From contig JBAZTR010000003.1 of assembly GCA_041661745.1 (NCBI GenBank), positions 91,007 to 155,006 of the forward strand: a stretch of 64,000 nt of DNA, in the 5' to 3' direction. A program made the position numbers and the translations under genes. Under the pieces are notes generated by a model. It saw only the letters and a program-made list of their open reading frames with translations. It made no database searches and was not told the origin of the DNA. Below are positions 1-64,000 of the stretch, piece by piece. Origin of the DNA: Patescibacteria group bacterium (GTDB lineage Bacteria > Patescibacteriota > Patescibacteriia > UBA9934 > GWF2-40-263). How positions within the stretch are numbered: the first letter of the stretch is position 1; each line of letters begins with the position of its first letter.

Positions 1-1
1 G

Positions 2-166
2 GAAGCTAAAATACCTTATACAAACATCGTGAAGGAAACCGGCCTTAGCTCCACCACCGTGGCTCGTGTAGCCAAATGGCTTAATCAAGGTATGCAGGGT
101 TATAAACTGGCTTTGGCCAAACAAAATCAAAATCATCATCATCCTTCCCCTTCCAGGAAAGGATAA
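2..166 (+). CDS. 3' end of TrpR-like YerC/YecD family protein (5' truncated at window edge)
   Basis: Frame starting at nt 2 translates ...TGLSSTTVARVAKWLNQGMQGYKLALAKQ... and stops at TAA 164-166; the C-terminal motif is typical of the YerC/YecD TrpR-like family. Confidence 0.5.
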   Translation, partial: EAKIPYTNIVKETGLSSTTVARVAKWLNQGMQGYKLALAKQNQNHHHPSPSRKG

Positions 167-195
167 GTTTTGATGTTTCAACATTTAAACCAAGA

Positions 196-221
196 CCTCT
201 CCCGGAAGGGAGAGGTTTTTT
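196..221 (+). terminator. Rho-independent terminator
   Basis: Hairpin cctctccc-ggaa-gggagagg followed by a T6 run. Confidence 0.6.
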
Positions 222-242
222 AAACTATCTAATTTTAATTAT

Positions 243-917
243 ATGAAAAATACAACTCTCTTTATTGGCGGAACACACGGTGATGAACCAATTGGCGTCC
301 GTGTTCTTGAAGAACTCTCAAAAGAACGATTGGACTTTGATTGGTTAATCGGCAATGAGCCGGCTCTGCAACAAAACACCCGTGAATTTGAAGGCAATCT
401 AAACCGCAGCGCTCCAGGTGACAAAAACTCATCGCTGTATGCTCCCCGTCGAGCGGCCGAAATTATCGAAATAGCTAAAAACTATCAATACACCATTGAC
501 CTCCATGGCACGGCCACGCCGAGCGGTATCTTTCTAATCATTACCAATCCAAAAGAGGAAAATTTACGTTTAGCTTCCTGGCTTTCAGTATCGCGTGTTG
601 TGATTTGGCCAAGTTTTAGTCCGGAATTAAAAGGTCCACTAAGTGAATATTTTTCTTGCGGTTTGGAAATTGAATGCGGCTCAAAAGACGACCCGCGCAC
701 AGCGAGACAGTTAAAGGAAATACTTAAAAAATTTTTAAACAACGAACAACCAGAACAAAAACAAAAAATTTTTGAGGTTTACGGGTCATTAAAAAACTCA
801 GAGCATCGAAAATTAGAAGACTTCCAATTAACCACAACGGCCGGGGAAACTTTCTACCCACTTCTAGTCGGTGCCTACCCCGGTTTAGTTTGCTACAAAA
901 TGCGCCGACTAAAATAG
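243..917 (+). CDS. Succinylglutamate desuccinylase/aspartoacylase (AstE/AspA, M14-like) family zinc hydrolase
   Basis: N-terminal GGTHGDEPIG and later IDLHG metal-ligand motifs characteristic of the AstE/AspA family. Confidence 0.65.
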   Translation: MKNTTLFIGGTHGDEPIGVRVLEELSKERLDFDWLIGNEPALQQNTREFEGNLNRSAPGDKNSSLYAPRRAAEIIEIAKNYQYTIDLHGTATPSGIFLIITNPKEENLRLASWLSVSRVVIWPSFSPELKGPLSEYFSCGLEIECGSKDDPRTARQLKEILKKFLNNEQPEQKQKIFEVYGSLKNSEHRKLEDFQLTTTAGETFYPLLVGAYPGLVCYKMRRLK

Positions 918-926
918 GAGCCCGAA

Positions 927-1469
927 ATGATTCGCAACGTCCGGTTGTCTGACCTTCCTCGTCTTGTCGAACTTTATCGCGTCTGTTTCCGTGAACCGCC
1001 GTGGTTCGAGGAATTCACGGTCGATGAGGTTATGGCTGACTTCCAAAAAATGCTGGAACTTCCAGAAATAATTTTCCTGGTGGCCGAAAAAGATGATTAT
1101 ATCACTGGCGGTTTTATTGCCTATGACTTCGCTCGACGAGAAGATATCGGAGCGCTGTTGAAAGAACACCCACTTTTCGGCCAAACCATCTATTCAGCCG
1201 AAATCTTTATTGATCCGCGAACGCGCCAGCGTGGTTTGGCTCGTTCCCTTATAGCTGATCACTTGGCCATTGCTAAACGAAATGGCTACACCCACATGGC
1301 TGCTCGTACCTCGATCGACCAACAAATTATTCAACACCTTTATTTGGATTGGTTGGAAGCAGGCGTCGTCGCTCGACAGACGGTTGTTTCTACCAAGATC
1401 ATCGATGGAATAAAAACCGAATCACCGGATGAGCGTGTAATCATGTACGGAAAAATTCCCTCTCTCTAG
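927..1469 (+). CDS. GNAT family N-acetyltransferase
   Basis: Acetyl-CoA binding-type motif QRGLARSLIADHLAIAKRNGY; size 180 aa. Confidence 0.65.
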   Translation: MIRNVRLSDLPRLVELYRVCFREPPWFEEFTVDEVMADFQKMLELPEIIFLVAEKDDYITGGFIAYDFARREDIGALLKEHPLFGQTIYSAEIFIDPRTRQRGLARSLIADHLAIAKRNGYTHMAARTSIDQQIIQHLYLDWLEAGVVARQTVVSTKIIDGIKTESPDERVIMYGKIPSL

Positions 1470-1536
1470 GTCGGCCCAGCCGGCCTTTTTTAAAACAAAA
1501 AAAGAGATTTCTCTCTTCTTTTTTCTTTTAAGAAGC

Positions 1537-2127
1537 TTATTCAAAATCATTTTTCAAATTCGCGCCCGGGGCAAAGACAATCGGGGTCTCGGCAATCTCT
1601 AAAATCAAATCACGAAGGATTGGGTACTCAGGACCCATGTAATGGTCGTCCCCTTTTCTTTCAATAAAACGAGCGCGAATTGACTCGGCTAATTTTTTGC
1701 CGTGTTCAATCGGAACCAACTTGTCGTCCTCGGAATGGATAACAATAAACTCCCGTGCTTTCCACATAATGACGTCAGCATCAAGTTCGTCAACAAACAA
1801 TTGTCGCAGTTCCGGCCGAGAAACTTTCCACGGCGCGGCCACCAAAATGACGGCTCGAGGAATTTCCACCATTTCTGCCGCCTCAAGATATTGCAACATT
1901 AAAAGGGCGCCAAGAGAATGACCAAGCAAAATATCATCACCTTTAAGGTAACCGATTTGTCGTTTCATTTCCTCCATGATCTCCGGCATGTTTAATTCTT
2001 GGCCGGCCTGAAGATTTAGTTTTGGCGAAATAACTTCAAAACCCTTGTCTTGCAATTCACTGCGAAGCCAAGGATGAAAATTTTTATCTGGATCAGCATT
2101 AAAGCCGTGAATTAAAATTATTCTCAT
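1537..2127 (-). CDS. Alpha/beta serine hydrolase, YdeN/RBBP9-like
   Basis: Starts MRIILIHGFNADPDKNFHPWL; nucleophile elbow GHSLGA; ~196 aa, as in the Ser_hydrolase family. Confidence 0.6.
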   Translation of the reverse strand: MRIILIHGFNADPDKNFHPWLRSELQDKGFEVISPKLNLQAGQELNMPEIMEEMKRQIGYLKGDDILLGHSLGALLMLQYLEAAEMVEIPRAVILVAAPWKVSRPELRQLFVDELDADVIMWKAREFIVIHSEDDKLVPIEHGKKLAESIRARFIERKGDDHYMGPEYPILRDLILEIAETPIVFAPGANLKNDFE

Positions 2128-2134
2128 AACTTAT

Positions 2135-2220
2135 TGGTGGGCAGGGAGAGACTCGAACTCTCAATCCTTTTGGGAACTAGCTCCTAAGGCTAGCGCGTAT
2201 ACCAATTCCGCCACCTGCCC
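2135..2220 (-). tRNA. tRNA-Leu (anticodon TAG), long variable arm, CCA encoded
   Basis: Minus strand reads GGGCAGGTGGCGGAATTGGTATACGCGCTAGCCTTAGGAGCTAG...GAGAGTTCGAGTCTCTCCCTGCCCACCA. Anticodon loop CTTAGGA. Close to the E. coli tRNA-Leu architecture. Confidence 0.85.
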
Positions 2221-2242
2221 ATATTTTTTAATTTAAAACAGA

Positions 2243-2365
2243 TAGAGAGACTCGCCCCGCCTTCGGAGGCCTTCGGACGGGGTCCCGCCAAAGGCGGGAA
2301 ACTCTCAATCCTTTTGGGAACTAGCTCCTAAGGCTAGCGCGTATACCAATTCCGCCACTCCAGCG
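2243..2365 (-). pseudogene. Partial/pseudo tRNA-Leu copy with a 45-nt GC-rich insertion in the T-loop and a non-pairing acceptor stem
   Basis: Minus strand repeats the tRNA-Leu sequence TGGCGGAATTGGTATACGCGCTAGCCTTAGGAGCTAGTTCCCAAAAGGATTGAGAGTT, then the insertion TCCCGCCTTTGGCGGGACCCCGTCCGAAGGCCTCCGAAGGCGGGG, then CGAGTCTCTC. The 5' GCTGGAG has no complementary 3' strand. Confidence 0.6.
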
Positions 2366-2418
2366 TTAAAAACAAAAAAATCTTACCTTAATCAGCAAAA
2401 TAATTCAACTCTGGGGAC

Positions 2419-2447
2419 TTGACATAAACAAATAAATCATATAGATT
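2419..2447 (+). promoter_or_regulatory. Sigma70-type promoter (TTGACA - 17 nt - TAGATT)
   Basis: TTGACA at 2419-2424, a 17-nt spacer, TAGATT at 2442-2447. AGGAG RBS and a TTG start at 2485 follow. Confidence 0.55.
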
Positions 2448-2484
2448 AAGCAACCTGGTTCTTTCACCCTCGAAAGGAGAAAAA

Positions 2485-3366
2485 TTGTCTTCCCTGACAC
2501 TCCAGGTAGTTCGGCCGATCGAAGAACTGGCCGACCGTCTGGAGTTCACTCAGAATTCCATGCCTGACGGTTGGTTGGAAATCGTACGATATGTCAGATG
2601 GAAGGGGGGCTATTTCGCTAAGAGTATTGAGCGAGAGCCACTGGAAGACGTTTTCGAGATCGAAAGAGACAATCGGGACATAGCCCTAAAGAACGAAAGA
2701 GAACTAACCGAAGCTGTGGCTGAGTACTTCAGGGCCACCGAAGAACCAATGCGCTCGGTTGTCCTGGCTATGTTCACTTTTGGAATGCTCGATAAAATCG
2801 GGCGGGAGAATAAGGATAAGAAGCGAAGGCCGAGAGCTATCGACATCGCTTCGATTATGCAGGGTGCTCTGACCAGAGCTTTTCTCAACATGAGCTACCC
2901 GGAAAGGTGTGAGTTCCACCGCGCCATTCCGAATTGGTCGAAGACTGACCCCACGGCTTGGGAAAGATCCTTTGCCGGAGCCGCCGCTTCGGCCCGACTT
3001 GCTTATGCCTTTCTGCAAGACGATCGCAACGTTGTGTACATGCCGGCCGCCTACTACGATATCCACTGCAGCGGCGACCTGGTGGTGACCTCGGGGGACG
3101 ATATTTTCTACCTCCAAATCAAAGGATGTGGAGGCATCCGGCACAGCAACCTGAAGGTTGTCGTGAAACCGGAAGGAAAGGTTCAACACCGCCTTACAAA
3201 GGGGGCTCAACAATTCGCCATGGCCATCGGCCGACAGGTGACTCCTGTCATCGCCGAGATCGGCTTGGTCAAACAAGCTCCCTTCGATCTTGAAACTTGT
3301 GACCTGGTTCGTCGAGCAGCCGAGGAACTGCTCGGCAAACGTGAACCAAAGGTCATGGCGCGCTAA
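2485..3366 (+). CDS. Hypothetical protein (moderately elevated GC)
   Basis: 293-aa ORF with a TTG start after an AGGAG RBS. No recognisable family. Long antisense ORFs across it fit higher GC than the background. Confidence 0.5.
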   Translation: MSSLTLQVVRPIEELADRLEFTQNSMPDGWLEIVRYVRWKGGYFAKSIEREPLEDVFEIERDNRDIALKNERELTEAVAEYFRATEEPMRSVVLAMFTFGMLDKIGRENKDKKRRPRAIDIASIMQGALTRAFLNMSYPERCEFHRAIPNWSKTDPTAWERSFAGAAASARLAYAFLQDDRNVVYMPAAYYDIHCSGDLVVTSGDDIFYLQIKGCGGIRHSNLKVVVKPEGKVQHRLTKGAQQFAMAIGRQVTPVIAEIGLVKQAPFDLETCDLVRRAAEELLGKREPKVMAR

Positions 3367-3504
3367 CCCCGCGCTTATTTTTTTATTTTTCCACAACGAC
3401 ACCTCGACAAGCTCGGTATCAATCCTGTTAAAAATAGATTTATCCACTAAAACAGGATTGACAAAAAACAAAAATTATGATGTATTGTGATCAAGCAACA
3501 AAAG

Positions 3505-3567
3505 GAAACGACTCCCCACAACTTACATAGAACATCCAAAGTGTTTTGTGTATCGGGGAGTCGTTTC
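3505..3567 (+). other. Long inverted repeat/hairpin in the 5' region of the LTD surface-protein gene
   Basis: gaaacgactcccc ... ggggagtcgtttc forms a 13-bp perfect stem with a ~37-nt loop, followed by a T-rich tract. Confidence 0.4.
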
Positions 3568-3631
3568 TTTTCTCGTTAACGAGGGTATGGCTGTTCGCGA
3601 CAGTCACGAAAGATCATTAACAATTAAATAT

Positions 3632-6208
3632 ATGAAGCAAAAAATCTGCCTCTTGGTGATTGGCGTGCTATTAATTTCTTCATTCAGTACAACCGACACA
3701 GCTGAGGCAGAAAATTCATGTGCCACCCCCGTCTTCTTTTCAGAAATCGGTTGGGCCGGATCATCAAAAGGCGCGGCTGATGAATGGCTGGAGTTGGCAA
3801 ATGCCGGAGAAACGGAATTCAACCTGACTGGTTGGATAATTGAAGGGGCCGGCACTAACAACTCGGCTCTCTCCCTACCTGAAGGCGTCATTATCTCTCC
3901 GCGCTCGACATACCTAGTCGCTAACTACAGCGCCGAGAGTGATAAATCGTCTTTGGCCACCCCGCCGAATTATGTGAATACAGCTATCTCGCTCTCGAAC
4001 TCAACTATTCATTTAATTCTAAAGGACCAAAACGGTTGTCTAATTGACGAAGCCGGTGACGGCGGTGCTCCATTCTTTGGCGGAACAGGAACAGAGGGAA
4101 CGGTTTCAATGATTCGTCTTGAACCAATAATCCAGGGGGCTCTACCCACAGCCTGGACAGCAAGCGAAACCTCTAATGGTTTCGACAATTCTATTGATTT
4201 GGGGACGCCAGGAACAATTAGTTGGGTAAATGTATTATCATCCTCGGTTGAACAAATTGTGGAGGAAACCATACCTCTACCTGAACCTCTCCCTGAAGAC
4301 GAGGGAGAAGCAGTGGAAGTAATCGAGGAAGTTATTCCTGAGACTACAGAACCAACAGTGACAGAAGAAATAATTGAAACAGAAATTATTCCCTCCGCAC
4401 AAGAGCAGCCTGAAGAAATAGAGGCTGAGGGCGAGGGAGAACTCGAAGAAATTATTGAGGAAGCAGAACTCGAAGAAGTTTCTGATCAAACGGTAATTTC
4501 ATATTCCGTCGGCGAACTGTTGATTAACGAATTTGTTTCTGATCCGGTGAGTGGGGAGAAAGAATGGGTTGAGGTGATAAATCCGAACAACAAAAATCTT
4601 TCTCTTGTTGGCTGGAAGGTCTCCGACGAATCAGGAAGAACTGTCCCTCTACCAGAAGTCGAACTTGGTTACGGGCAAGTCGCCGTGGCCGAATTTTCCT
4701 CGAGTACTCTGAAAAATAATGGTGACAAAATTAAAATTATTGCTCCGGACGAAACCGTGATTCATGAAATTGAATATGGCACGGCCTCGATTCCGACGAC
4801 GACTGATCCTTATTCAGTTGCTCGCGGGGCTGACGACAATTTCGTGGTAACTGAAACACCAACAAAGGGAAAAATGAATATCATTACAACCACAGTGACA
4901 ATAACTAAGACGACGACATGCGAGGTCTCCGTGGATGAAGAGGACGAAGTGGACGAGGAGGTTTCTTCAACAGAAATTATCGAAGAGACCGCGCTCCCAA
5001 ACATTCGTCTTTCCGAACTCTATCCCAACACCGATGGAGCCGACGCCACCGATGAATTCATTGAGCTGGAAAACTATGGCTCGGAGACAATTGATTTGTT
5101 TGGTCTGACCTTAAAAGATGCGGCCGAAAACGACTGGTCGTTTACCGACCATACCGAACTGGCCGCGGGGAAATTCCTAGTTATCAGCCGAACCGAATAT
5201 CAATTCGCTCTTAATAATTCGGGCAGTGAAACAGTGACACTTTATTCAACTGGTGGAACACTGCTCGACCAAATCCAATATGAAAACGCACCAAAAAAAT
5301 CAACCTATGCGCGCGACGGCAATATATGGCGTTGGACTTCAATCGTTACGCCAAATGAACCGAATCGCTTTTCGGAAACTGTCGAGTCAGAAGATAACGG
5401 ACTGGTTCGACAAGCTAGTACCGATATCAATAACGAAAGAGTTGATGCGTCAGAATCCACTGTCAGCGTAACCATTGCCGAAGCTCGTGGTCTAGCTAAG
5501 GACACCAAGGTAACAGTGGAAGGAATTGTTGCTGTTTCCCCTGGCATCTTTGGTCGACAAATCTTCTATCTATCCGACAACGTGGCTGGTATTCAGATTT
5601 ACAAATCTGATGGTAATTTTCCGGAACTGTTAGTCGGCGACCTGGTGGAATTAGGCGGCACTATCAGCTCTAACCGCGGTGAGCCGAGAATAAAGCTAAA
5701 TCAAACGGGTGAAATCTTGGTTGTCGCGGGCGAAACTGTTCTGGACATCACTGATCGTAAAATCGTGACCGAGGCGGAGGCCGGACAGCTCATAAGACTG
5801 GCCGGAATGGTCACAGAAAAATCTAGCGACCGTTTTACAATGGAAACCAGTGGTGGGTTGTCAGAAATAAGAATAAAAGAAAACACCGGAATCTCTTTGT
5901 CTGAACTTAAACCTGGAAGTCAAATTACTGTTACCGGGATTGTCGGACAATCAGAAGAAAACTATTTTCTTTTACCGCGCTCGGTTGATGACTTAGTTAT
6001 CGCCGTGGCCGTGGCTGCTGTTGAGTCGACTGTTCCCACTGAACCAACTGGCAAACAAACAGCCGAAACAGCGAACCAAAAGAATGCGATTTACATCGGC
6101 TCAGCTGTTATTGTCGGATTAATTATCTACGCCGTCAGTAAACGCCGCGGCCATAAAACAAAATCATATGAAAAAACCAACAAATTTTCTTTTGCTCCAA
6201 CAGGATGA
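3632..6208 (+). CDS. Large secreted surface protein with lamin-tail-domain (LTD) repeats, an acidic E/I/T-rich repeat region, an OB-fold (extracellular-nuclease-like DNA-binding) domain and a C-terminal TM anchor
   Basis: Signal peptide MKQKICLLVIGVLLISSFSTTDTAEA. Three LTD-like motifs (EWLELANAGE..LTGW, EWVEVINPNN..LVGWKV, EFIELENYGSE.IDL.GL). OB-fold-like segment VTVEGIVAVSPGIFGRQIFYLSDNVAGIQIY. C-terminal IYIGSAVIVGLIIYAVSKRR. The track ORF begins at 3548; the start at the signal peptide is 3632. Confidence 0.75.
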   Translation: MKQKICLLVIGVLLISSFSTTDTAEAENSCATPVFFSEIGWAGSSKGAADEWLELANAGETEFNLTGWIIEGAGTNNSALSLPEGVIISPRSTYLVANYSAESDKSSLATPPNYVNTAISLSNSTIHLILKDQNGCLIDEAGDGGAPFFGGTGTEGTVSMIRLEPIIQGALPTAWTASETSNGFDNSIDLGTPGTISWVNVLSSSVEQIVEETIPLPEPLPEDEGEAVEVIEEVIPETTEPTVTEEIIETEIIPSAQEQPEEIEAEGEGELEEIIEEAELEEVSDQTVISYSVGELLINEFVSDPVSGEKEWVEVINPNNKNLSLVGWKVSDESGRTVPLPEVELGYGQVAVAEFSSSTLKNNGDKIKIIAPDETVIHEIEYGTASIPTTTDPYSVARGADDNFVVTETPTKGKMNIITTTVTITKTTTCEVSVDEEDEVDEEVSSTEIIEETALPNIRLSELYPNTDGADATDEFIELENYGSETIDLFGLTLKDAAENDWSFTDHTELAAGKFLVISRTEYQFALNNSGSETVTLYSTGGTLLDQIQYENAPKKSTYARDGNIWRWTSIVTPNEPNRFSETVESEDNGLVRQASTDINNERVDASESTVSVTIAEARGLAKDTKVTVEGIVAVSPGIFGRQIFYLSDNVAGIQIYKSDGNFPELLVGDLVELGGTISSNRGEPRIKLNQTGEILVVAGETVLDITDRKIVTEAEAGQLIRLAGMVTEKSSDRFTMETSGGLSEIRIKENTGISLSELKPGSQITVTGIVGQSEENYFLLPRSVDDLVIAVAVAAVESTVPTEPTGKQTAETANQKNAIYIGSAVIVGLIIYAVSKRRGHKTKSYEKTNKFSFAPTG

Positions 6209-6404
6209 TTTTGAACGCGCGGCTTATGCCTATGGCATTCAACCGACCGTTTGCACTCTGCTCGGTGAAGTGGTCTACCGAAAGCTCCGCGCCGCCTGGC
6301 AGAATGGCTGGTGGCAAGCCATTGGTCGTTTAAGCACCAATGTCCTACCAGCCGAAACTAATAATTAACATAAAGACGCAAAAAAAATACGTCTCAAAAA
6401 ATAT

Positions 6405-6611
6405 ATGGAAAACGACAAAAAAAATTGGTTTGAAAACTTAACTTCCGAATGCAACAGTATGGCCGAACGTTTTGGTCTTGATGATTTTCACATGAGCGAG
6501 CTACGTCAGTTTGTGGAACGTGTCGCTCGCGAACAGTTTAAGAGTGGCAGCAAATCCGGTTATTGGTGGGCAAAAAAGGGAGAAAAACAAGCTGCCGCCG
6601 CAGCCGCGTAA
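6405..6611 (+). CDS. Small hypothetical protein
   Basis: 68-aa ORF ending in an Ala run; intergenic position followed by a hairpin plus T-run. No family assignment. Confidence 0.3.
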   Translation: MENDKKNWFENLTSECNSMAERFGLDDFHMSELRQFVERVAREQFKSGSKSGYWWAKKGEKQAAAAAA

Positions 6612-6664
6612 TTCCGACTTGAATCTCTAAAACAAAAACACCCCGGAAAATTCCGAGGTGTTTT

Positions 6665-6739
<75 letters not shown>

Positions 6740-6763
6740 ATTGTTTTATTTTACCACTGCGTG

Positions 6764-6806
6764 TCCGCCATAGCTCGCCTCGAGCGACGGCGGAAACTGC
6801 TGCCGC
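6764..6806 (-). repeat. tRNA-Gly upstream element: duplicate of the tRNA 5' end (GCGGCAGCAGT) followed by a TCCGCC...GGCGGA hairpin
   Basis: In tRNA orientation: GCGGCAGCAGT-TTCCGCC-GTCGCTCGAGGCGAGCTAT-GGCGGA, about 55 nt upstream of the intact tRNA-Gly. Same architecture as at the Leu, Ser and Ala loci. Confidence 0.5.
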
Positions 6807-6891
6807 ATTTTTTGACGGAAAAAATATATCATATCCCCAGAATTCTGACAACCCTTTTCAAATCGGAGTTTTTTTGTTAATCTTCTCGCCG

Positions 6892-6979
6892 TGGGCAAGT
6901 GGCGGAGCTGGTATACGCGGAGGACTTAAAATCCTCTGGCCGCAAGGCCTCGTGGGTTCGAATCCCACCTTGCCCACCA
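6892..6979 (+). tRNA. tRNA-Leu (anticodon TAA), long variable arm, CCA encoded
   Basis: GGGCAAGTGGCGGAGCTGGTATACGCGGAGGACTTAAAATCCTCTGGCCGCAAGGCCTCGTGGGTTCGAATCCCACCTTGCCCACCA. Confidence 0.9.
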
Positions 6980-7039
6980 AGCAGCTGTCTGACCCGCCAA
7001 ACTAAGCTTGATCAACCAATACCAGACAGCCAATTCAAT

Positions 7040-8728
7040 ATGAAACACTCAGCTCTTAGAATCGCGCTCTTTGCCCTTTTTTTAGGCGTCGTCTTCGACA
7101 CTTTGCTTTACCAAGCTTACGTGCCAGGAATCAACATCTTTTTACTCCAAATCGCTGTTTGCGCCGTCCTGTATTTTCTCATACGCCCCACTGACGTGAA
7201 ACTCACAAAACAGATTCTTGTCGCCGGAATATTTTCTTTACTTTTTGCGGGTACGTTTGCTATTTGGACTTCGCCGATTGGACTTGCCTTAAGCGTTATT
7301 GGCCTTGTCTGTGCAAATGCACTTCTCATTTTGTTTGTCTGGGGTCACCACGGTATTTTTCAACATCCTTTTTCTATCATCGGCGACACACTACGCTATA
7401 GTATTGAAGTATTTTTAACACACGTCAACATTTTCGGAGACATCAGACTTCCTAAAATGGGCACAAAAGGATCGGCCATCGTCCGCGGTTGCCTTGTTGC
7501 TCTGCCGATTTTGATTATCTTTTCTCTGCTCTTTGTCTCCTCTGATCTCATGTTGCAAATAAAAACTCAAAATATCCAAATCTGGCTTTCAAATGTTTTC
7601 GGACCTTACAACATTGTCGCACATCTCTTTTTCGTCGTACTTTTCACGCTCTTTTTCCTAATTGTCCTGGCAGCTACCTTCTGGAAACGCCTAAATTTTT
7701 CCCTTCCTAAAATCACGGAAAGCCATAGTCGCATTGAAAGCGCTGTCATTCTTCTTACAAGCAACGCCCTCTTTCTTTTTTTTCTTGTTTTCCAAGGATA
7801 TTACTTATTTGGCGGGCAAAAAGCTTTCGCCAGTATCGAAAATCTGACCTATTCAGAGTATGCTGTCGCGGGATTTAATCAGCTTGCCGTCGTCGCTACG
7901 CTTGTCCTTTTACTCATTCTGACGTTGCGCCATTTTCACGGATCAGAAATAAAAATGAAACTCGTGTCTTTTACAGAATTTGGACTCTTGGTTCAGACGA
8001 TCGCTCTTCTAATCTCTGCTTGGATTCGTCTACAAATGTATGTTGGGGAATATGGATTTACGCCCGCAAGATTATTCGGATTTTGGTTCTTTCTCTCAAG
8101 CGCGCTCCTAGCCGCCCTCCTGGGAGTTCATATTGCACGCTCCCTTTCTCAAGCTAAATTTATTTCCCAGGCACTCGTTTTTATGGGCTGCGCCATGCTT
8201 ATTTTTACCGCCTGTGCGCCTGACGCCCTTACCGTACGGCTCAACATTGCTCGTGCGGAACAAACAGGAAAGCTTGATCCTTTTCCTCTCTTTGATCAAT
8301 TATCGGCCGAGGCCTTTCCTCTTATGAGCACGGTGCTCTTTAGCGATCAATATCCGATTGGAAAACTTGATGCCGCCATCACAGATTATTGTCCTTTCGT
8401 GCGAGCGCATTATCGAGATGGATACATTTTAAACTTTACTCTCATTCCAGAACCACTAAAAGACGAAGCGCTGGCAACAGACGTCTACATACGGCAAGAA
8501 ATCGCTGATTTTCAAAATCGCTGGCTCACGCAGCCGGTTAATAAAGAAGGGGAGAATAAATTTCATTTCAGAAACGCTGATTGGAGATCATGGAATCTTG
8601 CCCGTGTATTCCTCCCAACCGAAACTCAAAACCCCATCATCACCTACGGCATACCCTTTCCCGCAGATCAAATTGCCAATGCCTGCGGAATGTATGTCGG
8701 GGATCCACAGACACAGCCAGAGGAGTAA
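7040..8728 (+). CDS. Polytopic integral membrane protein, hypothetical
   Basis: Many hydrophobic helices (MKHSALRIALFALFLGVVF...) and a C-terminal soluble region. The track ORF (6899) begins inside tRNA-Leu, so the start is placed at the first ATG after the tRNA. Confidence 0.55.
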   Translation: MKHSALRIALFALFLGVVFDTLLYQAYVPGINIFLLQIAVCAVLYFLIRPTDVKLTKQILVAGIFSLLFAGTFAIWTSPIGLALSVIGLVCANALLILFVWGHHGIFQHPFSIIGDTLRYSIEVFLTHVNIFGDIRLPKMGTKGSAIVRGCLVALPILIIFSLLFVSSDLMLQIKTQNIQIWLSNVFGPYNIVAHLFFVVLFTLFFLIVLAATFWKRLNFSLPKITESHSRIESAVILLTSNALFLFFLVFQGYYLFGGQKAFASIENLTYSEYAVAGFNQLAVVATLVLLLILTLRHFHGSEIKMKLVSFTEFGLLVQTIALLISAWIRLQMYVGEYGFTPARLFGFWFFLSSALLAALLGVHIARSLSQAKFISQALVFMGCAMLIFTACAPDALTVRLNIARAEQTGKLDPFPLFDQLSAEAFPLMSTVLFSDQYPIGKLDAAITDYCPFVRAHYRDGYILNFTLIPEPLKDEALATDVYIRQEIADFQNRWLTQPVNKEGENKFHFRNADWRSWNLARVFLPTETQNPIITYGIPFPADQIANACGMYVGDPQTQPEE

Positions 8729-8762
8729 CCAGCAACTTTCCTATTACTTCAATGCACCAATC

Positions 8763-8797
8763 AAAACAACCGGTCAAAACTGGTTGTTTTGATTTTT
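8763..8797 (+). terminator. Rho-independent terminator
   Basis: aaacaacc-ggtcaaaact-ggttgttt followed by a T run. Confidence 0.55.
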
Positions 8798-8817
8798 ATC
8801 GATTTTTCCTCCATAAT
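8789..8817 (+). promoter_or_regulatory. Promoter TTGATT - 17 nt - CATAAT positioned for a leaderless ruvB transcript
   Basis: The -10 hexamer ends 8 nt before the ruvB ATG (8826) with no SD sequence. The 10-mer TAGGCGTATG spans the start and recurs at 10301-10310. Confidence 0.45.
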
Positions 8818-8825
8818 GTAGGCGT

Positions 8826-9860
8826 ATGATTGAACGAGATGAGGAGGCCATAAAACCGGAAAGACTGACCGACGAGGAAGCTTTGGAACCAGAACGAGTT
8901 TTTGAAATTGGCCTCAGACCGCAGACTTTAGGCGATTTTGTCGGCCAAGAAACCTTGAAAGACAATCTAAAAATTCTTCTTGAAGCTGCCAAAGGCCGTA
9001 GTGAACCAATCGAACACGTCCTTTTATATGGTAACCCGGGACTTGGCAAAACCACTTTGGCTCACATTATTGCCAAAGAAATGAACGCCCAAATTCGCGT
9101 CACCAGCGGCCCGGCTTTGGAGCGCGTCGGTGACTTGGCCGCAATTCTTTCCAACCTACAAAAGGGTGATATTCTTTTTATCGACGAAATTCATCGCCTT
9201 AATAAAACCATTGAGGAAATTTTGTATCCGGCCATGGAAGATTACGCTCTTGATTTGGTAGTCGGTAAGGGGCCAACGGCCAGAACCCTCCGCCTTAATT
9301 TGGAACCATTTACCATTATCGGGGCCACAACACGTTTGTCTCTGCTCTCTTCCCCACTACGCGATCGCTTTGGCGTGACTTATCATTTAAACTTTTACGA
9401 AAACGGGGAGATAAAAAAAATCATTGAGCGCAACGCCCAACGTCTTGAGGTCGAAGCGCATCCGGAAGCTGTGGAGATTCTTTCCACCCGAGCTCGCCGC
9501 ACCCCACGCATTGCCAATCGGCTCCTACGCCGTTTGCGTGACTTTGCCTCGGTCAGAGGTAATGGACAAATCACTCGTGAGGCAGCTGAAGAGGCTCTAA
9601 GAATGTTAGGTATCGATCAGCATGGCCTTGATGAAGTCGATCGCCACCTTCTCACCGTCTTAATCGAAAAATTCAACGGCGGTCCGGTTGGTATTGGCAC
9701 CTTAGCCGCGGCTTCACAAGAAGAAGAGGAAACCATTGAAGAAGTTTACGAACCGTTTCTGATTCAACTTGGTTTTTTACAACGAACACCACGCGGACGA
9801 ATGGCCACACCCGCCGCATATGAACACCTGAACAAAAAACCACCGATTGACAGTTTTTAA
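8826..9860 (+). CDS. ruvB: Holliday junction branch migration helicase RuvB
   Basis: Walker [12 protein letters not shown], an IHRL sensor region and the winged-helix C-terminus typical of RuvB. Confidence 0.9.
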
Positions 9861-9934
9861 TGTCTCCAGTAATTTATTATTATGCGGTAGACATAATTCA
9901 AAAATTAATTTTATTAACTTTTAACTAAAAAAAT

Positions 9935-10189
9935 ATGTCGGGAGAATTTAGTACCCCATCACCTGAAGAAATGGTAACCACCCCCTTCGATCCGGACGAA
10001 ATCCGTCAATCTCCGGATGGTAAATTTATTGCAAGTTTGCCCGCGGCAACTATGGAACTTGATAATGGAATGATCGGTATTGTAGGTTGGTCCAAAAAAA
10101 CATTTGATTCGAGAGAAGAAGCAGAAGCGGCGAGAGAGGAAGGGTATGAAAAGATCCGTAAGTTAAACCCAGATAAAAAAACCGCGTAA
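9935..10189 (+). CDS. Small hypothetical protein
   Basis: 84-aa acidic ORF followed by a terminator hairpin (atggcc...ggccat + T run). Confidence 0.3.
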   Translation: MSGEFSTPSPEEMVTTPFDPDEIRQSPDGKFIASLPAATMELDNGMIGIVGWSKKTFDSREEAEAAREEGYEKIRKLNPDKKTA

Positions 10190-10288
10190 TACCAAATTAC
10201 CAAAAATATATGGCCGCCTGTGATGGTGGCCATTATTTTTTTGTTACAACACATAACACCGAGTATAAGAATTTCACGCCTCATCACT

Positions 10289-10299
10289 TGTGCTATAAT
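10289..10299 (+). promoter_or_regulatory. Extended -10 promoter (TGtgcTATAAT), leaderless start
   Basis: TG at 10289-10290 and TATAAT at 10294-10299; the ATG at 10308 follows 8 nt downstream inside TAGGCGTATG. Confidence 0.45.
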
Positions 10300-10307
10300 A
10301 TAGGCGT

Positions 10308-10583
10308 ATGTTCTCAATTCCTACTCTTATCCTGCCCCTCTGGCTTCTATTAATTCCCTTTGGAATAATTGTTTTTCTGGTTATCCTCTACGGCATCTTT
10401 AACATCTACACTCTTCTACGTTTTGCCACCTATACCTTTGGTAGTTATTTTCTAACCGTTGTCTTTATCGGCGGCCTAATTATCATCGGGGCTGTTTGCT
10501 ACACTTATCTTATTGGTTACGATTGGACGCTTGGTTGGAATTTCACCAACTTCATCGAGTTAAAACAAATCGTCACTCTATGA
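10308..10583 (+). CDS. Small membrane protein (2-3 TM), likely partner of the downstream bPH_2 protein
   Basis: 91-aa hydrophobic ORF with a 4-nt ATGA overlap onto the next gene. Confidence 0.4.
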   Translation: MFSIPTLILPLWLLLIPFGIIVFLVILYGIFNIYTLLRFATYTFGSYFLTVVFIGGLIIIGAVCYTYLIGYDWTLGWNFTNFIELKQIVTL

Positions 10584-11152
10584 TGAATTTACAACATCTA
10601 CCTAACGCTAGACCAAATGAAAAAGTCGAACTTTTTTTACGGCGACACTGGATCACGCCGTTAGAAATAATCACTTATACTTTCTTTTTATACGCGGTAC
10701 CGTTGGCGGGAATTTTATATTACGCCGACTCTTGGGAAACATGGACGACCAAACCGTACTGGGGACCAATCATTATCCTGGTCGCCTGCAGTTATGCTTT
10801 ATTGTCTTGGCTTTTTTGCTTCCTGGAATTCACTGACTACTATTTAGACATTTGGATTGTCACTAATGAACGAATTATTAACATTGAACAAAAAGGTTTA
10901 TTCACTCGCGTGGCCTCGGAAATGCATCTTTCGGCAATTGAAGACACTACCTCTGAGGTCAAAGGAATGATGCGAACCTTCCTTGATTATGGCGATGTTC
11001 ATATTCAAACCGCCGGTGAACGAACGCGCTTTATTTTCAAAGGGATCCCGCACCCGGAACGAGTAAAAGAGGCGGTGGTTAAATTAGTACACGGTGACAA
11101 GTTGAGGCACAGTCACGAAGAAGCAAAAATGACAGCAGCGGAAATTAAGTAA
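10580..11152 (+). CDS. Bacterial PH-domain (bPH_2, YdbS/YdbT-like) membrane protein
   Basis: RRHWITPLEI motif and two N-terminal TM helices followed by a PH-like domain. The start is set at MMNLQHL inside the longer track ORF. Confidence 0.55.
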   Translation: MMNLQHLPNARPNEKVELFLRRHWITPLEIITYTFFLYAVPLAGILYYADSWETWTTKPYWGPIIILVACSYALLSWLFCFLEFTDYYLDIWIVTNERIINIEQKGLFTRVASEMHLSAIEDTTSEVKGMMRTFLDYGDVHIQTAGERTRFIFKGIPHPERVKEAVVKLVHGDKLRHSHEEAKMTAAEIK

Positions 11153-11154
11153 TT

Positions 11155-11186
11155 AAAAAACCTCACCGACTTGGTGAGGTTTTTTA
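11155..11186. terminator. Bidirectional rho-independent terminator
   Basis: cctcacc-gacttg-ggtgagg flanked by an A run and a T run. Confidence 0.65.
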
Positions 11187-11192
11187 ATTCTT

Positions 11193-12239
11193 TTATTTCC
11201 ATCGATAATTCGTCCAGGTCCATTCAGCCAGATCACGGGCGTCGTTCATACTATCGCCACGAGAGGCTGTACCAAAGACCACAACAATTATCTCTCGGTT
11301 GGCGTCAGTATAAATTGGCCGCAAGGCGGTTACCACATTCCAACCAGATTCCTCTAAATATCCGGTCTTTCCGGCCATAACATAAATATCATCATAGGCC
11401 GGTTTCCAAAGCAGCCAATTCGTACTAACTAATTTCTTTTCCTCGCCAGTGGAAAGAACGGAAATAGTTCTGTTGGCCGTACCGGTATATTGGCGAATTT
11501 CCGGACGGGAAAAAACCTCGCGAGTAAAACGAGCAATTTCGCGAGCCGTGGAAACATTAGTTGGTTCAATGCCGGTTGGATCAGTGAAAACTGTATTGGG
11601 TAAGCCGTAGTCCGCCGCGCGTTCGTTCATTTTTGCCACGAAGTCTTCTTTATCATCATCAGCCGCACGCGCAATGGCATTAGCCGCATTATTGGCCGAA
11701 CCAACAAGGGCGGCGTAAATGAGATCGCTTAAAATAAAATCCGCTCCGGGATTAACGTAAAGACGAGCTCCGCCAACTTCATCGCATGCTTCAATTGAGC
11801 AGATCCCGTATAAATCAACACCAGAATCCAAAACAAGCGAAGCCGTCATTAATTTTGTAATGGAAGCGATCGGCCAAACAGTCGAAGATTTTTTTTCGGC
11901 CAAAATTAAACCGCTGTTTTTATCAACGACAATATAAGAATTAGCTGTGACTTCGGGCACAACTCCCCGACCAACCAACTGAGGAAGCTTTTCCGAAGCA
12001 GGAGCAAAAGCGGAAAGCTCGGAATATTCGCGCCAGCCATACTGCTCAGCCCAATCAGTAAGGTCAATTAAAAAACCGGCGGCCGAATTAGGAACAGCCA
12101 CTCCGGTTTCATCGAAAGCTTTTTGTAAATCGGGGCGTTGATTATAAATTGAGGCAAGATCGGAATCAGAAATCGCCGCGGCCACCGACATTGGTGCCAA
12201 AAACAAAGAAACAAAAAGAAATAGTTTAAAAAATTTCAT
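11193..12239 (-). CDS. D-alanyl-D-alanine carboxypeptidase (serine peptidase S11, PBP5/6-like)
   Basis: Signal peptide MKFFKLFLFVSLFLAPMSVAAA; SxxK motif in PIASITKLMT. Confidence 0.75.
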   Translation of the reverse strand: MKFFKLFLFVSLFLAPMSVAAAISDSDLASIYNQRPDLQKAFDETGVAVPNSAAGFLIDLTDWAEQYGWREYSELSAFAPASEKLPQLVGRGVVPEVTANSYIVVDKNSGLILAEKKSSTVWPIASITKLMTASLVLDSGVDLYGICSIEACDEVGGARLYVNPGADFILSDLIYAALVGSANNAANAIARAADDDKEDFVAKMNERAADYGLPNTVFTDPTGIEPTNVSTAREIARFTREVFSRPEIRQYTGTANRTISVLSTGEEKKLVSTNWLLWKPAYDDIYVMAGKTGYLEESGWNVVTALRPIYTDANREIIVVVFGTASRGDSMNDARDLAEWTWTNYRWK

Positions 12240-12241
12240 AT

Positions 12242-14206
12242 CTACTTCCACTTCTTTTCAATTTCAATTCCCGTGTAAAAATATTTAATAATCTCGTCCC
12301 AGCCTGAACCAGCTTTACCCATAGCTAGAGCTTCGGAAGCCGACATGCCAACACCGTGGCCCCATAATGTTTTTCCGGCGTCATGTGGAGTCTTAACAGT
12401 TAAACACCACGCCACAGTGCCACCCCAAACTTCATTCCAACTGCGAGTTCGACCATCGGAGCGGGAAAAATATGGGGTAATGGCCGTCTTGCCATCATAA
12501 GTTACGGTTTGACCGCGAGTTTCTTCGACGGCTTGAGTAATTCTAGGCGTGCGAGCTTCTTGTCCATAACCATAATAGACTTGATCAGCGTAGGCATCGA
12601 CATGAAAAAATTCGGAGGCGTGTTTAGTGGCCCGCTCAAAATGATACAAAGCGTAAGTGCGAGCGGCTGTCAGCAATGCTTTTTGAAATTCAAGATTAGA
12701 ATCATTGGAGGTTTCACCTAACCCTCGTAAATAATATTCCATTGGTAATTCGTTAATCAGCCAAACGCGATCATTAGGCTCGTTATAACGAATTTCTAAA
12801 ACATTTCGAAACTGGTTGTCGGCATGAGCAGCATTACGCGACTCGCGTCGATCAAAATTAGTCACAGTACAAACAGCGTTGGCTTCGTTAGGGATAAAAC
12901 GAATATAAAAAGAGGTGCTTTCTAAACCATTACCGCGATCAAACCAATATTTACCTTTTTTATAAAAAGCTTCGACTTTACGACCCTCTTCAACCTCGGC
13001 TAACAAAGCTCCGTTACCATCTTTAAGAACAAAATCACTTTCACAAGTTATAATCACCTCATTATCAGTTTCCTCATCGACAATCAAAACACCAACACGA
13101 AGAACTGGCTCAGCAATCAGATTCTCGGTTTGATCGACATCGTTAGTTTCTTCGGAAGTAATTGCATTTGCCGCATTGCTGGTGACTTCGATTGGAATTT
13201 CAATCTCGCCGCCGGGAACAGAACTAACTTCATCAGCGGCTAAAGCGAATTTAACAACATAACTCCCCTTTTTAACCGGGGCTTTAAAATTGAAGGTGAT
13301 CAAATCCATGGCTCCGGGGGCAACCGAACCATCAGTTTTGGTTATAGCCGTCTTTGAATCGACCCAAGAAGAATCCTTGTAACTAACCGAGGAAGCTACG
13401 GAAACATCAGGCAGTTTAATTGAACGAGAAGTCCAAGTTTTTGTGCCACTATTTTTAATTCCAGCGGTAAAAGTTATTACTTCCCCGCCCTTTACTTGGA
13501 TTGTTTTCTTTATGCTCTTTAATAAAAGAACCGCGGCGTAACCGTTGGTATCAGAGGAGGACAATCCGCCTTCGCTGGGCTTCGGCGTGACAATGGAGGA
13601 AGAAACAACTTCATTGGCCACAGTAATAGTAATGGTAAATTGTCCGCCGGGAATCCAAGCTTTGTCCTCGGCGGCCAGAGCAAAAGTTTCTTTATAAGTT
13701 CCGACCGTGGTTGGCGCTTTTAAAGTAAAGGTGATGTGACCAACTTCTTTAATCCCAACCTTTGATTCTAAAAGTTTGACCGGTTGATCCTTAGCCACCC
13801 AAAATGAATCAAAAAAAACACTGGACCGATACTTTGGTTCATAAGTATAAACAGAAACAAAGTTTGTTCCGGTATTGGTCCAGGCCGCGGTGCCAATATT
13901 TTGAAAACCAAAAGAAACTTTTTTGCTTTCACCTGGCTTCATGGTCAACTGACCAGTAGCGGAAACCTGCATAGCCTCGAACCCTTTGAGTGGCGCGGCG
14001 TAAGCCGTCTTAATTCCAAAGACTTCGTGCCAAACAGAACTTCCCAACGAAACCTTGTCTTTGATAATTCCTTCGGCAACCGAAAGAATAAAAGCCAAAC
14101 CAATTACCAACAAAAAAGCAAAGGCTATATTTAATATCACCTCAACCCAGGCATTTTTGTTTTGTTTGTTTTTTGAAATTTCCTCCATAAAAATATTTGT
14201 CATCAA
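12242..14206 (-). CDS. SpoIID/LytB-domain protein with an N-terminal TM anchor and repeated beta-rich domains
   Basis: C-terminal SpoIID signature ...YYLRGLGETS...TLWGHGVGMSASEALAMGKAG... Confidence 0.7.
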   Translation of the reverse strand: MMTNIFMEEISKNKQNKNAWVEVILNIAFAFLLVIGLAFILSVAEGIIKDKVSLGSSVWHEVFGIKTAYAAPLKGFEAMQVSATGQLTMKPGESKKVSFGFQNIGTAAWTNTGTNFVSVYTYEPKYRSSVFFDSFWVAKDQPVKLLESKVGIKEVGHITFTLKAPTTVGTYKETFALAAEDKAWIPGGQFTITITVANEVVSSSIVTPKPSEGGLSSSDTNGYAAVLLLKSIKKTIQVKGGEVITFTAGIKNSGTKTWTSRSIKLPDVSVASSVSYKDSSWVDSKTAITKTDGSVAPGAMDLITFNFKAPVKKGSYVVKFALAADEVSSVPGGEIEIPIEVTSNAANAITSEETNDVDQTENLIAEPVLRVGVLIVDEETDNEVIITCESDFVLKDGNGALLAEVEEGRKVEAFYKKGKYWFDRGNGLESTSFYIRFIPNEANAVCTVTNFDRRESRNAAHADNQFRNVLEIRYNEPNDRVWLINELPMEYYLRGLGETSNDSNLEFQKALLTAARTYALYHFERATKHASEFFHVDAYADQVYYGYGQEARTPRITQAVEETRGQTVTYDGKTAITPYFSRSDGRTRSWNEVWGGTVAWCLTVKTPHDAGKTLWGHGVGMSASEALAMGKAGSGWDEIIKYFYTGIEIEKKWK

Positions 14207-14279
14207 TTATATTTTATCAAAAATAGACTTTTCTTTCAATATCGCAATAATAAGCCGTTTTTGATACACTAGTGACATT

Positions 14280-15710
14280 ATGAGCGTCATGAAAAAAGTT
14301 GCGACAAATTACCTGGTTCAAATGGCCGGCAAGGGCTTTAGCATGCTGGCCGGACTTTTGGTGGTAGCCCTACTCACCCGTTATTTAAGTGAAGAAGATT
14401 GGGCGGCCTATGTCACGGCTACAACTTTCTTGTCGTTCTTTGCTGTCTTTGTGGACTTTGGTTTAACCTTGACCTTAACCCAAATGATTTCCGCAGTCGG
14501 AGCTGATGAAAAAAAGATCGTTGGTAGTATCATGGGAATTCGCCTGGCTTCGGGTTTTGTTTTTTATTCCCTGTCAGCCGTGGTGATTACTCTGCTACCC
14601 TACTCCGACACAACCAAGGCCGGGGTGGCCGCCGGGGCGGCCGCTTTCTTTTTCATGTCCGCGGCCGGATCAATGATCGGTTTGTTTCAAAAACATTTGG
14701 CCATGCGCCGTTACGTTATTGCTGAATTAGCTAGCCGCGCTCTTTATTTGTTGCTCACTTTCCTTTGTGTGGTTTTTGGCCTTGGTCTGGTGCCGATTCT
14801 TTTAGCCATGGGGGCGGCCAATGGTTTTTGGCTTTTGTTTGTGGCTGTGGCCGCCAGACCTTTTACAGTTATTCGTCCGCAGTTTAATTTAACTGTCTGG
14901 AAAGATGCTTTCACCCGCAGCGCTCCCATTGCTATTTCCACCATTTTCAACCTAATTTATTTGCGTGGTGATGTTTTGATTCTCGCCTGGGTCAGACCGG
15001 ACGATGTTGGCCAATATGGTACGGCTTATAAAGTCGTTGATGTTATGACCGCCTTCCCGACCATGTTCATGGGCTTGCTTTTACCACAATTAGCCATAGC
15101 TTGGAGCGAAAAAAATAAAGAAGTTTTCAAAAATATTTTACAAAAGGCCTTCAATATATTTTCTATTGTTGTTATTCCGCTTTTCTTCGGCGCACAAATA
15201 GTGGCTGTGCCATTAACCGAACTTATTGCCGGCGAGCGCTACGCCACTGCCGGTTTAGTTTTGCAGGTTTTGGTTTTCGCCATCATTTGTGTCTTTATCA
15301 GCACTCTTTACGGCCACACAATCGTTGCTTTACACAAACAAAAATTCATGACCTGGGGTTATGCTCTGACAGCTGTTATCGCTATAATCGGATATGTTGT
15401 ATTTATCCCTCGTTACGGAATGTGGGGCGCCGCTTGGGTCACATGTTTTTCGGAATTTTTAATTGCCGCTCTGACTTTTATTGTTGTGTCTCGTGTCTCA
15501 CGAACTCTCCCTAATCTACTTATCGCGGCCAAAGCAACTTTGGCTGGACTGATCATGTATCTTATTTTATTAGTGCTACCAACATGGCCGGTAATAATAA
15601 CGATCTGTTTCGGAGCGGCTATCTACTCGATTGTCTTAGTGGCCATTGGTGGAATAAACATGAAGGATATAAAAAGTTTGATGGTAAAAACTCCTCCCTC
15701 TAACCTCTAA
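14280..15710 (+). CDS. Polysaccharide/oligosaccharide flippase (Wzx/MurJ-like, MOP superfamily)
   Basis: Twelve or more TM helices in the Polysacc_synt-family arrangement; adjacent to an O-antigen ligase gene. Confidence 0.65.
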   Translation: MSVMKKVATNYLVQMAGKGFSMLAGLLVVALLTRYLSEEDWAAYVTATTFLSFFAVFVDFGLTLTLTQMISAVGADEKKIVGSIMGIRLASGFVFYSLSAVVITLLPYSDTTKAGVAAGAAAFFFMSAAGSMIGLFQKHLAMRRYVIAELASRALYLLLTFLCVVFGLGLVPILLAMGAANGFWLLFVAVAARPFTVIRPQFNLTVWKDAFTRSAPIAISTIFNLIYLRGDVLILAWVRPDDVGQYGTAYKVVDVMTAFPTMFMGLLLPQLAIAWSEKNKEVFKNILQKAFNIFSIVVIPLFFGAQIVAVPLTELIAGERYATAGLVLQVLVFAIICVFISTLYGHTIVALHKQKFMTWGYALTAVIAIIGYVVFIPRYGMWGAAWVTCFSEFLIAALTFIVVSRVSRTLPNLLIAAKATLAGLIMYLILLVLPTWPVIITICFGAAIYSIVLVAIGGINMKDIKSLMVKTPPSNL

Positions 15711-15718
15711 GAAAAAAT

Positions 15719-16978
15719 ATGTACGAAATAATTATTATCACTCTCTTGGTTGGTTATGGACTAATTGCCTGGCGCGATTTTCGTTTGGCGGTTTTCCTTT
15801 TCTTAGCCGCCTTGCCGGTTTACTTGCTACGTCTTGATCTTTTTGGCTTCCCTACGACCATGTTGGAGTTAATGTTTGGTGTAATAACAATTGGTTGGCT
15901 AATAAAAATCGTTCTAGAAAAACCTGATTTTTCTTTTGCCAAACCTTGGCTGATTCCTTTTATTCTTCTGCTTGTGGCTGGAGTGATTGGGGTGGCTGTT
16001 GCGCCGGATAAACTATCCGCTCTGGGAACTTTAAAAGCCTATCTTGTAGAACCGATTATTTTCTTTTTCATCCTTTACACCGCTCTGAAGAAATTCGACG
16101 ATGCCGAAAGGGCTTTAATGTTCCTTGGCCTCGGGGCCCTGGCCGCCGCTTTGTTTGCTATTTATCAACGCCTCACCGGACAAGCTATTCCCATTCCCTG
16201 GGACATCGAGGGCCGCGCCACCAGTTTCTTCCCCTACCCCAATGCCCTCGGCCTATATCTCGGGCCGATAATTGTTCTTGGACTTGGATCTTTCTGGCGT
16301 TCGCTTAAAGCAGAATTCTATTTGCGCGCCGGATTTTGGTTTTTGACTGTCGGCGCTGCAGTCGCCGCGATTATTTTTTCCCAAACCGAAGCGGCTTGGG
16401 TGGCCATTCCGGCGGCTCTCTTAATCATTAGTTTATTCAGCAAAGCTGCCCGCTGGCGCGTTATTGTTTTAATCATCATTGGAATAATAATTGTTTTTTC
16501 TTTCACAACAATTAAACAAAAGATTTTCCTGCAAGACTATTCTGGTGGTGTCCGTTTAAAACAATGGGAAGAAACTTTCAACATGTTAAAAGACAACTGG
16601 CTTTTCGGTGCTGGACTCTCTGGTTATCCAACCGCCCTTGAGCCATATCATACTCATAAGGAAATCGAAATTTTCCAATACCCGCATAATCTCATTTTAA
16701 ATATTTGGACCGAACTTGGCCTGCTTGGACTTTTCGCGGCAACATATTTGGTATTAGTTTCTTTCAAAGCCTTCTACCAAGGAAAAAAGAAACAAGCCTC
16801 TTTTAATTGGCTGGTCTTTGCCTCGGGCGCCGCCTTAATAGAAATGGCAATCCACGGTTTGGTTGATGTACCATTTTTCAAAAACGATTTAGCTATGTTA
16901 ACCGCCGCGATTTTGGTCTTCCTTGTTTGGTCGGCAACAGGCCCTTATGCTTATAAAAATGATGTCATCGAAGAATAG
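15719..16978 (+). CDS. O-antigen ligase family (Wzy_C) membrane protein
   Basis: Polytopic protein with the YPHNLILNIWTELGLLGL motif characteristic of the Wzy_C domain. Confidence 0.65.
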   Translation: MYEIIIITLLVGYGLIAWRDFRLAVFLFLAALPVYLLRLDLFGFPTTMLELMFGVITIGWLIKIVLEKPDFSFAKPWLIPFILLLVAGVIGVAVAPDKLSALGTLKAYLVEPIIFFFILYTALKKFDDAERALMFLGLGALAAALFAIYQRLTGQAIPIPWDIEGRATSFFPYPNALGLYLGPIIVLGLGSFWRSLKAEFYLRAGFWFLTVGAAVAAIIFSQTEAAWVAIPAALLIISLFSKAARWRVIVLIIIGIIIVFSFTTIKQKIFLQDYSGGVRLKQWEETFNMLKDNWLFGAGLSGYPTALEPYHTHKEIEIFQYPHNLILNIWTELGLLGLFAATYLVLVSFKAFYQGKKKQASFNWLVFASGAALIEMAIHGLVDVPFFKNDLAMLTAAILVFLVWSATGPYAYKNDVIEE

Positions 16979-17070
16979 TAACGAGACAAACGGAGCGTGT
17001 CTCTTTTGGTTGGTGGGACTTATTATCCTGGCGACTGTTGTGCTTAAGATAATTGATTGGGGAAAATAAA

Positions 17071-17101
17071 AAACCGCCTCGGCCTAATCCGAGGCGGTTT
17101 T
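17071..17101. terminator. Bidirectional terminator (member of a repeated aaccgcc...ggcggtt hairpin family)
   Basis: aaaaaaccgcctcgg-cctaat-ccgaggcggttttat. Confidence 0.6.
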
Positions 17102-17104
17102 ATG

Positions 17105-17893
17105 TTACAAATCTTTTTTTCGCTCGATATCTTCTTCCACGCAAGCCTCGCCCCATTGAATTTCAATCACCTTCAATGGCTCGTTGGTCTTGTTCATTAA
17201 TCGATGCCAGCGGTGTTTATCAATAAAGATGTGCTGAAATTTTGTGTAAACGCCAAGGAGGATTTCGCTACCATCGTCCGCAAGAGTATCCACGGTTGCC
17301 GTGCCCTCTGAAACAAACCAGTGTTCGCTTCGTTTTTCATGTCGCTGCATGGAGAGCTTTTTACCCGGATCAACGGTCAGTTCTTTTAATTTTACCTGTT
17401 CGCCGTTTTCGTGGAGGACGCGATAGTACCCCCAAATACGTTCGGTCTTTGGTGCTTTCCACTCCATTAAAAGTCCGCTGCTGGAATTTTTTTTGTCTTC
17501 TCCGCCCACGCCAAAAGCAAAGGTAAGATGATCATCAACAAGTTCCATTTCTGGCACGTTTTGTTTGGTGCGATCCCCGCCATTGGCAAAAACAATTTCC
17601 GCGCCAGGATTACTGGTCCGAACTTTTTGAATAGCGTCTTTTGCCGTCCCTTGGGCGTCACTATCATCAAAAGCAATTACCTCGTCGACCGCTTCTAGAG
17701 CCTTAATAACTTCTGCTCGCTCCTCCCACGACATAAACGGCCGCCCTTTTTTCTTGGTGAGCCAGTCATCGGAATTAATCGCAACAATCAAACGATCACC
17801 CAAAGCTTTGGCCGCGGTAAAAAAAGCAACATGCCCCCGATGGATTGGATCAAACCCGCCACTAACGATGATAATTTTTTCCATATTATGCAT
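17105..17893 (-). CDS. Nucleotidyltransferase (RfaE domain II / cytidylyltransferase-like, HIGH motif) fused to a C-terminal cupin (mannose-6-phosphate-isomerase-like) domain
   Basis: N-terminal IIVSGGFDPIHRGHVAFF nucleotidyltransferase motif; C-terminal cupin segment LSMQRHEKRSEHWFVSEGTATV. Confidence 0.6.
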   Translation of the reverse strand: MHNMEKIIIVSGGFDPIHRGHVAFFTAAKALGDRLIVAINSDDWLTKKKGRPFMSWEERAEVIKALEAVDEVIAFDDSDAQGTAKDAIQKVRTSNPGAEIVFANGGDRTKQNVPEMELVDDHLTFAFGVGGEDKKNSSSGLLMEWKAPKTERIWGYYRVLHENGEQVKLKELTVDPGKKLSMQRHEKRSEHWFVSEGTATVDTLADDGSEILLGVYTKFQHIFIDKHRWHRLMNKTNEPLKVIEIQWGEACVEEDIERKKDL

Positions 17894-18380
17894 TGATTGT
17901 TTTATGAGATTTTATTTCCTCGATGGCGGAATTTGTAATTGTGTTTATTTGTTTTTTTATCAACGCCCGCTGATCGTTGAATTTTGAAACTTGGCGTGAC
18001 AGTGCCAGATATTCTTCAAGCAGTCCATTTGTTTCGGATCGTAGTCTTACGATCATCTTCTCTTCGTCTTCCCCGCCCTCAATCATCCGCTTTCGATCTT
18101 CAATCTCCCAAAGACGCTCATGAATTTGCCGCAAGGCCGCCATTTGTTCCGTGAGGTTTGGATACGCCACGATTATTTCATCAATTATCGGTTGATAGAC
18201 GGAAACCTCTTGGGTAATTACTTGGAGTTGTTCCGGTTTATCCGCAAATTTTATTTGCTTGAGTTGTAAAATAAGATAGTTATCAATTGTTGTGGCCACG
18301 GCTACTGGTACAAACAACACTCGTTTATTTTCTGATGTTTTTGGTTCATCTTCCATACGGTAATACCTATTGAAACACAT
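17886..18380 (-). CDS. Hypothetical coiled-coil protein
   Basis: 164-aa ORF with no family signature. Confidence 0.3.
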   Translation of the reverse strand: MCFNRYYRMEDEPKTSENKRVLFVPVAVATTIDNYLILQLKQIKFADKPEQLQVITQEVSVYQPIIDEIIVAYPNLTEQMAALRQIHERLWEIEDRKRMIEGGEDEEKMIVRLRSETNGLLEEYLALSRQVSKFNDQRALIKKQINTITNSAIEEIKSHKTINA

Positions 18381-18417
18381 CCTTATAAGGATGACAACAA
18401 ACTGCCTGTTGAGATTA

Positions 18418-18452
18418 AAAAACCGCCTCGATCTAATTCGAAGCGGTATTTA
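18418..18452 (-). terminator. Rho-independent terminator (same hairpin family as 17071-17101)
   Basis: Minus strand reads aaaataaataccgcttcgaattagatcgaggcggttttttaatc. Confidence 0.5.
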
Positions 18453-18454
18453 TT

Positions 18455-18697
18455 TTACTTAATTTTCTTTTGAAAAAACCGTAGATACACCATTGGCAAG
18501 ATTCCGACGGTGTTTAAAACCAGAAGAGCAACGAACCAATAAGATTGATTGTTGCGCCCGGCGTGCCACATGGCAAAGCCTTTCCAGACCAGCTCCCAGA
18601 CTATTAGAATAGGAAGCCAGATTTCGATATATTGTGGAAGTTCAGTTGGCATATGTTTTATTGAATAAATTATAGCAGAATTTTCACTAAAAGGCAA
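18455..18697 (-). CDS. Small membrane protein, hypothetical
   Basis: 80-aa ORF with two hydrophobic helices. Confidence 0.35.
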   Translation of the reverse strand: MPFSENSAIIYSIKHMPTELPQYIEIWLPILIVWELVWKGFAMWHAGRNNQSYWFVALLVLNTVGILPMVYLRFFQKKIK

Positions 18698-18753
18698 TGA
18701 TTAAAACAAAATCCTTGATAAAAAAGACAAAAGATGATAAATTTTCCTCGCGT

Positions 18754-18853
18754 TGGAGAGGTGGCTGAGTGGTCTAATCCCGCCTGGCGTCCCGCTCTGA
18801 GAATTACAGCGGGACTTGGCGGGACCCCGCCAAAGCGAAGCGAAGGCGGGGGG
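18754..18853 (+). repeat. tRNA-Ser 5' fragment (23 nt, identical to the first 23 nt of the downstream tRNA-Ser) followed by a GC-rich double-hairpin element
   Basis: GGAGAGGTGGCTGAGTGGTCTAA, then TCCCGCC-[TGGCGTCCCGCTCTGAGAATTACAGCGGGACTT]-GGCGGGA-CCCCGCCAAAGCGAAGCGAAGGCGGGG. Same stem sequences as the insertion in the tRNA-Leu pseudo-copy. Confidence 0.6.
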
Positions 18854-18865
18854 GCGCTTGTTTCT

Positions 18866-19108
18866 ATGTTTAATACATATATTCTATTTAGTGAAAAGCA
18901 TGATCGTTATTACATCGGATCGACATCAGATATTAATACGCGCCTACAACGACACAATGCTGGAGCAACGGCATCCACTAAACCTTTTCGACCCTGGGTT
19001 CTTGTTTACGAAGAAAAATTCGAAACAAAAACCGAGGCTCGAAAGCGAGAAAATCAAATTAAGAAATATAAAGGAGGTAGAGCTTTTAAAAAGTTAGTCT
19101 CAAGGTAG
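18866..19108 (+). CDS. GIY-YIG nuclease family protein (YhbQ/UPF0213-like)
   Basis: MFNTYILFSEKHDRYYIGSTSDINTRLQRHN...VYEEKF...ARKRENQIKK matches the GIY-YIG/YhbQ fold motifs (YIL...YIG..D...R...HN...E). The track ORF starts upstream in the GC hairpins, so the first ATG after the element is used. Confidence 0.7.
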   Translation: MFNTYILFSEKHDRYYIGSTSDINTRLQRHNAGATASTKPFRPWVLVYEEKFETKTEARKRENQIKKYKGGRAFKKLVSR

Positions 19109-19111
19109 CAC

Positions 19112-19201
19112 GGAGAGGTGGCTGAGTGGTCTAAGGCGCCAGACTCGAAATCTGGTGTACTCGCAAGGGTACCGTGGGTTCAAATCCCACCCTCTCCGCC
19201 A
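19112..19201 (+). tRNA. tRNA-Ser (anticodon CGA), long variable arm, CCA encoded
   Basis: GGAGAGGTGGCTGAGTGGTCTAAGGCGCCAGACTCGAAATCTGGTGTACTCGCAAGGGTACCGTGGGTTCAAATCCCACCCTCTCCGCCA. Confidence 0.9.
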
Positions 19202-19213
19202 GAAAAAAATTCC

Positions 19214-19238
19214 AAACCGCCATCACGGCGGTTTTTTG
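19214..19238 (+). terminator. Rho-independent terminator
   Basis: aaccgcc-atcac-ggcggtt plus a T run. Confidence 0.6.
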
Positions 19239-19302
19239 TTTTTTGTACACAGAACAAACCTTCCTGTTTTTAAAATAACCGTTTATAATAACGGACACAA
19301 TT

Positions 19303-20136
19303 ATGAAAATAAAAATCGCTGTCGTTCAGTTTAAGATCGCCCAACTCGATCCACAAAAAAATTATCAAAGGTTGGAACAGTTTGTTAAAAAGGCCCAAGC
19401 CAAAAAAGCGCAAATTGTCGTCTTTCCCGAAGATTGTATAAGCGGCTCCATTGAAGACTGCGCCACTGGAGAGAAAAATGGTTTTAAAAAATGGCTTGAT
19501 ACAGATGGCCAGACTAAAAAATTTTTTCAGGGCCTGGCTGTTAAATATAATATCGACATCGTTAGCGGCTCGAATACTGAACTCGTCGGAAAGAAAATTT
19601 TTAACACCACTTATTACATAGACTCTCAAGGTAAAATTTTGGGTCAGTACCGAAAAAATCATCTTTATAAAACAGAAAGGTCATTTATCACAGCGGGAAA
19701 TAAAACCTCGGTTTTCAAAACCGCTTGGGGTAAGGTCGGTCTGGCTATTTGCTGGGATATTACTTTCGCCGACATCTTTAAAAAGATGTCTAAGGCTGGA
19801 GTTAAAATGATTTTTTGTCCAAGTTATTGGTGGCGCGGCATTTCAGAAGATGCCTACACTCTTAACCGTCGTTATCAAGAAAAGGCTATCGATGCTCTGT
19901 GTTTAACTAGGGCCTTTGAAACAAAAAGTGTCTTTGTTTATGCCAACGCGGCCGGTAAAGCCGTCTACAAAAACAAAACCAGTGATGTTTTGATTGGTCA
20001 CTCGCAAATTACCATGCCAATTTTAGGGGTGGTTAAAAAACTTAATCACAATTGGGAAAGCATGTTTATCCAGGAAGTCGATCTGGGCCTGCTTGATAAG
20101 GCAAAGAAAATCTTCCACAACAAAAAGAGAGGTTAG
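19303..20136 (+). CDS. Carbon-nitrogen hydrolase (nitrilase superfamily)
   Basis: Catalytic triad context FPE (Glu), RKNHLY (Lys) and LAICWD (Cys). Confidence 0.75.
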   Translation: MKIKIAVVQFKIAQLDPQKNYQRLEQFVKKAQAKKAQIVVFPEDCISGSIEDCATGEKNGFKKWLDTDGQTKKFFQGLAVKYNIDIVSGSNTELVGKKIFNTTYYIDSQGKILGQYRKNHLYKTERSFITAGNKTSVFKTAWGKVGLAICWDITFADIFKKMSKAGVKMIFCPSYWWRGISEDAYTLNRRYQEKAIDALCLTRAFETKSVFVYANAAGKAVYKNKTSDVLIGHSQITMPILGVVKKLNHNWESMFIQEVDLGLLDKAKKIFHNKKRG

Positions 20137-20145
20137 CAAACAAAA

Positions 20146-20173
20146 AAGCCTTGTTAAAAACAAGGCTTTTTTA
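20146..20173. terminator. Bidirectional terminator
   Basis: agccttg-ttaaaaac-caaggct followed by T6. Confidence 0.6.
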
Positions 20174-20184
20174 AATTAATTTTA

Positions 20185-20802
20185 TTATGGCATGCGCAAA
20201 CGCCTTTTGATTGGAAGTAATAAAAGTGCCCCAATAATTCCAACAACCGTCAGTCCAATAATAAGAGTTGGAAAACCCATGGTCATGACCAAAACTCCAC
20301 CAATGGTCGCGGCTAAAGCCGAACCGAGGTCGGTTAGCATAAAATAAATTCCCCATTCGACCCCGACTCTTTCCTCGGAAATATGTCTGGTAAAAATTGC
20401 CATGAAAGATGGAAAAGCCATGGCCGCTCCGACCCCTAATAAAAATTCAACAACATAAAGCTGAAATGGGGTGTGAATAAACAAAAAGGCTAAAGGAATA
20501 ATGGCAGAAAAGAAGGTGCCAATAAACATTATTAAAAAATCATCACGCTCACCTTTTATTTTGTCCATCAAGTGGGCAAAAGGAACTTGTAATAAACTTT
20601 TAGAAAGCAAAAACACCGTGGCGGCAATACCAACAACCATGGCGTTGGCTCCAACAATATAATTTTCAATAAAAAGAGCGAAGACTGGCCCAAGAAGGCC
20701 TTTAGCACTAATAAAAACAACGTCGGAAATAATCAGAAATCTAATTGTTAACCCGGTATCAGCCAACAAATACTTTCGAAGAGGAACAGAGAAACGCCCC
20801 AT
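20185..20802 (-). CDS. MFS-like six-TM membrane protein (half-size or truncated MFS transporter)
   Basis: 205-aa ORF with six hydrophobic helices and MFS-like loop motifs. Confidence 0.45.
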   Translation of the reverse strand: MGRFSVPLRKYLLADTGLTIRFLIISDVVFISAKGLLGPVFALFIENYIVGANAMVVGIAATVFLLSKSLLQVPFAHLMDKIKGERDDFLIMFIGTFFSAIIPLAFLFIHTPFQLYVVEFLLGVGAAMAFPSFMAIFTRHISEERVGVEWGIYFMLTDLGSALAATIGGVLVMTMGFPTLIIGLTVVGIIGALLLLPIKRRLRMP

Positions 20803-20852
20803 AGCGCAAATAAAGAAAAAATAGTATATTAATGACAGTAATATTTTACCCT

Positions 20853-21722
20853 ATGAAGATAAGAAAAGCTATTATCCCGGTCGCGGGCATGGGCACCCGT
20901 TTTTTACCGGCTTCCAAGGCCCAGCCAAAGGAAATGTTGGCCGTAGTCGATAAGCCCATCATTCAATATATCGTGGAGGAAGCGGTAGCCGCCGGCATTG
21001 AAGAAATTATTTTCGTTACCGCCATCGGCAAGCGAGCGATTGAAGATCATTTTGATCGCAACTTCGAGTTGGAGTATCGCTTGGAACAAAAAAACAAAAT
21101 CAAAGAGCTTAAAGAAATCCAAAGCATTGGTAAACTGGCCAAGTTTGCTTTTGTCCGTCAAAACAAACCGCTGGGCGATGGCCATGCTGTGCTCTCAGCC
21201 TTACCGTTTATTGAAAAACACGAGCCTGTAGCCGTGCTGTTTGGCGATGACATTATTGATAGCAAGGTGCCGGCCATCAAACAGTTGATTGAGGTTTACG
21301 AAAAATATCAGGATCCGGTCATGGCTTTACAAAAAGTTCCAAAAAAACTAGTTCCCAGCTTTGGGGTTATTGGTGGTAAAAAAGTTGATACAAAAACCTG
21401 GCAAATCGATCGTTTTGCCGAAAAACCAGCTTTGAAAGAGGCACCCTCTGATTTAATCGTCATCGGCCGTTATGTCTTGACTCCGGAAGTTTTGACCCTG
21501 CTCAAAGACACCAAACCCGGCAAGGATGGTGAAATTCGCCTAGCCAACGCTTTCGAAACTTGGCTTTCCATGAACCGTGCACTGTACGGCTGTGCTTACG
21601 AAGGAACTTGGTACAACTGCGGAAACAAACTGGGTTTTCTTATGGCTCAAGTTGAATTGGGTCTTAAACACCCGGAGGTTGGTAAGGATTTCAAAAATTA
21701 TCTCAAAAAATTCCTTGGTTAA
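20853..21722 (+). CDS. galU: UTP--glucose-1-phosphate uridylyltransferase
   Basis: MKIRKAIIPVAGMGTRFLPASKAQPKEMLAVVDKPIIQY is the GalU N-terminal signature; about 290 aa. Confidence 0.85.
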   Translation: MKIRKAIIPVAGMGTRFLPASKAQPKEMLAVVDKPIIQYIVEEAVAAGIEEIIFVTAIGKRAIEDHFDRNFELEYRLEQKNKIKELKEIQSIGKLAKFAFVRQNKPLGDGHAVLSALPFIEKHEPVAVLFGDDIIDSKVPAIKQLIEVYEKYQDPVMALQKVPKKLVPSFGVIGGKKVDTKTWQIDRFAEKPALKEAPSDLIVIGRYVLTPEVLTLLKDTKPGKDGEIRLANAFETWLSMNRALYGCAYEGTWYNCGNKLGFLMAQVELGLKHPEVGKDFKNYLKKFLG

Positions 21723-21732
21723 TTTTCAAAAT

Positions 21733-23103
21733 ATGCGACGACTTTTGTCCTTTTTGCTTCTTCTAACCCTTTTACCTTTAATGGGTGCCGGCTGTGGTCA
21801 GTCCCAAGCCGAAAAAGAAGCGGCCTTGCCGGTGACTCTTCAAGTATGGAGCGTTTTTGAAGATCAAGACGCTTTTGAGGAACTAATGAACGCGTATCGA
21901 ACCGTTCATTCCAATGTTTCTTTTAACATGAAGCTTCTTCGCTACGATGAGTACGAGGACGAGTTACTGCAGGCCTTTGCCCGCGGTGAGGGCCCGGATA
22001 TTTTTTCGATTCACAACACCTGGCTTGGTGAATATAAAGATTTAATAACTCCACTGCCAGCCTCGTTGTCTATTCCCTACACCGAAACAACGGGAACTAT
22101 AAAAAAAGAAACCGTTACCACCTTGCGTGAGGAAAAAGCTATTACTCAGCAGGAACTTAAAAACAATTATGTCGATGTAGTGTCTGATGATTTAATTCAA
22201 TCATATCAACCTGACCCAAACAAAGATGCCGAAGACAAAATTTTCGCCATTCCTCTTTACGTCGATACTTTGGTTCTATATTCCAACACTGATATCTTAA
22301 ATTCCGCCAATATTGCCGAACCGCCTGCGACTTGGCAGCTGTTTCAAGATCAGGTCAAACTTATCACTAAGGTAAATACCAATGGTGATATCACCCAATC
22401 GGCAGCAGCCTTCGGGGCCGGTGAGAATGTGGAGCGTTCCATGGATATTTTGTCAGTACTCATGATGCAAAACGGCACGGTTATGGAAAAGAATGGCAAA
22501 GCTGTCTTTTCCGAGCAAACCGAAGATCGTCGCACTCCGTCCTCCGAAGCTTTAAGCTTCTACTCTGCTTTTGCTAACCCGGTAAAAGATGTTTATACCT
22601 GGAATTCGGATATGACCGATTCTTTTGACGCTTTTGTTAACGGTGAAACGGCTTTCTTTTTTGGCTACGCTTATCATTTGCCGCTTATAAAACAGCAAGC
22701 GTCAAAACTTGAATATCGTATTTCCGCCCTGCCACAAATTGAAAACGGAAAAAATGTTAATTTTGCCAACTACTGGGCTTGGACAGTTTCTAAAGCCTCG
22801 AACAATTCCAAGTGGGCTTGGGATTTCATTCAGTATGCCGCCAAGAAAGAAAATGTCTCAACTTATCTTGAAAACACTGTCCGCCCCACAGCCTTGCGCG
22901 GACTTATTGCCGAGCAATCAGAAGATGATGACTTGGGTATCTTTGCCAACCAGCTTTTAACAGCCGAAAGTTGGTATCATGGAAACAATGCCAATGTGGT
23001 TGAGGAAGCTTTTATTTCTTTAATCGATAGTTCTATTACTTCCGGTCTTGAACTTGGAGACTTAATCAGAGAAGCAGAAAATAAAGTTAATCAGACTTAT
23101 TAA
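21733..23103 (+). CDS. ABC transporter substrate-binding (lipo)protein, family 1 sugar-type
   Basis: Signal/lipobox MRRLLSFLLLLTLLPLMGAGC and SBP_bac_1-like length and composition. The track ORF begins upstream at 21577; the signal-peptide start is 21733. Confidence 0.65.
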   Translation: MRRLLSFLLLLTLLPLMGAGCGQSQAEKEAALPVTLQVWSVFEDQDAFEELMNAYRTVHSNVSFNMKLLRYDEYEDELLQAFARGEGPDIFSIHNTWLGEYKDLITPLPASLSIPYTETTGTIKKETVTTLREEKAITQQELKNNYVDVVSDDLIQSYQPDPNKDAEDKIFAIPLYVDTLVLYSNTDILNSANIAEPPATWQLFQDQVKLITKVNTNGDITQSAAAFGAGENVERSMDILSVLMMQNGTVMEKNGKAVFSEQTEDRRTPSSEALSFYSAFANPVKDVYTWNSDMTDSFDAFVNGETAFFFGYAYHLPLIKQQASKLEYRISALPQIENGKNVNFANYWAWTVSKASNNSKWAWDFIQYAAKKENVSTYLENTVRPTALRGLIAEQSEDDDLGIFANQLLTAESWYHGNNANVVEEAFISLIDSSITSGLELGDLIREAENKVNQTY

Positions 23104-23104
23104 T

Positions 23105-23749
23105 ATGCGTCTTTTTATTGTTTCAATCTTTGCGGTTTTACTCCTTGCCCCCTTCGCGGTTTTGGCCGATGCCCAAACCGGTACGTGTGATGTTGCCGGT
23201 GGAGTAACCGATGTCAAAGATGTTGGAATATTTCTATCCGGCGTCTGTAACGAATGTTGGAACGAGGGTAATTGTAGTTTAACCGATTTCATGACCGTTG
23301 TTGCCAATACCGGCAACTTTATTTTGAGCATTATCGCCGGTCTGGTTTTCTTAGTCTACATTTTGGGTGGCTTCTTCTGGATCATTGCCCATGGTGATAA
23401 AGGCATGGTGGAAAAAGGGAAAAAATGGATTAAAAACGCCACCGTTGGTTTGGTCATTGTCCTTTTTGCCTACACTGGAGTGGTTGCCTTGCGGGCGGCC
23501 ATTACCGGCGAAACCGCAAGTACTGGATATGTCATCTGCTCAGGAGCAGACACTGATGGCGATTCGTGTGCCGCCAATTCAAAGTGTGATGGTTTCTCTT
23601 GTGTCAGCTCTTGTGAAAAATCATCTGATGGGGCTATGTGCACCGACGCGGAAACAGCCGCCACTTTCAAAAACACCGAATACTCTTGTACCGATGGCAC
23701 ATCATCCTGCCCCGCGGATTCACAAAAATGTTGCACTCCGGTTCCGTAA
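23105..23749 (+). CDS. T4SS/VirB2-TrbC-like pilin family protein (paralog 1) with a Cys-rich C-terminal extension
   Basis: Sec signal peptide, then two hydrophobic helices flanking the charged loop AHGDKGMVEKGKKWIKN. C-terminal 75 aa contain 12 Cys. One of 5 tandem paralogs. Confidence 0.5.
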   Translation: MRLFIVSIFAVLLLAPFAVLADAQTGTCDVAGGVTDVKDVGIFLSGVCNECWNEGNCSLTDFMTVVANTGNFILSIIAGLVFLVYILGGFFWIIAHGDKGMVEKGKKWIKNATVGLVIVLFAYTGVVALRAAITGETASTGYVICSGADTDGDSCAANSKCDGFSCVSSCEKSSDGAMCTDAETAATFKNTEYSCTDGTSSCPADSQKCCTPVP

Positions 23750-23761
23750 AATTAAAATAAT

Positions 23762-24097
23762 ATGTCTTTAAAAAAAATATTTTTCTCTCTATCCGTTCTC
23801 GGTCTTGGATCTTTACCCTTCACTGCCTCGGCCGTGGCTTTAACTAATCCTCTCGGCACTACGGACATTCGTGTCTTGGCCGGCAACATTATCAAGGCGG
23901 TTTTGGGTCTGGCTGGCGTGGCCGCATTTTTAATGTTTATCTGGGGCGGGGCGCAATGGATTATTTCCGGTGGCAAAAAAGAAACCATTGAAAAAGGAAA
24001 ACAAACGGTTGTTTGGGCAACGTTGGGCCTAGTTTTTATCTTTGTCTCCTACGCCGCTCTCTATACTCTGCTTGCGATTATCGGTTCGGCTTCTTAA
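23762..24097 (+). CDS. T4SS/VirB2-like pilin family protein (paralog 2)
   Basis: Signal peptide plus LMFIWGGAQWIISGGKKETIEKGKQTVVWATLGLVFIFVSYA; same architecture as the neighbours. Confidence 0.5.
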   Translation: MSLKKIFFSLSVLGLGSLPFTASAVALTNPLGTTDIRVLAGNIIKAVLGLAGVAAFLMFIWGGAQWIISGGKKETIEKGKQTVVWATLGLVFIFVSYAALYTLLAIIGSAS

Positions 24098-24163
24098 AAA
24101 ACACTTTAGTTTTCCACACCCCCTCGTCCTCTTCGTCCTCTTCGTCCCCCCAAACCCCTTAAA

Positions 24164-24174
24164 TGTGCTATAAT
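24164..24174 (+). promoter_or_regulatory. Extended -10 promoter (TGtgcTATAAT) for pilin paralog 3
   Basis: The 11-mer tgtgctataat is identical to the one at 10289-10299. A 9-bp tandem repeat cgtcctctt lies upstream. Confidence 0.45.
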
Positions 24175-24206
24175 AAACTCGTTTTAAAAAATCTTAATTA
24201 ATTATT

Positions 24207-24599
24207 ATGACAAAACTCAAAACCCTATTAGCTGGCCTGACCATTTTCGTCTTGTCAGCCCCGATCGCGCGTGCCGATGTTGTCACTGTTAACGAAATGT
24301 TTGGTGGCAACGCTGGCGATGAATTCGCCAACGAAGCTGGCCTTGGGGCCGGCGACCTCACTTCGACCATTGCCAACCTTATCCGCGTTGGTCTTGGCTT
24401 CCTCGGTATCGTCGCCGTCGTTATCATTCTCATCGGCGGTTTCAAGTGGGTAACAGCTGGTGGTGAGGAAGAAAAAGTTAAGAAAGCTAAAAAGTATATC
24501 TTCCAAGGCTTAATTGGTTTGGTCATTGTCTTGGCCGCTTACGCCATTGCCACCTTTGCTTTGGGTGCGATTACTACAGCCATGAATTCGTCCGTTTAA
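24207..24599 (+). CDS. T4SS/VirB2-like pilin family protein (paralog 3)
   Basis: Signal peptide, then IILIGGFKWVTAGGEEEKVKKAKKYIFQGLIGLVIVLAAYA. Confidence 0.5.
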   Translation: MTKLKTLLAGLTIFVLSAPIARADVVTVNEMFGGNAGDEFANEAGLGAGDLTSTIANLIRVGLGFLGIVAVVIILIGGFKWVTAGGEEEKVKKAKKYIFQGLIGLVIVLAAYAIATFALGAITTAMNSSV

Positions 24600-24669
24600 A
24601 AAATTCTCCCCCTTTTACAAAAAGGGGGATAACGCGAGCTGGTGAGTTTTTACCTCACCAATTCACGTT

Positions 24670-24999
24670 ATGAACGATTCAAAACTTCTTGCCGCGGCGA
24701 TTGATACGGTAACCGAGGGCTTGACTGTAACCGGCAGTACCGCTGGTTTTTCAAACCAAACACTCATCGATCTTATTCCCGGAGCAATCAATGTTCTTTT
24801 AGGACTTTTGGGAATTGTTGCTTTAGCTTTTACAATCTACGCTGGTATTCTCTACTTAACTTCACAAGGCAATAAAGACGCGGTGGAAAAAGCAAAGAAG
24901 GTTCTTACCTATTCGGCTATTGGCATGGTTCTAATTGTTGCTTCCTATGCCATTTCCAACTATCTCTTAGGCGCTCTAATTTCACTCTTCTCTGAATAG
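24670..24999 (+). CDS. T4SS/VirB2-like pilin family protein (paralog 4)
   Basis: LYLTSQGNKDAVEKAKKVLTYSAIGMVLIVASYAISNY; near-identical core to paralog 5. Confidence 0.5.
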   Translation: MNDSKLLAAAIDTVTEGLTVTGSTAGFSNQTLIDLIPGAINVLLGLLGIVALAFTIYAGILYLTSQGNKDAVEKAKKVLTYSAIGMVLIVASYAISNYLLGALISLFSE

Positions 25000-25056
25000 A
25001 TAGTCACTAAATTATTCCGTAAAAAATCTTTTAAAAAAAATAATTAATTTAAAAAT

Positions 25057-25449
25057 ATGAACAAAATTTTCGCAACAATAGTGGCTTTTGGGCAGGTCTA
25101 TCTACTCTTTCCTCTTATGGCCTCGGCAGCAGTTCCAACCGGTTTGAGCGGAGCCAATACCGGTTTAACAAATATCGCTACCAGCGCTAATATACAGAAC
25201 TCTGGAGATTTAACAGTGTTAATTGGTAAAGGTATCAATGTCATTCTTGGTCTTTTGGGTATCCTGTTCCTGATCTTTGTTCTCTACGCTGGTTTTCTTT
25301 ATTTGACTGCACAAGGTGCTGACGAGCCAGTTAAAAAAGCCAAAAAACTTCTTACTAACTCTATCATTGGTCTGGTTATCATAATTGCGGCCTACGCCAT
25401 TTCCAACTACGTCATTGGAGCGTTGACTTCCATAACCTCCGCTACCTAA
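25057..25449 (+). CDS. T4SS/VirB2-like pilin family protein (paralog 5)
   Basis: LYLTAQGADEPVKKAKKLLTNSIIGLVIIIAAYAISNY. Confidence 0.5.
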   Translation: MNKIFATIVAFGQVYLLFPLMASAAVPTGLSGANTGLTNIATSANIQNSGDLTVLIGKGINVILGLLGILFLIFVLYAGFLYLTAQGADEPVKKAKKLLTNSIIGLVIIIAAYAISNYVIGALTSITSAT

Positions 25450-25456
25450 AAAAATA

Positions 25457-25494
25457 AAACGCGTTTTGACCATTTGGCCAAGACGCGTTTTTTG
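25457..25494. terminator. Terminator hairpin after the pilin array
   Basis: aaacgcgttttgacca-ttt-ggccaagacgcgttt followed by T6. Confidence 0.5.
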
Positions 25495-25559
25495 TTTAAA
25501 CAAATACCCCGGCCCGCAAACATTTCTGTTGCGAACCGGGGGTGACGCTTCCCCACCCT

Positions 25560-26300
25560 CTAGAACGAGGGGGGGACGGAGAGTTCCTGCGGCCCGGGAA
25601 GATCTCCGAAGATTCTCCGGGTGATTTCGCCGGAATCGACCAGCCAGTAGCCGGGCCGACTCTCCGTGACTTCTCGGAGGACGAAGTTGGACGACGCCCC
25701 AGGGGTGCCGATCAACCAGATCGTGCCCTCCCCCGACCAGGTGACCGGGGTGCCGGACATCTCGACCTCGGAGACGCGATCGTCTCCGTTGAAGTTGCCG
25801 ACGACCGTCCGGACCCGACCGAACCGATCGATGACCGGGACGATCCCTTCGGGCCCGGCCACGGTGTAGGTCCGGCCGCGGTCCAGCTGGATCGTGGCGC
25901 AGTGGTCGCACTGCAGCCACCGGACCAGTCCCAGGGGGTTGTAGGAAAACGCCCGGAGCGGCGGGTCCATCATCTCCGGCGCCTGGACACCGCCGACCGG
26001 GAAGGCCGGGGGCATCGGGCGGATGACAGGAACCGGCTCGGGGACGGACGCAGGCTTGGCGGCCACGGCCAACTTGGCCTCGGCCGCGTCCGCGCGCCAC
26101 TGGGCCCACGCGAGGTCGACGGTCTGGATGCAGTCCTGGTCGTCGCCGACGCAGGCCTGCTTCAGCGTCAAGTAGCAGTCGATCGGATCGACCGCTTCCT
26201 TGCACGCCCCGAGCTCGGCCGCGGTGGCGGCGAGGGCGGAGGTGGAGGCGAAGAACGCGATGATGGCCGCGGCGAGGGCGGCGAGGATGGAACGGATCAT
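25560..26300 (-). CDS. Hypothetical secreted protein (high-GC island gene)
   Basis: Signal peptide MIRSILAALAAAIIAFFASTSALA; Cys-containing mature region. Coding GC is far above the window background. Confidence 0.45.
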   Translation of the reverse strand: MIRSILAALAAAIIAFFASTSALAATAAELGACKEAVDPIDCYLTLKQACVGDDQDCIQTVDLAWAQWRADAAEAKLAVAAKPASVPEPVPVIRPMPPAFPVGGVQAPEMMDPPLRAFSYNPLGLVRWLQCDHCATIQLDRGRTYTVAGPEGIVPVIDRFGRVRTVVGNFNGDDRVSEVEMSGTPVTWSGEGTIWLIGTPGASSNFVLREVTESRPGYWLVDSGEITRRIFGDLPGPQELSVPPSF

Positions 26301-26351
26301 GGTGAATCTCCAGAAAACGGAAGGGATGGATTGGATTGGACCGGAGCCAGA

Positions 26352-26789
26352 TTACTCGCCGGACTCCAGGATGACCCGGAAGTCGGCGCGCGACCTCTCG
26401 AGTTCGACTCGCACCTTCTCGAGCTCCAGGAGGAGCTGCCGGTCGATAACGAGCGTTGCACCACGGCTGTCCATGGCCTGGGTCATGCCCGACTGCTGGA
26501 GAGAGACCCAGTCGGTGAGACGGGCTCCCGGCGTGGCGGACCACGCCTCGAACGGGAAGAGCCATCCGCACTGGCTGGGGTTCACCATGCATGCCGCCTG
26601 CGCTTCGGCCAGGGTGTACCTGGCGGAGGCGTCGATCACGACGGCCGCGCCACGGGGCGTGACCGCGCGAGCGGCCGCCTCGAGTTCGCCATTGACTCCC
26701 CGATGCACAGAGACGCACCCGTTGAGGACGAACAGTACGGCGAGAACGAGGACGGAGAGGATGGAACGCATGGATGCTCCTTGGCGCAA
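26352..26789 (-). CDS. Hypothetical lipoprotein (high-GC island gene)
   Basis: Signal peptide with lipobox LNGC (MRSILSVLVLAVLFVLNGC); 145 aa. Confidence 0.45.
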   Translation of the reverse strand: MRQGASMRSILSVLVLAVLFVLNGCVSVHRGVNGELEAAARAVTPRGAAVVIDASARYTLAEAQAACMVNPSQCGWLFPFEAWSATPGARLTDWVSLQQSGMTQAMDSRGATLVIDRQLLLELEKVRVELERSRADFRVILESGE

Positions 26790-27088
26790 TGCACCTGAAC
26801 GGATTGTGGTTGGTTGAGTTGGTTTTCAGGTTGAAAAGAACCGAAGAAGCAGCAAAATTTCCTTTGTTTAGCGGCTTTTTTGGTTCTTCTAAGCTTTCAA
26901 AAGTACTCAATAATATATCACAAAATTGGGGTTTTGTCAAGGCATGCGACTGAAGAATTTATCTAATTTAAGCTAATTTTAGTTCTCCCTCCCTCATATA
27001 ACTCTTGTTTTTTATATGGGGGAGGGATGGGGAGAGGAAAAAATAAAAGCCCCAGCCTGAGTTAACAAGCCGGGGCGAGGAGTCGGGC

Positions 27089-29497
27089 CTAGTGCCCGGA
27101 ACTCCTGAGACAGGTCGCATGGTTCACCGGATCCTGGATCCGGGAACAGTCGATCTGCTTCCGCTTCCCCGAAGGAGTCGAGGCAGCGGGCGGGTGGGAC
27201 GTGGTGGCTGTAGTGGGTGCCACCTGGGAACTGGCGGCCGCGGGCTGGCTGGGCACCGCGGTCGGGGCGGCTGGAGCCGGCTGAACGATCTGGGCCGACG
27301 TGTTCGGGTCGTCGCCGAATCCGAATTTACAGTCAACCAAGAGCGACACGCCGACGATCAGGAACACCAGCGAGCCGAACAGGACGGCCAGAATGGCCAG
27401 GTACGAACCAGCGGCTCGGAAGCCGCGTGCTGTTCCGCTCTGGCTCTCGTCCTGAGCACCGAGAACGGCCAGGAGCAAGCCACCAGCCACAGCCACAGCC
27501 GGCGACACCACCAGGATCCAGGCCCAGAACGTGTGGGAGCAACCCCACATGGAGGGGACCGGAGCCGAGGAGGCAGTCGAGGCCGACTGTCCGCCGATGA
27601 CGCTGGCCAACTCTTCGGCCTGCGCCTTCTTGGCCTTGGCCTTGTCCAGCTCCTCTGGGAACCGGTCAGGCTTCAGGTCGTACGTGAAGTGGCCGAAGCC
27701 ATCCTCACGGACGCGGACTTCCAGAGCCCCCGGGAGGTTGGCGACCAACCGCGCTTCGGAGTAGACATGGCCATTGCTGACCGTGACCATTCCGTGCTTG
27801 GTGGCCGCGACGCCGAAGACCTCCTCGAGGGAGTACTCTCCGTCGTCCGTCTGGTCGTAGGGGTTGGAGTAGACGACCACGAACTCGTTGGTCGTTCCCT
27901 GCACCACCCTGGCCTCAACGGGTTCCCAGGCCCACTCGGTTCGGGCCATGAGAGCCGCTAGCACTGCGAAGAGCGGGATTGCTCCCACCCACGTGACGGT
28001 GCGGAGGAACTTGGACTCCCAGATGTCCATCCTCCTCACTTGGGAGTAGCCGACCACAGCCGCGGTCGACAGCATCGCGGCAACGATCAGGAGAGATCGT
28101 GCCTGAATGCCGCCAGCCAGACCAACTGTGATCAAGCCAACTGCCCCGAAGAAGAGGGTGAAGAACGCCCCGGAGAACCCGAGGTTCCGAAGCCACGGCA
28201 CCGAGGTCGTGGCTGGCGTGACGTTGAAGCCCAACCGCTGTCCGACGATTCGGAACTGATCCATGAACCAGTCCACCAACCCCTGGATGGGGATGAGGAG
28301 GAGCATGGAGATGGTGAGCAACACGGTGCCGGCCATCCACTTCCAGAGCTGGCCGTGGTACCAGCCGTCCAAGAAGAACATCTCGGCCGACCAGTAGGTG
28401 AAGCGCAGGTAGCCGTAGCCCAGAAGCCCGATCACGAGGAGCAAAATCCCGAAGATTCCAGCCACGACCGCGACGACCGCCTTCCAGTTCCTTTCGGAAA
28501 TCCAGTGAGAGATCCTGTCCGTGGCCGTGTCGAGGTGCCCGGCGAGCCTGTCCTTGAGGCGCGGATTGAACACCGCGTCCACCCGGCGCACGAAGCGCTG
28601 GTAGAGGTCGTTGGTCGGCTCGACGCCCTTCGTTCCTTCATTCAGAAGGTCCTTGAGCAAGCGGATCTTGCTCCAAGCATCCTCCTCGAAGGCACGCTGG
28701 ACGAGAGCCGCAGCCAGGCCCCTCTCGGACATGGCGCGGTCGACCAGGCGCCCGAAGACCCAGCGTTCCTCCTCGGACAGGGTGTCCTCGAAGGCCTTGG
28801 GCTTGGGCGGATCGATCGACGACGAGGAGCCGGCTCCGGTCATGAGGATCTTGACCAACGAGCCACCGCAGCACGGGCAGATCCGAAGACCCGTCTGCTT
28901 AGCGATTGCCTCCCAGTCAGCCTCATCGACGCGATACTTCTGGGCCGGACGGATAACCGTCTTCTTCGGCGACTTGGGATTGCTCATATCGACCGTGGCC
29001 ACCTCGGTGTTGGCCAACTCGAAAGCAGCGGTCCGCTGCAAGAGCTCGGCACACTTGCTTGTGGTGTGAAGGCCCATGGCGGCCGGCTCGATCCAGTACT
29101 TGTCCGGAGCCAACGGCTCCTTGGCCTTGGCATCGCTGCCGGCCTTGACCTTGATCTTGTCGGTCATCTCCTTGGTGAAGTCCAACCAGGACTTGGCACC
29201 ACCGACGACGACCGACTCGAGGATCTCGGTGAGGTACGGCTCGAAGACCGCCCCGATGGGGCCGATCTTGCGGAGGGCCGCCCTGACCGGCTCCTTGAAG
29301 GCTCCGGCCGTGGCTCCGGCACCGGCGATGACGCTCCACTTGGCCGGCTCCGGCATATTTGAGATGGCCACAGCCAGATTCTCGAGAGTCGGCGACTTGG
29401 TGATGGCCGAGGCCCCGAGGTGGGCGATGATCGCCTCACCGGTCTCGGAGATGGCAGTGGAGAGAGCAGCGGAGGAAACGGAAGATGCGGTAGACAT
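27089..29497 (-). CDS. Large hypothetical polytopic membrane protein with a CPCCGG zinc-ribbon-like motif and a Pro/Ala/Thr-rich C-terminal tail (high-GC island gene)
   Basis: Start set at MSTASSVSS after a long 5' UTR that begins at an AT-rich TTGACA-17-TATAAAT promoter (minus strand, about 29640-29670). More than 8 hydrophobic helices. No family assigned. Confidence 0.5.
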   Translation of the reverse strand: MSTASSVSSAALSTAISETGEAIIAHLGASAITKSPTLENLAVAISNMPEPAKWSVIAGAGATAGAFKEPVRAALRKIGPIGAVFEPYLTEILESVVVGGAKSWLDFTKEMTDKIKVKAGSDAKAKEPLAPDKYWIEPAAMGLHTTSKCAELLQRTAAFELANTEVATVDMSNPKSPKKTVIRPAQKYRVDEADWEAIAKQTGLRICPCCGGSLVKILMTGAGSSSSIDPPKPKAFEDTLSEEERWVFGRLVDRAMSERGLAAALVQRAFEEDAWSKIRLLKDLLNEGTKGVEPTNDLYQRFVRRVDAVFNPRLKDRLAGHLDTATDRISHWISERNWKAVVAVVAGIFGILLLVIGLLGYGYLRFTYWSAEMFFLDGWYHGQLWKWMAGTVLLTISMLLLIPIQGLVDWFMDQFRIVGQRLGFNVTPATTSVPWLRNLGFSGAFFTLFFGAVGLITVGLAGGIQARSLLIVAAMLSTAAVVGYSQVRRMDIWESKFLRTVTWVGAIPLFAVLAALMARTEWAWEPVEARVVQGTTNEFVVVYSNPYDQTDDGEYSLEEVFGVAATKHGMVTVSNGHVYSEARLVANLPGALEVRVREDGFGHFTYDLKPDRFPEELDKAKAKKAQAEELASVIGGQSASTASSAPVPSMWGCSHTFWAWILVVSPAVAVAGGLLLAVLGAQDESQSGTARGFRAAGSYLAILAVLFGSLVFLIVGVSLLVDCKFGFGDDPNTSAQIVQPAPAAPTAVPSQPAAASSQVAPTTATTSHPPAASTPSGKRKQIDCSRIQDPVNHATCLRSSGH

Positions 29498-29714
29498 GGG
29501 ATTTCTTTCCGTGCGCTTTAAAGGCGCGTTTTGTTGTGAAGGGACATGGTTCCGCTCATTTTGCCAATCGTGGGGCAACCCCAACAGACGGCGAGACGGA
29601 AAATTGCCCTCTATACGGCCTTGTGGGCACGCACGGAGAACGTGTATTTATATCATATTTTTAAAGATTTGTCAACCGTGTTTCCCTCCATTTTTCGCTT
29701 AAATTAAACAAAAA

Positions 29715-29750
29715 ACCGCAACAAACGTATTTTTGTTTGCTGCGGAATCC
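29715..29750 (-). terminator. Rho-independent terminator for the oxidoreductase operon
   Basis: Minus strand reads ccgcagcaaac-aaaaatac-gtttgttgcgg-tttttt. Confidence 0.55.
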
Positions 29751-29760
29751 TAAAAAACCC

Positions 29761-30909
29761 TTATTTTCCCATCATTTTCAAAATTCGCTCACGTTCGGAA
29801 TTCTTGTTAATCATGGTCGCGCCAATAACCTTTCCCGCTTTAGAAAAAATCTGCAAAACCCCACCTGCGGCTGTATTTCCTTCAACTTTAATCTCATCAG
29901 CCCACTCGCGGTCAGTATCACCAAGAAAAATAGCATCAAGGCCTAAAAGACTCATGGGAGAGGTGGTAATTTGTTCAAATTTTTCCGTTTGACCAAAAAT
30001 ATTTCTGGCGGCAATTCGCCCCTGGGCTTGGGCCGCGGCCCAGGTTCCTATAATTCTATTTCTTCCGGAATGAACATCAAAAACTTCAGCCACGTCCCCA
30101 ATAGCGTAGACACCAGGGAGATTGGTTTCCATTTTTTCGTTCACAACAATTCCCTTCTCTGTTTTTAAACCGGAATCGCTAAGCCACGCGGTGTCCGGAT
30201 CAAGGCCAATGCCGACACCAAGAATTTTACAATCAAAATTTCCTTTATCGGTTTCTACGCCACTAATTTCCGTGTCACCTTGCAGACCAATAAATTTTGC
30301 CTCCGGCAAAACTTTGATTCCGTTTTTTTCCAGTTGTTGATTAATCAACTTGCCGCTTTCTTCATCAAGCACGCGCGACCAAAAATATTTTCCACGAAAA
30401 GCCACGGTAATATCCAAACCAAAATTTTTAAAAACATTTATAAATTCGCAACCAATCAAACCGCCACCATAAACGCCAACCGAACATGGTCGCGGTTGTT
30501 CGGAAACAAGCTGTTGCAGGTGATCAGCATCATCAAGTGTCCAAAGATAAGCCACCCCGCGGCGATCTTCCGGCAACGGTCTGGTGTTTCGTCCACCGGC
30601 AATAACCAATTTATCAAACGGAAGTTCGCGACCATTGGACAATAAAACAAAAGAATTTTTTACATCAACTTTTTCCACGCGTTCACCGGAAATCCATTCA
30701 ATATTATTTTCCGCGTACCAATTTTCTGTTTTCAAAAATACTCGTTCACGCGGCACTTTTCCTTTTAAATAGTGCGGCAAAAGTACCCGCGAATAAAGCG
30801 GATGATGTTCTTCGGAAACTAGTGTAATTTCGGCTTGCGGGTCGAATTTTCTAAGCTCTTCCGCACAAGTAGTGCCGGCAATGCCGCCGCCAACGATAAT
30901 AATTTTCAT
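29761..30909 (-). CDS. FAD/NAD(P)-binding pyridine nucleotide-disulfide-type oxidoreductase
   Basis: MKIIIVGGGIAGTTCAEEL Rossmann dinucleotide-binding motif and a second GG motif mid-protein. Confidence 0.7.
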   Translation of the reverse strand: MKIIIVGGGIAGTTCAEELRKFDPQAEITLVSEEHHPLYSRVLLPHYLKGKVPRERVFLKTENWYAENNIEWISGERVEKVDVKNSFVLLSNGRELPFDKLVIAGGRNTRPLPEDRRGVAYLWTLDDADHLQQLVSEQPRPCSVGVYGGGLIGCEFINVFKNFGLDITVAFRGKYFWSRVLDEESGKLINQQLEKNGIKVLPEAKFIGLQGDTEISGVETDKGNFDCKILGVGIGLDPDTAWLSDSGLKTEKGIVVNEKMETNLPGVYAIGDVAEVFDVHSGRNRIIGTWAAAQAQGRIAARNIFGQTEKFEQITTSPMSLLGLDAIFLGDTDREWADEIKVEGNTAAGGVLQIFSKAGKVIGATMINKNSERERILKMMGK

Positions 30910-30962
30910 AAGCCCTCTCCCCATCCCTCCCCCACCGCGGCGGTGAAGGAGGGAGAATGAGG

Positions 30963-31226
30963 TTATCTAGGAAACAATTGTTTGCCGGTCTCGTCAAAAA
31001 CCAACACGGCCAAAACCGGACAGGATTCAGCACCAAGAATAATATTCTGCAACTCTTCGTCAGTGACTTCGACTTCACGCTCGTAGGTCGGGCCACCGGG
31101 CGCTTGGCCGTGATCTAAAACATCGGCTTTGTTTTCGTTATTAAGCTGAAAGGTTTCCGGGGCCACGGTTACGCAAGCAGCCGCGCCGATACAAAGATCT
31201 GGATCGACTTTGATTCTTATTTTCAT
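30963..31226 (-). CDS. Ferredoxin (single [4Fe-4S] type)
   Basis: DPDLCIGAAACVTVAPETF ... ESCPVLA cysteine pattern. Confidence 0.65.
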   Translation of the reverse strand: MKIRIKVDPDLCIGAAACVTVAPETFQLNNENKADVLDHGQAPGGPTYEREVEVTDEELQNIILGAESCPVLAVLVFDETGKQLFPR

Positions 31227-31289
31227 AAAGAGAATTAAAGGGGATTAAAGAGAAGGAAAGGGAAGGAAAGTAGAAACTTTCCCTCTCTT

Positions 31290-31739
31290 TCACTCTCTTT
31301 CCAACTCTTTCCCTCCACTCAAATATTTTTCAATAGCATTACGTAAGGCCTTATCACACAAAACCGAACAATGAATTTTTCGCGGTGGCAGGCCGCTTAA
31401 ACGGTCAACAATCATTTGTGGGGTAATTTTTACCGCTTCATCGATGGTTAAACCGCCGTTTTCCAAACACATAACCGAACAAATTGAGGCCGCGGCAATG
31501 GCACTGGCACAACCAAAAGTTTTCCAAAGATAACCGACAATTTTTTTAGTGACCGGATCAATTTTTAACCACACTTTCATTTCATCACCACAAGCCGGCG
31601 AGCCGTAAACGCCGTAAGCATTAAAATCAGCTGGTGGATTTTCTTCTTTCAAAAAATTGCGTGGATTAAAAAAGTGATCTTTTACCGTGTCGCTGTAAAA
31701 CCAACTTTCAATTCCACATGAATCATTTACGTCGCCCAT
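31290..31739 (-). CDS. iscU: Fe-S cluster assembly scaffold, IscU/NifU-like
   Basis: Conserved Cys context GSPACGDEM, TFGCASAIAA, KIHCSVL. Confidence 0.8.
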   Translation of the reverse strand: MGDVNDSCGIESWFYSDTVKDHFFNPRNFLKEENPPADFNAYGVYGSPACGDEMKVWLKIDPVTKKIVGYLWKTFGCASAIAAASICSVMCLENGGLTIDEAVKITPQMIVDRLSGLPPRKIHCSVLCDKALRNAIEKYLSGGKELERE

Positions 31740-31740
31740 A

Positions 31741-32916
31741 TTATAACTTAACTGAACTGATTAAACGAAGTTTTTCCACAAGTGGTGGCAAAACTTTCAA
31801 AACATAATCTAAATCTTTTTGAGTGGTGGAATGTCCCAAAGTAAAACGCATGGCTCCGTGGGCTTCTTCGGGGGATTTCCCCATGGCCAACAAAACATGA
31901 CTCGGATCAAGCGAAGCGCTGGTGCAGGCGGAACCGGTTGAAATAAAGATTCCCTTAGCATCAAGATACAGCATTAAAGCTTCGCCCTCGATATCAGAAA
32001 AAGAAATATTGGCGTTGTTCGGCAAACGATTTAATGGGTGACCATTAAGTTTTGTTTTTGGAACCTTCAATAAAATTCCAGCAATAAATTTGTCGCGAAA
32101 TTTAATAAGACGTTCGCTTTCTTTATTCTTTTCTTTATCAGCCAGCTCAAGGGCCGCGGCCAATCCAACAATTCCGGCGACGTTTTCCGTACCCGGGCGA
32201 AGGCCGCGTTCTTGCGCGCCACCAAATTGTATTGGTTGAAGGCGCAAATCTTTTTTAAAATACAGAAGCCCAATACCTTTTGGCCCGTAAATTTTTGAAC
32301 CGTTAATCGTCATGGCATCGACATGAAGTTTTTCGACAGAAAGTTCTAAAGCCCCGGCCGCCTGACAAGCATCGGTATGAAAAATCGGATATTTTTTTTC
32401 ACCACGATGTTTTTGTAAACAATTTCCGATTTCGGCAATTGGTTGAATAGTACCAACCTCATTGTTGGCATACATAACGGAAACCAGAATCGTCTCCGGG
32501 CGCAGCGCGGCCTTAACCTTTTCTACTTCAACAACACCGTCGGAGTTAGGAGCAATTCGAGTAATCTCAAAACCCTCTTTTTCCAGTTGCGTCGCAGCTT
32601 CTAAAACAGCATGGTGTTCGATAGCTGAAACAATAATATGTTTCCCGGCCCCGGCGTTGGCCCGAGCAAACCCGAGAATGGCCAAGTTGTCAGATTCGGT
32701 TCCACCAGAGGTAAAAATTATTTCTTCTGATCGGCATGACAATATCTTAGAAATTTTTGTTCGCGCTGCTTCGATTGCGTCTTTCGCTTCCTTGCCTGGT
32801 GAGTGAAAACTGGAGGGGTTGCCAAACTTGTCGGTCAGCCACGGTTTCATAGCCTTAAAAACCCGCTGGTCAAGCGGGGTGGTCGCGGCATGGTCTAAGT
32901 AGACAAATCGTTCCAT
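31741..32916 (-). CDS. iscS: Cysteine desulfurase (IscS/NifS family, PLP-dependent)
   Basis: YLDHAATTP N-terminus, the PLP-lysine region and SGSACTS active-site Cys loop. Confidence 0.85.
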   Translation of the reverse strand: MERFVYLDHAATTPLDQRVFKAMKPWLTDKFGNPSSFHSPGKEAKDAIEAARTKISKILSCRSEEIIFTSGGTESDNLAILGFARANAGAGKHIIVSAIEHHAVLEAATQLEKEGFEITRIAPNSDGVVEVEKVKAALRPETILVSVMYANNEVGTIQPIAEIGNCLQKHRGEKKYPIFHTDACQAAGALELSVEKLHVDAMTINGSKIYGPKGIGLLYFKKDLRLQPIQFGGAQERGLRPGTENVAGIVGLAAALELADKEKNKESERLIKFRDKFIAGILLKVPKTKLNGHPLNRLPNNANISFSDIEGEALMLYLDAKGIFISTGSACTSASLDPSHVLLAMGKSPEEAHGAMRFTLGHSTTQKDLDYVLKVLPPLVEKLRLISSVKL

Positions 32917-33004
32917 AACTTCCTATAAGCTAACAAAAAAAGAGGTTTCGGACAAGCTCCGTCACCCCCTTAACGCCTTATAATGCCCGAATACCGCTTA
33001 AATT

Positions 33005-33202
33005 TTATTCAATTTCATCGTCCAAATCCAAATATTTCTCCGGCTCCTTCAAAAACTCGTTGCGGCAAGCTGTTGAGCAGAACGTTAAAACTACCCCGCC
33101 CTCAGACTCCTCGGTCTGAATACTCTCCGGGTCGTTTAGGGAGGCCAGACAAACATCACAAACATCGGAGGACTCCTCAGTAAATTTATCGAAAGATGCC
33201 AT
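33005..33202 (-). CDS. Small acidic Cys-containing protein (possible zinc-ribbon/metal-binding)
   Basis: 65-aa ORF with CDVC ... CSTAC pairs; lies between the Fe-S cluster genes and the VIT transporter. Confidence 0.35.
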   Translation of the reverse strand: MASFDKFTEESSDVCDVCLASLNDPESIQTEESEGGVVLTFCSTACRNEFLKEPEKYLDLDDEIE

Positions 33203-33229
33203 AAGTTCTAATTACAGAATACCAGAAAA

Positions 33230-33763
33230 TTACAATATAGTGTTAATACCGAAGTAATGGGAAACTGTCCAGCCAACCAAATAACCGATTCCCGCGGCCA
33301 CCAATGAAACCACAACCATTTCTATTGCTGTCTTCCAGCCGGCTCGTTTGGTAAAACGACCGGTCCAAAAACCAACCCCGGCCAAAGCAAGAACGGCTAA
33401 AATAACCGAAGGGAGAATAGCCAAATCCGGCGGCAAAAGAAGATAAGGAGTTAAAGGGAGCATTCCGCCAAAGACATAGGAAATAAACATAACGAAAGCG
33501 GCTTTAATCGATCGCTGGTGAACAACTTTGTCTGATTTCTCCTCAGCTCGCTCGGCTGTTTCGGTTGATAAAAAACTGCCGGCGGACATTGAGGTGGCTT
33601 CAACCGCCAAAATCACCAAACCTGAAAGAATAATAACCATGCGGTCTTCGGTACCAATGGCAATACCGGTAACCGCACCCATAGTGGAGACTAAACTATC
33701 CTCCAAACCAAAAACAATTTCTCGCACCGATTCGATAACTGAATTCTTTGTTCTTAAATGCAT
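33230..33763 (-). CDS. VIT1/CCC1 family iron/manganese transporter
   Basis: EDSLVSTMGAVTGIAIGT N-terminal VIT motif and five TM helices. Confidence 0.7.
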   Translation of the reverse strand: MHLRTKNSVIESVREIVFGLEDSLVSTMGAVTGIAIGTEDRMVIILSGLVILAVEATSMSAGSFLSTETAERAEEKSDKVVHQRSIKAAFVMFISYVFGGMLPLTPYLLLPPDLAILPSVILAVLALAGVGFWTGRFTKRAGWKTAIEMVVVSLVAAGIGYLVGWTVSHYFGINTIL

Positions 33764-33827
33764 ACGGTTGAATTATAACAGAAGGGGTTGAAAAAAGAAG
33801 AGTTTATGGATATACTTTAAAAAACTT

Positions 33828-34289
33828 ATGCAAATACCATCATCCCTTCATCCGTTTCACAAACGCACTTTAATTGTTGTCACCAACACCTTAAAAGCCA
33901 AAACTTTTTTGGCTGATGGGCTAAACCTAACCGAGGCCGGAGAGATTGACGTGACCTCTGATCTTGAACAAGAAAACGGCGAACGCGAGGCAATAAAATA
34001 CGGCGGAGCCAGTCAGCCTAATTTTGCTTCAAACGATGAATATGGCACAAAAAAGGACCATATTACCAAAGATCATTTTTATAATGCTTTAAACAAGGAA
34101 CTAATGCATCGAATGCAAAACAACGAATTTGATGTTTTGGCTTTTACTGTTCCAGAAGACCTGGAAAACGAACTGAAAGAATCGCTTCACGGACAGTTGT
34201 TAAAAAAGACGGAAATTTTTGTCCCAAAAAACTTGATGAATGACGATGTTTTAGACGTAGTTGCGGTAATCCAGGAAATGCCGGAATAA
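33828..34289 (+). CDS. Hypothetical protein
   Basis: 153-aa soluble ORF with no firm family assignment. Confidence 0.4.
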   Translation: MQIPSSLHPFHKRTLIVVTNTLKAKTFLADGLNLTEAGEIDVTSDLEQENGEREAIKYGGASQPNFASNDEYGTKKDHITKDHFYNALNKELMHRMQNNEFDVLAFTVPEDLENELKESLHGQLLKKTEIFVPKNLMNDDVLDVVAVIQEMPE

Positions 34290-34310
34290 AAGAAATAGAT
34301 ATTAAACAAC

Positions 34311-34340
34311 AAAAAATCTCGCCACAATGGCGAGATTTTT
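34311..34340. terminator. Bidirectional terminator
   Basis: aatctcgcc-acaat-ggcgagatt plus T6. Confidence 0.65.
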
Positions 34341-34415
34341 TGGAGGCCTGGGTGGGAATTGAACCCGCGCATAAGGGTTTTGCAGACCCTCGCCTTACCA
34401 CTTGGCTACCAGGCC
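34341..34415 (-). tRNA. tRNA-Cys (anticodon GCA), CCA encoded
   Basis: Minus strand reads GGCCTGGTAGCCAAGTGGTAAGGCGAGGGTCTGCAAAACCCTTATGCGCGGGTTCAATTCCCACCCAGGCCTCCA. The T-stem has one C-A mismatch. Confidence 0.75.
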
Positions 34416-34442
34416 GCGGTCGACATAGCGACCGTTATTATA

Positions 34443-34928
34443 TTAGAAAACCTCAATAGTTGTCCAATTGACACCAAAATTTTTGGCATCAACGGTTTCT
34501 TCCATCCAGATATCAACACGTTGGTTATAACGGGCATTCATGCGGTCTTCGACAATAAAGACCTCGTCCCCATAAAGTTCAGGAATACGAATGCGGGTAC
34601 CGATTGGTAAAAAGTTGGCAGCCACAACCCCACGACGAACCGTGGTACCAGAGGCGGTAATAAACGGGGTGGAGTCGGTTTGTCCAACCTCACTAGAATA
34701 AGCGGTAATCGGAATAGAATAGAAAACACGACGGGGTTCAGCATCTTCGGCAGTTGGCAGCTGGTTGCTGTAAGAATAGGAAGCAACCGGATTTAACCAG
34801 TCCAAAGACAAAGCTTCGGCCGCGTTAGGGGAAATGATGTAACTACCAAAAATCATGAGTAAAGCAATCAAAACCGACTCAATCGGCTGTAGAAAACACT
34901 TCTTTTTGTTGCAAAATATCTTATTCAT
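34443..34928 (-). CDS. 3D-domain (MltA/RlpA-like double-psi beta-barrel) cell-wall protein
   Basis: C-terminal IPITAYSSEVGQTDSTPFITASGTTVRRGVVAANFLPIGTRIRIPELYGDEVFIVEDRM matches the 3D domain; N-terminal signal/TM. Confidence 0.65.
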   Translation of the reverse strand: MNKIFCNKKKCFLQPIESVLIALLMIFGSYIISPNAAEALSLDWLNPVASYSYSNQLPTAEDAEPRRVFYSIPITAYSSEVGQTDSTPFITASGTTVRRGVVAANFLPIGTRIRIPELYGDEVFIVEDRMNARYNQRVDIWMEETVDAKNFGVNWTTIEVF

Positions 34929-35071
34929 AATAAAAACTTCCCTTTCAGGAAGCGGTATTAGTATAGCACACTTTAGCCTTTTGGTCAATGAGAAAACCCG
35001 AAAAACTGCCAACCACAGCCCAAATATCAAGTGGACTAAAATGGCAAAAATCGGTATTATAGGAAACGTCT

Positions 35072-38002
35072 ATGACTTACAACTATCTTCACCGCCGTTC
35101 CGAAACACGCCGTAAAAAATTCGCTTTCATAAAAAACCTCTTAACTGCAGGCAATTTTAAAAACCTTATCCTGCTTGGTTTGGCGGCTGTTTTGGCCGGT
35201 TCTGTTCTTATTCTTGGAATCTTCGCCTTTATTAGCCGCGATCTGCCAGATCCAAATTCCCTTTCCGAACGTTCGGTTAGTCAAAGTACAAAAATCTATG
35301 ACCGTACCGGCGAGCACCTGCTTTATGAATTACACGGGGACGAAAACCGAACCTTGGTAAAATTTGCCTCCTACTTTTGTGGTGATGGTGAGGGAGTACT
35401 AGAACTTGACCCTAATGGCATACCCCTTATGGCAGTTCAAGCTACCATCGCTGCCGAGGATCATGCTTTTTGTCAGCATCACGGATTCAGCTTCAAAGGT
35501 TTTGCCAGAGCCGTCCTAAACAATCTAATCGGGGGAACCGGCGGTGGATCCACCCTTACTCAACAGTTGGTTAAAAACGCTATTCTAACGAACGAACATA
35601 AAATAAGCCGAAAAATAAAGGAATTAATTCTCTCAGTTGAAATAGAGAGAAAATATACAAAAGACGAAATTCTTCAAATCTATTTTAACGAAATTCCGTA
35701 CGGCTCAACTAATTATGGGATTGAATCGGCGGCTCAAAACTATCTTCGTAAATCAGTTAAAGATTTAACCTTGTCCGAAGCGGCAATTTTGGCCGCTCTG
35801 CCACAACGACCAACAAGTCTCCTTAACAACCCGGAAGCTTTACAAGCACGCCGCGATTGGATTCTTAACAACATGGTCGAACTGACTTTCATAACCCAAG
35901 AGCAGGCTGACGCGGCCAAAGCTGAACCAATCGAACTTCAAACAACTGTTTCTAACATCGAAGCTCCACATTTTGTTTTTTATGTTAAAGAGGTTTTGGA
36001 AGAAACTTTAAAAATCGATCCAAAATTAGTTGAGGAAGGTGGACTTAAGGTCATAACCACCCTTGATTACGACAAACAAAAAATTGCCGAAGAAGAGGTT
36101 AAAAACGGCGTGGAAAAAAATGGGGAAAGATACAATTTTAACAACGCCGCATTGGTAGCGACTGACCCAAAAACCGGACAAATTCTTTCCATGGTTGGAT
36201 CCAAAGACTATTTTGATGACGAAATCGACGGCCAAGTGAACGTTGCCACGAGTCTTCGACAACCAGGCTCTAGTTTTAAACCAATTGTCTATACTGCCGG
36301 TTTCATCAAAGGCTATACCCCCAACACAGTTTTATGGGATGTAAAAACTGACTTCCCCACAGTTACCGGCAACTATTCACCAAACGATTATGACTTAAAA
36401 GAACGCGGTCCGTTAACCGTCCGACAAGCGTTGCAGGGATCATTAAATATTCCAGCCGTAAAGATGCTTTATTTGGTTGGCGTGGAAAATACATTGCAAT
36501 TTGCCGAACAGCTTGGTTACTCTTCTTTTACTGACCGCTCACGGTTTGGTTTAGCAATAGTTCTTGGCGGCGGTGAGGTCGAATTATTGGAACACGTCGG
36601 GGCTTTCGGAGTTTTTGCCAACAACGGAATCAAACAAGAAACAACAGCCATTCTAAAAGTTGAAGAGCCGGGCGGAAATGTTTTATACGAATGGAAAGAA
36701 AATGAGGGCAAAAAAGTTCTGGAAAAAAATTTCGCTTACATGATTGCCAATGTCTTATCTGATAACGCCGCTCGCGCTTATGTTTTTGGTGAAAACAACT
36801 ATCTTCAACTGAGCGACCGGCCGGTAGCCGCCAAAACCGGAACGACTAACGACTACAACGACGCCTGGACAGTCGGATTTACCCCCGCCATAGTCGTTGG
36901 AGTGTGGGTTGGCAATACTGACGGCTCTGACATGGCCAGAGGCGCTGACGGGTCAATTATCGCCGCTCCGATATGGAATAGTTTCTTAACCAGAGCCTTG
37001 GTAGGAACACCGGCCGAATCTTTTACCCCGCCGGAAATTCCAATAACCGGCAAAGCTATTCTTGATGGGCAGATGCCGGGACAAACTGTGGTTATTGATA
37101 GGGCTTCGGGGAAGCTGGCCACGGAATACACCCCAGCCTCTTTCCGAGAAACAAAAACCTTTGCCGAATATCACGATATTCTTTTTTACGTCGATAAAGA
37201 CAATCCGACCGGAGCCCAACCAGCTGACCCAACAAAAGATCCAATGTTTACTCCGTGGGAAACCGCTGTGCAAAATTGGCTTAAAGCAAAAGAAACCGAA
37301 ACCGGGATAAAAATTGAGCAAGGCGCGGTACCCACTGAAACTGACGATCTTCATGTTCCAAAAAATTTCCCAACCATCACAATCGAATCCCCTTCTAAAA
37401 ACCAATCGTTCTCTTCGCTCGAGATTTCTATTGCTGTTAATGCCGATGCTCCACGAGGCGTGAGACGTGTTGAGTTCTATATCGATGGTTATTACTTGGG
37501 TAGCGACAGCCAAGCCCCTTATGAAAAAACCCTGAACATACCCAACACGGTCGAACGGGGTTATCACACCTTAAAAGCCGTGGCTTATGACGATATTGAT
37601 AACACCGGCTCAAATTCAGTTGGAATTAAAATAGATAGCGAGGCCTCGCGAGACGATCTTTCAATTATTGATCCAGTTAACGGACAATCAATTGAACGAA
37701 ACCAGGAGGTTTACTCATTAGCTCTTTCTCTGCAAAATCCAACTAATTACAACTCAATCTTTGTTTATGCCGAAGAGGTTGGTGGTTCTGGTCGCTCTCT
37801 AATTGGTTCGGCGGAATTGCCGTCGTCCCCTTTTATTACCGTTCCTTGGACCATGCCAATGTCTGGCACGTGGGTTATTACCGCACGGGCCGAAGGCTCC
37901 AGTGGTGTTGTAGAAGCTCCTGGAACAATGGTTTATATAACTCCAAACGGAGCAACCCCGACTGTTAACACCGGCGGCTCTGATCTAAATCCGTTCGATT
38001 AA
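35072..38002 (+). CDS. Class A penicillin-binding protein (GT51 transglycosylase + transpeptidase) with C-terminal Ig-like domains
   Basis: GT51 motifs EDHAFCQHHGFS and GGSTLTQQLVKN; transpeptidase motifs SSFKP, SLN and KTGT; N-terminal TM anchor. Confidence 0.85.
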   Translation: MTYNYLHRRSETRRKKFAFIKNLLTAGNFKNLILLGLAAVLAGSVLILGIFAFISRDLPDPNSLSERSVSQSTKIYDRTGEHLLYELHGDENRTLVKFASYFCGDGEGVLELDPNGIPLMAVQATIAAEDHAFCQHHGFSFKGFARAVLNNLIGGTGGGSTLTQQLVKNAILTNEHKISRKIKELILSVEIERKYTKDEILQIYFNEIPYGSTNYGIESAAQNYLRKSVKDLTLSEAAILAALPQRPTSLLNNPEALQARRDWILNNMVELTFITQEQADAAKAEPIELQTTVSNIEAPHFVFYVKEVLEETLKIDPKLVEEGGLKVITTLDYDKQKIAEEEVKNGVEKNGERYNFNNAALVATDPKTGQILSMVGSKDYFDDEIDGQVNVATSLRQPGSSFKPIVYTAGFIKGYTPNTVLWDVKTDFPTVTGNYSPNDYDLKERGPLTVRQALQGSLNIPAVKMLYLVGVENTLQFAEQLGYSSFTDRSRFGLAIVLGGGEVELLEHVGAFGVFANNGIKQETTAILKVEEPGGNVLYEWKENEGKKVLEKNFAYMIANVLSDNAARAYVFGENNYLQLSDRPVAAKTGTTNDYNDAWTVGFTPAIVVGVWVGNTDGSDMARGADGSIIAAPIWNSFLTRALVGTPAESFTPPEIPITGKAILDGQMPGQTVVIDRASGKLATEYTPASFRETKTFAEYHDILFYVDKDNPTGAQPADPTKDPMFTPWETAVQNWLKAKETETGIKIEQGAVPTETDDLHVPKNFPTITIESPSKNQSFSSLEISIAVNADAPRGVRRVEFYIDGYYLGSDSQAPYEKTLNIPNTVERGYHTLKAVAYDDIDNTGSNSVGIKIDSEASRDDLSIIDPVNGQSIERNQEVYSLALSLQNPTNYNSIFVYAEEVGGSGRSLIGSAELPSSPFITVPWTMPMSGTWVITARAEGSSGVVEAPGTMVYITPNGATPTVNTGGSDLNPFD

Positions 38003-38013
38003 AAACAAAACAA

Positions 38014-38045
38014 AAAGACGGGCACAATCGCCCGTCTTTTTTTAT
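38014..38045. terminator. Bidirectional terminator
   Basis: aagacgggc-acaatc-gcccgtctt plus T7. Confidence 0.65.
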
Positions 38046-38572
38046 TCTATTTTTGCCAGTGGGAAAGATTCTGGTTGATGAAGGTTTGGTTCTGCCCCTG
38101 GTAGAGGGTGATAAGCCAGGACCTGCCCACCGGCAACCAAAAAAACGTTTAAAGCAGACAGTTTCGAAGGAAGTAAATCGGGCGGAATAATTATTTCGTT
38201 TAAAATTTTCCCGTTATCTTCTTCTTTGTGGTTTGTTTCAAAAGCAACGTTGTTAAAATCAGCCACTTTTTGGTTTGGCCCATCAAAACCAGACACCGTG
38301 AAACGGCCATCGATGCTTAAAACAACTTCAAGATACTGTCCATCATCATCCACAATAAAAAAACAGATTCTTTCGCTTGCTTCGATTTCTTTTTGGGTCT
38401 GGTCTTTTTTATACCCTGGAAAAGATGATGTGGTGGTTTTGACCAAAAGACCTTTGTCGTTTTTTTGAAGTTCAACAAAACTTGAGAGTCTAAAATCTGG
38501 ACATTTTCCACCATTCCAAAGTCGACCGATCGGTAGAAGCAAAAAAGACGGGGCGTTAGGAACAATCAACAT
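38042..38572 (-). CDS. Hypothetical protein
   Basis: 176-aa ORF immediately downstream of dnaN. Confidence 0.4.
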   Translation of the reverse strand: MLIVPNAPSFLLLPIGRLWNGGKCPDFRLSSFVELQKNDKGLLVKTTTSSFPGYKKDQTQKEIEASERICFFIVDDDGQYLEVVLSIDGRFTVSGFDGPNQKVADFNNVAFETNHKEEDNGKILNEIIIPPDLLPSKLSALNVFLVAGGQVLAYHPLPGAEPNLHQPESFPLAKIE

Positions 38573-38575
38573 ATC

Positions 38576-39694
38576 CTATTGTTTAATAGGCATAATAATA
38601 TACAACTGATCTTCTTGATTAAAAGGTTTTATAACACAGGGGTTTGAACCATCAATCATTTTAAAAGAAACATCTTCAGTTCCTATTGATTGAAGGCCGT
38701 CGAGAAGGTAACGAAAGTTTAAGGTGACGGAATTTTCAATCCCGGAAACTTCAATTTTGGTTGAGGCGGAGTTTTCGCCGCGCGAAGCATCGGCCGCACT
38801 GACTCGCAGTGATCCGCTTGGGTCGAAAAATATCGTCACATCAAAAAGACCGGAACGAGAAAACAAACTAGCGGTCTTAACGGTGTTTATAAGGTCTTCG
38901 CGATTAACCTTGGCTTCGGTTTGAAAATTTTGTGGAATAATCTGTTGATAATCCGGGAAGTTCCCCTCAATAACACGGGAAATTAACTCCACCGAACCGT
39001 AAGTAAAAACAATTTGGTTTTCTGACAAACTTATTTGGACTTCGTTTGGTGAATCTGAGGTGTCTTTAAAAAGGGAAAAGATTCGGTGGGCCTCAATAAC
39101 GGTTTTAACCGGGACAATAACCGAGGTTTCGCTGGCCGACTCGTTTGGCAAAACAACGGTCTTTTCAACCAAACGATAAGAATCAGTAGCTGCAATAATT
39201 AACTTATTTTTCTTAAACTGGAGTAATAAGCCTGAAAGCTCTGGTCTTGATTCGTTATTGGCCGCGGCAAAAACTGTTTGTGAAACCGCGTCCCGAAAAA
39301 GATCAACGGGTATTGTATAAACTTTTTCAGCGGAAACAGCCGGAACCAAAGGAAAGTCAGATGATGGTAATCCATTAATCTTAGTTTTATTATCCCCAGC
39401 TTCCAGGTGTAAAACGCTTTCTTCCACCTTTAAATCAATCTTTTCTTCTTTTAATAAGGAAATGTAATCGTAGAAAAGTTTTGAAGGAATGGTAATTTCG
39501 CCATCCTCATCAATCTTTCCCCTTACTAAACAACTAACCGCCATTTCCAAGTTTGTTGAAGTAAAACGAATATTCCCATTTTTTGCCACCAATAGAACAT
39601 TATTAAGAATAGGTAGTTGAATGTTCTTGGTAGAGAGGTGACTGGTTATTGCTAACCCCATTTGAAGATTCGTTTTTAAACAAGAAACTTTCAT
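38576..39694 (-). CDS. dnaN: DNA polymerase III beta sliding clamp
   Basis: Three-domain ~370 aa protein with a DnaN N-terminus; follows dnaA. Confidence 0.85.
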   Translation of the reverse strand: MKVSCLKTNLQMGLAITSHLSTKNIQLPILNNVLLVAKNGNIRFTSTNLEMAVSCLVRGKIDEDGEITIPSKLFYDYISLLKEEKIDLKVEESVLHLEAGDNKTKINGLPSSDFPLVPAVSAEKVYTIPVDLFRDAVSQTVFAAANNESRPELSGLLLQFKKNKLIIAATDSYRLVEKTVVLPNESASETSVIVPVKTVIEAHRIFSLFKDTSDSPNEVQISLSENQIVFTYGSVELISRVIEGNFPDYQQIIPQNFQTEAKVNREDLINTVKTASLFSRSGLFDVTIFFDPSGSLRVSAADASRGENSASTKIEVSGIENSVTLNFRYLLDGLQSIGTEDVSFKMIDGSNPCVIKPFNQEDQLYIIMPIKQ

Positions 39695-39745
39695 AACTAT
39701 AATTATCTTTTATATATATTATTTATAGTAATAGTAGTAGGTGTT

Positions 39746-39754
39746 GTGGATAGA
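39746..39754. promoter_or_regulatory. DnaA-box-like 9-mer TGTGGATAG in the dnaA-dnaN intergenic region
   Basis: 8 of 9 match to TGTGGATAA, next to the AT-rich tract tatatatattatttatagtaatagtag. Confidence 0.4.
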
Positions 39755-39934
39755 GTGGAAAAACGAGGTTTTGGTCTAAAACAAGCGAAAAAAGAGATAG
39801 AGAAAAAGTGTGTAAGAAGTCAATTAAAAAGTAGTTAACAGTGAATAGAATTTACTCTTTTTTGATGGGGTTATTTCTTTAAGGTTTCTTCCCCCCGATA
39901 GACACAGACTTATTCACCTCTTATCCTTTGCGTT

Positions 39935-41338
39935 TTAAACGTAAATTCTTTGTTTTATTACCTCAACATCTTGTTGCAACTTTTCATCGATAACAATTTG
40001 ATTGGAAATCTTCTCATAAGCGTGCATAGCCGTGGTGTGATCACGTCCGCCCAGTTCAGAACCAATAGAAGGAAAACTAGATTTCATTTCCTCTCTCATT
40101 ATATACATGATAATTTGGCGCGGGAAAGCTAGACGTTTTTCACGACTCTTTCCCAAAAGATCTTCTATTTCTAATTCAAAATATCCGGCCACGGTTTGAA
40201 TAAGTTGTCTTGGGGTAACACTCTTTTTGTTTTTAGTTGGTAGAAAACTAGCCAAGATAGATTTAACTGATTCGATTGTTGGAACGGTGTTTTTAAATTG
40301 ATGAAGAGCAATAATTTTGTTCAAAGCCCCTTCGAGTTCACGGACATTACTTTGAATCATTGTGCCAATATGGTGAAGAATACTTTGATCCAAAATATAG
40401 TTCTTTTCGCGACATTTGGCTTGTAAAATAGCAATTCTTGTTTCAAAATCAGGGCTGCCGATATCGGCCATCATTCCCATTTCAAAACGTGACGACAAGC
40501 GTTGTTCAAGATCGGGAATGGCTTTGGGTGGGCGATCAGAAGTTAAAATAATCTGTTTGTTGTTTTGATGAAGAGTGTTAAAGGTGTGGAAAAATTCTTC
40601 CTGAGTTCCTTCCTTCCCTGTTATGAATTGGATGTCGTCAATTAAAAGAGCATCAACAGTTCGATAAATATCTTTAAACTCTTTCATTTTATTTGTGCGG
40701 ATAGCGTAAATATAATCATTAGTGAATTTTTCACTAGTGACATAAAGAATTCGTGCGTTGCTGTTCTGTTTGGCTATTTCGTTTCCAACAGCTTGTAAAA
40801 GGTGGGTTTTGCCCAAACCAACCCCACCATAAAGGAAGAGAGGGTTATAAACACTGCCGGGTTGGCTGGCTACAGCCTGGGCCGCGGCATGGGCAAGTTC
40901 GTTTTGTTTTCCAACAATAAAGCTGGAGAAGGAATATTTTGGGTTTAAAGAAACTTCGATGGTTTCGTGTTGGCTAATTGGGGAAGATGACGGTTGAGAT
41001 TGATAAATAGCTGATTTTGGTGCCTCCTGAGCTTCAAAAACAATATCCATACCTTCTGCCGGGTCGATCGAAACCGGCATGCCTGGTTTTGTTTCGACTT
41101 TGTAAACAATACTTTTGATTTTGGCGTTGTTGGCTAACACCTGGATCATGTTGTGAATTTCCTTGTGATATTTTTTTTCTAACCAAGTTTTGGTAAAAGT
41201 GTTGGGAACACCAACAATGACCTCGTTTTCGCTAAAATTAGCAATAAAAGTATTTTTAAACCAAGTGGTAAAGTTGGCCTTACTAAGTTTTAGCTCTAGT
41301 TCGCCTAGAACCGCCTGCCAAAGTTCATTGGTATTCAT
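39935..41338 (-). CDS. dnaA: Chromosomal replication initiator DnaA
   Basis: N-terminal ELWQAVLGELELKLSKANFTTWF, AAA+ Walker A GGVGLGKTHLL and the C-terminal DNA-binding domain. Confidence 0.9.
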   Translation of the reverse strand: MNTNELWQAVLGELELKLSKANFTTWFKNTFIANFSENEVIVGVPNTFTKTWLEKKYHKEIHNMIQVLANNAKIKSIVYKVETKPGMPVSIDPAEGMDIVFEAQEAPKSAIYQSQPSSSPISQHETIEVSLNPKYSFSSFIVGKQNELAHAAAQAVASQPGSVYNPLFLYGGVGLGKTHLLQAVGNEIAKQNSNARILYVTSEKFTNDYIYAIRTNKMKEFKDIYRTVDALLIDDIQFITGKEGTQEEFFHTFNTLHQNNKQIILTSDRPPKAIPDLEQRLSSRFEMGMMADIGSPDFETRIAILQAKCREKNYILDQSILHHIGTMIQSNVRELEGALNKIIALHQFKNTVPTIESVKSILASFLPTKNKKSVTPRQLIQTVAGYFELEIEDLLGKSREKRLAFPRQIIMYIMREEMKSSFPSIGSELGGRDHTTAMHAYEKISNQIVIDEKLQQDVEVIKQRIYV

Positions 41339-41415
41339 ATGGAGCATGGGGCCCAAAAGGGCAAAAAAGGTCGAAATTTGTTAGTTTTTGTTTACTTCGG
41401 CTTCTAGTTTACCAT

Positions 41416-41424
41416 TTATCCACA
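41416..41424. promoter_or_regulatory. Perfect DnaA box TTATCCACA between dnaA and rpmH
   Basis: Exact consensus 9-mer in the classic rpmH/dnaA divergent intergenic region. Confidence 0.55.
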
Positions 41425-41516
41425 AGGGGGCAAGAGGTCAAGTAGTGGGTATGTAGGTTGATAAACTGTGGAAAGTGTGGTAATAATATACACGCTTATT
41501 AAAATACAATACAGTT

Positions 41517-41669
41517 ATGCCAAAACGCACATATCAGCCGAAAAAAGCCCGCCGTGCCAAGGTTCATGGATTTATGTCCAGAATGGCTACTTCGGCCGGC
41601 CGAAAGGTCTTAAAACGTCGCCGTGCCCGTGGCCGCAAGCGCATGTCGGTACAGCGAAAATCGAAATAA
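41517..41669 (+). CDS. rpmH: 50S ribosomal protein L34
   Basis: Translates to [50 protein letters not shown] (50 aa). Absent from the ORF track only because of the length cutoff. Confidence 0.85.
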
Positions 41670-41707
41670 GGTATAATGAAAACAGGGGTTAAGCCCCTGT
41701 TATTCAT

Positions 41708-42046
41708 ATGTTGCCACAAGAAAATCGTTTAAGAAAGGAAAAAGACATTGAAAAGGTCTTTAAAACCGGGAAAAGCGTCTTTGATCCGGTCTGTGGTTTT
41801 AAATTTCTGCCAAACAACCTGCCGGTTTCCCGTTTTGCTTTTATGGTTGGCACAAAAATCTCCAAATCAGCTGTAAAACGTAACCGTCTTCGTCGTCAGA
41901 TCCGGGAAATCATCCATTTGAATCTGAAAAACATTAAAACCGGTCTTGATTTTACTTTTATTGTCCGCCCGGGGGCGAAAGAGGCCGATTATAAAGGATT
42001 GGAAGACATAATTGTTCACGGATTAAAAAAGGCCCGCCTTTTATGA
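41708..42046 (+). CDS. rnpA: RNase P protein component
   Basis: ENRLRKEKDIEKVFKTGK...RFAFMVGTKISKSAVKRNRLRRQIREI is the RnpA signature; position after rpmH. Confidence 0.8.
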   Translation: MLPQENRLRKEKDIEKVFKTGKSVFDPVCGFKFLPNNLPVSRFAFMVGTKISKSAVKRNRLRRQIREIIHLNLKNIKTGLDFTFIVRPGAKEADYKGLEDIIVHGLKKARLL

Positions 42047-42912
42047 ATCCTTTTAAAGCAATAGCTGTTTTTTTAATAATAATTTATCAAAAAACCCTGT
42101 CTTTTGATCATGGTCCTTTAAAAATTTTCCATCCGTACGGTTATTGCCGCTTTCACCCAAGCTGTTCAGAGTATTCCAAGCAAGCTATTGAGCGTTTTGG
42201 TTTAATAAAAGGCGGTTTTTTAGCTACAAGTAGGATTTTAAGATGTAATCCTTGGTCAAAAGGCGGAATCGATGAGGTGCCAGGGACAGAAAAGGTAGTT
42301 ATTGGTAATCCAGAAAACGAGTCAAAAGACGGTAAAGACCTTTCTGATCAAGATTTTGTAGAAATTATTAACCTTTATAAAAAACAAGTCGTCGTTCCTT
42401 CAAAAGTATCGTCTAAACCCTTTATTCTCTGCCCGATCGGGCTGGTTGGCTCGGGAAAAACCACAGTTATTAAACCAATGGCCGAATATTTTGGTCTTGT
42501 CCGGGTTTCCAACGATGAAATTAGAAAAATTTTGATAAGCAAGGGGTTTAATCTTACAAGAACGGTTGAGTTGGGTTTTGGAGTAGCTAAAGAGTTTGTT
42601 GAAAAGGGTTTTGGTCTAGCGGTCGACGCCGATTGTGCTGGTCCGAACATTGTTAAAACAATTAATGAGCTGGCAAATAAGGTCGGACTAAAAGTTTTTT
42701 TAATTCACCTCAACACCCCAGAGGATTTTATTTTAGAGGGGATAAAAAAGTCCCGCTCTGACGCCGAGAATTTTATTCAGATTTATCACAAACGCAAAAT
42801 ACTTCACGAAAATTTAAATTTTTCTTTTATTTATACTTTTGATTTGTCGCGTGGCAATGTAGACGAACAAATTAAAGAATGCGAGAGAATAATTGAGGAA
42901 GAAATTAAATAA
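42043..42912 (+). CDS. yidD: YidD (membrane protein insertion efficiency factor) fused to a C-terminal P-loop NTPase/kinase-like domain
   Basis: N-terminal YQKTLSFDHGPLKIFHPYGYCRFHPSCSEY...LRCNPWSKGGIDEVP is YidD. It continues in frame into GLVGSGKTT (Walker A) and an AAA_33-like domain; 289 aa total, ATGA overlap with rnpA. Confidence 0.65.
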   Translation: MNPFKAIAVFLIIIYQKTLSFDHGPLKIFHPYGYCRFHPSCSEYSKQAIERFGLIKGGFLATSRILRCNPWSKGGIDEVPGTEKVVIGNPENESKDGKDLSDQDFVEIINLYKKQVVVPSKVSSKPFILCPIGLVGSGKTTVIKPMAEYFGLVRVSNDEIRKILISKGFNLTRTVELGFGVAKEFVEKGFGLAVDADCAGPNIVKTINELANKVGLKVFLIHLNTPEDFILEGIKKSRSDAENFIQIYHKRKILHENLNFSFIYTFDLSRGNVDEQIKECERIIEEEIK

Positions 42913-42952
42913 TAATTTTAAGAATTAAAAAAACTGCCGGTTGGCAGATTTT

Positions 42953-43474
42953 TTATATAAGATTTAAGTTTCGTAATTCTTTTAAAGCCTTCGTGGTAAT
43001 TCGTTTTTTCCCCTTCTGAAGTATTGTGTCACACAAGGACAACCCATCCTCAAAAGAAAGCCATTTAAAGTCGTCGAATTCAGTTTTTGTGATATCAATA
43101 TTTTGTGAAGCGGAACTAGTGGTGATAAAAAAGTATTTTTTTCCCTTCATGTAAATGTCCTGGTCAGCATCGTTTCTTAATTCGCGGGTGTTTTGATTTC
43201 GGGAGGGAAACTTCACCTCGTCCTCACCAAATATTTGTATATTTTTTTTAACAGTTTTAATAAAATCACTGCCAAGCTCTTCGGCCATTTCTCTAAAAAA
43301 AGCGGTTTTGAGCAGCTCTTTATTATTTACCCCGCCTTGCGGCAGTTGCCACAAATTATGTTCTTTTTTGAACAAAAACAGGACTTTTTTGTCATTTATA
43401 AAACAACCAACCACTTGTGGGCGGAAACCACGGTTTCTTATTTGATCAATTTTTATTAAGTCAGGCACTTCCAT
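42953..43474 (-). CDS. NUDIX hydrolase
   Basis: Nudix box GGVNNKELLKTAFFREMAEELG. Confidence 0.7.
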   Translation of the reverse strand: MEVPDLIKIDQIRNRGFRPQVVGCFINDKKVLFLFKKEHNLWQLPQGGVNNKELLKTAFFREMAEELGSDFIKTVKKNIQIFGEDEVKFPSRNQNTRELRNDADQDIYMKGKKYFFITTSSASQNIDITKTEFDDFKWLSFEDGLSLCDTILQKGKKRITTKALKELRNLNLI

Positions 43475-43486
43475 ATTGGGAAAACA

Positions 43487-43714
43487 CTATACCTCAATTT
43501 GCTTTATTTTAGTAGTTGCGCCGCGGACAATTTTTATTGCTGTTTTTGGCTTTTTGTAATACTCAGCCAGGAAGCGAATAAGCTCTTCGTTAGCCTTCCC
43601 TTCCCGCGGCGGGGCGGCGATTTTTATTTTAACAGTATTATCGTCTAGCCAACCAACGATCTCTGTTTTTTTCGCGTTCGGTGAAGCGTGAACAGTCAGA
43701 ATCATATTAACCAC
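43487..43714 (-). CDS. DUF167/YggU family protein
   Basis: 75-aa protein with the KIKIAAPPREGKANEELIRFLAEYYKKPK signature. Confidence 0.6.
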   Translation of the reverse strand: MVNMILTVHASPNAKKTEIVGWLDDNTVKIKIAAPPREGKANEELIRFLAEYYKKPKTAIKIVRGATTKIKQIEV

Positions 43715-44546
43715 GAATTTTTTTGAAAAGTTTTAGGTCTTTTTCAACTCCTTTTGATCCATCATCCCAAGGCGTCTCTAAAATAAGATCGATACCTTTT
43801 AATTTTTTATTATTAATGATTGCTTCGAATCCAGCTTGGCCGATTTTTCCTTCGCCGATATGGGCGTGACGATCTTTGTGTGAACCAAAGTCAGTGGCCG
43901 AGTCATTGGTGTGAATTAAAATCAGTCGTTCCAAGCCGATAATGTCGTCGAAATCTTTTAAGGTTTTTTCCAACGCTTCTTTTGTCCGAAAATCATAACC
44001 AGAAGCAAAGGCATGTTGTGTATCAAGACAAACGCCGACTTTGTTGCCCCCCTTAGCCTGAAGAACTTCCCAAACGTCTTCAAATTTATCACCCATGATT
44101 GCCCCGGCCCCGGCCGACATTTCGATTAGCAACTGGCACGAGCCGTTATAGTCTTTTAAAATTTTTTCCACCCCATCTTTGGCCATTTCCAACCCCTTCT
44201 TTTCACCAACCCCGGCCGCTGAGCCCATATGGAACATCATGGCCTGACAACCAAGGAGTGAGCCGCGCTCCAACTCCTCACGGATAAGGTGAATAGAGTA
44301 ACCGCGAGTGTGACCCAAAGGTGAGGCTAGGTTAATGATGTAGGGGGCGTGGACATAAGCCGCGGAAATTTTGTTTTCCTCCATAGCCGTGCGGAATTTT
44401 TTGACGGTTTCCGGGGTTATTTCCGACGCTTTGCCACCTTGTGGTGGCCGAGTGAACATTTGTAAAACCTCGCAGCCGATTTTAGCTGCGTTCCCCGGGG
44501 CATTCCAAACCCCACCTTCAATGGAAACATGGGCACCGAATTTCAT
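43707..44546 (-). CDS. nfo: Endonuclease IV (AP endonuclease family 2)
   Basis: MKFGAHVSIEGG...YVHAPYIINLAS and the xylose-isomerase-like TIM barrel length. Confidence 0.85.
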   Translation of the reverse strand: MKFGAHVSIEGGVWNAPGNAAKIGCEVLQMFTRPPQGGKASEITPETVKKFRTAMEENKISAAYVHAPYIINLASPLGHTRGYSIHLIREELERGSLLGCQAMMFHMGSAAGVGEKKGLEMAKDGVEKILKDYNGSCQLLIEMSAGAGAIMGDKFEDVWEVLQAKGGNKVGVCLDTQHAFASGYDFRTKEALEKTLKDFDDIIGLERLILIHTNDSATDFGSHKDRHAHIGEGKIGQAGFEAIINNKKLKGIDLILETPWDDGSKGVEKDLKLFKKIRG

Positions 44547-44625
44547 AATGATTTTATTTTAGCAGAAACCAGGTTTGCTCAACAGCCGGTCTTTCGATAT
44601 GCTACAGATACTCTTGGGAGGCACA

Positions 44626-45144
44626 ATGTCCGATCTCTGCTCCCGTAAAGTCTACTTGGGCTTTCCGGAATACTGCGATTTGGTTCGTCGGCTGGTACAA
44701 AACATCGCCGACTGCCCAGACTTCCAGGTTCAGCAAGTGATCGCCATCGCTCGAGGCGGCTTGTTTCCCGGTGAAGTTCTTTCTCGAGTTTTCGAGGCAC
44801 CCTTGGCAATCGTTTCTGTTGGTAGCTATCCAGACAAGGGTACACAACAAGAGGAAGTTGTCTTTAGTCGCGACCTGACCACAAAGGACCCCTTGGTTCG
44901 CACAGGCGTCCTCTTGGTCGACGAGTTGACCCAGAGCGGTTTGACGCTGGCCGGGACGGTTCGTTGGCTAGAGCGTTGGTATGGACTGACAGGAGTTCGC
45001 ACGGCTGCGATTTGGCACAAAGACGCGTCGATCATCTGTCCCGATTTCTACGTCGAACTGGTGAGGCCCGAACAACCCTCCGGCCCCTACCCCTGGTTCG
45101 TCACCCCACAGGAACAACGCGACCTGTGGCTCCCTCGCCCCTGA
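44626..45144 (+). CDS. Phosphoribosyltransferase-domain protein (type I PRTase), elevated GC
   Basis: PRPP-binding motif VLLVDELTQSGLTLA. Start set at MSDL, which has a GGGAGG RBS; the track ORF begins at TTG 44575. Coding GC is visibly above background. Confidence 0.5.
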   Translation: MSDLCSRKVYLGFPEYCDLVRRLVQNIADCPDFQVQQVIAIARGGLFPGEVLSRVFEAPLAIVSVGSYPDKGTQQEEVVFSRDLTTKDPLVRTGVLLVDELTQSGLTLAGTVRWLERWYGLTGVRTAAIWHKDASIICPDFYVELVRPEQPSGPYPWFVTPQEQRDLWLPRP

Positions 45145-45169
45145 CCTCGTCGTCTCGGGTTTTTTAAAA

Positions 45170-45198
45170 CAAAAAATCCCCGAGTGGGGATTTTTTTA
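45170..45198. terminator. Bidirectional terminator
   Basis: aaaaaatcccc-gagt-ggggatttttttaa. Confidence 0.65.
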
Positions 45199-45206
45199 AT
45201 TGGTAA

Positions 45207-46508
45207 TTATTTAACCATTTCTTTTTTTAAGAGTTCGATGACTTTTCGATTTCGTAAGACTGATTGGATATAGTCACGATACTCCGGAGAGTAAATTCTC
45301 TCCTTGGCTTCCTTGTCATCTTTGTAGTGCTCGGCAACATGATCAATTTCTTCGGCTATTTCTTCTTCTTTCAATTTAATATCTTCTTTTTTTGCCACCT
45401 CTTTAACAACCAAAGCAACCTTAATGCGGTTAAGTGCCTGAGGAGTGAAATCGAGTTTTATATCAGCCAAAGTTTTCTTTAAACTCTTTACATAGTCTTC
45501 GAAAACTCCACCTTGTTCTTCAACGCCGTGTTTTAATTCCTCGATCATTTTGTTGATTTCCTCATTTACCAAAAGATCCGGAATGTCTTGGAAGCGTGAC
45601 TCTTTGGCTAGAAGTTCCAACATGGTGCGTTCCTGGCGAATTGCCTCCTCCTCATTTTTTTCGTGGGCCATGTTGTCTTTAATAATGGTTTTGAGAGAGG
45701 CCAAGTCTTTTTGTCCAAGGCTGGCGGCAAAAGCATCATCAACAGCCGGGGCTTGAAGATTAAAAATTTCTTTTACTTCAACCTCAAATTCAACTTCCTG
45801 ACCAGCAATATTTTTTTGATAATGCTCTTTAGGAAATTCCAATTTAAAAGTTTTTTTATCACCTTCTTTAGTTCCAAGTAATTGTTCGGTGAAACCGGGA
45901 ATATAGTAAGCCTCGTTCATGAAGACAGCATGGTTGGTGGCTTGGCCGCCTTCAAGCGGAACGTTTTCTTTTTTGATGTTCATGTTGATGACGACCTTGT
46001 CTTCTTTGGTGACAGCTGAACCGGCTTCGGCACGAACTTCTTTTGTTTGCATGCGCTGCAAATCACGTAAGGCAATATCAATGTCTTTGTCTTCTACCTT
46101 AACTTCTTGTCTATCTATTTTTAAAGTTTTGTAATCAGCTAATTGGTCTACTGCCGGCATTAAAGCGACTGTAGCGGTAAAAACAAATTCGTTACCTGGA
46201 GCCATTTTAACCACATCGATGGCCGGTGAACCGACCGGATCAATTTTATTAGTGGTGATAGCTTCGACAAAGGTAGCTCGAACTGCTTGTTCCACTGCTT
46301 CCTCATAAATAGCCATTTCACCCAACTTGTTTTTAAGGGCTTCATAAGTGGCTTTACCAGCACGGAAACCAGGGACTTCAACATGCTCGGCTAGGTGAGC
46401 CACAGCTGCTTCCATATGCGGTTTCATTTCATCGGCAGAAACAGTTATGGTTAGTTTCATTGAGTTTTTTGGGAGAGTTTCGATTTGTACTTGAGACATA
46501 AATTTCAA
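45207..46508 (-). CDS. tig: Trigger factor
   Basis: N-terminal ribosome-binding domain, FKBP-type PPIase core and C-terminal arm, about 430 aa; an alternative start is 46499. Confidence 0.85.
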   Translation of the reverse strand: MKFMSQVQIETLPKNSMKLTITVSADEMKPHMEAAVAHLAEHVEVPGFRAGKATYEALKNKLGEMAIYEEAVEQAVRATFVEAITTNKIDPVGSPAIDVVKMAPGNEFVFTATVALMPAVDQLADYKTLKIDRQEVKVEDKDIDIALRDLQRMQTKEVRAEAGSAVTKEDKVVINMNIKKENVPLEGGQATNHAVFMNEAYYIPGFTEQLLGTKEGDKKTFKLEFPKEHYQKNIAGQEVEFEVEVKEIFNLQAPAVDDAFAASLGQKDLASLKTIIKDNMAHEKNEEEAIRQERTMLELLAKESRFQDIPDLLVNEEINKMIEELKHGVEEQGGVFEDYVKSLKKTLADIKLDFTPQALNRIKVALVVKEVAKKEDIKLKEEEIAEEIDHVAEHYKDDKEAKERIYSPEYRDYIQSVLRNRKVIELLKKEMVK

Positions 46509-46562
46509 ATAAATTACGCGCGTCGAGGATACCTTTTTATTTTGTTTGTGTCAACAAAAAAC

Positions 46563-46592
46563 CGCCGGTCAAAACCAGCGGTCTTTTTTAAA
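46563..46592 (-). terminator. Rho-independent terminator downstream of hppA
   Basis: Minus strand reads aaaaaagaccgctgg-ttttgac-cggcggttttttt. Confidence 0.55.
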
Positions 46593-46597
46593 ACAAA

Positions 46598-48607
46598 TTA
46601 GACAATCAACGCTACAATTAGCAAAGCAACAATGTTGAGAATCTTAATCATCGGGTTGATGGCCGGACCAGCGGTGTCTTTGTAAGGATCACCAACCGTG
46701 TCGCCGGTCACCGCGGCCTGATGAGTAAAGCTGCCTTTGCCGCCGTAGTTTCCTTTTTCAATATATTTCTTGGCGTTGTCCCAAGCCCCACCACCGGTGG
46801 TCATGGAAATGGCCATAAAGAGACCGGTAACTATTGAACCGATGAGTAAACCGCCGAGGGCAATTGGACCAAGAACAAACCCAACAACGATTGGTGAAAG
46901 AACCGCGAGCAAAGCCGGAACAATCATCTCTTTGATAGCGGCTTTAGTCACGATGTCGACAGCGCGACCATAGTCTGGTTTGTCGATGCCTTCCATGATT
47001 TTCTTTTCTTTAAATTGGCGACGAACTTCCTCAACCACAGCGCCGGCCGCGCGGCCAACGGCTTCCATAGAACGAGCCGAGAAGAAATAAGTAACAATGC
47101 CGCCAAGAAAGAGACCAATAATAACTTTTGGATCTGCTAAATCAAACACCGCATCAGCACTTTCCATTTTTAAAGCGTGAATATAGTCGCCAAACAAAAC
47201 CAGAGTAGCCAGGCCGGCTGAACCAATAGCATAAGCCTTGGTCACAGCTTTGGTGGTGTTGCCAACAGCGTCGAGCGGATCAGTGATATCACGAACTGAC
47301 TCCGGTAATTCTGCCATTTCAGCGATACCACCAGCGTTGTCGGTAATCGGACCATAAGCATCAATCGCCACAATGATTCCTGTAAGCGAGAGCATGGCCA
47401 CAGCGGCGATAGCAATGCCGTAAAGACCAGCTGAGGCATAAGCGGCTAGCACGCCGAAGACAATGACCAGAACCGGCAAAGCCGTGGCTTTCATTGAAAG
47501 AGCTAAGCCAGCAATGACGTTTGTCCCGTGTCCGGTTTGTGAAGCCTCGGCCAGTTTTTTTACCGGGCCATAGGAAGTGCTGGTGTAATATTCAGTGATA
47601 ACAATCAGGAGACCAGTAACGACCAAACCAATCACAGCCGAAAAGAAGACAAAGATTGGAGCCGGGCCACCAATAACCGTGCTAAGCATTAGTTTTGTGA
47701 CGACCCAGAAGCCGATCAGAGCAAAAACACCGGCCGCGGCCAAACCTTTATAAAGGGCGCCCATGATGTTTTGATTTTTTCCAAGTCTAATAAAGAGGGT
47801 TCCAAGAATGGAAGCGATGATAGCCACGGCACCAAGGGCCAATGGATAGATGGTGTAAACTTCCCCACCTTTTAAAGCGACCATTGAGGTAGCTCCAAGA
47901 AACATAGTGGCTACCATAGTCACAGCATAGGTTTCAAAAAGGTCAGCGGCCATACCGGCACAGTCACCAACGTTGTCACCAACGTTGTCGGCAATAACCG
48001 CTGGGTTGCGTGGGTCGTCTTCAGGAATTCCAGCCTCAACTTTTCCAACCAAGTCAGCTCCAACATCGGCGGCTTTGGTAAAGATACCACCACCAAGACG
48101 AGCAAAAACCGAGATAAGCGAGCCGCCGAAACCAAGGCCGATTAAAGCACCGACATTGTAACCGGACAACATGTAAAAGCCGGCTACGGCAATAAGACCA
48201 AGTCCGACCACGAACAAGCCGGTAATTGATCCGCCACGGACAGCCACGTTTAAAGCTTCCTTTAAACCGGTTTTAGCCGCCTCGGTTGTGCGGACATTGG
48301 CGCGGACGGAAATAAACATGCCGGTAAAACCAGCTAGGCCGGAGAAAACAGCACCAACCGCGAAACCAGCGGCTAGCCACCAGTTTAAAAACAAACCGAT
48401 GAGGATAAGGACGACGATGCCAATGAAGGCGATCGTTTTGTATTGGCGAGCCATGTAGGCATTGGCGCCATCTTGAATGGCTTTGGCAATGCCGATCATC
48501 TTGCCATCACCGGACGGCAGGCGGAGAATCCATTGGATCAGGAATCCACCGTAGATCAGAGCCACGAGACCGGCTCCGATAGAAAGGAGAGAAATCATGC
48601 TAGGCAT
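46598..48607 (-). CDS. hppA: Membrane-bound proton/sodium-translocating pyrophosphatase
   Basis: [18 protein letters not shown] and other V-PPase signature segments; 16 TM helices; 669 aa. Confidence 0.9.
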
Positions 48608-48700
48608 AGTTTGTTTTAAGTTTTCGATTAACGACTGTTATGATAGTGTTAAAAGGGGTGTTTTGTCAATTGTCAGAGTAAAGAAAACCGCTTAATTATT

Positions 48701-49312
48701 ATGAAAAACCCAACTTTTCACTTTGAACGCGACTTGGCGGCTTTGGGTTACAAAGCTGTAGTTGGGGTTGATGAAGTTGGCTGTGGGGCCTTGGCTGGTC
48801 CGGTTGTGGCCGGAGCGGTTATTCTGCAAGAACCATTCCGTTTGGCTGGGGTGCGCGATAGTAAACTTTTAACACCACTAGCTCGTGAAAGATTGTCATT
48901 AGAAATAAAAAAACGAGCCCGAGTCCATGCCATCGGCGAGGCCAGTGTGGACGAAATTAACAAACTTGGTATTAGACGGGCCACTTTTTTGGCCATGCGC
49001 CGCGCTTTGGAGAAAATTGGTGAAGTTGATTTTGTTTTGGTTGATGCTTGGAAAATTCCAGGCATCCCTTTTCAACAAAAAGGAATTATCCGAGGCGATC
49101 GTTTAATAAAATCGATTGCCGCCGCCTCGATTGTGGCCAAGGTTTATCGCGATGCTTTAATGGACAAGCTTTCCCTGGAGTTTCCTAAGTATAGTTTTCA
49201 TGAGCATAAAGGATATTCCACCGAAGTTCACTTGTCAGCGATAAAAGAATACGGACCGTGTCCAATTCATCGGACTTCTTGGAAAAGATTCCAACCAAAG
49301 CTTTTTGATTGA
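48701..49312 (+). CDS. rnhB: Ribonuclease HII
   Basis: VGVDEVGCGALAGPVVAGAVIL catalytic DE motif. Confidence 0.85.
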   Translation: MKNPTFHFERDLAALGYKAVVGVDEVGCGALAGPVVAGAVILQEPFRLAGVRDSKLLTPLARERLSLEIKKRARVHAIGEASVDEINKLGIRRATFLAMRRALEKIGEVDFVLVDAWKIPGIPFQQKGIIRGDRLIKSIAAASIVAKVYRDALMDKLSLEFPKYSFHEHKGYSTEVHLSAIKEYGPCPIHRTSWKRFQPKLFD

Positions 49313-49349
49313 CGCAAATGGTGAAAAATGATACTGTTTATTCGTTTTC

Positions 49350-50693
49350 ATGGAAATAAAACCTAAATATTTCTTCATAAAATTACTTTTGTCCGTTCTT
49401 CGCGGATTCGTTTTTTTAAAACAAAACGCGTGGGCAATTTTTACCTTTTTAGGCCGCCCTTTTTCCTCCATTGGTCGTTTTTCTTTTAAATGGATTGGCC
49501 TGCCAATTTACCGTCTTCTATTTTTCTTTCGGCGACAAATGTATCGGCTTTATCTGCCGGCTAAAAATCGTTTTCTTTTTGTTTTCACTAACCGTTACAT
49601 GTTCCACGCGGCGATTGTTCTAGTCGTGGCTGTGACCGGAGTGGTTAATATTCAAACCAGTGAAGTTCGAGCTGAAACTTTTGGAGCTAAAAGTTTAATT
49701 TTGAGTTTAATGGATGAAAACTCTTCAACTTTAGTTGAGGAAGTTTCGGCGGAACGTGTAATTCCTCACGCTTCATCTAGTTATCTCGACACCTACTCTG
49801 TTTCATCAGAGGAAATTGATGTTGATTTGTTGTACGAGGAGCAAGTGGCCACCTTGCTCGGCGGTAGCGCCATTACCTCACCAACTATTAGCGAAGGCGG
49901 CAACAGCGTAGCCGCCCGCAATGCTATTGAAGAATATACGGTTCAGGATGGCGACGTTCTTGGTTCAATTGCTGAGAAGTATGGTCTAAGTTTAAGTACG
50001 CTTCTTTGGGCTAACAACTTAACTTATCGCAGTACAATTAGGCTTGGTCAAAAAATAATTATTCCGCCGGCTGACGGTGTTGTTTATACTGTTAAAAGAG
50101 GTGACACAGTTTCCAGTATTGCTAAAAAATACGGAACCTCGACTGACAAAATTTTATCTTTCAATGATTTGTCTGATTCCGCTGCCTTGTCAGTAGGGGT
50201 CACTTTAATGTTGCCTGATGCCACACCGCCCACCAGCACTCCGGTTACTTACACGGCTCCTGCTTCCAGTATTTTTACTGGCACGCGTGGCAGTACTGCC
50301 CCGGCGGCTGCTACCGGCAGTTGGGTTTGGCCAACCGATGGTTGCTACATCACGGTTTATTTCAACCAGTATTATAGATTTGGTTTGCACAAAGGACTGG
50401 ACATTGACGGTGATTACTCTTCATATGTTTACGCCACACGTGGCGGTACAGTGACTCGATCCGGCTGGTTTGATGGTTACGGCAACTGTGTTGATATTAA
50501 TCACGGCGACGGCTACGTTACTCGTTATGGTCACTTCTCAAAACTTTTTGTGGCTGTTGGTCAAGAAGTTGCTGCCGGCGAAGCTTTAGGTAACGTTGGA
50601 ACAACCGGACAATCAACCGGCACACACTTGCACTTTGAAGTTATGGAAAACAGTGTGAAATTAAATCCGTTAAACTTCATTCGTTGTAAATAA
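49350..50693 (+). CDS. LysM-domain M23 family metallopeptidase
   Basis: Two LysM repeats (YTVQDGDVLGSIAEKYG.., YTVKRGDTVSSIAKKYG..) and a C-terminal M23 core HKGLDIDG...HGDGYVTRYGHF...GTHLHFEV. The start is uncertain. Confidence 0.75.
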   Translation: MEIKPKYFFIKLLLSVLRGFVFLKQNAWAIFTFLGRPFSSIGRFSFKWIGLPIYRLLFFFRRQMYRLYLPAKNRFLFVFTNRYMFHAAIVLVVAVTGVVNIQTSEVRAETFGAKSLILSLMDENSSTLVEEVSAERVIPHASSSYLDTYSVSSEEIDVDLLYEEQVATLLGGSAITSPTISEGGNSVAARNAIEEYTVQDGDVLGSIAEKYGLSLSTLLWANNLTYRSTIRLGQKIIIPPADGVVYTVKRGDTVSSIAKKYGTSTDKILSFNDLSDSAALSVGVTLMLPDATPPTSTPVTYTAPASSIFTGTRGSTAPAAATGSWVWPTDGCYITVYFNQYYRFGLHKGLDIDGDYSSYVYATRGGTVTRSGWFDGYGNCVDINHGDGYVTRYGHFSKLFVAVGQEVAAGEALGNVGTTGQSTGTHLHFEVMENSVKLNPLNFIRCK

Positions 50694-50695
50694 AT

Positions 50696-51076
50696 ATGCA
50701 AAAATTATGTTCTTCGTGCCAGGTTAAGGTTGAGGATTGGAATGAGGAATGTTCCGGTTGCGGTTATACCTTAATTCTTGAGCCGGAAGAAAAAACCAAG
50801 GCTAAATATTTGCGAACACCATCTCTTGGCGCATTGTTTTTTACGCAGGGTTGGACATTGGGAGCACGACTTTATATTTTGTTCGCTCTCTCGTTGATTC
50901 CAATTGTTGGTATTCCGGTTTTGGTAATTTGCGTTTTAGTTGGTCGCCGCCTTTCCTGGAAATTTGGGGGTTGGGCCGATTGGCAGGAGTTTCAAAAATG
51001 GATGCGGCTCATGGATATCCTCGGAATTGTTTGGATCTTGTTGTTGATCACGGCTTACTTTGTTTTTAAAAAATAG
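50696..51076 (+). CDS. Small membrane protein with an N-terminal zinc-ribbon (CxxC...CxxC)
   Basis: CSSCQVKVEDWNEECSGCGY followed by two TM helices. Confidence 0.4.
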   Translation: MQKLCSSCQVKVEDWNEECSGCGYTLILEPEEKTKAKYLRTPSLGALFFTQGWTLGARLYILFALSLIPIVGIPVLVICVLVGRRLSWKFGGWADWQEFQKWMRLMDILGIVWILLLITAYFVFKK

Positions 51077-51265
51077 TTTTTATGCCAAAAACTTTAAGAA
51101 TAAAATTCTTTTTATTGATGTAGCCGACGCTCTTGGAACTGGGAGTGGGAAGGAAACATTACCAGACTCGCACTTGCTACCGGCGGTATTTGGAAAAAAG
51201 TTGGTTGTTATTATCAAATTAAAAACAATGTTCCGACAGATTTGGGAGGAATTTTGAGAAAAAAT

Positions 51266-51300
51266 AAAAATCCGCCATTGTTACGTTGACAAAGTGGCGG
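51266..51300 (+). terminator. Terminator hairpin with an embedded TTGACA-17-TATTTT promoter-like sequence
   Basis: aatccgcca-ttgttacgttgacaaag-tggcggtttttt. Confidence 0.45.
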
Positions 51301-51364
51301 TTTTTTGATATTTTTTTTCTGCGATGTCCGAAAAAGACGTGCCACGCCAACCGCCGAGGCTTCC

Positions 51365-51670
51365 ATGTCAATCTTCAAGGATTTAGATCAACTCAAAAAT
51401 GCCATTCGCGGCCTCCTCAAGACCGCTCCTGACGTCAACACCGCCAAGCGTTGGATCCGCGCGCTGCCTGGATCACAGCTTGGCTCACAACCGGAAATAG
51501 TGCTCACTCACACTCCTCCGTGTATGCACTTCGACATCTTGGGAGGCATCACCGTTTGCTTCAACGATGACGGCTCTCGTGACGCCACGCTCACCATAGC
51601 AACACAACATGACGATCCGAATCCGCAGATCGTCAGCGTCCGCTGGGCGGGACAAGGTCCAGCTACTTGA
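51365..51670 (+). CDS. Hypothetical protein (high-GC island 2)
   Basis: Begins MSIFKDLDQLKNAIRGLL; GC well above background; no family. Confidence 0.3.
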   Translation: MSIFKDLDQLKNAIRGLLKTAPDVNTAKRWIRALPGSQLGSQPEIVLTHTPPCMHFDILGGITVCFNDDGSRDATLTIATQHDDPNPQIVSVRWAGQGPAT

Positions 51671-51906
51671 GGTGGCGGTATAGGTGGAGAGATTGTCCTC
51701 AACGATGTCCCTCCGCCGTTTCCGTCGGGGCTTCGTCGCGGTCTTAAGATGTCCTAACAAGCACTCTCGCGCGCCTGTGCGAGTTCGTAGACACTCATCG
51801 AACGTCTTCGGTTCGGCGGGTGTTATTTTTTTAAATTTGAGAAATTATAATTTTTTGTTTTAAAAAAGCTCGCGGGTGGGGCGAGCGAGGAAGAAGGAGA
51901 GACGGG

Positions 51907-52302
51907 CTAGCGGGCGCCGGCCACTGCGGCCTCGACAGCGACCCGACGCGGCGAGATACGCTGGGTGGCCCTTTTGGCCGGAGGAGCCAACTTCTTTTCG
52001 AGGCGGTCGAACCGGGCCAAAATGGACTTGAACCAGAGCGACTCGTTGCCCAGCCTTTGGAGACCTTCACGAACCTCCTTGCGAGCCCGAGTGGGGATGT
52101 GACCATCTTCGAACACACTAAGGAGACTTGTGACCACGACCTCCTCCTGGACACGGGACAGACCGCGAAGCATTGCGGTCATATTTTGTCCAAGGCTGGA
52201 CGTATCCCCTCCAACCTGGCCAGCTCGAGTGACGGAGCTTTCAAGTTGGTACAGGATGGTGGTGTAGATTGAAGTTGGGGTTTCCTTGGAGCGGGTCAAC
52301 AC
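51907..52302 (-). CDS. Hypothetical protein (high-GC island 2)
   Basis: 131-aa ORF on the minus strand inside the GC-rich block; no family. Confidence 0.3.
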   Translation of the reverse strand: MLTRSKETPTSIYTTILYQLESSVTRAGQVGGDTSSLGQNMTAMLRGLSRVQEEVVVTSLLSVFEDGHIPTRARKEVREGLQRLGNESLWFKSILARFDRLEKKLAPPAKRATQRISPRRVAVEAAVAGAR

Positions 52303-52373
52303 GTGTTTGCTCCTGGTTGGGGTTGTTGATTGCCGCCCCCAACCCTAATGGAATTTTTTGCTGCCGTCAATTT

Positions 52374-53900
52374 TTATTCCCCTTGCGGACGGTACGACAA
52401 AGCCTCGGCCAGGTGAGCTGGGGTTATTTTTTCGTTTTGATCCAAGTCAGCAATGGTCCGAGCAAGTTTTAGGGTGCGAGTGTAGGCCCGAGCGGAAAGA
52501 TGCCAACGCTCCATGGCGGCAAAGAGCAACTTCTTCCCTTCCTCGTCGAGCTCACAGTGTTCCGCAACCATTCGTGGTGACATTTCTGAATTGGAAACAA
52601 TACCAAGATCGGAAAAACGTTTAATTTGTCGATCGCGTGCCGTTTGGACGCGGGCGCGAACCACCTCTGACGATTCGCCGACCGCGCGACCAGTGAGTTT
52701 ATCGGTTTCAACTCGCGGAACAGATACAGTTAAATCAACTCGGTCCAAAAGCGGACCAGAAATCTTCTTTTTATAGTTGGCAATTCGCATCGGCGAACAA
52801 GAGCAGTTAATTGCTTGGTCTCCGGCATAGCCGCAAGGGCATGGATTCATGGCTGCCACCAACATAAACTTGGCTGGAAAACGAAAACTGGCCAAAGCTC
52901 GGGAAATTGTGACGACACCATCCTCGATTGGTTGTCGTAGGTGTTCCAAAACATGTCGACTGAACTCGGGAAACTCATCAAGAAACAACACGCCGCGATG
53001 GGCCAAGCTGACCTCGCCGGGTCTGGGCCAAGATCCGCCGCCAATAAGCGCGGCTGCTGAACAAGAATGATGTGGTGAGCGAAAAGGTCGCTCGGTAAAA
53101 AGACCTTGCCCAGCATTTAATGCTCCGGCAATGGAAAATATTTTGGTTACTTCAAGAGCTTCGCTTTGGGTTAGGTTTGGGAGAATGGTTGGGAGAGCCC
53201 GTGCTAATAAAGTTTTTCCCGAACCTGGCGGACCGTGCATTAACAAGTTGTGTCCGCCGGCCGCGGCCACTTCTAATCCACGTTTAGCATGTTCTTGGCC
53301 GCGGATATCGGAAAAATCAACAGTGGAAATTGCCGTTGGTGTTGTAATTTGTTTTGCCTTGGCTGGAACAAGAGTTGTTTCGCCACAAAGGTGCGAAACA
53401 ACTTCTTTTAAATTATCTACAGCAAATATTTCTAATCCTTCAATCAGTAAAGCTTCGTTAATATTTTCTCTTGGAACAAAGATTTTTTTATAACCTTTTT
53501 CTTTGGCCATAATCGCGGCAATTAAGGTCCCGGTAACGCCGCGAATTTCCCCATGAATTCCCAATTCCCCGATAAAGACACTATCTTTGATTGATTTTGG
53601 TGTAAATTTTTTTTGAGCTTCAATAATTGATAAGGCCATAGCCAAATCATGAATAGTTCCCTGCTTCTTAATATTGGCCGGCGATAAATTTATTGTTAAA
53701 TGCCAGCGCGGAAACCACAATCCGGAATTTTTAATAGCAAAGATTATTCTTTCTTTTGATTCTTTGACAGCGGTATCGGGCAAGCCGACAATAAAAAAAG
53801 CTGTTTGACCGCGATGAACATCGGCTTCGACAATAACCGGTTCGGCTTCAAGACCGATAATGGCAACAGAAGTGATAGACATAAAAACTCCCCAATTCAA
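52374..53900 (-). CDS. comM: YifB/ComM family Mg-chelatase-like AAA+ ATPase
   Basis: Walker A GPPGSGKT, the CxxC zinc motif region and Lon-like N-terminal domain; 508 aa. Confidence 0.85.
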   Translation of the reverse strand: MNWGVFMSITSVAIIGLEAEPVIVEADVHRGQTAFFIVGLPDTAVKESKERIIFAIKNSGLWFPRWHLTINLSPANIKKQGTIHDLAMALSIIEAQKKFTPKSIKDSVFIGELGIHGEIRGVTGTLIAAIMAKEKGYKKIFVPRENINEALLIEGLEIFAVDNLKEVVSHLCGETTLVPAKAKQITTPTAISTVDFSDIRGQEHAKRGLEVAAAGGHNLLMHGPPGSGKTLLARALPTILPNLTQSEALEVTKIFSIAGALNAGQGLFTERPFRSPHHSCSAAALIGGGSWPRPGEVSLAHRGVLFLDEFPEFSRHVLEHLRQPIEDGVVTISRALASFRFPAKFMLVAAMNPCPCGYAGDQAINCSCSPMRIANYKKKISGPLLDRVDLTVSVPRVETDKLTGRAVGESSEVVRARVQTARDRQIKRFSDLGIVSNSEMSPRMVAEHCELDEEGKKLLFAAMERWHLSARAYTRTLKLARTIADLDQNEKITPAHLAEALSYRPQGE

Positions 53901-53933
53901 AAAAAATGAATAAAATAGGGGAGCTTTAAATTT

Positions 53934-54380
53934 TTACTTTTTATTTTTTTGCCTGCTTAAAAGCAATATGATTAATCCACCGATTATAACAAGATCAGAT
54001 AGGTTGAAAGCTGAACCAGTTAAGGGGAAGATTATGTAATCAACAGTGAAACCGTAACAGAAACGATCGATTAAATTTCCTACAGCCCCACAAGCGATAA
54101 GAAGACTACCAGTTGCTTCCCAGGGGTGCCTTTTCCAGTTCTGTTTGGTTAAAAAGATCAGGCCAACCAAGATGAACACGGTTAAAAGCATGACCACCGG
54201 CAACCATAAAGGTAAGTCAAAAGCAATTCCGTAATTTTTGTGAATTGCCAACTCAATTATTCCCTTACCAGACATTTGCGATTCATCTGGTAAGTATTTA
54301 AGGGAAAGAATTTTTAAAAGTTCATCAGCTAAAACAACTAAACCACCGGAAAAGGAAACAATTTTTTGCTTTAAGGTCAC
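53934..54380 (-). CDS. lspA: Lipoprotein signal peptidase II
   Basis: Motifs NYGIAF, GNLIDR, VDY and FNLSD; four TM helices. Confidence 0.8.
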   Translation of the reverse strand: MTLKQKIVSFSGGLVVLADELLKILSLKYLPDESQMSGKGIIELAIHKNYGIAFDLPLWLPVVMLLTVFILVGLIFLTKQNWKRHPWEATGSLLIACGAVGNLIDRFCYGFTVDYIIFPLTGSAFNLSDLVIIGGLIILLLSRQKNKK

Positions 54381-54751
54381 ACTTCCTGGGTCAACGTCTT
54401 TTTACATTGAATGCAAGAAGACGAAGTTGGTCTGGCTCGTAAGCGCTTTTCGTCGATTTCTTGTTTACAGTAACTGCAAAGACCATAAGTATTGTTTTCA
54501 ACGCGCTTCAAAGCACCTTCAACATCGCGCAAAGCGTGCTCGAGTTCGTCTTCCAACGACAAATTGTCAGTGAATTGCGCCACTTCGGCGGCGTTTTCAT
54601 CCTCGCTGTCGCCCATGTTGGGGAAATCAGAATTAAAATCAGTTTCAGCGGCTTTTGGGTTGCGATGAGCAAATTGATTCAATTCCTTTCCTAAACGTTC
54701 TTTTTCAGTTAAAAGGAACCCTTTCATCTCCTCGAGAAGTTTTTTATTCAT
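54377..54751 (-). CDS. DksA/TraR family C4-type zinc-finger transcription factor
   Basis: C-terminal CSYCKQEI...CIQCKK zinc finger and a coiled-coil N-terminus. Confidence 0.7.
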   Translation of the reverse strand: MNKKLLEEMKGFLLTEKERLGKELNQFAHRNPKAAETDFNSDFPNMGDSEDENAAEVAQFTDNLSLEDELEHALRDVEGALKRVENNTYGLCSYCKQEIDEKRLRARPTSSSCIQCKKTLTQEV

Positions 54752-55408
54752 AAAATTGATTATTGAGGTAAAATCATGTGGCGTTACCTAATCTTTGTTA
54801 TAAGTGTAGCAGATTTGGTGAAAAAATCAAGGCAGGTAAGGAAAATTTGGCAAAAAGAAAAGGGGGTATTGCTCAAAGTAATTAAGGAGCGCCCCCTTAC
54901 GGGGGCCATATATAGTCAACCGGCAGATGCCGGGTATAGAAAACCAATCATGATTATCTAAACTCGGCACCCACTCAGGACAGATGGCCCAAGACGACTC
55001 AACTTCTCTACCAATCAATGGTCTTGTCTACGATAGAAATAATATTTCTATAAAAGTGTAGACGGACCGTAGTTGCTTGTTTTTTTATTTTGTTTTTGTT
55101 TTTTCGCAAACTGACAAGTAAAGAAGTGGGATATTTCCCGAAAGTCTAGGGCTCCGCTCGGATAAATGGGTCAACCGACCGGATTACCACCCTTGCTTTT
55201 ACCCTTTATGACAGGGTTTGGCAGAGAATTTTGTCCCTGCCTTCGGAAAACTTCCCGTTTGAGGTTTAGAAAGAACGTTTAGCTGAAAGCTTTTCAGCTT
55301 CTAGATATATTATACAGCCTTGAACACTAAAAGTCAACGATAGCAAATACTCTTTGTTTAGCAAAAAAGTAAAAGTTTTCCACAATTAGTGTTCATTATT
55401 AAATAAAA

Positions 55409-55460
55409 TCTGTGGAAACTTATCCACAGATTTTGATACTTATACATTAGTTATCCACAG
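55409..55460. promoter_or_regulatory. Cluster of DnaA boxes (two perfect TTATCCACA direct repeats plus an inverted TCTGTGGAAA)
   Basis: TTATCCACA at 55420-55428 and 55451-55459, each followed by GATTTTG; the inverted partial box is at 55409-55418. Confidence 0.55.
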
Positions 55461-55472
55461 ATTTTGTTTTTT

Positions 55473-56726
55473 CTAGTAGCAAAGAAAAACTTTGCGGCTA
55501 GTTAAAACAATTTCTTCAAATTTTGCTCCAAAATTCAACAGATTTGGTAAAACGACATATTGCGTATTTCCAAAAACACCTTTTTCCAACTCATTTGGCT
55601 TTAGGTAGGCAAAAAGTTTCTTCTGGCCGCAGACGGCATTGGTTTTTTCTTGTTTTTTATTGAGATAATCTTCTAAAAGCGCTTGGTCGGAGGAAATTAT
55701 GTCAGTTTTTTCACCATCAAGAGCGAAAAAACTGCCGTTTTCAGTCTTTGTACTCTTTACTTCACTTCCATTTATCCAAATTGAGCTAAATTCAGCCCCG
55801 GTCTGATCAATAAACATTTCTTGGACAAAAGATCCATCGGGCATTGGCATTGTTTTAACAATTGGGCTTCGAAAAACCGCGGCGGTTTGAAGAATTTGGG
55901 ATAAGAATGACGATTCCAAAGTGGTTTCTATTAAAAAGTCGCTGTTTGTTAAAAGAACCATGCCGCCATTTTCCTCCATTTTTTGGGCAATTTCTTCACT
56001 TTTGATAGTTCCTAAAGGATCCAGCAGTGTGTCGAACCTTAAAAAAATGGCAGAAAGATCAGTTTTTGAATTTGGTTGAAAGGAAACCGCGGCTGTTACT
56101 GCCTCCGGAAGGTTTGGTAAAAGGCTGGTGACTTTTTTAATTTTTGGTGTATCAAGCGAATATCCTCTTTTATTTGCGGTTATTTGCCCCAAAAAACCAT
56201 CAAGACGCACGGTTCCCAGCGTCCGCGGCCAGATTGAGCTGAGTGACCAGGTTGTTTTGCTGTCAACTGAATACGGCAAGGGTCTATTTGATAAAAGCCA
56301 ACGGTTTCGGCCGAGCTTTTGGACACTTATGCCATAGGAATTAAGGATTTCGCGCTGTAGATTCCGTTCTCTTGTCCTTATAGCCACGGCCGAAGCATTA
56401 TTTTGAAGATAGAAAATCGAAATTTCCTTTGTTTTAAGGCCGGCTAGGTCACGAATTGTTATGGAACGATCGGATATTAATGTTAAACCACCGAAATCGT
56501 TTATTAATTTTGTCCACGCCTGCCTAGACGGAGTCAGGTGAATTATGGCAAGTGTGCCTTCGGGAGCAAAAGAAGACACTGTATCTCGGCTAACCCAAAG
56601 GTTAGCTAAAGTAAAAGGCACCAAAACCAAGATAAAAAAACCAAACAGAATCCAAAGAACCCGCCCCTTTTTTAAATTAGGACGGGTTGATTGGTTGGTG
56701 GAAAGTGGAATGTTTAAACGAAGCAT
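55473..56726 (-). CDS. Hypothetical membrane-anchored protein
   Basis: N-terminal TM helix and a 380-aa extracytoplasmic domain; no family. Confidence 0.5.
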   Translation of the reverse strand: MLRLNIPLSTNQSTRPNLKKGRVLWILFGFFILVLVPFTLANLWVSRDTVSSFAPEGTLAIIHLTPSRQAWTKLINDFGGLTLISDRSITIRDLAGLKTKEISIFYLQNNASAVAIRTRERNLQREILNSYGISVQKLGRNRWLLSNRPLPYSVDSKTTWSLSSIWPRTLGTVRLDGFLGQITANKRGYSLDTPKIKKVTSLLPNLPEAVTAAVSFQPNSKTDLSAIFLRFDTLLDPLGTIKSEEIAQKMEENGGMVLLTNSDFLIETTLESSFLSQILQTAAVFRSPIVKTMPMPDGSFVQEMFIDQTGAEFSSIWINGSEVKSTKTENGSFFALDGEKTDIISSDQALLEDYLNKKQEKTNAVCGQKKLFAYLKPNELEKGVFGNTQYVVLPNLLNFGAKFEEIVLTSRKVFLCY

Positions 56727-56728
56727 TT

Positions 56729-58999
56729 TTAATGGTTGTCGTCGCGATTTCGACCAAAGAATGGTCGGCGGCCGCCTTGTGGGCGATCGCCTTGCGGGCG
56801 GCTGTTATCTGAACCAGTACCACCATTGCCGGTTTGTGGCGGAGTGGCTGGTTTTTCAGGATAAACATTGCCTGGCGCGTCTTTCATAGACAAGTTGATA
56901 CGACCCATGTCGTCAATTTCCGAGACTTTCACAAAGACCTCGTCACCAACTTTAACAATATCAGAAACTTTTTCAACTCGCCATGGGGCCATGCGACTAA
57001 TGTGCACCAAACCTTCTTGTTTTGGTAGAACTTCAACAAAAGCGCCGAAATCCATAAGGCGAGTAACCTTACCTTTGAATAATTCGCCGGCCACAACCTC
57101 GCGGGTTAGGTTTTTAACCCATTCAAAGGCCTTTTGAGCCCCCTCAGCATTGGTTGAGGTGATACAAACCAAACCATCATCTTCAATATCAATGGCTTGT
57201 ACGCCAGTTGTAGCAATTATTTCATTAATAATCTTGCCGCCAGGACCAATGACATCGCCAATCTTCTCTGGATTAATACGAAGAGTGATAATGCGCGGGG
57301 CATAAGGCGAAAGGTCGGCTCGCGGGGCTGGGATAGTTGTGGTAATAACCTCAAGAATTTGTAAACGCGCCTCTTTAGCCTGATTAACTGCGGCTTCAAC
57401 CATTTCCATAGTCAAACCATCGGTCTTGGTATCCATTTGAATGGCGGTGATACCAGCTTTTGAACCGGCAATCTTAAAGTCCATACCACCAACACTGTCT
57501 TCCAAGTCTTGAAGGTCGGTAAAAACTTTCCAATCACCTTTTTTGTTGCTAACCAAACCCATGGCAATACCAGCTACCGGCGCTTTAATCGGTACACCAG
57601 CGTCCATTAAGGACAAAGTAGCACAACAAGTGGAGGCCATTGAGCTAGAACCGTTGGAACCAAGCACTTCGGAGACCACACGAATGGTATAAGGAAAGGT
57701 TTCCTTGTCAGGCATCATCGGAACCAAGGCTTTTTCGGCCAAAGCACCGTGGCCAATGTCGCGGCGTGACGGTCCGCGCATTGGTTTAACTTCACCAACG
57801 GAAAATGGCGGGAAATTATAATGATGAAAGAAGCGTTTGGTGCCCACAAGTTCCATGCCATCAAGGGTTTGTTCGTCGCCAGGAGCGCCAAGAGTGGTAA
57901 TAGACACAACTTGTGTTTCACCGCGTTTGAAATGACCAGAACCATGGACACGTGGGAAGATGGCAACCTCGCCGAAAAGTGTACGGATTTCGTTCATACC
58001 GCGGCCATCAACACGTTTCCCTTCTTCAAGCATGGCTCGGCTGATTTCTTCCTCGATAACTTCTTCAACAATAGCAAAGGCGTATTTTTGATCGTCTTTG
58101 GAAACTTCTTTAGTGGTTAAAAACTCACCAAGTAATTCCTTAACATGGGATTTTTCCAAACGGCGTTCAACTTTACTGGCCTTTGGTTCGGAAAAGAAAA
58201 GTTCTTTTGTTTTTTCAATAATAAACGGGCGAGCCATAGCTTCAACAACCTCGCGACGTTCTTTCTTTTGAGTTTCTTCGTTATTTTTTGGAGCCAAGAT
58301 GTCACGCTTTGGTTTTCCCACTTCCTTGCGTACTTGTTCGATAAGTTTTAATGGCTCGCTAATATGTTTTAAGCCAAAACGGAAGCCTTCGATAACCGCT
58401 TCTTCGGAGGCTTCATTGGCACCAGCCTCAACCATAATCACACGATCGGCTGAACCAGCAAAAGCCAAGTCGAGAATCGACTTGAGGCGCGCTTCGTAGC
58501 TTGGGTTAAGAACTTTTTCGCCATTAATTTCACCAACACGAACGCCGGCAATCGGACCGTTCCACGGAATGTCGCTGATATGTAAGGCACAGCTAGCAGC
58601 AATGATTCCGGCAATATCCGGATCGTTTTCGCCGTCAAAAGCCAAGCAGGAAACAATAACCTGAATGTCGTTACGCATGCGATCGTCGAAGAGTGGGCGC
58701 AAACCGCGATCGATGGAACGGCCGACCAAAACCGCTTCGTCAGTTGGACGACCTTCTTTTTTAATAAAGCGTGAACCCTTGATGCGACCAGCGGCGTAGA
58801 GTTTTTCCTCGTACTCAACTTGTAGTGGGAAGAAGTCTAATCCTTCGCGCAAAGTGTCGCTCATGGTGGCTGTGGCAATAACCACAGTGTCGCCGTATTG
58901 CACGGTACAAGCCCCGTTGGCCTGCTCGGCAAAACGACCGGTTTCGATGGTGAGGTTTTTACCGCCCCACTCGGTTGAAAAGCGTTTAATTTCGCTCAT
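56729..58999 (-). CDS. pnp: Polyribonucleotide nucleotidyltransferase
   Basis: Two RNase PH domains, KH and S1 domains, and a C-terminal G/R-rich tail; 756 aa. Confidence 0.9.
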   Translation of the reverse strand: MSEIKRFSTEWGGKNLTIETGRFAEQANGACTVQYGDTVVIATATMSDTLREGLDFFPLQVEYEEKLYAAGRIKGSRFIKKEGRPTDEAVLVGRSIDRGLRPLFDDRMRNDIQVIVSCLAFDGENDPDIAGIIAASCALHISDIPWNGPIAGVRVGEINGEKVLNPSYEARLKSILDLAFAGSADRVIMVEAGANEASEEAVIEGFRFGLKHISEPLKLIEQVRKEVGKPKRDILAPKNNEETQKKERREVVEAMARPFIIEKTKELFFSEPKASKVERRLEKSHVKELLGEFLTTKEVSKDDQKYAFAIVEEVIEEEISRAMLEEGKRVDGRGMNEIRTLFGEVAIFPRVHGSGHFKRGETQVVSITTLGAPGDEQTLDGMELVGTKRFFHHYNFPPFSVGEVKPMRGPSRRDIGHGALAEKALVPMMPDKETFPYTIRVVSEVLGSNGSSSMASTCCATLSLMDAGVPIKAPVAGIAMGLVSNKKGDWKVFTDLQDLEDSVGGMDFKIAGSKAGITAIQMDTKTDGLTMEMVEAAVNQAKEARLQILEVITTTIPAPRADLSPYAPRIITLRINPEKIGDVIGPGGKIINEIIATTGVQAIDIEDDGLVCITSTNAEGAQKAFEWVKNLTREVVAGELFKGKVTRLMDFGAFVEVLPKQEGLVHISRMAPWRVEKVSDIVKVGDEVFVKVSEIDDMGRINLSMKDAPGNVYPEKPATPPQTGNGGTGSDNSRPQGDRPQGGRRPFFGRNRDDNH

Positions 59000-59090
59000 A
59001 TATAGATTGTGTCGCGCCGAAGCTCAAGATCTCGATTAGGTCGAAGATCTTTATGTCTCGACGCGACGGTTAATTATTTTTTTATCTTAA

Positions 59091-59720
59091 TTACCACTTC
59101 CAAAATTCTTCATCCGCACCGTTCTCTTCTTCCCCCTCGCCCTCAGGGAGAGGGGTTAGGGGAGAGGGTTTTTCAACCAATATCTCGCCACCTTTAGGTG
59201 GATGCATGGGACCGCGGCGGATTGGGCCGATAAGGAATTTCTTTCCATTTTCTGACATGTTTATGTAATGATCGGCCGCTTCAACCAGTTTGGCTGAGGT
59301 GGTTTCGCGGAAGCTCATGACCTCAACTATCCGACCACGATTTTTAGCATAATCAACCAAAGCCGTAAAGTCACCGTCGCCCGAGACTAAAACCACTACA
59401 TCTAACATATCAAGCATACGAACAATGTCGATGGTTAGGCCAACATCCCAATCGGCCTTCTTTTGACCGGATTCGTATTGCATTAATTCCTTTTCGCGGG
59501 TTTCGATTCCCAAGTTTTGCAGGGCGTCGAGGAAAGGTTTTTCATCTTCTGACTTAGTGCGAACCACATAAGCAATGGCGCGAATTAGTTTGCGATCACC
59601 GACCGCTTCTTTAACAATGTTGCCAAAATTAACCTTGCGCGCAAAAACATTGCGGGCGCTGTAATACATGTTTTGGGTGTCGATGAAAACACCGACGCGT
59701 TGATTGGGGTGGCTTATCAT
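59091..59720 (-). CDS. NYN-domain (LabA-like) protein
   Basis: VGVFIDTQNMYY...VVLVSGDGDFTALV PIN-like NYN signature. Confidence 0.7.
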   Translation of the reverse strand: MISHPNQRVGVFIDTQNMYYSARNVFARKVNFGNIVKEAVGDRKLIRAIAYVVRTKSEDEKPFLDALQNLGIETREKELMQYESGQKKADWDVGLTIDIVRMLDMLDVVVLVSGDGDFTALVDYAKNRGRIVEVMSFRETTSAKLVEAADHYINMSENGKKFLIGPIRRGPMHPPKGGEILVEKPSPLTPLPEGEGEEENGADEEFWKW

Positions 59721-59869
59721 ATTTAAGGGTTTTGAAGGGTTGGGAAGTGTTCTGAAGGGTTAAGAAGGGCTTTGGAATATTTATATTAAAGAAATATAGT
59801 TCAATTAACCCTTCCAAACCCTTTAAAGCTCTTCAGAGCCCTTCATTTAATTGGGGAGGGCTTTGGATT
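59721..59869. repeat. Palindromic element copy A built from 10-bp phased GAAGGGTT-type repeats around an AT-rich centre
   Basis: Left arm ttGAAGGGTT gGGAAGTGTT cTGAAGGGTT aAGAAGGGCT ttggaatatt; centre tatattaaagaaatatagttcaatt; right arm is the inverse (aacccttccaaaccctttaaagctcttcagagcccttca). About 85% identical to copy B. Confidence 0.7.
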
Positions 59870-60220
59870 TTAAATACTTCTGATTAGTTGGTTTAAGAAG
59901 AAGCTAGTATTTTTCGCTTTCAATTCCAATTTTTTAAATTTATCTTCGTCTATATATTTTTGTCTATAAGAGAAACTTATCAGAAAAATCGTTTCTGTTA
60001 AAGAGGCGCGGGCTATTACCAAGAATCTTTTGAAATCCTGTTTGGTTCCCCGCGAGTGACCTTCGACAATATTTAAGACAACTGAAAGGGCGGCACGTCT
60101 TAATTGTGATGTAACATTGTACTGTTCCTCTTTTGGAAAAAAGAATGTTGCCGTGTAAATGTTTTCCAACAAATCATCGGCTTTCTGCCAAACTAAAAGG
60201 TTTTCGTAAGGATACTTCAT
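59870..60220 (-). CDS. Four-helix-bundle protein (TIGR02436; 23S rRNA intervening-sequence protein family)
   Basis: YENLLVWQKADDLLENIYTATFFFPKEEQYNVTSQLRRAALSVVLNIVEG is the family signature. Start set at MKYP; the longer track ORF runs into repeat copy B. Confidence 0.7.
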   Translation of the reverse strand: MKYPYENLLVWQKADDLLENIYTATFFFPKEEQYNVTSQLRRAALSVVLNIVEGHSRGTKQDFKRFLVIARASLTETIFLISFSYRQKYIDEDKFKKLELKAKNTSFFLNQLIRSI

Positions 60221-60345
60221 ATCGTGTTTGGAAGTGTCTTGAAGTGTTGGGAAGGGCTTTGGAATATTTATATTAAAGAAATTTAGTTCAATAACCCTTC
60301 TAAACCCTTTTAAGCCCTTCAGAACCCTTCCTAACCCTTTAAAAA
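60221..60345. repeat. Palindromic element copy B (same family as 59721-59869)
   Basis: gtttggaagtgtcttgaagtgttgggaagggctttggaatatttatattaaagaaatttagttcaataacccttctaaacccttttaagcccttcagaacccttcctaaccc. Confidence 0.7.
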
Positions 60346-60376
60346 AACCTCGCATCTGGGGACACGAGGTTTTTTG
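60340..60376. terminator. Bidirectional terminator
   Basis: aaaaaaacctcg-catctggggaca-cgaggtttttt. Confidence 0.65.
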
Positions 60377-60379
60377 AAA

Positions 60380-60643
60380 TTACTTCAATCCAAGTTCGTC
60401 CTTTAATTTCTGCCAAGCCTTTTTGTCTTCGCGTTCCAAGTAGGAAAGCAAGCGGCGGCGTTCGTTAACTTTTTTGATAAGACCGCGGCGGCTGGAGAAA
60501 TCTTTTTTGTGCATTTTAAGGTGCTCGGTGAGCTCCTTAACTTCGGCCGTGAGAAGGGCGGCTTGCACCTGCGGCGAACCGGTGTCCGAGGCATGGGTGC
60601 GGAACTTCTCGATAATTTTTTGTTTCTTTTGCGGGTCGAGCAT
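60380..60643 (-). CDS. rpsO: 30S ribosomal protein S15
   Basis: TGSPQVQAALLTAEVKELTEHLKMHKKDFSSRRGLIKKVNERRRLLSYL aligns with S15. Confidence 0.9.
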   Translation of the reverse strand: MLDPQKKQKIIEKFRTHASDTGSPQVQAALLTAEVKELTEHLKMHKKDFSSRRGLIKKVNERRRLLSYLEREDKKAWQKLKDELGLK

Positions 60644-60756
60644 ATTTGCTTTGTGTCGATCTCCCTAGCCTGGGGGACTCAATCCCCGGGCCAAGCAAGG
60701 CGACAATGGTTATTAATTACGAAGGGAGTTTAGCTTAAGTTACGCAGAATGTCAAT

Positions 60757-60785
60757 AATTGACGTTTTGTGTATTTTTTGTTAAA
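60757..60785 (+). promoter_or_regulatory. Promoter TTGACG - 17 nt - TAAATT upstream of the high-GC membrane-protein gene
   Basis: AT-rich native-looking promoter immediately before the GC-rich ORF. Confidence 0.4.
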
Positions 60786-60825
60786 TTACTTCGTCGTTCT
60801 CTAACAATCTTCCTCGGAGTCGCAA

Positions 60826-61893
60826 ATGATGACCGATATCCTTAACCTTGTTGCCCAGACCCCGGCCCTTCTGTGGATCCCGACGGCAGTCTTTGCCATT
60901 CAGGTTCTCCTTTCTTTCTGGTTGTCTCGTATAAACATCTGGGAGGAGAAAGGGGCTTGGCGTTCTTCTTTCGGTGACGGGCTTGACCAGCGCGATGCCG
61001 CCTTCCTTTTTTCTGCTGTTATGTGGTTGATTTTCTTTATTGGTGGTTTTTTTTGGGCAATGCCCGGTAGAGATCCTTTCACTGGGCTTCATATTCCGAA
61101 TAGTGCCCATTGGGCCGAGTTCGGAGTCATGTGGGCGTTCGTCGGAGCCTTCCTTGGTTCCAGCGCCGTCATCATCTACACCAAACGCCTCCTGGTCTGG
61201 CTCTGCACCAAGATTTGGGAGGGTACGGTTTTGACCGGCGAGACCCTAATCTCCAGTGTGCAGACCGTGCAGCACAAGACGGCCGACTGGAAGAGGAACA
61301 GACAGGCACAACGGTCGGTTTCATCCAAGATGGCCCGCACCAGCGCCGCACTTTACCTGGACGAGCTCATGGATGCCATCCCGGTCGAGTTCGCCGAAGC
61401 CCGGGGTCTTGCCAAGAGGATGGCCACCGAGGCGGTCGACGTTCTTCTCGACCAGCGGCGGCGGTTACTCCACGACATCGAGGTCATGCTCAACAACACC
61501 AAGCGCCACAAGCGTGCGGCTCCAAGGAGTCCCGAGGAAAAGGCAAGACAGCAGCTTCTCGATGGCATCGCCAAGTCGCGCGAGCGACTCATTGCGGTCG
61601 AGACCAGGCTCCATGAGCTTCTGCTCTTCCTCGATAGTGAAGCTGAAATATGCATTCGCCTGGCAGTTCAGCAGGGCGACGGAGAGGAGAAAATCGTGGA
61701 GATCCTCCGAGACTACGCCGAGAAGAGGAGGATCGTCTTCGCCGAGCCGAGCCCGGTCGACCCCGCCCTTCGCATGGCGACAGAGGAGATCGAAAGGCTC
61801 AGTGCACAAGTGGCTGGAGATCCTTCGGCGTTCGAAGCGGACGCTAGAAGACGTACTGCAGCCGCAGCTCACGCCTCGAGGACTACCTCGTAG
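60826..61893 (+). CDS. Hypothetical membrane protein with a coiled-coil cytoplasmic domain (high-GC island 3)
   Basis: Three or four N-terminal TM helices and a C-terminal charged helical region; GC well above background; many antisense ORFs. Confidence 0.45.
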   Translation: MMTDILNLVAQTPALLWIPTAVFAIQVLLSFWLSRINIWEEKGAWRSSFGDGLDQRDAAFLFSAVMWLIFFIGGFFWAMPGRDPFTGLHIPNSAHWAEFGVMWAFVGAFLGSSAVIIYTKRLLVWLCTKIWEGTVLTGETLISSVQTVQHKTADWKRNRQAQRSVSSKMARTSAALYLDELMDAIPVEFAEARGLAKRMATEAVDVLLDQRRRLLHDIEVMLNNTKRHKRAAPRSPEEKARQQLLDGIAKSRERLIAVETRLHELLLFLDSEAEICIRLAVQQGDGEEKIVEILRDYAEKRRIVFAEPSPVDPALRMATEEIERLSAQVAGDPSAFEADARRRTAAAAHASRTTS

Positions 61894-61914
61894 GCATCAA
61901 GGGACAACCTGTCC

Positions 61915-61975
61915 CACCCCAATCGCAAGGTTGGGGATTTTTTTAAAATAAATAGCACGATTTTTATCGCGCTAT
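61915..61975. terminator. Two consecutive terminator hairpins
   Basis: ccccaatcgcaaggttgggg + T8, then aaataaatagcacgatttttatcgcgctatttattt. Confidence 0.55.
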
Positions 61976-62461
61976 TTATTTTTTCTTTTTAAAAATCATC
62001 AGGTATGTGTCAGAATATTTTTTTCTATGGACGGTTTTAATAGTTGTGAAACCAACTTTTTTGTAACACTGAATAGCGTGTTCGTTATTGGTAAGCACTT
62101 CCAGTTGTATAAGGTTTTCGCCAGGAAATTTTTTGAAAAACCATTTTATGGCTTTATTCATGGAGATCGCCCCAATTCCCTGCCCCCAGAATTTCTTTTC
62201 ACCGATGGCGATGTAGATTTCAAAATGTTTTTTCCGCGGTTTCTTTTGAATCAAAATGTGCCCAATTGGTTTTTTGTCCGCGGTGATTATGAAATCGAAT
62301 TTATCAGAATCTTCTAAATGTCTTTTAAGAATTTTGTCGACTTCTTTTGGTTCAATCGGGCCGTCTTTTTCAGAAGTTAGTTTCCGTATTTCGTCATCGT
62401 TCCACCATTTATAAAAGAGGGGAAAATGAGAGGTTTTGAGTTTGATTAGGCTGATGATCAT
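61976..62461 (-). CDS. GNAT family N-acetyltransferase
   Basis: FWGQGIGAISMNKAIKWFF acetyl-CoA binding motif; 161 aa. Confidence 0.65.
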   Translation of the reverse strand: MIISLIKLKTSHFPLFYKWWNDDEIRKLTSEKDGPIEPKEVDKILKRHLEDSDKFDFIITADKKPIGHILIQKKPRKKHFEIYIAIGEKKFWGQGIGAISMNKAIKWFFKKFPGENLIQLEVLTNNEHAIQCYKKVGFTTIKTVHRKKYSDTYLMIFKKKK

Positions 62462-63531
62462 ACCCCCACTTTAAAATTGCAGGTGTCGCCATCGCGCATT
62501 GTGTAATTTTTTCCTTCAGTGCGTAATTTGCCGGCTTCGCGCGCGCCAGATTCACCAAGCTCAACAAAATCTTTCCAGTCAATAATCTCGGCACAGATAA
62601 AAGCCTTTTCAAAATCCGTGTGAATAACACCGGCCGCCTGTGGGGCTTTAGTCCCCTTCTTAATAGTCCAAGCGCGAGATTCTTTTTCGCCAGAAGTTAA
62701 GAAAGTAATAAGGTCGAGGAGTTCGTAGCACTTCAAAATCATGCGGTCGAGGCCGGAACGACTTAGACCAAGCGACTCGAGGAAAGTTTTTTGTTCCTCG
62801 GCTGGCATTTCCATTATTTCTGATTCTATTTTTACGCTTAAGGGTAAAGCTAAACGATCGGGACCAAGCGGACTTTGCCAATTCGGATCAGCCGCAGAAG
62901 CCTCGTCAACATTGATAACGTAAAGCACTGGCTTGAGGGTTAGAAGTTGCATTCCTTTGATGGCTTTTTGTTCATCTTCGGAAAGTTCAACCAGACGAGC
63001 CTGCTTTCCAGCTTGAATAGCAAGATTTATTTTTTCCAAAGCACTGGCCTCTTCTTCTTTTTCTTTAGTCTTGCCAGCTTTCAATTCACCTTGCAGGCTA
63101 TGGAGACGTTTTTGAACAACATCAAGGTCAGCCATGGCTAATTCTAATTCAATAATTTCCACGTCCCTGATCGGATCAACATCGCCGCTAACATGGTGGA
63201 CATTCGGATCCTTGAAAGCGCGTACCACATGGGCAATCATGTCGACCTCGCGGATGTTGGCCAAGAATTTGTTTCCAAGCCCCTCGCCTTTATGTGCCCC
63301 GGCCACCAAGCCGGCGATGTCGACAAACTCGATGGCCGTGGTGATGGTCTTTTGTGATTTGGAAACTCGTGACAGGGCTTGTAGGCGCTCGTCGGGAACT
63401 TCAACAATACCAACGTTCGGTTCGATGGTGCAGAAAGGAAAGTTTTCACAAGGCACCTGTTTTTTAGTCAGGGTTTTGAAAAGGGTGGATTTGCCAACGT
63501 TGGGCAGGCCGACGATGCCGACTTGTAGCAT
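62458..63531 (-). CDS. ychF: Ribosome-binding ATPase YchF (Obg-family GTPase)
   Basis: GIVGLPNVGKSTLF G1 motif, the TGS domain C-terminus ...RDGDTCNFKVGV; 357 aa. Confidence 0.9.
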   Translation of the reverse strand: MLQVGIVGLPNVGKSTLFKTLTKKQVPCENFPFCTIEPNVGIVEVPDERLQALSRVSKSQKTITTAIEFVDIAGLVAGAHKGEGLGNKFLANIREVDMIAHVVRAFKDPNVHHVSGDVDPIRDVEIIELELAMADLDVVQKRLHSLQGELKAGKTKEKEEEASALEKINLAIQAGKQARLVELSEDEQKAIKGMQLLTLKPVLYVINVDEASAADPNWQSPLGPDRLALPLSVKIESEIMEMPAEEQKTFLESLGLSRSGLDRMILKCYELLDLITFLTSGEKESRAWTIKKGTKAPQAAGVIHTDFEKAFICAEIIDWKDFVELGESGAREAGKLRTEGKNYTMRDGDTCNFKVGV

Positions 63532-63534
63532 AGG

Positions 63535-63592
63535 AGGGTTTGGAAGGGTTTAGAAGAGTTAAGAAGGGCTGGGAAGGGCTTTGTGTCGATTG
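63535..63592. repeat. Third (partial) copy of the phased GAAGGGTT decamer repeat, upstream of ychF
   Basis: GGAAGGGTTT AGAAGAGTTA AGAAGGGCTG GGAAGGGCTT then tgtgtcgat; the 13-mer gctttgtgtcgat also sits at 60648-60660 upstream of rpsO. Confidence 0.55.
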
Positions 63593-63660
63593 ATAATATA
63601 GCTTTTTGCGGTAATTATGTCGAGAAACAAAAAACGGCCATTTCTATTATGGTCGTTTTT

Positions 63661-63736
63661 TGGTGGACCGTAACGGGATCGAACCGTTGACCTCTTCCAT
63701 GCCATGGAAGCGCTCTACCAGCTGAGCTAACGGCCC
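63661..63736 (-). tRNA. tRNA-Ala (anticodon GGC) with the G3:U70 identity pair, CCA encoded
   Basis: Minus strand reads GGGCCGTTAGCTCAGCTGGTAGAGCGCTTCCATGGCATGGAAGAGGTCAACGGTTCGATCCCGTTACGGTCCACCA. Confidence 0.85.
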
Positions 63737-63744
63737 ATTTTTTT

Positions 63745-63843
63745 AGACCGTTAGCGAAGCTGTTCTTTTCAGCTGCGAGGTCGAGCTAAGCTCGACGAAG
63801 TCCGCCGAAGCCCGAGGGGCGAAGGCGGAAGCTAACGGCCCAT
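63745..63843 (-). repeat. tRNA-Ala upstream element: duplicate of the tRNA 5' end (GGGCCGTTAGCT) followed by a TCCGCC...GGCGGA hairpin and further hairpins
   Basis: In tRNA orientation: GATGGGCCGTTAGCT-TCCGCC-TTCGCCCCTCGGGCTTC-GGCGGA-CTTCGTCGAGCTTAGCTCGAC..., then about 40 nt AT-rich spacer and the intact tRNA. Confidence 0.5.
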
Positions 63844-63892
63844 CTTCTGTGGCAATAGAATAACTAATTTTTATTTTTTGGTCAAGACGGCT

Positions 63893-64000
63893 TATTCAAT
63901 CGGCTCTACGGCGGTTTCTGATACTTTCCCGTTCTTAAGGCCATCAAGCCTTGATTTGACCAATTCATTATTTGGATTTAATTCAAGAACTTTTTCAACC
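63893..64000 (-). CDS. 3' end of a hypothetical protein (5' part beyond the window)
   Basis: Minus-strand frame reads ...VEKVLELNPNNELVKSRLDGLKNGKVSETAVEPIE then stop (tta at 63893-63895). Confidence 0.3.

What the first reader, a model, noticed from the sequence alone, without database searches (positions are those of the whole stretch)
2243..2365. Tandem pseudo-copy of tRNA-Leu(TAG) carrying the same GC-rich element inside its T-loop
Immediately upstream (tRNA orientation) of the intact tRNA-Leu(TAG) lies a second copy covering D-arm, anticodon arm (same TAG anticodon), variable arm and T-stem. Its T-loop is split by the 45-nt insertion TCCCGCCTTTGGCGGGACCCCGTCCGAAGGCCTCCGAAGGCGGGG, and its acceptor 5' strand (GCTGGAG) has no complementary 3' strand. 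The insertion shares both stem sequences with the element at the tRNA-Ser/GIY-YIG locus. This links the two loci and suggests insertion with duplication rather than simple gene duplication.
Basis: seen in the sequence. Interest (0 to 1): 0.6.

Follow-up and report, generated by a model that had tools for sequence, protein, structure and literature searches.

The report
Hairpin-split tRNA-Leu stump from mobile element
The second "tRNA-Leu" is a dead, 3'-truncated remnant of a different tRNA-Leu allele, split by a GC-rich double hairpin that belongs to a widespread and apparently undescribed family of tRNA-gene-invading hairpin/GIY-YIG-nuclease elements that keep the tRNA working by leaving a full copy beside the broken one.

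Summary
Upstream of the intact tRNA-Leu(TAG) (2135-2220, minus strand) lies a copy of tRNA positions 7-65 (2245-2358). It is 100% identical to the gene and is split between T55 and C56 by a 45-nt double hairpin (DH, 2255-2299). Its 5' acceptor strand, GCTGGAG, has no partner. ARAGORN does not call it, Infernal scores it below threshold, and removing the DH does not restore a tRNA.

It is not a simple duplicate. Relatives 87-88% identical in the flanking hydrolase have an empty site with only the GGGCAGG gene. GCTGGAG is the acceptor of an alternative tRNA-Leu(TAG) allele that is intact in another relative, where the GGGCAAG allele is the stump.

The DH is a family. It occurs at 85 sites in moderate-GC (<0.60) loci of Patescibacteria, Omnitrophota, Planctomycetia and others. 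Of these, 40% abut tRNA sequence, against 2.9% of random positions. The usual layout is [tRNA part][hairpin][3-17 nt more tRNA][spacer or 80-aa GIY-YIG gene][intact tRNA].

In 55 of 76 metagenomic loci, this Slx1/UPF0213-type nuclease gene is followed directly by a tRNA. The window's tRNA-Ser locus is the nuclease-bearing form; the Leu locus is a nuclease-less form. Mobility driven by the nuclease is inferred, not shown.

The parts
2135..2220 (-). Intact tRNA-Leu(TAG) with encoded CCA (copy D); acceptor GGGCAGG/CCTGCCC
   Evidence: ARAGORN; Rfam tRNA 60.3 bits. Its acceptor strands are the same as in the single genes of empty-site relatives L201-L204; its core matches L204's apart from one D-loop base (AATTGG vs AACTGG), whereas L201-203 also have a different variable arm.
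2221..2244 (-). 24-nt AT-rich spacer (TATCTGTTTTAAATTAAAAAATAT) between stump and gene
   Evidence: Spacers of similar sequence and length (21-27 nt) occupy the same place in L114, L115 and L117 (compared by eye).
2245..2254 (-). b': 10 nt continuing the tRNA after the hairpin (CGAGTCTCTC, tRNA positions 56-65); the stump ends here and has no 3' acceptor strand
   Evidence: Identical to 2146-2155. Equivalent 3-17 nt pieces follow the hairpin in most related loci.
2255..2299 (-). 45-nt GC-rich double hairpin (DH): TCCCGCC-TTT-GGCGGGA followed by CCCCGTC-loop-GGCGGGG
   Evidence: The single-sequence MFE fold instead pairs the 5' arm with the 3' arm as one long hairpin: -26.8 kcal/mol, z = -2.46. 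The two-hairpin reading rests on the arm sequences, the Ser-locus fold, the alignment and the family model. CM R1 scores 57.3 bits. Same arms as 18778-18851. Family found in genome contigs.
2300..2358 (-). Stump core: tRNA positions 7-55, 100% identical to 2156-2214
   Evidence: the repeat finder family D4; alignment A1.
2358..2364 (-). Orphan 5' acceptor strand GCTGGAG of the stump, from a different tRNA-Leu(TAG) allele
   Evidence: No complementary strand follows the stump, and no 3' half exists elsewhere in the window. The same 7-mer is the acceptor of the intact gene in L117.
2380..2408 (-). Probable native promoter of the tRNA-Leu locus (TTGAAT-17 nt-TAAGAT), now upstream of the stump
   Evidence: Read from the sequence. 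It matches 8 of 12 positions and falls below the scan threshold. The same gtcaag..TTGAAA..TAnnAT block precedes the single tRNA in empty-site relatives and the stump in filled ones.
18715..18743 (+). Promoter-like site (TTGATA-17-TAAATT, preceded by TG) in front of the tRNA-Ser stump
18755..18777 (+). 23-nt 5' stump of tRNA-Ser(CGA), identical to 19112-19134
   Evidence: the repeat finder family D13.
18778..18851 (+). The same double hairpin, with a further hairpin nested in the first loop
   Evidence: Fold -46.7 kcal/mol, z = -5.08 (computed on 18778-18852). CM R1 39.6 bits. Hairpin scan.
18853..18857 (+). b' of the Ser locus: GGCGC, continuing tRNA-Ser after the hairpin
   Evidence: Read from the sequence.
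18866..19108 (+). 80-aa stand-alone GIY-YIG nuclease gene of the UPF0213/Slx1 type
   Evidence: Pfam PF01541, 7e-18. PDB profile hits 1zg2, 1ywl and SLX1. AF2 model pLDDT 94.8; Foldseek top hits UPF0213 and Slx1. Catalytic Tyr, Arg, His and Glu are conserved in 30 homologs.
19112..19201 (+). Intact tRNA-Ser(CGA), starting 3 nt after the nuclease stop codon
   Evidence: ARAGORN and Rfam, 61.7 bits.

Best explanation
Region 2245-2364 is a non-functional stump of a tRNA-Leu(TAG) gene. It covers positions 1-65 of an allele with acceptor GCTGGAG/CTCCAGC and carries a 45-nt double-hairpin module in its T-loop. It lies between the locus's native promoter and the working tRNA-Leu(TAG).

It is the nuclease-less form of a modular element whose complete form sits at the tRNA-Ser locus of the same window: [tRNA 5' part][hairpin module][a few more tRNA bases][80-aa Slx1/UPF0213-type GIY-YIG nuclease gene][intact tRNA].

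Proposed mechanism (inferred). The nuclease breaks a cognate tRNA gene at a position specific to each clade. The break is repaired by recombination with an element-bearing copy. The stump serves as the left homology arm and the intact tRNA as the right arm. The module is copied in, and the tRNA stays functional because a whole copy comes with it, not because anything is spliced out. The old 5' part remains as a hairpin-disrupted stump.

At the Leu locus one of two things happened: the nuclease gene was lost, or the hairpin was mobilised in trans, possibly by the Ser-locus nuclease, which is next to the same hairpin arms. Later gene conversion made the stump's core identical to the gene. The stump and hairpin are now probably only a 5' leader of the tRNA-Leu precursor, removed by RNase P.

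Shown: the anatomy, the family, the tRNA and nuclease associations, presence/absence among relatives, and the allele mismatch. Inferred: nuclease-driven mobility, trans-mobilisation and transcription.
For: The stump is not a tRNA.

The hairpin is a family. There are 122 hits to the pattern, 85 of them in loci with GC below 0.60, from Patescibacteria, Omnitrophota, Planctomycetia, uncultured Gammaproteobacteria and others. Of the 85, 34 abut tRNA sequence, against 58 of 2000 random positions in the same loci.

The architecture recurs, including T-loop junctions GGTT|C identical to the window's (L011, L038, L053, L090, L092).

Sampling by the nuclease gives the same picture. In 55 of 76 loci a same-strand tRNA starts within 150 nt of the stop codon. 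In 42 of 54 of those, an exact piece of at least 10 nt of that tRNA lies upstream of the ORF; in most (about 30 of the 42) a GC-rich palindromic hairpin follows it, and the exceptions are mostly whole upstream tRNAs or hairpin-less cases. The mirror-image form also exists. Nuclease clades co-segregate with tRNA species, junction position and hairpin type.

The nuclease keeps its catalytic residues and is nearest to UPF0213 and Slx1.

At the Leu locus, relatives at 87-88% and at 74% hydrolase identity have empty sites. Relatives at 82-88% have stump, hairpin and gene behind the same promoter. A second, independent insertion sits in the D-loop in L221. Stump and gene carry different alleles and swap roles. 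The hairpin arms stay complementary through changes such as TCCGCC/GGCGGA and CCTGCC/GGCAGG in L114; 98% of cells are paired and 9 of 14 pairs have changes on both sides.

There is a precedent. The GIY-YIG endonuclease SegB, encoded in a phage tRNA cluster, drives tandem amplification of tRNA+segB units by recombination (PMC13096335; PMC2330249).
Against: No nuclease activity, target or mobility has been demonstrated.

The 80-aa protein is a bare catalytic domain with no DNA-binding domain, unlike known GIY-YIG homing enzymes.

The intact tRNA next to the element still carries the presumed target, so immunity to self-cleavage is unexplained.

The 3-17 nt of tRNA retained after the hairpin is unexplained, and no target-site duplication flanks the hairpin.

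In simple homing the stump should carry the resident acceptor strand. In the window, L114 and L115 it carries the foreign one, so extra steps are needed.

Spacers of only 4-8 nt in some nuclease-less loci (L026, L052, L221) argue against simple loss of the ORF.

About half of the DH copies elsewhere are not next to a tRNA. The hairpin orientation is inverted in the tRNA-Gln clade.

The stump sequence is very well conserved among four lineages, which could also mean that it has a function.
Confidence: 0.68

Rival explanations
1. An ordinary tandem duplication of tRNA-Leu was followed by an independent insertion of a MITE-like GC hairpin into the redundant copy, which then decayed. No nuclease is involved. 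The link to tRNA stumps arises because insertions into single-copy tRNA genes are lethal and are never seen.
For: The hairpin is multi-copy in some genomes, and many copies are not in tRNAs. No nuclease gene lies at the Leu locus. In relatives the stump has collected further unrelated hairpin insertions, as a neutral target would.
Against: The five differences between stump and gene all fall in the 7-nt acceptor strand, with none in the other 68 nt. They spell the acceptor of another real allele. Decay would scatter them.

The 3' truncation 3-17 nt after the hairpin recurs across phyla and tRNA species. In the metagenome contigs (nuclease-sampled) loci, stumps accompany the nuclease gene in 42 of 54 loci with a downstream tRNA. 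Tandem tRNA duplicates are otherwise rare in these small genomes.
Confidence: 0.15
2. The stump plus hairpin is a functional RNA or DNA element kept by selection. It could be a structured 5' leader controlling tRNA-Leu expression, or a tRNA-like decoy with an intact anticodon arm.
For: The stump core differs by only 1-2 nt among four lineages. In those lineages the neighbouring hydrolase is 82-88% identical, and the working genes have changed their T stem or variable arm. Both T-stem strands are retained around the hairpin. The hairpin arms covary.
Against: Close relatives lack it entirely (L201-L204). Stumps of very different lengths (9-65 nt) and tRNA species share only the hairpin. The stump tolerates three extra insertions in L114. 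Recent horizontal spread or gene conversion also explains the conservation.
Confidence: 0.08
3. It is a real second tRNA-Leu gene with an intervening sequence in the T-loop (a BHB-type or other intron), or one half of a split tRNA.
For: The insertion is clean and lies in a loop. Both T-stem strands are present. Rfam gives 28.0 bits, just under threshold.
Against: No 3' acceptor strand follows, and there is no CTCCAGC-ACCA partner anywhere in the window (matches at chance level). Excising the hairpin gives no ARAGORN tRNA here, and does so in only 1 of 122 family members. No group I or II intron model matches. The genome is bacterial (Patescibacteria).
Confidence: 0.01
4. It is an att-type duplication left by an integrase-mediated island or prophage that integrated into the tRNA gene.
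For: tRNA genes are classical integration sites, and a partial tRNA copy flanks inserted DNA.
Against: The inserted DNA is only 144 nt. There is no integrase among the neighbours, which are a hydrolase, an acetyltransferase, an unknown 293-aa ORF and an LTD protein. The 5' part is duplicated, not the 3' part. The DH pattern has no exact match on viral contigs, and only 12 mostly weak or partial GIY-YIG relatives occur there.
Confidence: 0.02

Closest known systems
Free-standing GIY-YIG homing endonucleases in tRNA clusters (phage T4/T6 SegB)
   Same: Both have a GIY-YIG nuclease gene embedded among tRNA genes. SegB cleaves within tRNA genes, spreads by recombination, and drives tandem duplication of tRNA+nuclease units (PMC2330249; PMC13096335).
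   Different: SegB is a two-domain enzyme on a phage. Here the protein is an 80-aa bare catalytic domain of the UPF0213/Slx1 clade on bacterial chromosomes. It always comes with a tRNA stump and a palindromic hairpin, which are not described for Seg genes.
Mobile GIY-YIG ORFs of fungal mitochondria that duplicate part of the host gene
   Same: Function is kept by bringing a replacement gene segment, and the displaced fragment stays behind as a pseudo-copy. This comparison rests on my own knowledge of Allomyces atp6 and related cases. The mitogenome papers listed were retrieved on the terms 'GIY-YIG' and 'partial duplication', but I did not read them.
   Different: Those elements sit in protein-coding genes and displace the 3' end. 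Here the target is a tRNA gene and usually the 5' end is left behind. The organisms and the nuclease clade differ.
Mitochondrial GC clusters and double-hairpin elements; bacterial REP, RPE and MITE-type palindromic repeats
   Same: All are short GC-rich hairpin or double-hairpin modules scattered in an AT-richer genome. They are multi-copy in some hosts, can sit inside genes, and keep arm complementarity through compensatory changes (papers listed).
   Different: No sequence relationship was tested or is expected. REPs go with RAYT transposases, whereas this hairpin goes with a GIY-YIG gene. No terminal repeats with target-site duplication were seen. The strong tie to tRNA stumps is not a feature of those families.
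Slx1 / UPF0213 (BH0048, EF2693, YhbQ-like) structure-specific GIY-YIG nucleases
   Same: These are the best sequence and fold matches (1zg2 3e-13; Slx1 TM 0.69-0.73). Slx1 cuts branched DNA, which suggests that the palindromic hairpin or an extruded tRNA-gene cruciform could be the substrate.
   Different: No partner such as Slx4 and no RING domain is present. The function of bacterial UPF0213 proteins is unknown. Any link to tRNA genes is not described in the papers searched.
Group I introns with homing endonucleases in bacterial tRNA genes; archaeal BHB introns and split tRNAs
   Same: The target is a tRNA gene and the insertion lies in a loop.
   Different: There is no ribozyme (45 nt, no Rfam match). 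The exons are not complete, because the 3' acceptor strand is missing. Function is restored by a second gene copy, not by splicing.

Membership tests
Functional bacterial tRNA gene | Seven-base-pair acceptor stem closing the cloverleaf | tested here: not met
   5' strand GCTGGAG against 3' TATCTGT. There is no CTCCAGC partner in the window.
Functional bacterial tRNA gene | Recognised by tRNA models at their thresholds | tested here: not met
   Rfam RF00005 gives 28.0 bits against 29, with the T arm skipped. ARAGORN makes no call, with or without the hairpin.
Intron-containing tRNA (group I, or archaeal BHB type) | Removing the intervening sequence leaves a complete tRNA | tested here: not met
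   Excision with +/-2 nt of slack gives no tRNA here, and does so in only 1 of 122 family members (L079).
Intron-containing tRNA (group I, or archaeal BHB type) | Ribozyme core or BHB motif at the junctions | tested here: not met
   No intron family in Rfam matches, even at E up to 10. The insert is 45 nt of two plain hairpins. A BHB motif was not searched for specifically.
Free-standing homing-endonuclease cassette | Encodes a nuclease of a homing-endonuclease superfamily | tested here: met
   Met at the Ser locus: PF01541 at 7e-18, with catalytic residues conserved. Not met at the Leu locus itself, which has no ORF between 2221 and 2364.
Free-standing homing-endonuclease cassette | Filled and empty alleles of the same site among related genomes | tested here: met
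   At the Leu locus, L201-204 and L118-120 are empty. The window, L114, L115 and L117 are filled behind the same promoter. This was not tested for the nuclease-bearing Ser locus because the look-ups were exhausted.
Free-standing homing-endonuclease cassette | Separate DNA-binding domain that gives a long, specific target | tested here: not met
   The 80-aa protein is entirely the catalytic domain. Even so, nuclease clades track one tRNA species and position each.
Free-standing homing-endonuclease cassette | The enzyme cleaves the empty allele and repair copies the cassette | not testable with these tools
   This needs biochemistry or genetics.
MITE / REP-like palindromic repeat | Many dispersed copies of a short structured unit in one genome | tested here: inconclusive
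   The window holds only 2 copies in 64 kb. Other genomes have many contigs with copies, at least 8 in DeMMO3_36, WY5.bin104 and a Uhrbacteria MAG.
MITE / REP-like palindromic repeat | Terminal inverted repeats with a target-site duplication, or an associated RAYT/transposase | tested here: not met
   The flanks of the hairpin are not repeated. The associated gene is a GIY-YIG nuclease, not a transposase. A RAYT gene was not searched for.
Integrase-type tRNA att duplication | Recombinase gene and island between the repeats; the 3' end of the tRNA is duplicated | tested here: not met
   The insert is 144 nt with no recombinase nearby, and the 5'/core part is duplicated.
UPF0213 / Slx1-type GIY-YIG nucleases (the Ser-locus protein) | Sequence and fold similarity to UPF0213 and the Slx1 nuclease domain | tested here: met
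   1zg2 3.2e-13, 1ywl 6.7e-12, SLX1 about 1e-6; I-TevI only 2e-3. Foldseek ranks 1zg2 and Slx1 first.

The most novel reading that the evidence does not exclude
The double hairpin and the 80-aa Slx1/UPF0213-type GIY-YIG gene define an undescribed, widespread class of selfish elements. They occur in Patescibacteria, Omnitrophota, Planctomycetota and others. They invade tRNA genes at clade-specific positions and keep the host viable by duplicating or replacing the gene rather than by splicing. Each invasion leaves a hairpin-marked tRNA stump.

The palindromic hairpin would be the structure that the domain-less nuclease recognises. Successive invasions would drive turnover of tRNA acceptor-stem alleles. 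Once stump and gene carry different acceptors, excision by recombination yields a dead hybrid tRNA, such as the one in contig L001, so the insertion becomes locked in.
Probability: 0.4. Interest if true: 0.8.

Novelty: new variant of a known kind. Interest (0 to 1): 0.68.

Why it matters
If the family is what it appears to be, four things follow.
- It gives a biological role to part of a large nuclease family of unknown function (UPF0213/COG2827).
- It adds a third way for a selfish element to live inside an essential RNA gene: replacement, alongside splicing and 3'-end restoration.
- It explains stray tRNA fragments and odd "tRNA" calls in genomes of uncultured bacteria.
- It suggests that such elements push tRNA acceptor-stem alleles to turn over between close relatives.

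There is also a practical point. The stump can cause mis-assembly or hybrid tRNA calls, as in contig L001, and N-terminally extended nuclease ORF calls.

Tried and rejected
Intron or split-tRNA reading. I excised the hairpin with slack and re-ran ARAGORN. I searched Rfam at permissive thresholds. I searched the window for a 3' half. All were negative.

Phage origin. The hairpin pattern has no match on viral contigs, and the nuclease family has only 12 mostly weak matches there. There was no PHROG hit and only weak PADLOC hits.

Campbell-type single crossover and simple tandem duplication. I worked both through by hand against the sequence. Neither reproduces a stump with a foreign acceptor directly behind the native promoter. 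I left the history unresolved.

Spacer as a remnant of the nuclease ORF. The spacer is too short (24 nt, AT-rich) to test.

nhmmer with a tRNA profile to find stumps. This was less sensitive than blastn-short: 13 against 34 abutting hits.

Literature. Eight full-text searches found no description of the hairpin, of tRNA stumps beside GIY-YIG genes, or of a tRNA link for UPF0213. Subscription journals are not covered.

Strand preference of the hairpin. The G.T wobble bias and the inverted orientation in the Gln clade point in opposite directions, so this is inconclusive.
Full report
**1. The observation**

ARAGORN and Rfam find one tRNA-Leu(TAG) at 2135-2220 on the minus strand, at 60.3 bits. 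Read on that strand, a second copy lies just upstream.
- 59 nt (2300-2358) are 100% identical to 2156-2214 (family D4).
- 10 more nt, CGAGTCTCTC (2245-2254), equal 2146-2155.

Together they cover tRNA positions 7-65. They are separated, exactly between T55 and C56, by the 45 nt TCCCGCCTTTGGCGGGACCCCGTCCGAAGGCCTCCGAAGGCGGGG (2255-2299).

The seven bases before the copy read GCTGGAG instead of GGGCAGG. The seven after it read TATCTGT instead of CCTGCCC, so no acceptor stem can form.

Rfam's tRNA model gives 28.0 bits against a threshold of 29, and only by skipping the T arm. ARAGORN makes no call, even after the 45 nt are removed. No CTCCAGC-ACCA 3' half exists elsewhere in the window.

The insert consists of two adjacent GC hairpins: TCCCGCC/GGCGGGA and CCCCGTC/GGCGGGG. 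The element at 18778-18851, beside the tRNA-Ser stump and the GIY-YIG gene, has the same arms and the same junction, GGCGGGACCCCG. That 12-mer occurs exactly twice in the window. The arm pattern is 30-fold over expectation. A covariance model of the pair finds only these two sites in the 64 kb.

**2. It is not a private accident**

I scanned one genome per species for both hairpins. The scan returned 122 hits to the pattern. Thirty-seven are in loci with GC of 0.60 or higher; the actinomycete ones among them (Streptomyces, Nocardia, Actinomadura and the like) are probably chance, but this group also holds multi-copy, evidently real members from Binatia and WY5.bin104 (GC 0.61-0.66). The other 85 are in genomes of moderate GC: Patescibacteria, Omnitrophota, Planctomycetia, uncultured Gammaproteobacteria and unclassified MAGs. 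Several of these genomes have many copies.

Thirty-four of the 85 abut tRNA sequence directly, against 58 of 2000 (2.9%) random positions in the same loci.

The junctions recur:
- after position 12 (TAGCT|CAGT);
- after positions 21-23 in class II tRNAs, as at the window's Ser locus;
- after positions 34-38 in the anticodon loop;
- after position 55 (GGTT|C), as at the window's Leu locus.

Reading the loci shows one architecture: [tRNA 5' part][hairpin][4-12 nt that continue the tRNA][short spacer or a GIY-YIG ORF][intact tRNA of the same kind]. A mirror form also exists: [intact tRNA][GIY-YIG][few nt][hairpin][3' part of the tRNA].

Removing the hairpin restores a complete tRNA in only 1 of 122 cases. 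These are stumps, not interrupted genes.

**3. The nuclease**

The ORF at 18866-19108 is an 80-aa stand-alone GIY-YIG domain (Pfam 7e-18). The catalytic Tyr, Arg, His and Glu are conserved in 30 homologs.

By sequence profile and by predicted fold (pLDDT 94.8) it is nearest to the UPF0213 proteins BH0048 and EF2693 and to the nuclease domain of Slx1, a structure-specific enzyme. I-TevI and UvrC are more distant.

I then sampled metagenome contigs by this protein rather than by the hairpin.
- A same-strand tRNA begins within 150 nt of the stop codon in 55 of 76 loci.
- In 42 of 54 of those, an exact piece of at least 10 nt of that same tRNA, usually from position 1, lies upstream of the ORF. 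In most of these (about 30 of the 42) it is followed by a GC-rich palindromic hairpin or double hairpin of 19-104 nt, then 3-17 nt more of the tRNA, then a short leader and the ATG; the exceptions are mostly whole upstream tRNAs or cases with no detectable hairpin.

Hairpin sequences differ between groups: TCCCGCC.., TCCCGAT.., CCTGCCTGCCGGCAGGCAGG, TCCGGC.. and others. They remain palindromic, and most begin TCCCG and end CGGGA.

Nuclease clades co-segregate with one tRNA species, one junction position and one hairpin type. That is the pattern expected of site-specific selfish nucleases that diversify onto new targets.

The hairpin pattern has no match on viral contigs, and only 12 mostly weak or partial relatives of the nuclease occur there.

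**4. The tRNA-Leu locus in relatives**

I used the flanking hydrolase (1537-2127) to fetch orthologous loci.

| Locus | Hydrolase identity to window | State of the site |
|---|---|---|
| L201-203 | 88% | Empty; single gene GGGCAGG..CCTGCCC |
| L204 | 87% | Empty; single gene, same acceptor; core differs from the window's gene at one D-loop base (AACTGG vs AATTGG) |
| L118-120 | 74% | Empty; single gene GGGCGAG..CTCGCCC |
| L114 | 88% | Stump GCTGGAG + hairpin + gene GGGCAGA |
| L115/116 | 83% | Stump GCTGGAG + hairpin + gene GGGCAAG |
| L117 | 82% | Stump GGGCAAG + hairpin + gene GCTGGAG..CTCCAGC |

In the empty sites the single gene sits directly behind a conserved promoter block. In L114, L115/116 and L117 the same promoter is followed by a stump, a T-loop double hairpin, about 10 nt of T arm, a similar 21-27-nt spacer and an intact gene.

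Three points matter.
- **The stump's orphan strand is a real allele.** GCTGGAG is the acceptor of an allele that is intact in L117, where it also has its own T-loop, TTCAAAT.
- **The roles swap.** In L117 the stump is the GGGCAAG allele and the gene is GCTGGAG. In its sister L115 it is the reverse. In a third clade, L220 has a single GCCGAGG gene, while L221 has a GCCGAGG stump with a different hairpin in the D-loop, followed by a GGGCGGG gene.
- **The hairpin arms change by compensation.** In L114 they are TCCGCC/GGCGGA and CCTGCC/GGCAGG. Across model-aligned sites, 98% of cells pair and 9 of 14 pairs show changes on both sides. That alignment was fitted to the model.

The 144-nt block in the window is therefore an insertion relative to empty relatives. 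The stump is a piece of another allele, not a copy of the neighbouring gene.

All 5 differences between stump and gene lie in the 7-nt acceptor strand, and none in the other 68 nt. This fits gene conversion of the core after the event.

Among 18 loci of this architecture, the four that keep the nuclease gene have a stump identical to the gene. Most long nuclease-less stumps differ from their gene. That is consistent with nuclease-less loci being older or being products of allele replacement.

**5. How it most likely works**

Shown:
- the anatomy;
- the family;
- the statistical ties to tRNA genes and to the nuclease;
- filled and empty sites;
- the allele mismatch.

Inferred, in order:
1. The nuclease breaks a cognate tRNA gene.
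2. Recombination with an element-bearing copy repairs the break. The stump provides homology on the left and the intact tRNA on the right.
3. The module is copied in together with a full or 5' tRNA segment, so tRNA function is preserved by replacement rather than by splicing.
4. The old 5' part stays behind the native promoter as a stump.

A promoter-like site lies just upstream of the Ser stump, and only 3 nt separate the nuclease stop from tRNA-Ser. The nuclease and the tRNA are therefore probably co-transcribed from the tRNA promoter. The Leu stump plus hairpin would then be a 5' leader that RNase P removes.

The Slx1-like fold and the missing DNA-binding domain suggest that the palindromic hairpin, or a cruciform of the tRNA gene, is what the enzyme recognises. 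The shared arms at the two loci of this window fit an autonomous copy (Ser) and a non-autonomous copy (Leu).

There is a precedent. The GIY-YIG endonuclease SegB sits in the phage T4/T6 tRNA cluster, cuts tRNA genes, and drives recombination-dependent tandem amplification of tRNA+segB units (PMC2330249; PMC13096335). [quoted passage not shown]

**6. What does not fit**

- The intact tRNA still carries the presumed target.
- The few tRNA bases kept after the hairpin are unexplained, and there is no target-site duplication.
- In simple homing the stump should carry the resident acceptor, yet in the window it carries the foreign one.
- Some nuclease-less loci have spacers of only 4-8 nt.
- About half of the hairpin copies elsewhere are not near a tRNA.
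- The hairpin is inverted in the tRNA-Gln clade, although G.T wobbles favour one strand.
- The stump is unusually well conserved, so a function cannot be excluded.

**7. Comparison and novelty**

The closest known kinds are:
- free-standing GIY-YIG homing genes in tRNA clusters (Seg);
- mitochondrial GIY-YIG ORFs that duplicate part of their host gene;
- GC-cluster, double-hairpin, REP and MITE-type palindromic repeats.

None combines a bare UPF0213/Slx1-type nuclease, a palindromic hairpin and a tRNA stump. Eight full-text searches found no description of this combination. I rate the family a new variant of known kinds. The specific feature at 2245-2364 is a nuclease-less relic of it.

**8. 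A caution**

Contig L001 comes from another assembly and encodes the same flanking proteins. It has a single hybrid gene, GCTGGAG + core + CCTGCCCACCA, which equals the window minus one 144-nt unit. This is either a real stump-by-gene recombinant with a dead tRNA or an assembler collapse. Read mapping would decide.

Noticed in passing
L001:2908-2993 (ENA ERZ27249449 k141_223521), corresponding to window 2135-2364: A contig with the same flanking proteins carries one hybrid tRNA-Leu: GCTGGAG + core + CCTGCCCACCA. This equals the window minus one 144-nt repeat unit. ARAGORN calls it although the acceptor cannot pair. It is either a real recombinant or an assembly collapse.
   Followed up: partly
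window 18734-19108: A 124-aa ORF reads in frame from upstream of the tRNA-Ser stump, through the hairpin, into the GIY-YIG gene. Database homolog P0123 (122 aa, named 'Excinuclease abc c subunit domain protein') has a similar N-terminal extension. These are probably mis-called starts caused by the element.
   Followed up: partly
window 59716-59830, 60213-60343, 63525-63593: Arrays with 10-nt periodicity (GAAGGGTTnn) face inverted AACCCTTC partners across an AT-rich centre. There are three copies. The last lies about 70 nt from tRNA-Ala (63661-63736). This looks like another small palindromic repeat family.
   Followed up: no
window 26000-30000: A GC-rich island (0.58-0.63 against about 0.44) holds two long minus-strand ORFs, 27089-29584 (831 aa) and 25219-26940 (573 aa). 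Neither has a Pfam match. It may be foreign DNA.
   Followed up: partly
window 24836-24983 and 25283-25430: A 148-nt direct repeat at 70% identity, 447 nt apart, lies just upstream of the GC-rich island.
   Followed up: no
L114:about 1070-1310; L117:about 1100-1300: The tRNA-Leu stump in relatives has collected further GC hairpin insertions. L114 has three (in the acceptor strand, D-loop and T-loop). L117 has a 68-nt D-loop insert containing the motif cgacgagctacgg, which also flanks hairpin copies in L031 and L094.
   Followed up: partly
L032:1790-2300; L038:1050-1340: L032 has a tandem array of [tRNA-Glu 19-38][hairpin][39-78] units behind an intact tRNA-Glu and a GIY-YIG gene. L038 has one tRNA-Val stump carrying two hairpin copies, after positions 12 and 55.
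   Followed up: no
L015, L065, L080, L103 (Omnitrophota): Here the double hairpin has conserved extensions (gattg on the left; cttcggcacgctcgaatcttacggtgcctcgcaaagac on the right). The right-hand block is often repeated on both sides. This is a larger composite repeat that is not next to a tRNA.
   Followed up: no

Follow-up and report, generated by a model that had tools for sequence, protein, structure and literature searches.

Why does the gene of a small GIY-YIG nuclease lie between two copies of the same tRNA gene, one of which is dead and interrupted by GC-rich hairpins? This question is raised by the tRNA-Ser locus in a 64-kb stretch of DNA (the window, meaning the whole stretch that was analysed). 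The answer that we favour, and consider fairly likely, is that the locus holds a minimal selfish cassette, one of a widespread family whose members are nested in tRNA transcription units and spread or amplify by nuclease-stimulated recombination.

Organization of the tRNA-Ser locus

The locus consists of a 5' duplicate of tRNA-Ser, a double GC hairpin, an 80-aa GIY-YIG ORF and the complete tRNA-Ser (Table 1). This order had been predicted and holds with small corrections, as does the full identity of the duplicate with the start of the live tRNA. Five nucleotides that follow the second hairpin match the next positions of the tRNA, so that the two hairpins constitute an insertion within a dead copy of positions 1-28. 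The stop codon of the ORF is located 3 nt ahead of position +1 of tRNA-Ser, and a promoter-like site is absent from the stretch that separates the dead copy from the live tRNA. The 124-aa gene call that starts at ATG 18734 is an over-extension of the 80-aa ORF; public gene calls use this longer form, and an exact-sequence look-up of the 80-aa product returned no record. The span between the direct repeats amounts to 334 nt (18778-19111) and contains only the hairpins and the ORF. An integrase-mediated, tRNA-targeting island was rejected as a candidate, since a tyrosine or serine recombinase gene is absent from this 334-nt element.

Formally, the same sequence can be read as an interrupted tRNA gene, with exon 1 (18755-18777), a 356-nt ORF-bearing intron and exon 2, or as a split tRNA, and GIY-YIG genes are indeed common in group I introns, those of tRNA genes included (PMC3984707). 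However, the downstream tRNA is complete and has a normal score, group I and group II intron models are unmatched at the gathering threshold as well as at an E-value of 1, the non-ORF sequence of only ~110 nt is too short for a group I intron, and the ORF lies outside any intron-like fold, so that we give this reading next to no credence.

Table 1. Features of the four hairpin-bearing tRNA loci in the window. Positions are counted from the first nucleotide of the window.
Feature	Position	Strand	Remark
Dead tRNA-Leu(tag) copy, positions 7-65	2245..2358	-	Interior identical to live gene 2135-2220; acceptor ends differ
45-nt double hairpin in T loop of dead Leu copy	2299-2255	-	Between T55 and C56
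Live tRNA-Gly	6665-6739	-	Downstream of dead Gly copy
Dead 5' tRNA-Gly copy	6749..6806	-	Positions 1-12 (6806-6795, 11/12 bases), hairpin, then positions 13-23
Hairpin TCCGCC..GGCGGA in dead Gly copy	6794-6764	-	
Promoter-like site	6851-6823	-	Upstream of dead Gly copy
Promoter-like site TTGATA-17-TAAATT, TG-extended	18715..18743	+	5' of dead tRNA-Ser copy
Dead 5' copy of tRNA-Ser, positions 1-23, GGAGAGGTGGCTGAGTGGTCTAA	18755..18777	+	23/23 bases identical to 19112-19134
GC hairpin 1, TCCCGCC...GGCGGGA	18778..18824	+	Perfect
Nested hairpin GTCCCGC...GCGGGAC	18789-18815	+	Same type, inside loop of hairpin 1
GC hairpin 2, CCCCGCC-N13-GGCGGGG	18825..18851	+	Perfect
Continuation of dead tRNA-Ser copy, GGCGC (5 nt)	18853..18857	+	tRNA positions 24-28
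80-aa stand-alone GIY-YIG nuclease gene	18866..19108	+	UPF0213/YhbQ, Slx1-like clade
Intact tRNA-Ser(cga), encoded CCA	19112..19201	+	61.7 bits
Intrinsic terminator-like hairpin and T run	19214..19240	+	Closes the transcription unit
Live tRNA-Ala	63661-63736	-	Downstream of dead Ala shell
Dead tRNA-Ala shell	63745..63841	-	Positions 1-12 at 63841-63830, 12/12 bases
Hairpin TCCGCC..GGCGGA in Ala shell	63829-63801	-	
Promoter-like site	63885-63857	-	Upstream of Ala shell

Related leaders at other tRNA genes of the window

The stem pattern TCCCGCC..GGCGGGA is matched twice in the window (0.04 matches expected) and the shorter pattern TCCGCC..GGCGGA likewise twice (0.11 expected). All four matches in the 64 kb lie upstream of tRNA genes (Ser, Leu, Gly and Ala), with no others, and each of them, like the one at Ser, is placed inside a dead tRNA copy. 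The 45-nt insertion with matching stems that had been recognized in the tRNA-Leu pseudo-copy is a double hairpin, and the shorter hairpins with duplicated 5' ends reported for tRNA-Gly and tRNA-Ala are present as described. In the Ala shell, 63841-63830 pairs with 63755-63745, forming a 12-bp closing stem that encloses three hairpins. The original prediction counted four of seven tRNA genes with this architecture; the four loci stand, but the total does not, since six tRNA genes in the window are intact according to ARAGORN and Rfam, the supposed seventh being the dead Leu copy, so that the proportion becomes four of six.

Such leaders could in principle benefit the host, in that the dead copy and the hairpins would act as a tRNA-like decoy controlling the maturation or stability of the precursor, with the GIY-YIG protein as an accessory RNA- or DNA-processing factor. 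Promoter-like sites precede the dead copies at three of the four loci, so that the dead copies are probably transcribed, and the cloverleaf-like shell of the Ala leader (fold z-score -5.8) as well as the Gly leader (-3.9) are in line with a structural role. However, the Ser (-2.6) and Leu (-0.75) leaders are not unusually stable, Rfam families produced zero matches on the leaders, and two of the six intact tRNA genes do without one.

The 80-aa GIY-YIG protein

The product of the ORF belongs to the GIY-YIG superfamily, scoring 65.1 bits against the Pfam GIY-YIG profile (PF01541; cut-off 22.6, E 7e-18), and the residues at the GIY, YIG, Arg, His and Glu positions (Y16, G18, R26, H30 and E62) are invariant in 23 aligned sequences. 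The predicted model has a beta-beta-alpha-beta-alpha fold (pLDDT 94). In profile searches, the UPF0213 structures 1zg2 and 1ywl come first (E 2-3e-12), followed by SLX1 (1e-6 to 2e-5) and I-TevI (4e-3), and Foldseek ranks the matches of the model in the order UPF0213, Slx1, I-TevI and UvrC. Superposition on the Slx1 nuclease domain gives a query TM-score of 0.68-0.71 with an rmsd of 2.1-2.4 A, compared to a TM-score of 0.57 for I-TevI. The protein is thus a member of the UPF0213/YhbQ/prokaryotic Slx1-like clade, its closest relatives being stand-alone GIY-YIG proteins without an accessory domain. This clade has been described as a minimal GIY-YIG domain without accessory domain, and its members have been treated as vertically inherited DNA-repair proteins, with a fusion to the tRNA methyltransferase TrmH being noted and a link to tRNA genes not being mentioned (PMC1564403). 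Our literature search, which was thin on subscription journals, yielded nothing beyond SegB on a tRNA-gene link of the clade or on the cassette. The protein family comprises 24,312 clusters at 50% identity (E up to 1e-3).

Three other affiliations of the protein were rejected. A homing endonuclease of the Seg or I-TevI type would have, C-terminal to its GIY-YIG domain, a DNA-binding domain (NUMOD or helix-turn-helix), which is missing from the 80 aa that make up the catalytic domain alone, and the score against TIGR01453 is 17.1 bits with a cut-off of 56. For a phage origin there are 16 weak partial matches among 50,697 phage records, and no PHROG family matches the protein. As for known anti-phage defence systems, the PADLOC matches are only partial, reaching 17-20 bits over 26-37 residues of profiles with 277-320 positions.

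Recurrence of the unit in many phyla

The nuclease gene together with a tRNA and a partial tRNA duplicate had been suspected to form a unit, and this unit is recurrent. A same-strand tRNA is found within 150 nt of the nuclease gene at 64 of 80 homologous loci, with a chance expectation of 0.0067 per locus (P ~1e-123), and counting strands near the gene over all 80 gives 71 same-strand and 0 opposite-strand tRNAs; 16 loci have no recognizable tRNA. The unit occurs in Patescibacteria, Bacteroidota, Omnitrophota, Chloroflexota, Margulisbacteria, Acidobacteria and other phyla. Partial tRNA duplicates are present in ~60% of the loci. Where the tRNA lies downstream, ~30 loci have tRNA positions 1..x repeated 35-90 nt upstream of the ORF, and the alignments of the dead copies score 44-70 compared to ~20 for the best shuffle. 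Dead copies break off at tRNA positions 27-41, and the ATG follows 2-16 nt further on. Between the conserved Lys66 codon and tRNA +1 there are 32-51 nt at 31 of 47 loci (48 nt in the window), a tight geometry that holds over 14 isotypes, and at many loci the stop codon of the ORF falls inside the tRNA, at tRNA positions 8-10 or 20-22. Five loci have full tRNA duplicates flanking the ORF on both sides. A mirror-image class, in which the live tRNA is followed by the ORF and then by a dead duplicate of its 3' portion, was not foreseen by the claim that the element inserts at the 5' side of tRNA genes.

Furthermore, the nuclease genes are arranged head to tail at 11 of the 80 loci, with 2-4 genes per array that recur every 330-540 nt; one of these arrays is in the genome of a cultured Salegentibacter (S. 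tibetensis JZCK2, L015). Dead-tRNA units are tandemly repeated at two loci (L020 and L036). Other cultured carriers are Indibacter alkaliphilus LW1 (L036) and Pedobacter sp. CFBP9032 (L058). Close homologues of the protein reside at differing tRNAs, namely Ser(cga), Ser(tga), Thr(ggt) and Tyr(gta). Within protein clusters of at least 60% identity the amino-acid type of the tRNA is kept in 38 of 48 pairs and the same anticodon in 16 of 48; switching of the anticodon with retention of the amino-acid type fits what a homology-guided spread would produce. The dead copies are truncated and eroded to widely differing extents, being only 60-90% identical to the live tRNA at several tRNA-Ser loci, where they may be old, foreign or derived from a paralogue, and in some dead copies the anticodon stem is replaced by TCCCGA/TCGGGA with the loop kept.

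A comparison of occupied and empty sites had been proposed and gave a divided outcome. The conserved Thr-Tyr-Thr tRNA cluster shows both states, with spacers of 3-4 nt in one genome and the same spacers occupied in others. By contrast, no empty-site allele of the Ser locus of the window was found: the only other full contig of the same population shows 100% identity across 661 nt, two contigs from Logan end within the T arm of tRNA-Ser, and in a comparison via the neighbouring CN-hydrolase gene the nearest relatives have 62-65% protein identity and have lost synteny at tRNA-Ser(cga).

These loci also bear on the host-beneficial leader. The replaced anticodon stems with their retained loops, and the TrmH fusion in the clade (PMC1564403), would suit a processing module. 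However, the tRNA isotype varies freely (at least 14), even among close homologues, leaders are missing from the compact clusters of relatives, the erosion of the dead copies is very uneven, and such a module would leave the tandem arrays and the mirror-image class without explanation; altogether we regard it as distinctly improbable. The narrower alternative named in the original prediction, a lineage-specific structured tRNA leader, fails more directly: recurrence across many phyla, the switching between Ser, Thr and Tyr hosts, and the occupied and empty positions in the Thr-Tyr-Thr cluster mean that a purely lineage-specific leader is not the explanation.

GC hairpins and their relation to the nuclease

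A perfect GC hairpin is found within 130 nt of the ORF at 55 of the 80 loci, compared to 24 of 320 control windows. The stems are mostly CCCGCC, CCTGCC, TCCCGC or TCCGCC, also in unrelated phyla, and stems of the types TCCCGCC, TCCCGA and CCCCGCC accompany the protein family in Patescibacteria, Margulisbacteria, Omnitrophota, Chloroflexota and Bacteroidota. The loops range from 3 nt to 33 nt, with the stems being fixed. In loci selected for the hairpin (666 kb in total), all 19 GIY-YIG genes are located within 200 nt of that hairpin, and the GIY-YIG gene is the only one linked to hairpins, a hairpin-linked Y1 (HUH) transposase gene being absent from these loci. The hairpin is absent at some ORF loci (L003 and the compact part of L207).

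The hairpins do not form the ends of the nuclease element. They are insertions within the dead tRNA copy, and their positions vary between related loci: in dead tRNA-Ser copies of different genomes the hairpin block lies at positions 14/15, 23/24 or 35/36. The supposed tie of the hairpin to tRNA loci is borne out as an enrichment, since 26 of 132 double-hairpin matches in metagenomes lie within 150 nt of a tRNA (~4% expected), but not as a specificity for tRNAs; the association is far from exclusive, with ~100 of the 132 having neither a tRNA nor a nuclease gene nearby and one high-GC subfamily having no tRNA link at all. Given these ~100 copies, the link between hairpin and nuclease is statistical and not obligate. 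When the double hairpin was removed from 108 metagenome matches and ARAGORN was run again, one tRNA was restored, which indicates that most interrupted copies are truncated or degenerate and not recently disrupted genes. Repeats of at least 9 nt flank 14% of the hairpin matches compared to 3% of controls, with variable lengths and mostly in tRNA contexts, so that a fixed target-site duplication is unsupported. A classical transposon with terminal inverted repeats around the ORF was rejected as a general model, an inverted repeat of at least 10 nt flanking the ORF at 3 of 77 loci and being convincing only at two (L047 and L022).

The looseness of this association raises the possibility that three independent parts have come together, namely REP- or MITE-like host hairpins that accumulate on dispensable DNA, ordinary tandem tRNA duplication with decay, and a nuclease gene that borrows strong tRNA promoters but would neither generate the duplicates nor mobilize the hairpins. 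Dead tRNA copies are among the few dispensable places in compact genomes, and such a composite would account for the double hairpins away from tRNAs and nuclease genes, the tRNA-free subfamily, the hairpin-free ORF loci, the variable positions within dead copies and the modest enrichment of flanking direct repeats. However, host-specific repeats should differ between phyla, whereas the stem motif is common to five of them, the proximity of all 19 nuclease genes to the hairpin speaks against independence, and promoter borrowing leaves the two-sided geometry, the frequent partial duplicates and the tandem arrays unexplained. We therefore rate this composite as unlikely.

The conservation of the stem motif together with the protein family across phyla could also reflect a toxin-decoy pair, in which the nuclease is a toxin against the tRNA or its gene and the dead tRNA with its hairpin serves as a decoy or antitoxin RNA, similar to type III toxin-antitoxin systems, so that the locus would persist by addiction and not by active mobility. 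The position of dead tRNA and hairpin directly upstream of the ORF, or downstream in the same transcript, and the tandem dead-tRNA units would agree with this. To our knowledge, however, no GIY-YIG ribonuclease exists, the PADLOC matches are weak and partial, many ORF copies have neither hairpin nor dead copy in their transcript (e.g. L003 and L042), and the majority of hairpin copies are ORF-less, which makes such a pair very improbable.

Proposed mechanism of spread

The selfish cassette that we favour consists of a ~240 bp Slx1-like GIY-YIG gene with a dead tRNA copy on one side and a live tRNA on the other, the live tRNA beginning a few bases past the nuclease stop codon. The gene, presumably promoterless, would be read through from the tRNA promoter, and its message would be released by the RNase P cut at +1. 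Having no DNA-binding domain and being closest to the branched-DNA nuclease Slx1, the nuclease probably cuts tRNA-gene DNA by structure; likely targets would be the stem-loops extruded in heavily transcribed, palindrome-rich tRNA genes. Repair of the break by recombination over tRNA homology would then either copy the cassette to similar tRNA genes or duplicate the unit of ORF and tRNA part, with one tRNA copy staying intact and the other decaying. A nuclease that cuts tRNA genes should cut the adjacent live copy as well, which counts against the proposal, since the occupied locus would need some way of escape.

The TCCCGCC-type GC hairpins would represent a second, non-autonomous repeat, which inserts separately and more than once, into the loops of stem-loops in the dead copy or at their margins, and likewise into the loops of other hairpins. 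The recurrence of one stem motif alongside these proteins in many phyla makes it probable that the nuclease recognizes the hairpin. The Leu, Gly and Ala loci of the window would be ORF-less versions, each with a dead copy and a hairpin, which may have lost an ORF or may never have had one. Both the mobility of the cassette and cleavage by its nuclease are what we infer from comparing sequences. The duplicate in the window begins exactly at tRNA +1, with the promoter directly upstream; neither simple homing nor tandem amplification predicts this start, so that insertion with a long staggered cut or integration of a circle may be needed.

A more far-reaching proposal, which is possible and which we would sooner doubt than adopt, is that the UPF0213/YhbQ clade is largely made up of the smallest known autonomous selfish elements. 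An 80-residue structure-specific nuclease would recognize extruded arms of tRNA genes as well as cognate TCCCGCC-type hairpins and insert itself and ORF-less hairpin partners in tRNA genes across most bacterial phyla, with the host gene being kept alive by a built-in duplication of its first 30-40 nt.

If cassettes of this kind exist, a family of 24,312 clusters, so far presumed to act in DNA repair, would turn out to live selfishly in tRNA genes. They would account for three recurring oddities of annotation, namely dead tRNA fragments, tRNAs in which a GC hairpin replaces an arm, and nuclease genes whose annotated N-terminal extensions are tRNA sequence read as protein. They would also suggest a way in which tRNA genes become duplicated and isoacceptor genes exchange sequence. 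A nuclease of 80 residues that recognizes structure, together with a defined hairpin, could also serve as a tool.

Comparison with known systems

By profile and structural matches, the cassette protein is of the same family as UPF0213/YhbQ/COG2827 (1zg2, 1ywl) and eukaryotic Slx1. The activity of Slx1 requires its partner Slx4, whereas an evident partner is absent for the 80-aa protein. REP/REPIN sequences with their RAYT, as well as IS200/IS605 elements, resemble the cassette in having short GC palindromic hairpins, often paired and intergenic, that are statistically tied to one small nuclease gene, and in having more ORF-less than ORF-bearing copies. However, the enzyme there is a Y1 (HUH) transposase and not a GIY-YIG protein, and the cassette hairpins do not flank the ORF, vary in their loops while keeping their stems, and prefer dead tRNA copies. 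Islands of tyrosine integrases also reside in a tRNA gene, carry tRNA-derived direct repeats and regenerate the tRNA, but they extend over several kb and repeat the tRNA 3' part, whereas the cassette has no integrase, spans ~0.3 kb, repeats the 5' part and has close relatives at different tRNAs.

Some free-standing endonuclease genes enter a host gene and bring along a piece that replaces part of it, as seen for the insertion in the mitochondrial atp6 gene of Allomyces and for fungal mitochondrial ORFs with partial gene duplications. In these cases, as in the cassette, an endonuclease ORF sits in an essential gene, a partial duplication keeps the function and a pseudo-fragment is left behind. 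Their targets are protein-coding genes of organelles and their endonucleases are larger, whereas the cassette has a tRNA as target, a duplicate that is usually identical, and GC hairpins in addition.

The closest parallel is SegB, a GIY-YIG endonuclease of the T4/T6 tRNA cluster, which cuts within tRNA-gene DNA, much as the cassette nuclease is presumed to do, and promotes recombination-dependent tandem amplification of a unit of tRNA-Tyr and segB, the junction joining the tRNA 5' end to the 3' end of the nuclease gene (PMC2330249; PMC13096335). Amplification of tRNA-Tyr by SegB has been demonstrated experimentally in phage T6, and SegB co-localizes with tRNAs of many isotypes in phages (PMC13096335), so that in both cases a GIY-YIG gene is embedded among tRNA genes of many isotypes. 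Indeed, five of the arrays (L013, L015, L019, L063 and L078) look like fixed products of SegB-type amplification. SegB, however, is encoded by phages, measures ~220 aa, comes from the homing-endonuclease/UvrC branch and has a DNA-binding domain, whereas the cassette protein, with its 80 aa, falls into the Slx1/UPF0213 branch and is encoded on the chromosomes of bacteria from many phyla, and its loci have the dead partial tRNAs, GC hairpins and stop codons inside tRNAs that have not been described for SegB loci. Recombination between tRNA genes driven by a SegB-type GIY-YIG enzyme is thus already known; what would be new is an 80-aa Slx1-branch cassette between dead and live tRNA copies in many phyla, by which the principle of SegB would reach beyond phages into bacterial chromosomes with a far smaller enzyme of a different branch.

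The tRNA-Ser locus

The arrangement of the original prediction, in which tRNA-Ser is preceded by a copy of its own 5′ end, hairpins and a GIY-YIG nuclease gene, is borne out by the sequence coordinates (see table). Since the tRNA sequence resumes with positions 24-28 past the hairpins, these represent an insertion within a dead (decayed) copy of positions 1-28, and the ORF is located between this copy and the live (intact) gene. An intron or a split tRNA is excluded, since the downstream gene is intact and no intron model matched.

In public gene calls the nuclease starts at ATG 18734 and comprises 124 aa (window 18734-19108; comparison contig L208, 1932-2306), the first 44 codons being translated promoter region, dead tRNA copy (GEVAEWSN) and hairpins (GGTPP). 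N-terminal extensions are present in ~70 of the 150 best family representatives, at least 23 of which carry peptides characteristic of translated tRNA genes (AEW, GSNP, FESH, AQLV) and nine hairpin-type GG[VTA]PP peptides; the extensions look like an annotation artefact across the family. Among related loci and same-population contigs no empty allele of the Ser locus was found. Logan contigs from two independent assemblies of the same population (L209, 1-30; L210, 1-30) break off in the tRNA-Ser(cga) T arm, 130 nt from the downstream CN-hydrolase gene, which may reflect an assembly break at a repeat or heterogeneity at the locus.

Features of the tRNA-Ser locus and of the other dead tRNA copies in the window
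Feature	Position	Strand	Detail
Promoter-like site	18715-18743	+	Ser locus
Exact copy of tRNA-Ser positions 1-23	18755-18777	+	
Hairpin 1, TCCCGCC...GGCGGGA	18778-18824	+	same-type hairpin nested within at 18789-18815
Hairpin 2, CCCCGCC...GGCGGGG	18825-18851	+	
GGCGC	18853-18857	+	five bases, tRNA-Ser positions 24-28 resumed
GIY-YIG ORF	18866-19108	+	80 codons
Complete tRNA-Ser(cga)	19112-19201	+	three bases after ORF
Terminator	19214-19240	+	Ser locus
Dead tRNA-Leu copy	2245-2358	-	positions 7-65; 45-nt double hairpin in T loop, 2299-2255
Dead tRNA-Gly copy			positions 1-12, hairpin, then positions 13-23
Dead tRNA-Ala copy			positions 1-12 pair with downstream complement, closing a cloverleaf-like shell with three hairpins; fold z -5.8

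Related tRNA loci in the window

This architecture had been proposed for four of seven tRNA genes; the four stand, but with six intact tRNA genes by ARAGORN and Rfam the proportion is four of six. In the 64 kb there are two matches each to the stem patterns TCCGCC..GGCGGA and TCCCGCC..GGCGGGA (0.11 and 0.04 expected, respectively). Every one of them falls within a dead tRNA copy that precedes a live tRNA, and there is no further hairpin of this stem type and no second GIY-YIG gene. Promoter-like sites are located upstream of the dead Ser, Gly and Ala copies, and none is present between a dead copy and its live counterpart.

Over positions 7-65 the dead tRNA-Leu has the same sequence as the live tRNA-Leu(tag), but the 5′ and 3′ acceptor ends diverge; the 5′ end of the dead copy (GCTGGAG) is like that of tRNA-Leu(caa)-type genes of other contigs (L172, L093). 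The dead copy of the comparison locus L113 likewise shares its interior, and not its ends, with the live tRNA. This pattern looks like gene conversion among neighbouring copies, halting before the homology edges, and suggests that conversion is ongoing. Elsewhere in the window, ~4 kb (25500-29500) have a GC content of 61-68%, compared to an average of 45%. The segment has long ORFs that overlap on both strands (minus strand: 573 aa and 831 aa), and may be a foreign or mis-assembled island.

The nuclease

The ORF product matches Pfam GIY-YIG (E 7e-18), and in a search with a profile built from 23 homologues the UPF0213 structures (1zg2, 1ywl) score E 2e-12, ahead of SLX1 (~1e-6) and I-TevI (4e-3). 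When an AlphaFold model (pLDDT 94) is superposed on known structures, UPF0213 ranks first and the Slx1 nuclease domain second (query TM-score 0.68-0.71, rmsd 2.1-2.4 Å), with poorer fits to I-TevI and UvrC, such that the modelled fold is Slx1-like. The protein amounts to the bare catalytic domain, and its catalytic-motif positions are invariant among the homologues. The group I intron endonuclease model failed (17 bits vs 56), and neither PHROG nor defence families matched. A toxin-decoy pair is an unlikely reading of the locus and finds no positive support. The family comprises 24,312 clusters at 50% identity (E up to 1e-3). A 2006 survey of the GIY-YIG superfamily described the clade as prokaryotic Slx1-like, with vertical inheritance and a repair role, and makes no mention of tRNA genes (PMC1564403).

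Association with tRNA genes across phyla

For comparison, 80 loci encoding relatives were collected (one genome per species) from Patescibacteria, Bacteroidota, Omnitrophota, Chloroflexota, Acidobacteria, Ignavibacteria, Planctomycetes, Margulisbacteria and other groups. A same-strand tRNA lies within 150 nt of the ORF at 64 of the 80 loci (47 downstream, 23 upstream, 6 on both sides), and all 71 tRNAs within this distance are on the same strand, none on the opposite one; the tRNA density of the flanks predicts 0.7% per locus by chance (P ~1e-123). At least 14 isotypes are represented. With a live tRNA downstream, ~30 loci carry a copy of tRNA positions 1..x at 35-90 nt upstream of the ORF; with one upstream, the ORF is followed by a copy of the tRNA 3′ part. 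Complete tRNA copies flank the ORF on both sides at five loci. The geometry is tight: the dead copy upstream of the ORF ends at tRNA positions 27-41, with the ATG 2-16 nt further on, and the conserved Lys66 codon is 32-51 nt from tRNA +1 at 31 of 47 loci (48 nt in the window). Often the ORF extends into the tRNA, using the conserved T8-A9-G10 or a TAG at positions 20-22 as stop. At 11 of the 80 loci, including one of cultured Salegentibacter tibetensis, two to four genes are arrayed head to tail at a period of 330-540 nt, with a dead tRNA between each gene and the next.

Short tandem repeats of dead tRNA units were also seen, namely an 82-nt dead tRNA-Met unit present three times, its anticodon arm swapped for TCCCGAttaaaaTCGGGA (L020, 2944-3472), and a 28-nt unit TCCGCCCGGATGACA...GACGGG, also three times, within a dead tRNA-Arg (L036, 3243-3350). 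Locus L204 (2030-2185) carries a second relic beyond the terminator that follows its live tRNA-Ser(tga), a copy of the final 20 tRNA nucleotides (GAATCCCTCCCTCTCCGCCA) preceded by ~100 nt of GC-rich sequence, indicating that a single locus can hold dead fragments on either side of a live gene.

Close relatives occupy different tRNAs. Proteins 58-77% identical to that of the window are sited at Ser(tga), Thr(ggt) and Tyr(gta), and occupancy of a conserved Thr(ggt)-Tyr-Thr(tgt) cluster varies among genomes: the ORF is upstream of Thr(ggt) in L001, L002, L205 and L207 (the last with cluster spacers of 3 and 4 nt) and in the Thr-Tyr spacer in L003 and L004, and L205 has a second ORF upstream of Thr(tgt). 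Within protein clusters of at least 60% identity the tRNA amino-acid type is kept in 38 of 48 pairs and the anticodon in 16 of 48, one cluster spanning four Arg anticodons, Ala and Ser. Spread guided by tRNA similarity would give such a pattern. Several points argue against a structured leader that benefits the host: isotypes are freely chosen, the dead copies have eroded to varying degrees, arrays exist, and the Ser and Leu leaders have unremarkable folding energies.

The GC-rich hairpins

At 24 of 34 downstream-tRNA loci the block between 5′ fragment and ORF is a perfect hairpin or hairpin pair (15-75 nt) that breaks an otherwise continuous dead copy. Insertion points are after position 22/23 (13 loci), 30 (three), 12-15 (five) and 32-36 (five); other dead copies have the hairpin at T loop 55/56, and in those downstream of the ORF entire arms are replaced [e.g. 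the anticodon stem by TCCCGA/TCGGGA with the loop kept, or the D arm by CCCCGCC-N3-GGCGGGG]. Hairpins are nested in the loops of others at the window Ser locus, L002 and L044. At metagenome tRNA-Ser loci the block is found at 14/15, 16/17 plus 35/36, 23/24 or 35/36, with the ORF position constant, indicating that the hairpins are independent, repeated insertions.

A perfect GC hairpin lies within 130 nt of the ORF at 55 of 80 loci, compared to 24 of 320 control windows, and the stems are overwhelmingly CCCGCC, CCTGCC, TCCCGC or TCCGCC, regardless of phylum. Among 132 double-hairpin matches in metagenome contigs, 26 are within 150 nt of a tRNA (~4% expected) and ~10 more are one ORF-length away; for contigs below 50% GC the proportion near a tRNA is 20 of 56. 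The hairpin flank is duplicated within the nearby tRNA for 23 matches vs 7 of 396 controls. In 666 kb of these hairpin contigs all 19 GIY-YIG genes are within 200 nt of a hairpin. The hairpins are not exclusive to tRNA loci, as ~100 of the 132 matches, including a distinct subfamily in contigs of 58-67% GC, have no tRNA nearby. The strongest rival explanation treats the parts as independent, with hairpins from a host repeat family, tRNA copies from ordinary duplication and a nuclease gene that borrows promoters. The coupling of stem motif and protein across phyla and the geometry weaken this rival.

The 58-67% GC subfamily has the dispersed form TCCCGCC-N3-GGCGGGA-CCCCGCC-ctctttgatgagagagaagt-GGCGGGG, with a CTGATGAG-like string within the second loop (L091, L096, L104, L132, L133, L153-L158, L163-L165, L170, L183, L194, L195, L201). 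It often follows another terminator-like hairpin and is at times tandem; a tRNA link is seen only at L091, L194 and L195, and no nuclease gene is nearby. Inverted repeats around the ORF itself are rare. Two Patescibacteria tRNA-Ala loci (L022, 888-1215; L047, 2944-3289) have the ORF in the loop of a long inverted repeat, with TCCCGAtt...ttctaggaa on one side and the complement, ending in TCG(a)GGA, on the other, and are the sole cases resembling a transposon with terminal inverted repeats.

Proposed mechanism and relation to known systems

The nuclease gene, the duplicated tRNA and the GC hairpins form a three-way association, with constant orientation, tight geometry, tandem arrays and different tRNAs occupied by close relatives. 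We infer that transcription from the tRNA promoter reads through into the ORF, which is thereby expressed, and that RNase P separates the products. The nuclease would cut tRNA-gene DNA, probably through structure recognition, since it has no DNA-binding domain and resembles Slx1. Recombination repair using tRNA homology would then copy or duplicate the unit, after which one tRNA copy is live and the other dead. Amplification alone is insufficient for the window, where the dead copy starts exactly at +1 with the promoter directly upstream; on this evidence the Ser locus looks like an insertion into a gene with a 28-nt direct repeat. Such an insertion could arise if breaks at +1 and in the anticodon arm were widely staggered, or if an excised circle (5′ fragment, hairpins and ORF) were integrated by a single crossover. 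Where identity between dead and live tRNA is only 60-90% (L111, L139, L192), an old or foreign origin of the dead copy is suggested.

In the searchable literature, whose coverage is incomplete, we found no description of this protein clade in such a role, of a chromosomal, multi-phylum distribution, of nesting in one tRNA transcription unit, of a systematic dead tRNA copy, or of the associated hairpins. Free-standing GIY-YIG endonuclease genes linked to tRNA genes are themselves a known kind of element. SegB of T4/T6 cuts in the phage tRNA cluster and causes UvsX/UvsY-dependent tandem amplification of a 718-bp unit containing tRNA-Tyr and segB, the junction being a microhomology of the tRNA 5′ end with the segB 3′ end (Refs. 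PMC13096335; PMC2330249). SegB is the experimental precedent for the cut-and-recombine step proposed here.

What the first reader, a model, noticed from the sequence alone, without database searches (positions are those of the whole stretch)
23105..25449. Tandem array of five paralogous T4SS/VirB2-like pilin genes, the first with a Cys-rich tail
Five consecutive small ORFs (109-214 aa) share one architecture: a Sec-type signal peptide, a hydrophobic helix, a short Lys/Glu-rich loop (e.g. GGKKETIEKGKQ), and a second hydrophobic helix ending in a Y-A-I/L motif. That is the VirB2/TrbC-type pilin layout, reported as abundant in CPR bacteria. There is no prepilin (G/F) cleavage motif. The array follows an ABC substrate-binding lipoprotein gene with a 1-nt gap. 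Paralog 3 has its own extended -10 promoter identical to the one at 10289-10299. Paralog 1 carries a 75-aa C-terminal extension with 12 cysteines (GYVICSGADTDGDSC...CCTPVP). No VirB4/VirD4 ATPase is present in this window.
Basis: partly seen in the sequence, partly recalled or inferred. Interest (0 to 1): 0.6.

Follow-up and report, generated by a model that had tools for sequence, protein, structure and literature searches.

The report
VirB2-like pilin gene array, Uhrbacteria
Five neighbouring small genes in this ultra-small (CPR/Patescibacteria) bacterium encode diverged copies of a secretion-system pilin, a kind of array already described in this phylum. The more surprising thing is a fast-evolving, oddly GC-rich three-gene block right next to it.

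Summary
Five consecutive ORFs (214, 111, 130, 109, 130 aa) at 23105-25449 all pass Pfam's cut-off for PF18895 T4SS_pilin. They share a two-helix hairpin with a basic loop.

Corrections: the Cys-rich tail is 74 aa with 10 Cys (14 in the whole protein), and paralog 4 has no signal peptide.

The source is a Candidatus Uhrbacteria MAG, and NCBI already names paralog 1 'pilin'. Tandem VirB2-like arrays of 2-11 genes were reported in 383 Patescibacteria assemblies in 2025, so this is a new member of a known kind.

New here:
- The array is old and order-conserved. Each paralog has a positional ortholog in at least 8 lineages.
- It is always translationally coupled to an orphan ABC substrate-binding lipoprotein gene.
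- Paralog 3 has a conserved extended -10 promoter.
- Paralog 1 carries an undescribed disulfide-rich ectodomain with invariant cysteines.

No VirB4/VirD4 lies within 76 kb. About half of Uhrbacteria MAGs have VirB4, so dependence on a T4SS is inferred, not shown.

Side finding: a convergent three-gene envelope-protein cassette (25560-29497) has GC3 0.82-0.90 against 0.43 in the rest of the window. It exceeds its background in 11 lineages, and its proteins are only ~25% identical between them.

The parts
20853..21722 (+). UTP-glucose-1-phosphate uridylyltransferase-type gene (NTP_transferase), first gene of the conserved UGP-SBP-pilin run
   Evidence: Pfam PF00483 precomputed on the identical contig. 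It sits upstream of SBP in all related loci.
21733..23103 (+). Orphan ABC-type extracellular solute-binding lipoprotein (456 aa). Its stop codon is 1 nt before the paralog 1 ATG.
   Evidence: PF01547 SBP_bac_1, E=1.3e-23. N-terminus MRRLLSFLLLLTLLPLMGAGC. The 1-nt gap is shown. No permease or ATPase gene is nearby. The tight junction with pil1 is kept in L004, L006 and L014.
23105..23749 (+). Pilin paralog 1 (214 aa). Layout: signal peptide, 4-Cys N-terminal ectodomain, helical hairpin, then a 74-aa C-terminal domain with 10 Cys.
   Evidence: PF18895, 33.7 bits. Twelve of the 14 Cys are invariant and one more is nearly so in 15 family members. AF2 mean pLDDT 78, helices 59-94 and 99-134, tail pLDDT 75-89. 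The tail has no Pfam or PDB match.
23762..24097 (+). Pilin paralog 2 (111 aa)
   Evidence: PF18895 38.1 bits; TrbC PF04956 20.5 bits, below cut-off. 86% identical to its positional ortholog in L004.
24164..24175 (+). Extended -10 promoter element TGTGCTATAATA upstream of paralog 3
   Evidence: Same 12-mer as at 10289. TGnTATAAT is conserved at the same distance upstream of the paralog 3 orthologs in L004, L006, L014 and L015; L016 and L017 have TGCTATACT.
24207..24599 (+). Pilin paralog 3 (130 aa). Best conserved paralog, so the candidate major subunit.
   Evidence: PF18895 36.1 bits. 87%, 79% and 58% identical to orthologs in L004, L006 and L014. It has its own conserved promoter.
24607..24629 (.). 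G+C-rich palindrome (TCCCCCTTTTACAAAAAGGGGGA) between paralogs 3 and 4
   Evidence: Terminator-like hit. The T-run follows only on the minus strand, so its role for the + strand operon is uncertain.
24670..24999 (+). Pilin paralog 4 (109 aa), without an N-terminal signal peptide
   Evidence: PF18895 39.1 bits. NF045849 42.6 bits, above its cut-off of 40. No N-terminal hydrophobic segment.
25057..25449 (+). Pilin paralog 5 (130 aa)
   Evidence: PF18895 37.7 bits. 53% identical to paralog 4, the closest pair in the array.
25450..25497 (.). Inverted repeat / bidirectional terminator between the converging pilin array and gene A
   Evidence: Repeat I2: arms 25450-25472 and 25475-25497, 83% complementary, T-run after (sequence).
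25560..26300 (-). Gene A of the adjacent GC-rich cassette: secreted 246-aa protein with 6 invariant Cys. Adjacent to the array; a functional link is not shown.
   Evidence: GC3 0.90. Signal peptide. Six Cys invariant in 5 lineages. No family hit.
26352..26771 (-). Gene B of the cassette: 139-aa lipoprotein (lipobox LNGC)
   Evidence: GC3 0.82. The G-C lipobox is invariant. A near-consensus promoter TTGACA-17-TATATT with TG lies at 26940-26912.
27089..29497 (-). Gene C of the cassette: 802-aa polytopic membrane protein with an N-terminal soluble domain (invariant C149, C207, C210), about 7 TM segments and a conserved C-terminal Cys pair
   Evidence: GC3 0.83. TM segments. Only 10 relatives among 1.84 billion representatives. 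Invariant residues. AF2 pLDDT 53, so the model is unusable.

Best explanation
The five genes encode diverged VirB2-like (PF18895) pilin-family proteins of a Candidatus Uhrbacteria (Patescibacteria, class ABY1) chromosome.

Shown:
- Each protein is a two-helix hairpin with a short basic loop.
- The array is ancient and order-conserved, with a positional ortholog for every paralog in related lineages.
- Paralogs 1-2 are joined to an orphan solute-binding lipoprotein gene by a 1-nt gap.
- Paralog 3 has its own conserved extended -10 promoter.

Inferred:
- The proteins insert into the membrane with both termini outside and the basic loop inside. Four use a cleavable signal peptide; paralog 4 inserts directly.
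- They are then extracted and polymerised by a monoderm-type (MPF-FATA-like) VirB4 machine encoded elsewhere in the genome. The product is a short surface filament or conduit used for contact or exchange with a host cell.
- The paralogs have separate, stable roles. Paralog 3 is the major subunit.
- Paralog 1 is a minor subunit. Its two disulfide-rich ectodomains (14 Cys) would sit on the filament surface or tip as an adhesin, possibly together with the co-translated SBP lipoprotein.
For: - Family: PF18895 above cut-off for 5 of 5 proteins and for 22 of 22 in syntenic arrays. TrbC/VirB2 matches at E<0.01 in 8 of 22, best 2.6e-7. NF045849 is above cut-off for paralog 4.
- Fold and topology: hydrophobic segments and basic loop. 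The AF2 hairpin of paralog 1 has mean pLDDT 78.
- Separate stable roles: best cross-genome match is always the same array position, at 39-87% identity, against 32-53% within the array. Pil2 and pil3 are 86-87% identical to L004, as conserved as housekeeping flanks at 77-92%.
- Promoter: conserved in 5-7 lineages.
- Cys-rich domains: 12 of 14 Cys are invariant in 15 homologs, and the tail is confidently folded.
- Published context (PMC12102498): 441 such arrays; a pilin array is essential in S. epibionticum; T4SS genes often lie near dnaA.
- Here the array is ~14.5 kb from dnaA/dnaN.
- A clade member carrying the paralog 1 ortholog is VirB4-positive.
Against: - No VirB4, VirD4, VirB6, TrsD or PrgI family is detectable within the 64-kb window or the 76-kb contig, nor within +/-10 kb of the array in any related locus.
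- Only 18 of 36 Uhrbacteria MAGs in one block of Table S1 have VirB4, yet the array was present in every related locus sampled.
- The fold search gives no significant match to solved conjugative pilins. The best is 8dfu at E=2.7. PDB sequence profiles find none.
- There are no homologs in 72,556 plasmids.
- No PF18895 protein has been shown biochemically to form a pilus, as far as the papers read here say.
Confidence: 0.6

Rival explanations
1. The proteins belong to the pilin family by descent but no longer act with a T4SS. They are small membrane hairpins that anchor or organise surface proteins. For example, they could form a membrane platform for the co-translated orphan solute-binding lipoprotein (nutrient capture or adhesion), with paralog 1 displaying a disulfide-rich ectodomain directly from the cell membrane.
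For: - The SBP-pil1 junction is tight in every lineage examined: a 1-3 nt gap or a 4-nt overlap.
- The SBP has no cognate permease or ATPase nearby.
- No T4SS part lies within 76 kb.
- VirB4 is detected in only about half of Uhrbacteria MAGs, while the array is conserved under purifying selection.
Against: - One genome of the clade with the locus does have VirB4, and draft MAGs are incomplete.
- In Patescibacteria at large, pilin genes co-occur with VirB4 in 1,948 assemblies, and 1,135 of those have a pilin gene near virB4.
- No precedent for this role was found.
Confidence: 0.25
2. The array is a repertoire of interchangeable major pilins used for antigenic or host-range variation. This was proposed for the VirB2 paralog arrays of Bartonella and Anaplasma, and suggested for Patescibacteria.
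For: - Low within-array identity: 32-53% in local alignments and 19-30% to paralog 1 in the multiple alignment.
- The N-terminal ectodomains are the most variable parts.
- The suggestion is made in PMC12102498.
- L004 and L006 have a sixth copy, from duplication of the paralog 4/5 type.
Against: - Strict positional orthology and strong conservation of paralogs 2 and 3 across lineages (86-87% to L004).
- No sign of gene conversion between copies.
- The sequence is identical in three independent assemblies.
- Expression signals differ between copies, with a conserved promoter only before paralog 3.
Confidence: 0.1
3. They are not pilins at all but another class of small secreted or membrane peptides: bacteriocin, holin, or type IV pilus prepilins.
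For: Small size, signal peptides, two hydrophobic helices and a Cys-rich tail on one member.
Against: - No bacteriocin, holin or prepilin family matches at E<=1.
- No prepilin peptidase motif.
- PF18895 is above cut-off in all five.
Confidence: 0.03

Closest known systems
VirB2-like pilin arrays of Patescibacteria (Quinonero-Coronel et al. 2025, PMC12102498), including the essential array of Ca. Southlakia epibionticum ML1 and the array of TM7x
   Same: - Same Pfam family (PF18895/PF04956).
- Tandem layout of 2-11 genes and low within-array identity (reported mean 25%, maximum 54%; here the maximum is 53%).
- Chromosomal location near dnaA.
   Different: - This array is in Uhrbacteria (ABY1), whereas the paper found arrays most abundant in Microgenomatia and Saccharimonadia.
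- It is not near virB4.
- It is fused into an operon with an orphan SBP lipoprotein gene.
- Its first member carries a disulfide-rich C-terminal domain that is not mentioned in the paper.
TrbC/VirB2 pilins of diderm T4SS (PF04956; Agrobacterium VirB2, RP4 TrbC, F TraA)
   Same: Signal peptide, two hydrophobic helices and a short basic loop. Weak profile similarity: 20.5 bits for paralog 2, and a best E of 2.6e-7 among orthologs.
   Different: - Scores are below the PF04956 gathering cut-off in this window.
- The host is a monoderm-like CPR cell.
- There is no adjacent VirB3-VirB11 operon.
- N-terminal ectodomains are longer, and one member has a 74-aa C-terminal domain.
Mbov_0395 family pilin-like conjugal transfer protein of Mycoplasma ICEs (NCBIfam NF045849)
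   Same: Paralog 4 passes the family cut-off (42.6 against 40). Paralogs 3 and 5 score ~38 bits. All align over nearly the whole 80-position profile.
   Different: This locus is not on an ICE. There is no relaxase, VirB4 or VirD4 nearby. It has five paralogs instead of one gene.
VirB2 paralog arrays of Bartonella and Anaplasma phagocytophilum
   Same: Tandem amplified and diverged VirB2 genes in a host-dependent bacterium.
   Different: Those arrays sit in or beside complete virB operons and are thought to serve antigenic variation. Here the paralogs are positionally orthologous and conserved, which argues for fixed division of labour.

Membership tests
Pfam PF18895 T4SS_pilin | Profile score at or above the gathering cut-off (26.6 bits) | tested here: met
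   33.7, 38.1, 36.1, 39.1 and 37.7 bits for paralogs 1-5. 22 of 22 pilins in four syntenic arrays match.
Pfam PF18895 T4SS_pilin | Two hydrophobic helices joined by a short charged loop (helical hairpin) | tested here: met
   Hydropathy segments and alignment. AF2 model of paralog 1 has helices 59-94 and 99-134, with block-mean pLDDT of 75-89 over that region.
Pfam PF18895 T4SS_pilin | N-terminal signal peptide preceding the hairpin | tested here: inconclusive
   A hydrophobic N-terminal segment is clear in paralogs 1, 3 and 5, weaker in 2, and absent in 4 and its orthologs. No dedicated signal-peptide predictor was available.
VirB2-type T4SS pilin (functional class) | Encoded in a genome with a VirB4 ATPase and other mating-pair-formation parts, usually nearby | tested here: not met
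   No VirB4, VirD4 or VirB6 domain within the window or the 76-kb contig, nor within +/-10 kb in relatives. The rest of this genome could not be read. One clade member is VirB4-positive and about half of Uhrbacteria MAGs are.
VirB2-type T4SS pilin (functional class) | Polymerises into an extracellular pilus or conduit | not testable with these tools
   The monomer fold is compatible, but a helical hairpin is not diagnostic. Foldseek's best conjugative-pilus hit is 8dfu at E=2.7.
Pfam PF04956 TrbC/VirB2 | Profile score at or above the gathering cut-off (27.9 bits) | tested here: not met
   20.5, 18.2 and 12.2 bits for paralogs 2, 3 and 5. Among orthologs, 8 of 22 match at E<0.01, best 2.6e-7, and a precomputed unmarked TrbC hit exists in L027. 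Related, but not a member by the curated threshold.
NCBIfam NF045849 Mbov_0395 pilin-like conjugal transfer protein | Score at or above the cut-off (40 bits) | tested here: inconclusive
   Paralog 4 scores 42.6 (met). Paralogs 3 and 5 score 38.3 and 38.4 (just below). Paralogs 1 and 2 score 15.5 and 12.4.
Type IV pilus (T4P) prepilin | Class III signal peptide with the G/F(M)TLIE prepilin peptidase site | tested here: not met
   A regex search finds no such motif in any paralog. No T4P pilin family appears in Pfam or NCBIfam output.

The most novel reading that the evidence does not exclude
The pilin array and the convergent GC-rich C-B-A cassette are one host-interaction module. The cassette's composition is set by the host rather than by the Uhrbacteria genome. 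Its three envelope proteins (secreted, lipoprotein, polytopic) carry near-consensus sigma-70 promoters. Their codon usage (GC3 up to 0.9) is mismatched to their own genome and differs between lineages. This is what would be expected if they are made in, exchanged with, or tuned to a high-GC host cell reached through the pilin-based apparatus, a bacterial analogue of T-DNA-type cargo.

A weaker version is that a locus-specific GC-raising process, such as biased gene conversion at a recombination hot spot, acts on hypervariable host-specificity genes.
Probability: 0.05. Interest if true: 0.9.

Novelty: new member of a known kind. Interest (0 to 1): 0.4.

Why it matters
The role of the T4SS-like apparatus of Patescibacteria is an open question. 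It is essential in the one species tested, and its function is described as completely unknown (PMC11665869).

This locus adds a clade-wide, order-conserved pilin set with apparent division of labour. It also adds a candidate adhesin-type pilin with a new disulfide-rich domain, and a fixed genetic link to a solute-binding lipoprotein. All of these are concrete targets for expression, localisation and structure work.

The neighbouring cassette is a clean natural example of a gene block that keeps a GC content far above its genome across many lineages while its proteins diverge almost to saturation. That bears on how base composition is set locally in bacterial genomes.

Tried and rejected
2. 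PDB sequence-profile searches with 5- and 22-member pilin profiles returned only spurious 'Pizza' designer-protein repeats.
3. tblastn of paralog 4 against 72,556 plasmids found no match.
4. Assembly chimera as the cause of the GC-rich block: rejected. Three independent assemblies are 100% identical, and the block recurs in 11 lineages.
5. Recent horizontal import from a well-sampled high-GC phylum: not supported. C has only 10 relatives in 1.84 billion representatives, and every one whose genomic context was checked lies at the same Uhrbacteria locus. A has 3 clusters in 5.8 billion.
6. Import from high-GC Uhrbacteria: not supported. In the 57% GC lineage L027 the block is still higher than its flanks.
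7. Mobile element with target-site duplication: the boundary repeat TTAAACAAA is matched by 8 of 200 shuffles and does not recur in L004 or L015. No tRNA lies at the edges. No close viral relatives were found.
8. Within-population hypervariability (DGR-like): rejected by the 100% identity between assemblies.
9. Block proteins as divergent VirB6/VirB7/VirB8: no support from Pfam, NCBIfam, PHROGs or PDB profiles. The AF2 model of C is too poor to search (pLDDT 53).
10. The indexed homology searches for C and A were swamped by low-complexity candidates.
11. No Rfam family in 20-31 kb.
Full report
**1. Observation**

The ORF listing finds the five + strand ORFs exactly as described: 23105-23749 (214 aa), 23762-24097 (111), 24207-24599 (130), 24670-24999 (109) and 25057-25449 (130).

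A multiple alignment shows the shared core. It consists of a hydrophobic helix, a loop of the type G-x-K/E-x-x-V/I-x-K-[AG]-K-K, and a second hydrophobic helix with an invariant Tyr. Invariant positions in paralog 1 numbering are L74, G89, G97, K104, K106, G115, V117 and Y123.

Points that check out:
- Hydropathy finds two strong segments in each protein, plus an N-terminal one in paralogs 1, 3 and 5. The N-terminal segment is weaker in paralog 2 and absent in paralog 4.
- The SBP stop codon is 1 nt before the paralog 1 ATG.
- TGTGCTATAATA is present both at 24164 and at 10289.

Two details of the finding are wrong:
- The C-terminal extension is 74 aa with 10 Cys, not 75 aa with 12. Four further Cys lie in the N-terminal ectodomain.
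- Paralog 4 has no signal peptide.

**2. Family**

- All five proteins pass the Pfam gathering cut-off for PF18895 T4SS_pilin, at 33.7-39.1 bits against 26.6.
- Paralogs 2, 3 and 5 also give sub-threshold TrbC/VirB2 (PF04956) matches.
- In NCBIfam, paralog 4 passes the cut-off of NF045849 (Mbov_0395 pilin-like conjugal transfer protein). Paralogs 3 and 5 fall just short.
- Across the 22 pilins of four syntenic arrays, 22 match PF18895 (best E=1.3e-15) and 8 match PF04956 at E<0.01 (best 2.6e-7).
- No prepilin-peptidase motif is present, and PHROGs gives nothing.
- An AlphaFold2 model of paralog 1, built from 15 family members, has mean pLDDT 78. It shows a long helical hairpin (59-94 and 99-134) and a confidently folded small beta-rich C-terminal domain.
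- Foldseek against the PDB gives no significant hit. An archaeal conjugative pilus (8dfu) appears at E=2.7. The hairpin fold is compatible with a pilin but not diagnostic, so membership rests on sequence profiles.

**3. Source and prior knowledge**

- The window is 100% identical to contigs from three independent assemblies.
- NCBI already names paralog 1 'MAG: pilin [Patescibacteria group bacterium]'.
- Relatives in species-representative genomes are Candidatus Uhrbacteria MAGs.

Quinonero-Coronel et al. 2025 (PMC12102498) searched 3,035 Patescibacteria genomes with PF18895 and PF04956. They reported:
- 441 VirB2 arrays of 2-11 genes in 383 assemblies, with mean within-array identity 25% and maximum 54%.
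- Pilins in 1,948 VirB4-positive assemblies, with a pilin gene near virB4 in 1,135 of them.
- An essential pilin array in Ca. S. epibionticum.

They also note that T4SS genes often lie near dnaA. In this window, dnaA (39935-41356) and dnaN (38576-39694) are about 14.5 kb from the array. The kind of object is therefore already described.

**4. What is specific to this locus**

(a) Synteny. The run UGP-SBP-pil1...pil5(6) is present in every related locus examined.

(b) Positional orthology. Each window paralog's best match in L004, L006 and L014 is the gene at the same array position. Cross-genome identity is 39-87%, higher than within-array identity of 32-53%. Against L004, paralogs 2 and 3 are 86-87% identical, which is as conserved as housekeeping flanks at 77-92%. 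Paralogs 1, 4 and 5 are 62-72% identical. The sixth copy in L004 and L006 is a duplicate of the paralog 4/5 type. This argues for old duplication with stable, separate roles, and against a pool of interchangeable variants.

(c) Expression signals. An extended -10 (TGnTATAAT) lies about 35-45 nt upstream of paralog 3. It is conserved in W, L004, L006, L014 and L015, and nearly so in L016 and L017. Paralogs 1 and 2 follow the SBP gene with gaps of 1 and 12 nt. A bidirectional terminator hairpin follows paralog 5.

(d) Paralog 1 family. It has 17 members, all metagenomic or Uhrbacteria. In 15 aligned members, 12 of the 14 Cys are invariant and one more is nearly so. The tail matches no Pfam family and no PDB sequence.

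With the basic loop inside the cell, both the N-terminal domain and the tail are extracytoplasmic, where disulfides can form. In a VirB2-type polymer they would lie on the outer surface. That last step is an inference from established knowledge of F and T pilus architecture.

**5. The missing machine**

- Pfam scans of all large ORFs and most small ones in the window find no VirB4, VirD4/T4CP or VirB6.
- Precomputed Pfam annotations on the identical 76-kb contig extend this beyond both window edges.
- No related locus has such genes within +/-10 kb.
- In Table S1 of PMC12102498, Ca. Uhrbacteria GW2011_GWE2_45_35 is VirB4-positive. This genome is the source of P0006, a 56%-identical ortholog of paralog 1.
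- Only 18 of 36 Uhrbacteria MAGs in one stretch of that table are VirB4-positive.

Dependence of this array on a T4SS is therefore plausible but unproven. I put it at about 0.6. A T4SS-independent membrane or surface role, perhaps with the SBP lipoprotein, gets about 0.25.

**6. Side finding: a GC-elevated, hypervariable cassette**

Directly after the array, 25,500-29,600 has 60-73% GC in a ~44% GC window. The coding frames are on the minus strand, with GC3 of 0.82-0.90. These are z-scores of 4.9-5.9 against the other 63 ORFs, which have mean GC3 0.433.

The three genes are:
- A (25560-26300), a secreted protein.
- B (26352-26771), a lipoprotein.
- C (27089-29497), an 802-aa polytopic membrane protein.

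The intergenic DNA is AT-rich and carries near-consensus promoters and terminators.

The cassette lies at the same site, between the last pilin and Pyr_redox, in 11 lineages, and its GC3 exceeds the flanks in every one:

| Locus | Cassette GC3 | Flank GC3 |
|---|---|---|
| L004 | 0.67-0.76 | 0.18-0.43 |
| L006 | 0.87-0.92 | 0.43-0.53 |
| L010 | 0.75-0.91 | 0.32 |
| L014 | 0.41-0.50 | 0.29-0.37 |
| L015 | 0.76-0.89 | 0.36-0.47 |
| L017 | 0.66-0.75 | ~0.4 |
| L019 | elevated total GC (0.55-0.60 against 0.36-0.43) | – |
| L026 | 0.64-0.74 | 0.31-0.49 |
| L027 | 0.85-0.90 | 0.58-0.68 |
| L028 | 0.70-0.77 | 0.47-0.55 |

L016 is an empty site, with Pyr_redox directly after the last pilin.

Between lineages, A, B and C are only ~23-32% identical while the flanks are 54-87%. 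The exception is the closest pair, W-L004, at 53/45/28%. Invariant Cys residues and the lipobox show that the proteins are nevertheless orthologous.

The families are tiny. C has 10 representatives in 1.84 billion, and A has 3 clusters in 5.8 billion. Neither has any family or structure match.

The following explanations are rejected or unsupported:
- Assembly chimera.
- Import from another phylum.
- Import from high-GC Uhrbacteria.
- A mobile element with target-site duplication.
- Close viral relatives.
- Within-population hypervariation.

Because the whole region is syntenic, adjacency to the pilins does not by itself prove a functional link. The cause of the persistent GC excess is unexplained. 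Candidates are biased gene conversion at a recombination-prone surface-protein locus, selection on synonymous sites, or tracking of a host's composition.

**7. Verdict**

The object is a new member of a published kind, with three incremental novelties: a Cys-rich pilin domain, SBP coupling, and conserved division of labour among the paralogs. The neighbouring cassette is the less expected feature and deserves its own follow-up.

Noticed in passing
window 25500-29700 (genes 25560-26300, 26352-26771, 27089-29497, all minus strand): Three-gene envelope-protein cassette (secreted A, lipoprotein B, polytopic C) with GC3 0.82-0.90 against a window mean of 0.43. It sits at the same syntenic site and is GC-elevated relative to its flanks in 11 Uhrbacteria lineages. 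It is absent in one (L016). Its proteins are only ~25% identical between lineages whose flanks are 54-87% identical. It has no known family. The cause of the GC excess is unexplained.
   Followed up: yes
window 60826-61893 (+), 51907-52302 (-), 51305-51670 (+), 2485-3366 (+), 44575-45144 (+): Other ORFs with moderately raised GC3 (0.57-0.68). All but the ComF-like phosphoribosyltransferase (44575-45144) have no Pfam match. Raised GC may be a general property of lineage-specific genes in this genome.
   Followed up: no
window 38576-42912: Replication-origin neighbourhood: dnaN, dnaA, rnpA and a yidD-fusion gene. The pilin array is ~14.5 kb away, in line with the published remark that Patescibacteria T4SS genes cluster near dnaA.
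   Followed up: partly
window 24098-24163; L004, L006, L015, L016 and L017 upstream of paralog 3: The spacer between paralogs 2 and 3 holds a C/T-rich tract with CGTCCTCTT repeated three times. It also holds a motif TTTTCCACA/TTGTCCACA that recurs ~50-75 nt upstream of the conserved -10 in several lineages. This may be a regulator binding site.
   Followed up: no
window 26772-26940 and 29498-29673: Both transcription units of the GC-rich cassette have near-consensus promoters (TTGACA-17-TATATT with TG; TTGACA-17-TATAAA). Each is followed by an unusually long (~140 nt) AT-rich leader before the start codon.
   Followed up: no
window 59870-60355 (-); L004 18884-19246: bAvd / 23S rRNA intervening-sequence-protein-like four-helix-bundle genes (PF05635/PF22296). 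This is the accessory protein type of diversity-generating retroelements. No reverse transcriptase was seen in the window.
   Followed up: no
L018 (CAYJVP010000054.1) and L020 (CAYYFM010000093.1): Two species-representative MAGs labelled 'uncultured Gammaproteobacteria' carry the Uhrbacteria-type UGP-SBP-pilin locus. They are probably mis-binned or mis-classified contigs.
   Followed up: no
window 33828-34289 (+) and 3548-6208 (+): A baeRF_family12 / Host_attach protein (a release-factor-like 'host attachment' family) and an 886-aa protein with three lamin-tail domains. Both are possible surface or host-interaction factors.
   Followed up: no
window 6893-6979 against ORF 6899-8728: tRNA-Leu(taa) overlaps the 5' end of the longest ORF for the DUF4153 protein. 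The real start is further downstream: 562 aa were called on the identical contig, against 609 aa for the longest ORF.
   Followed up: no
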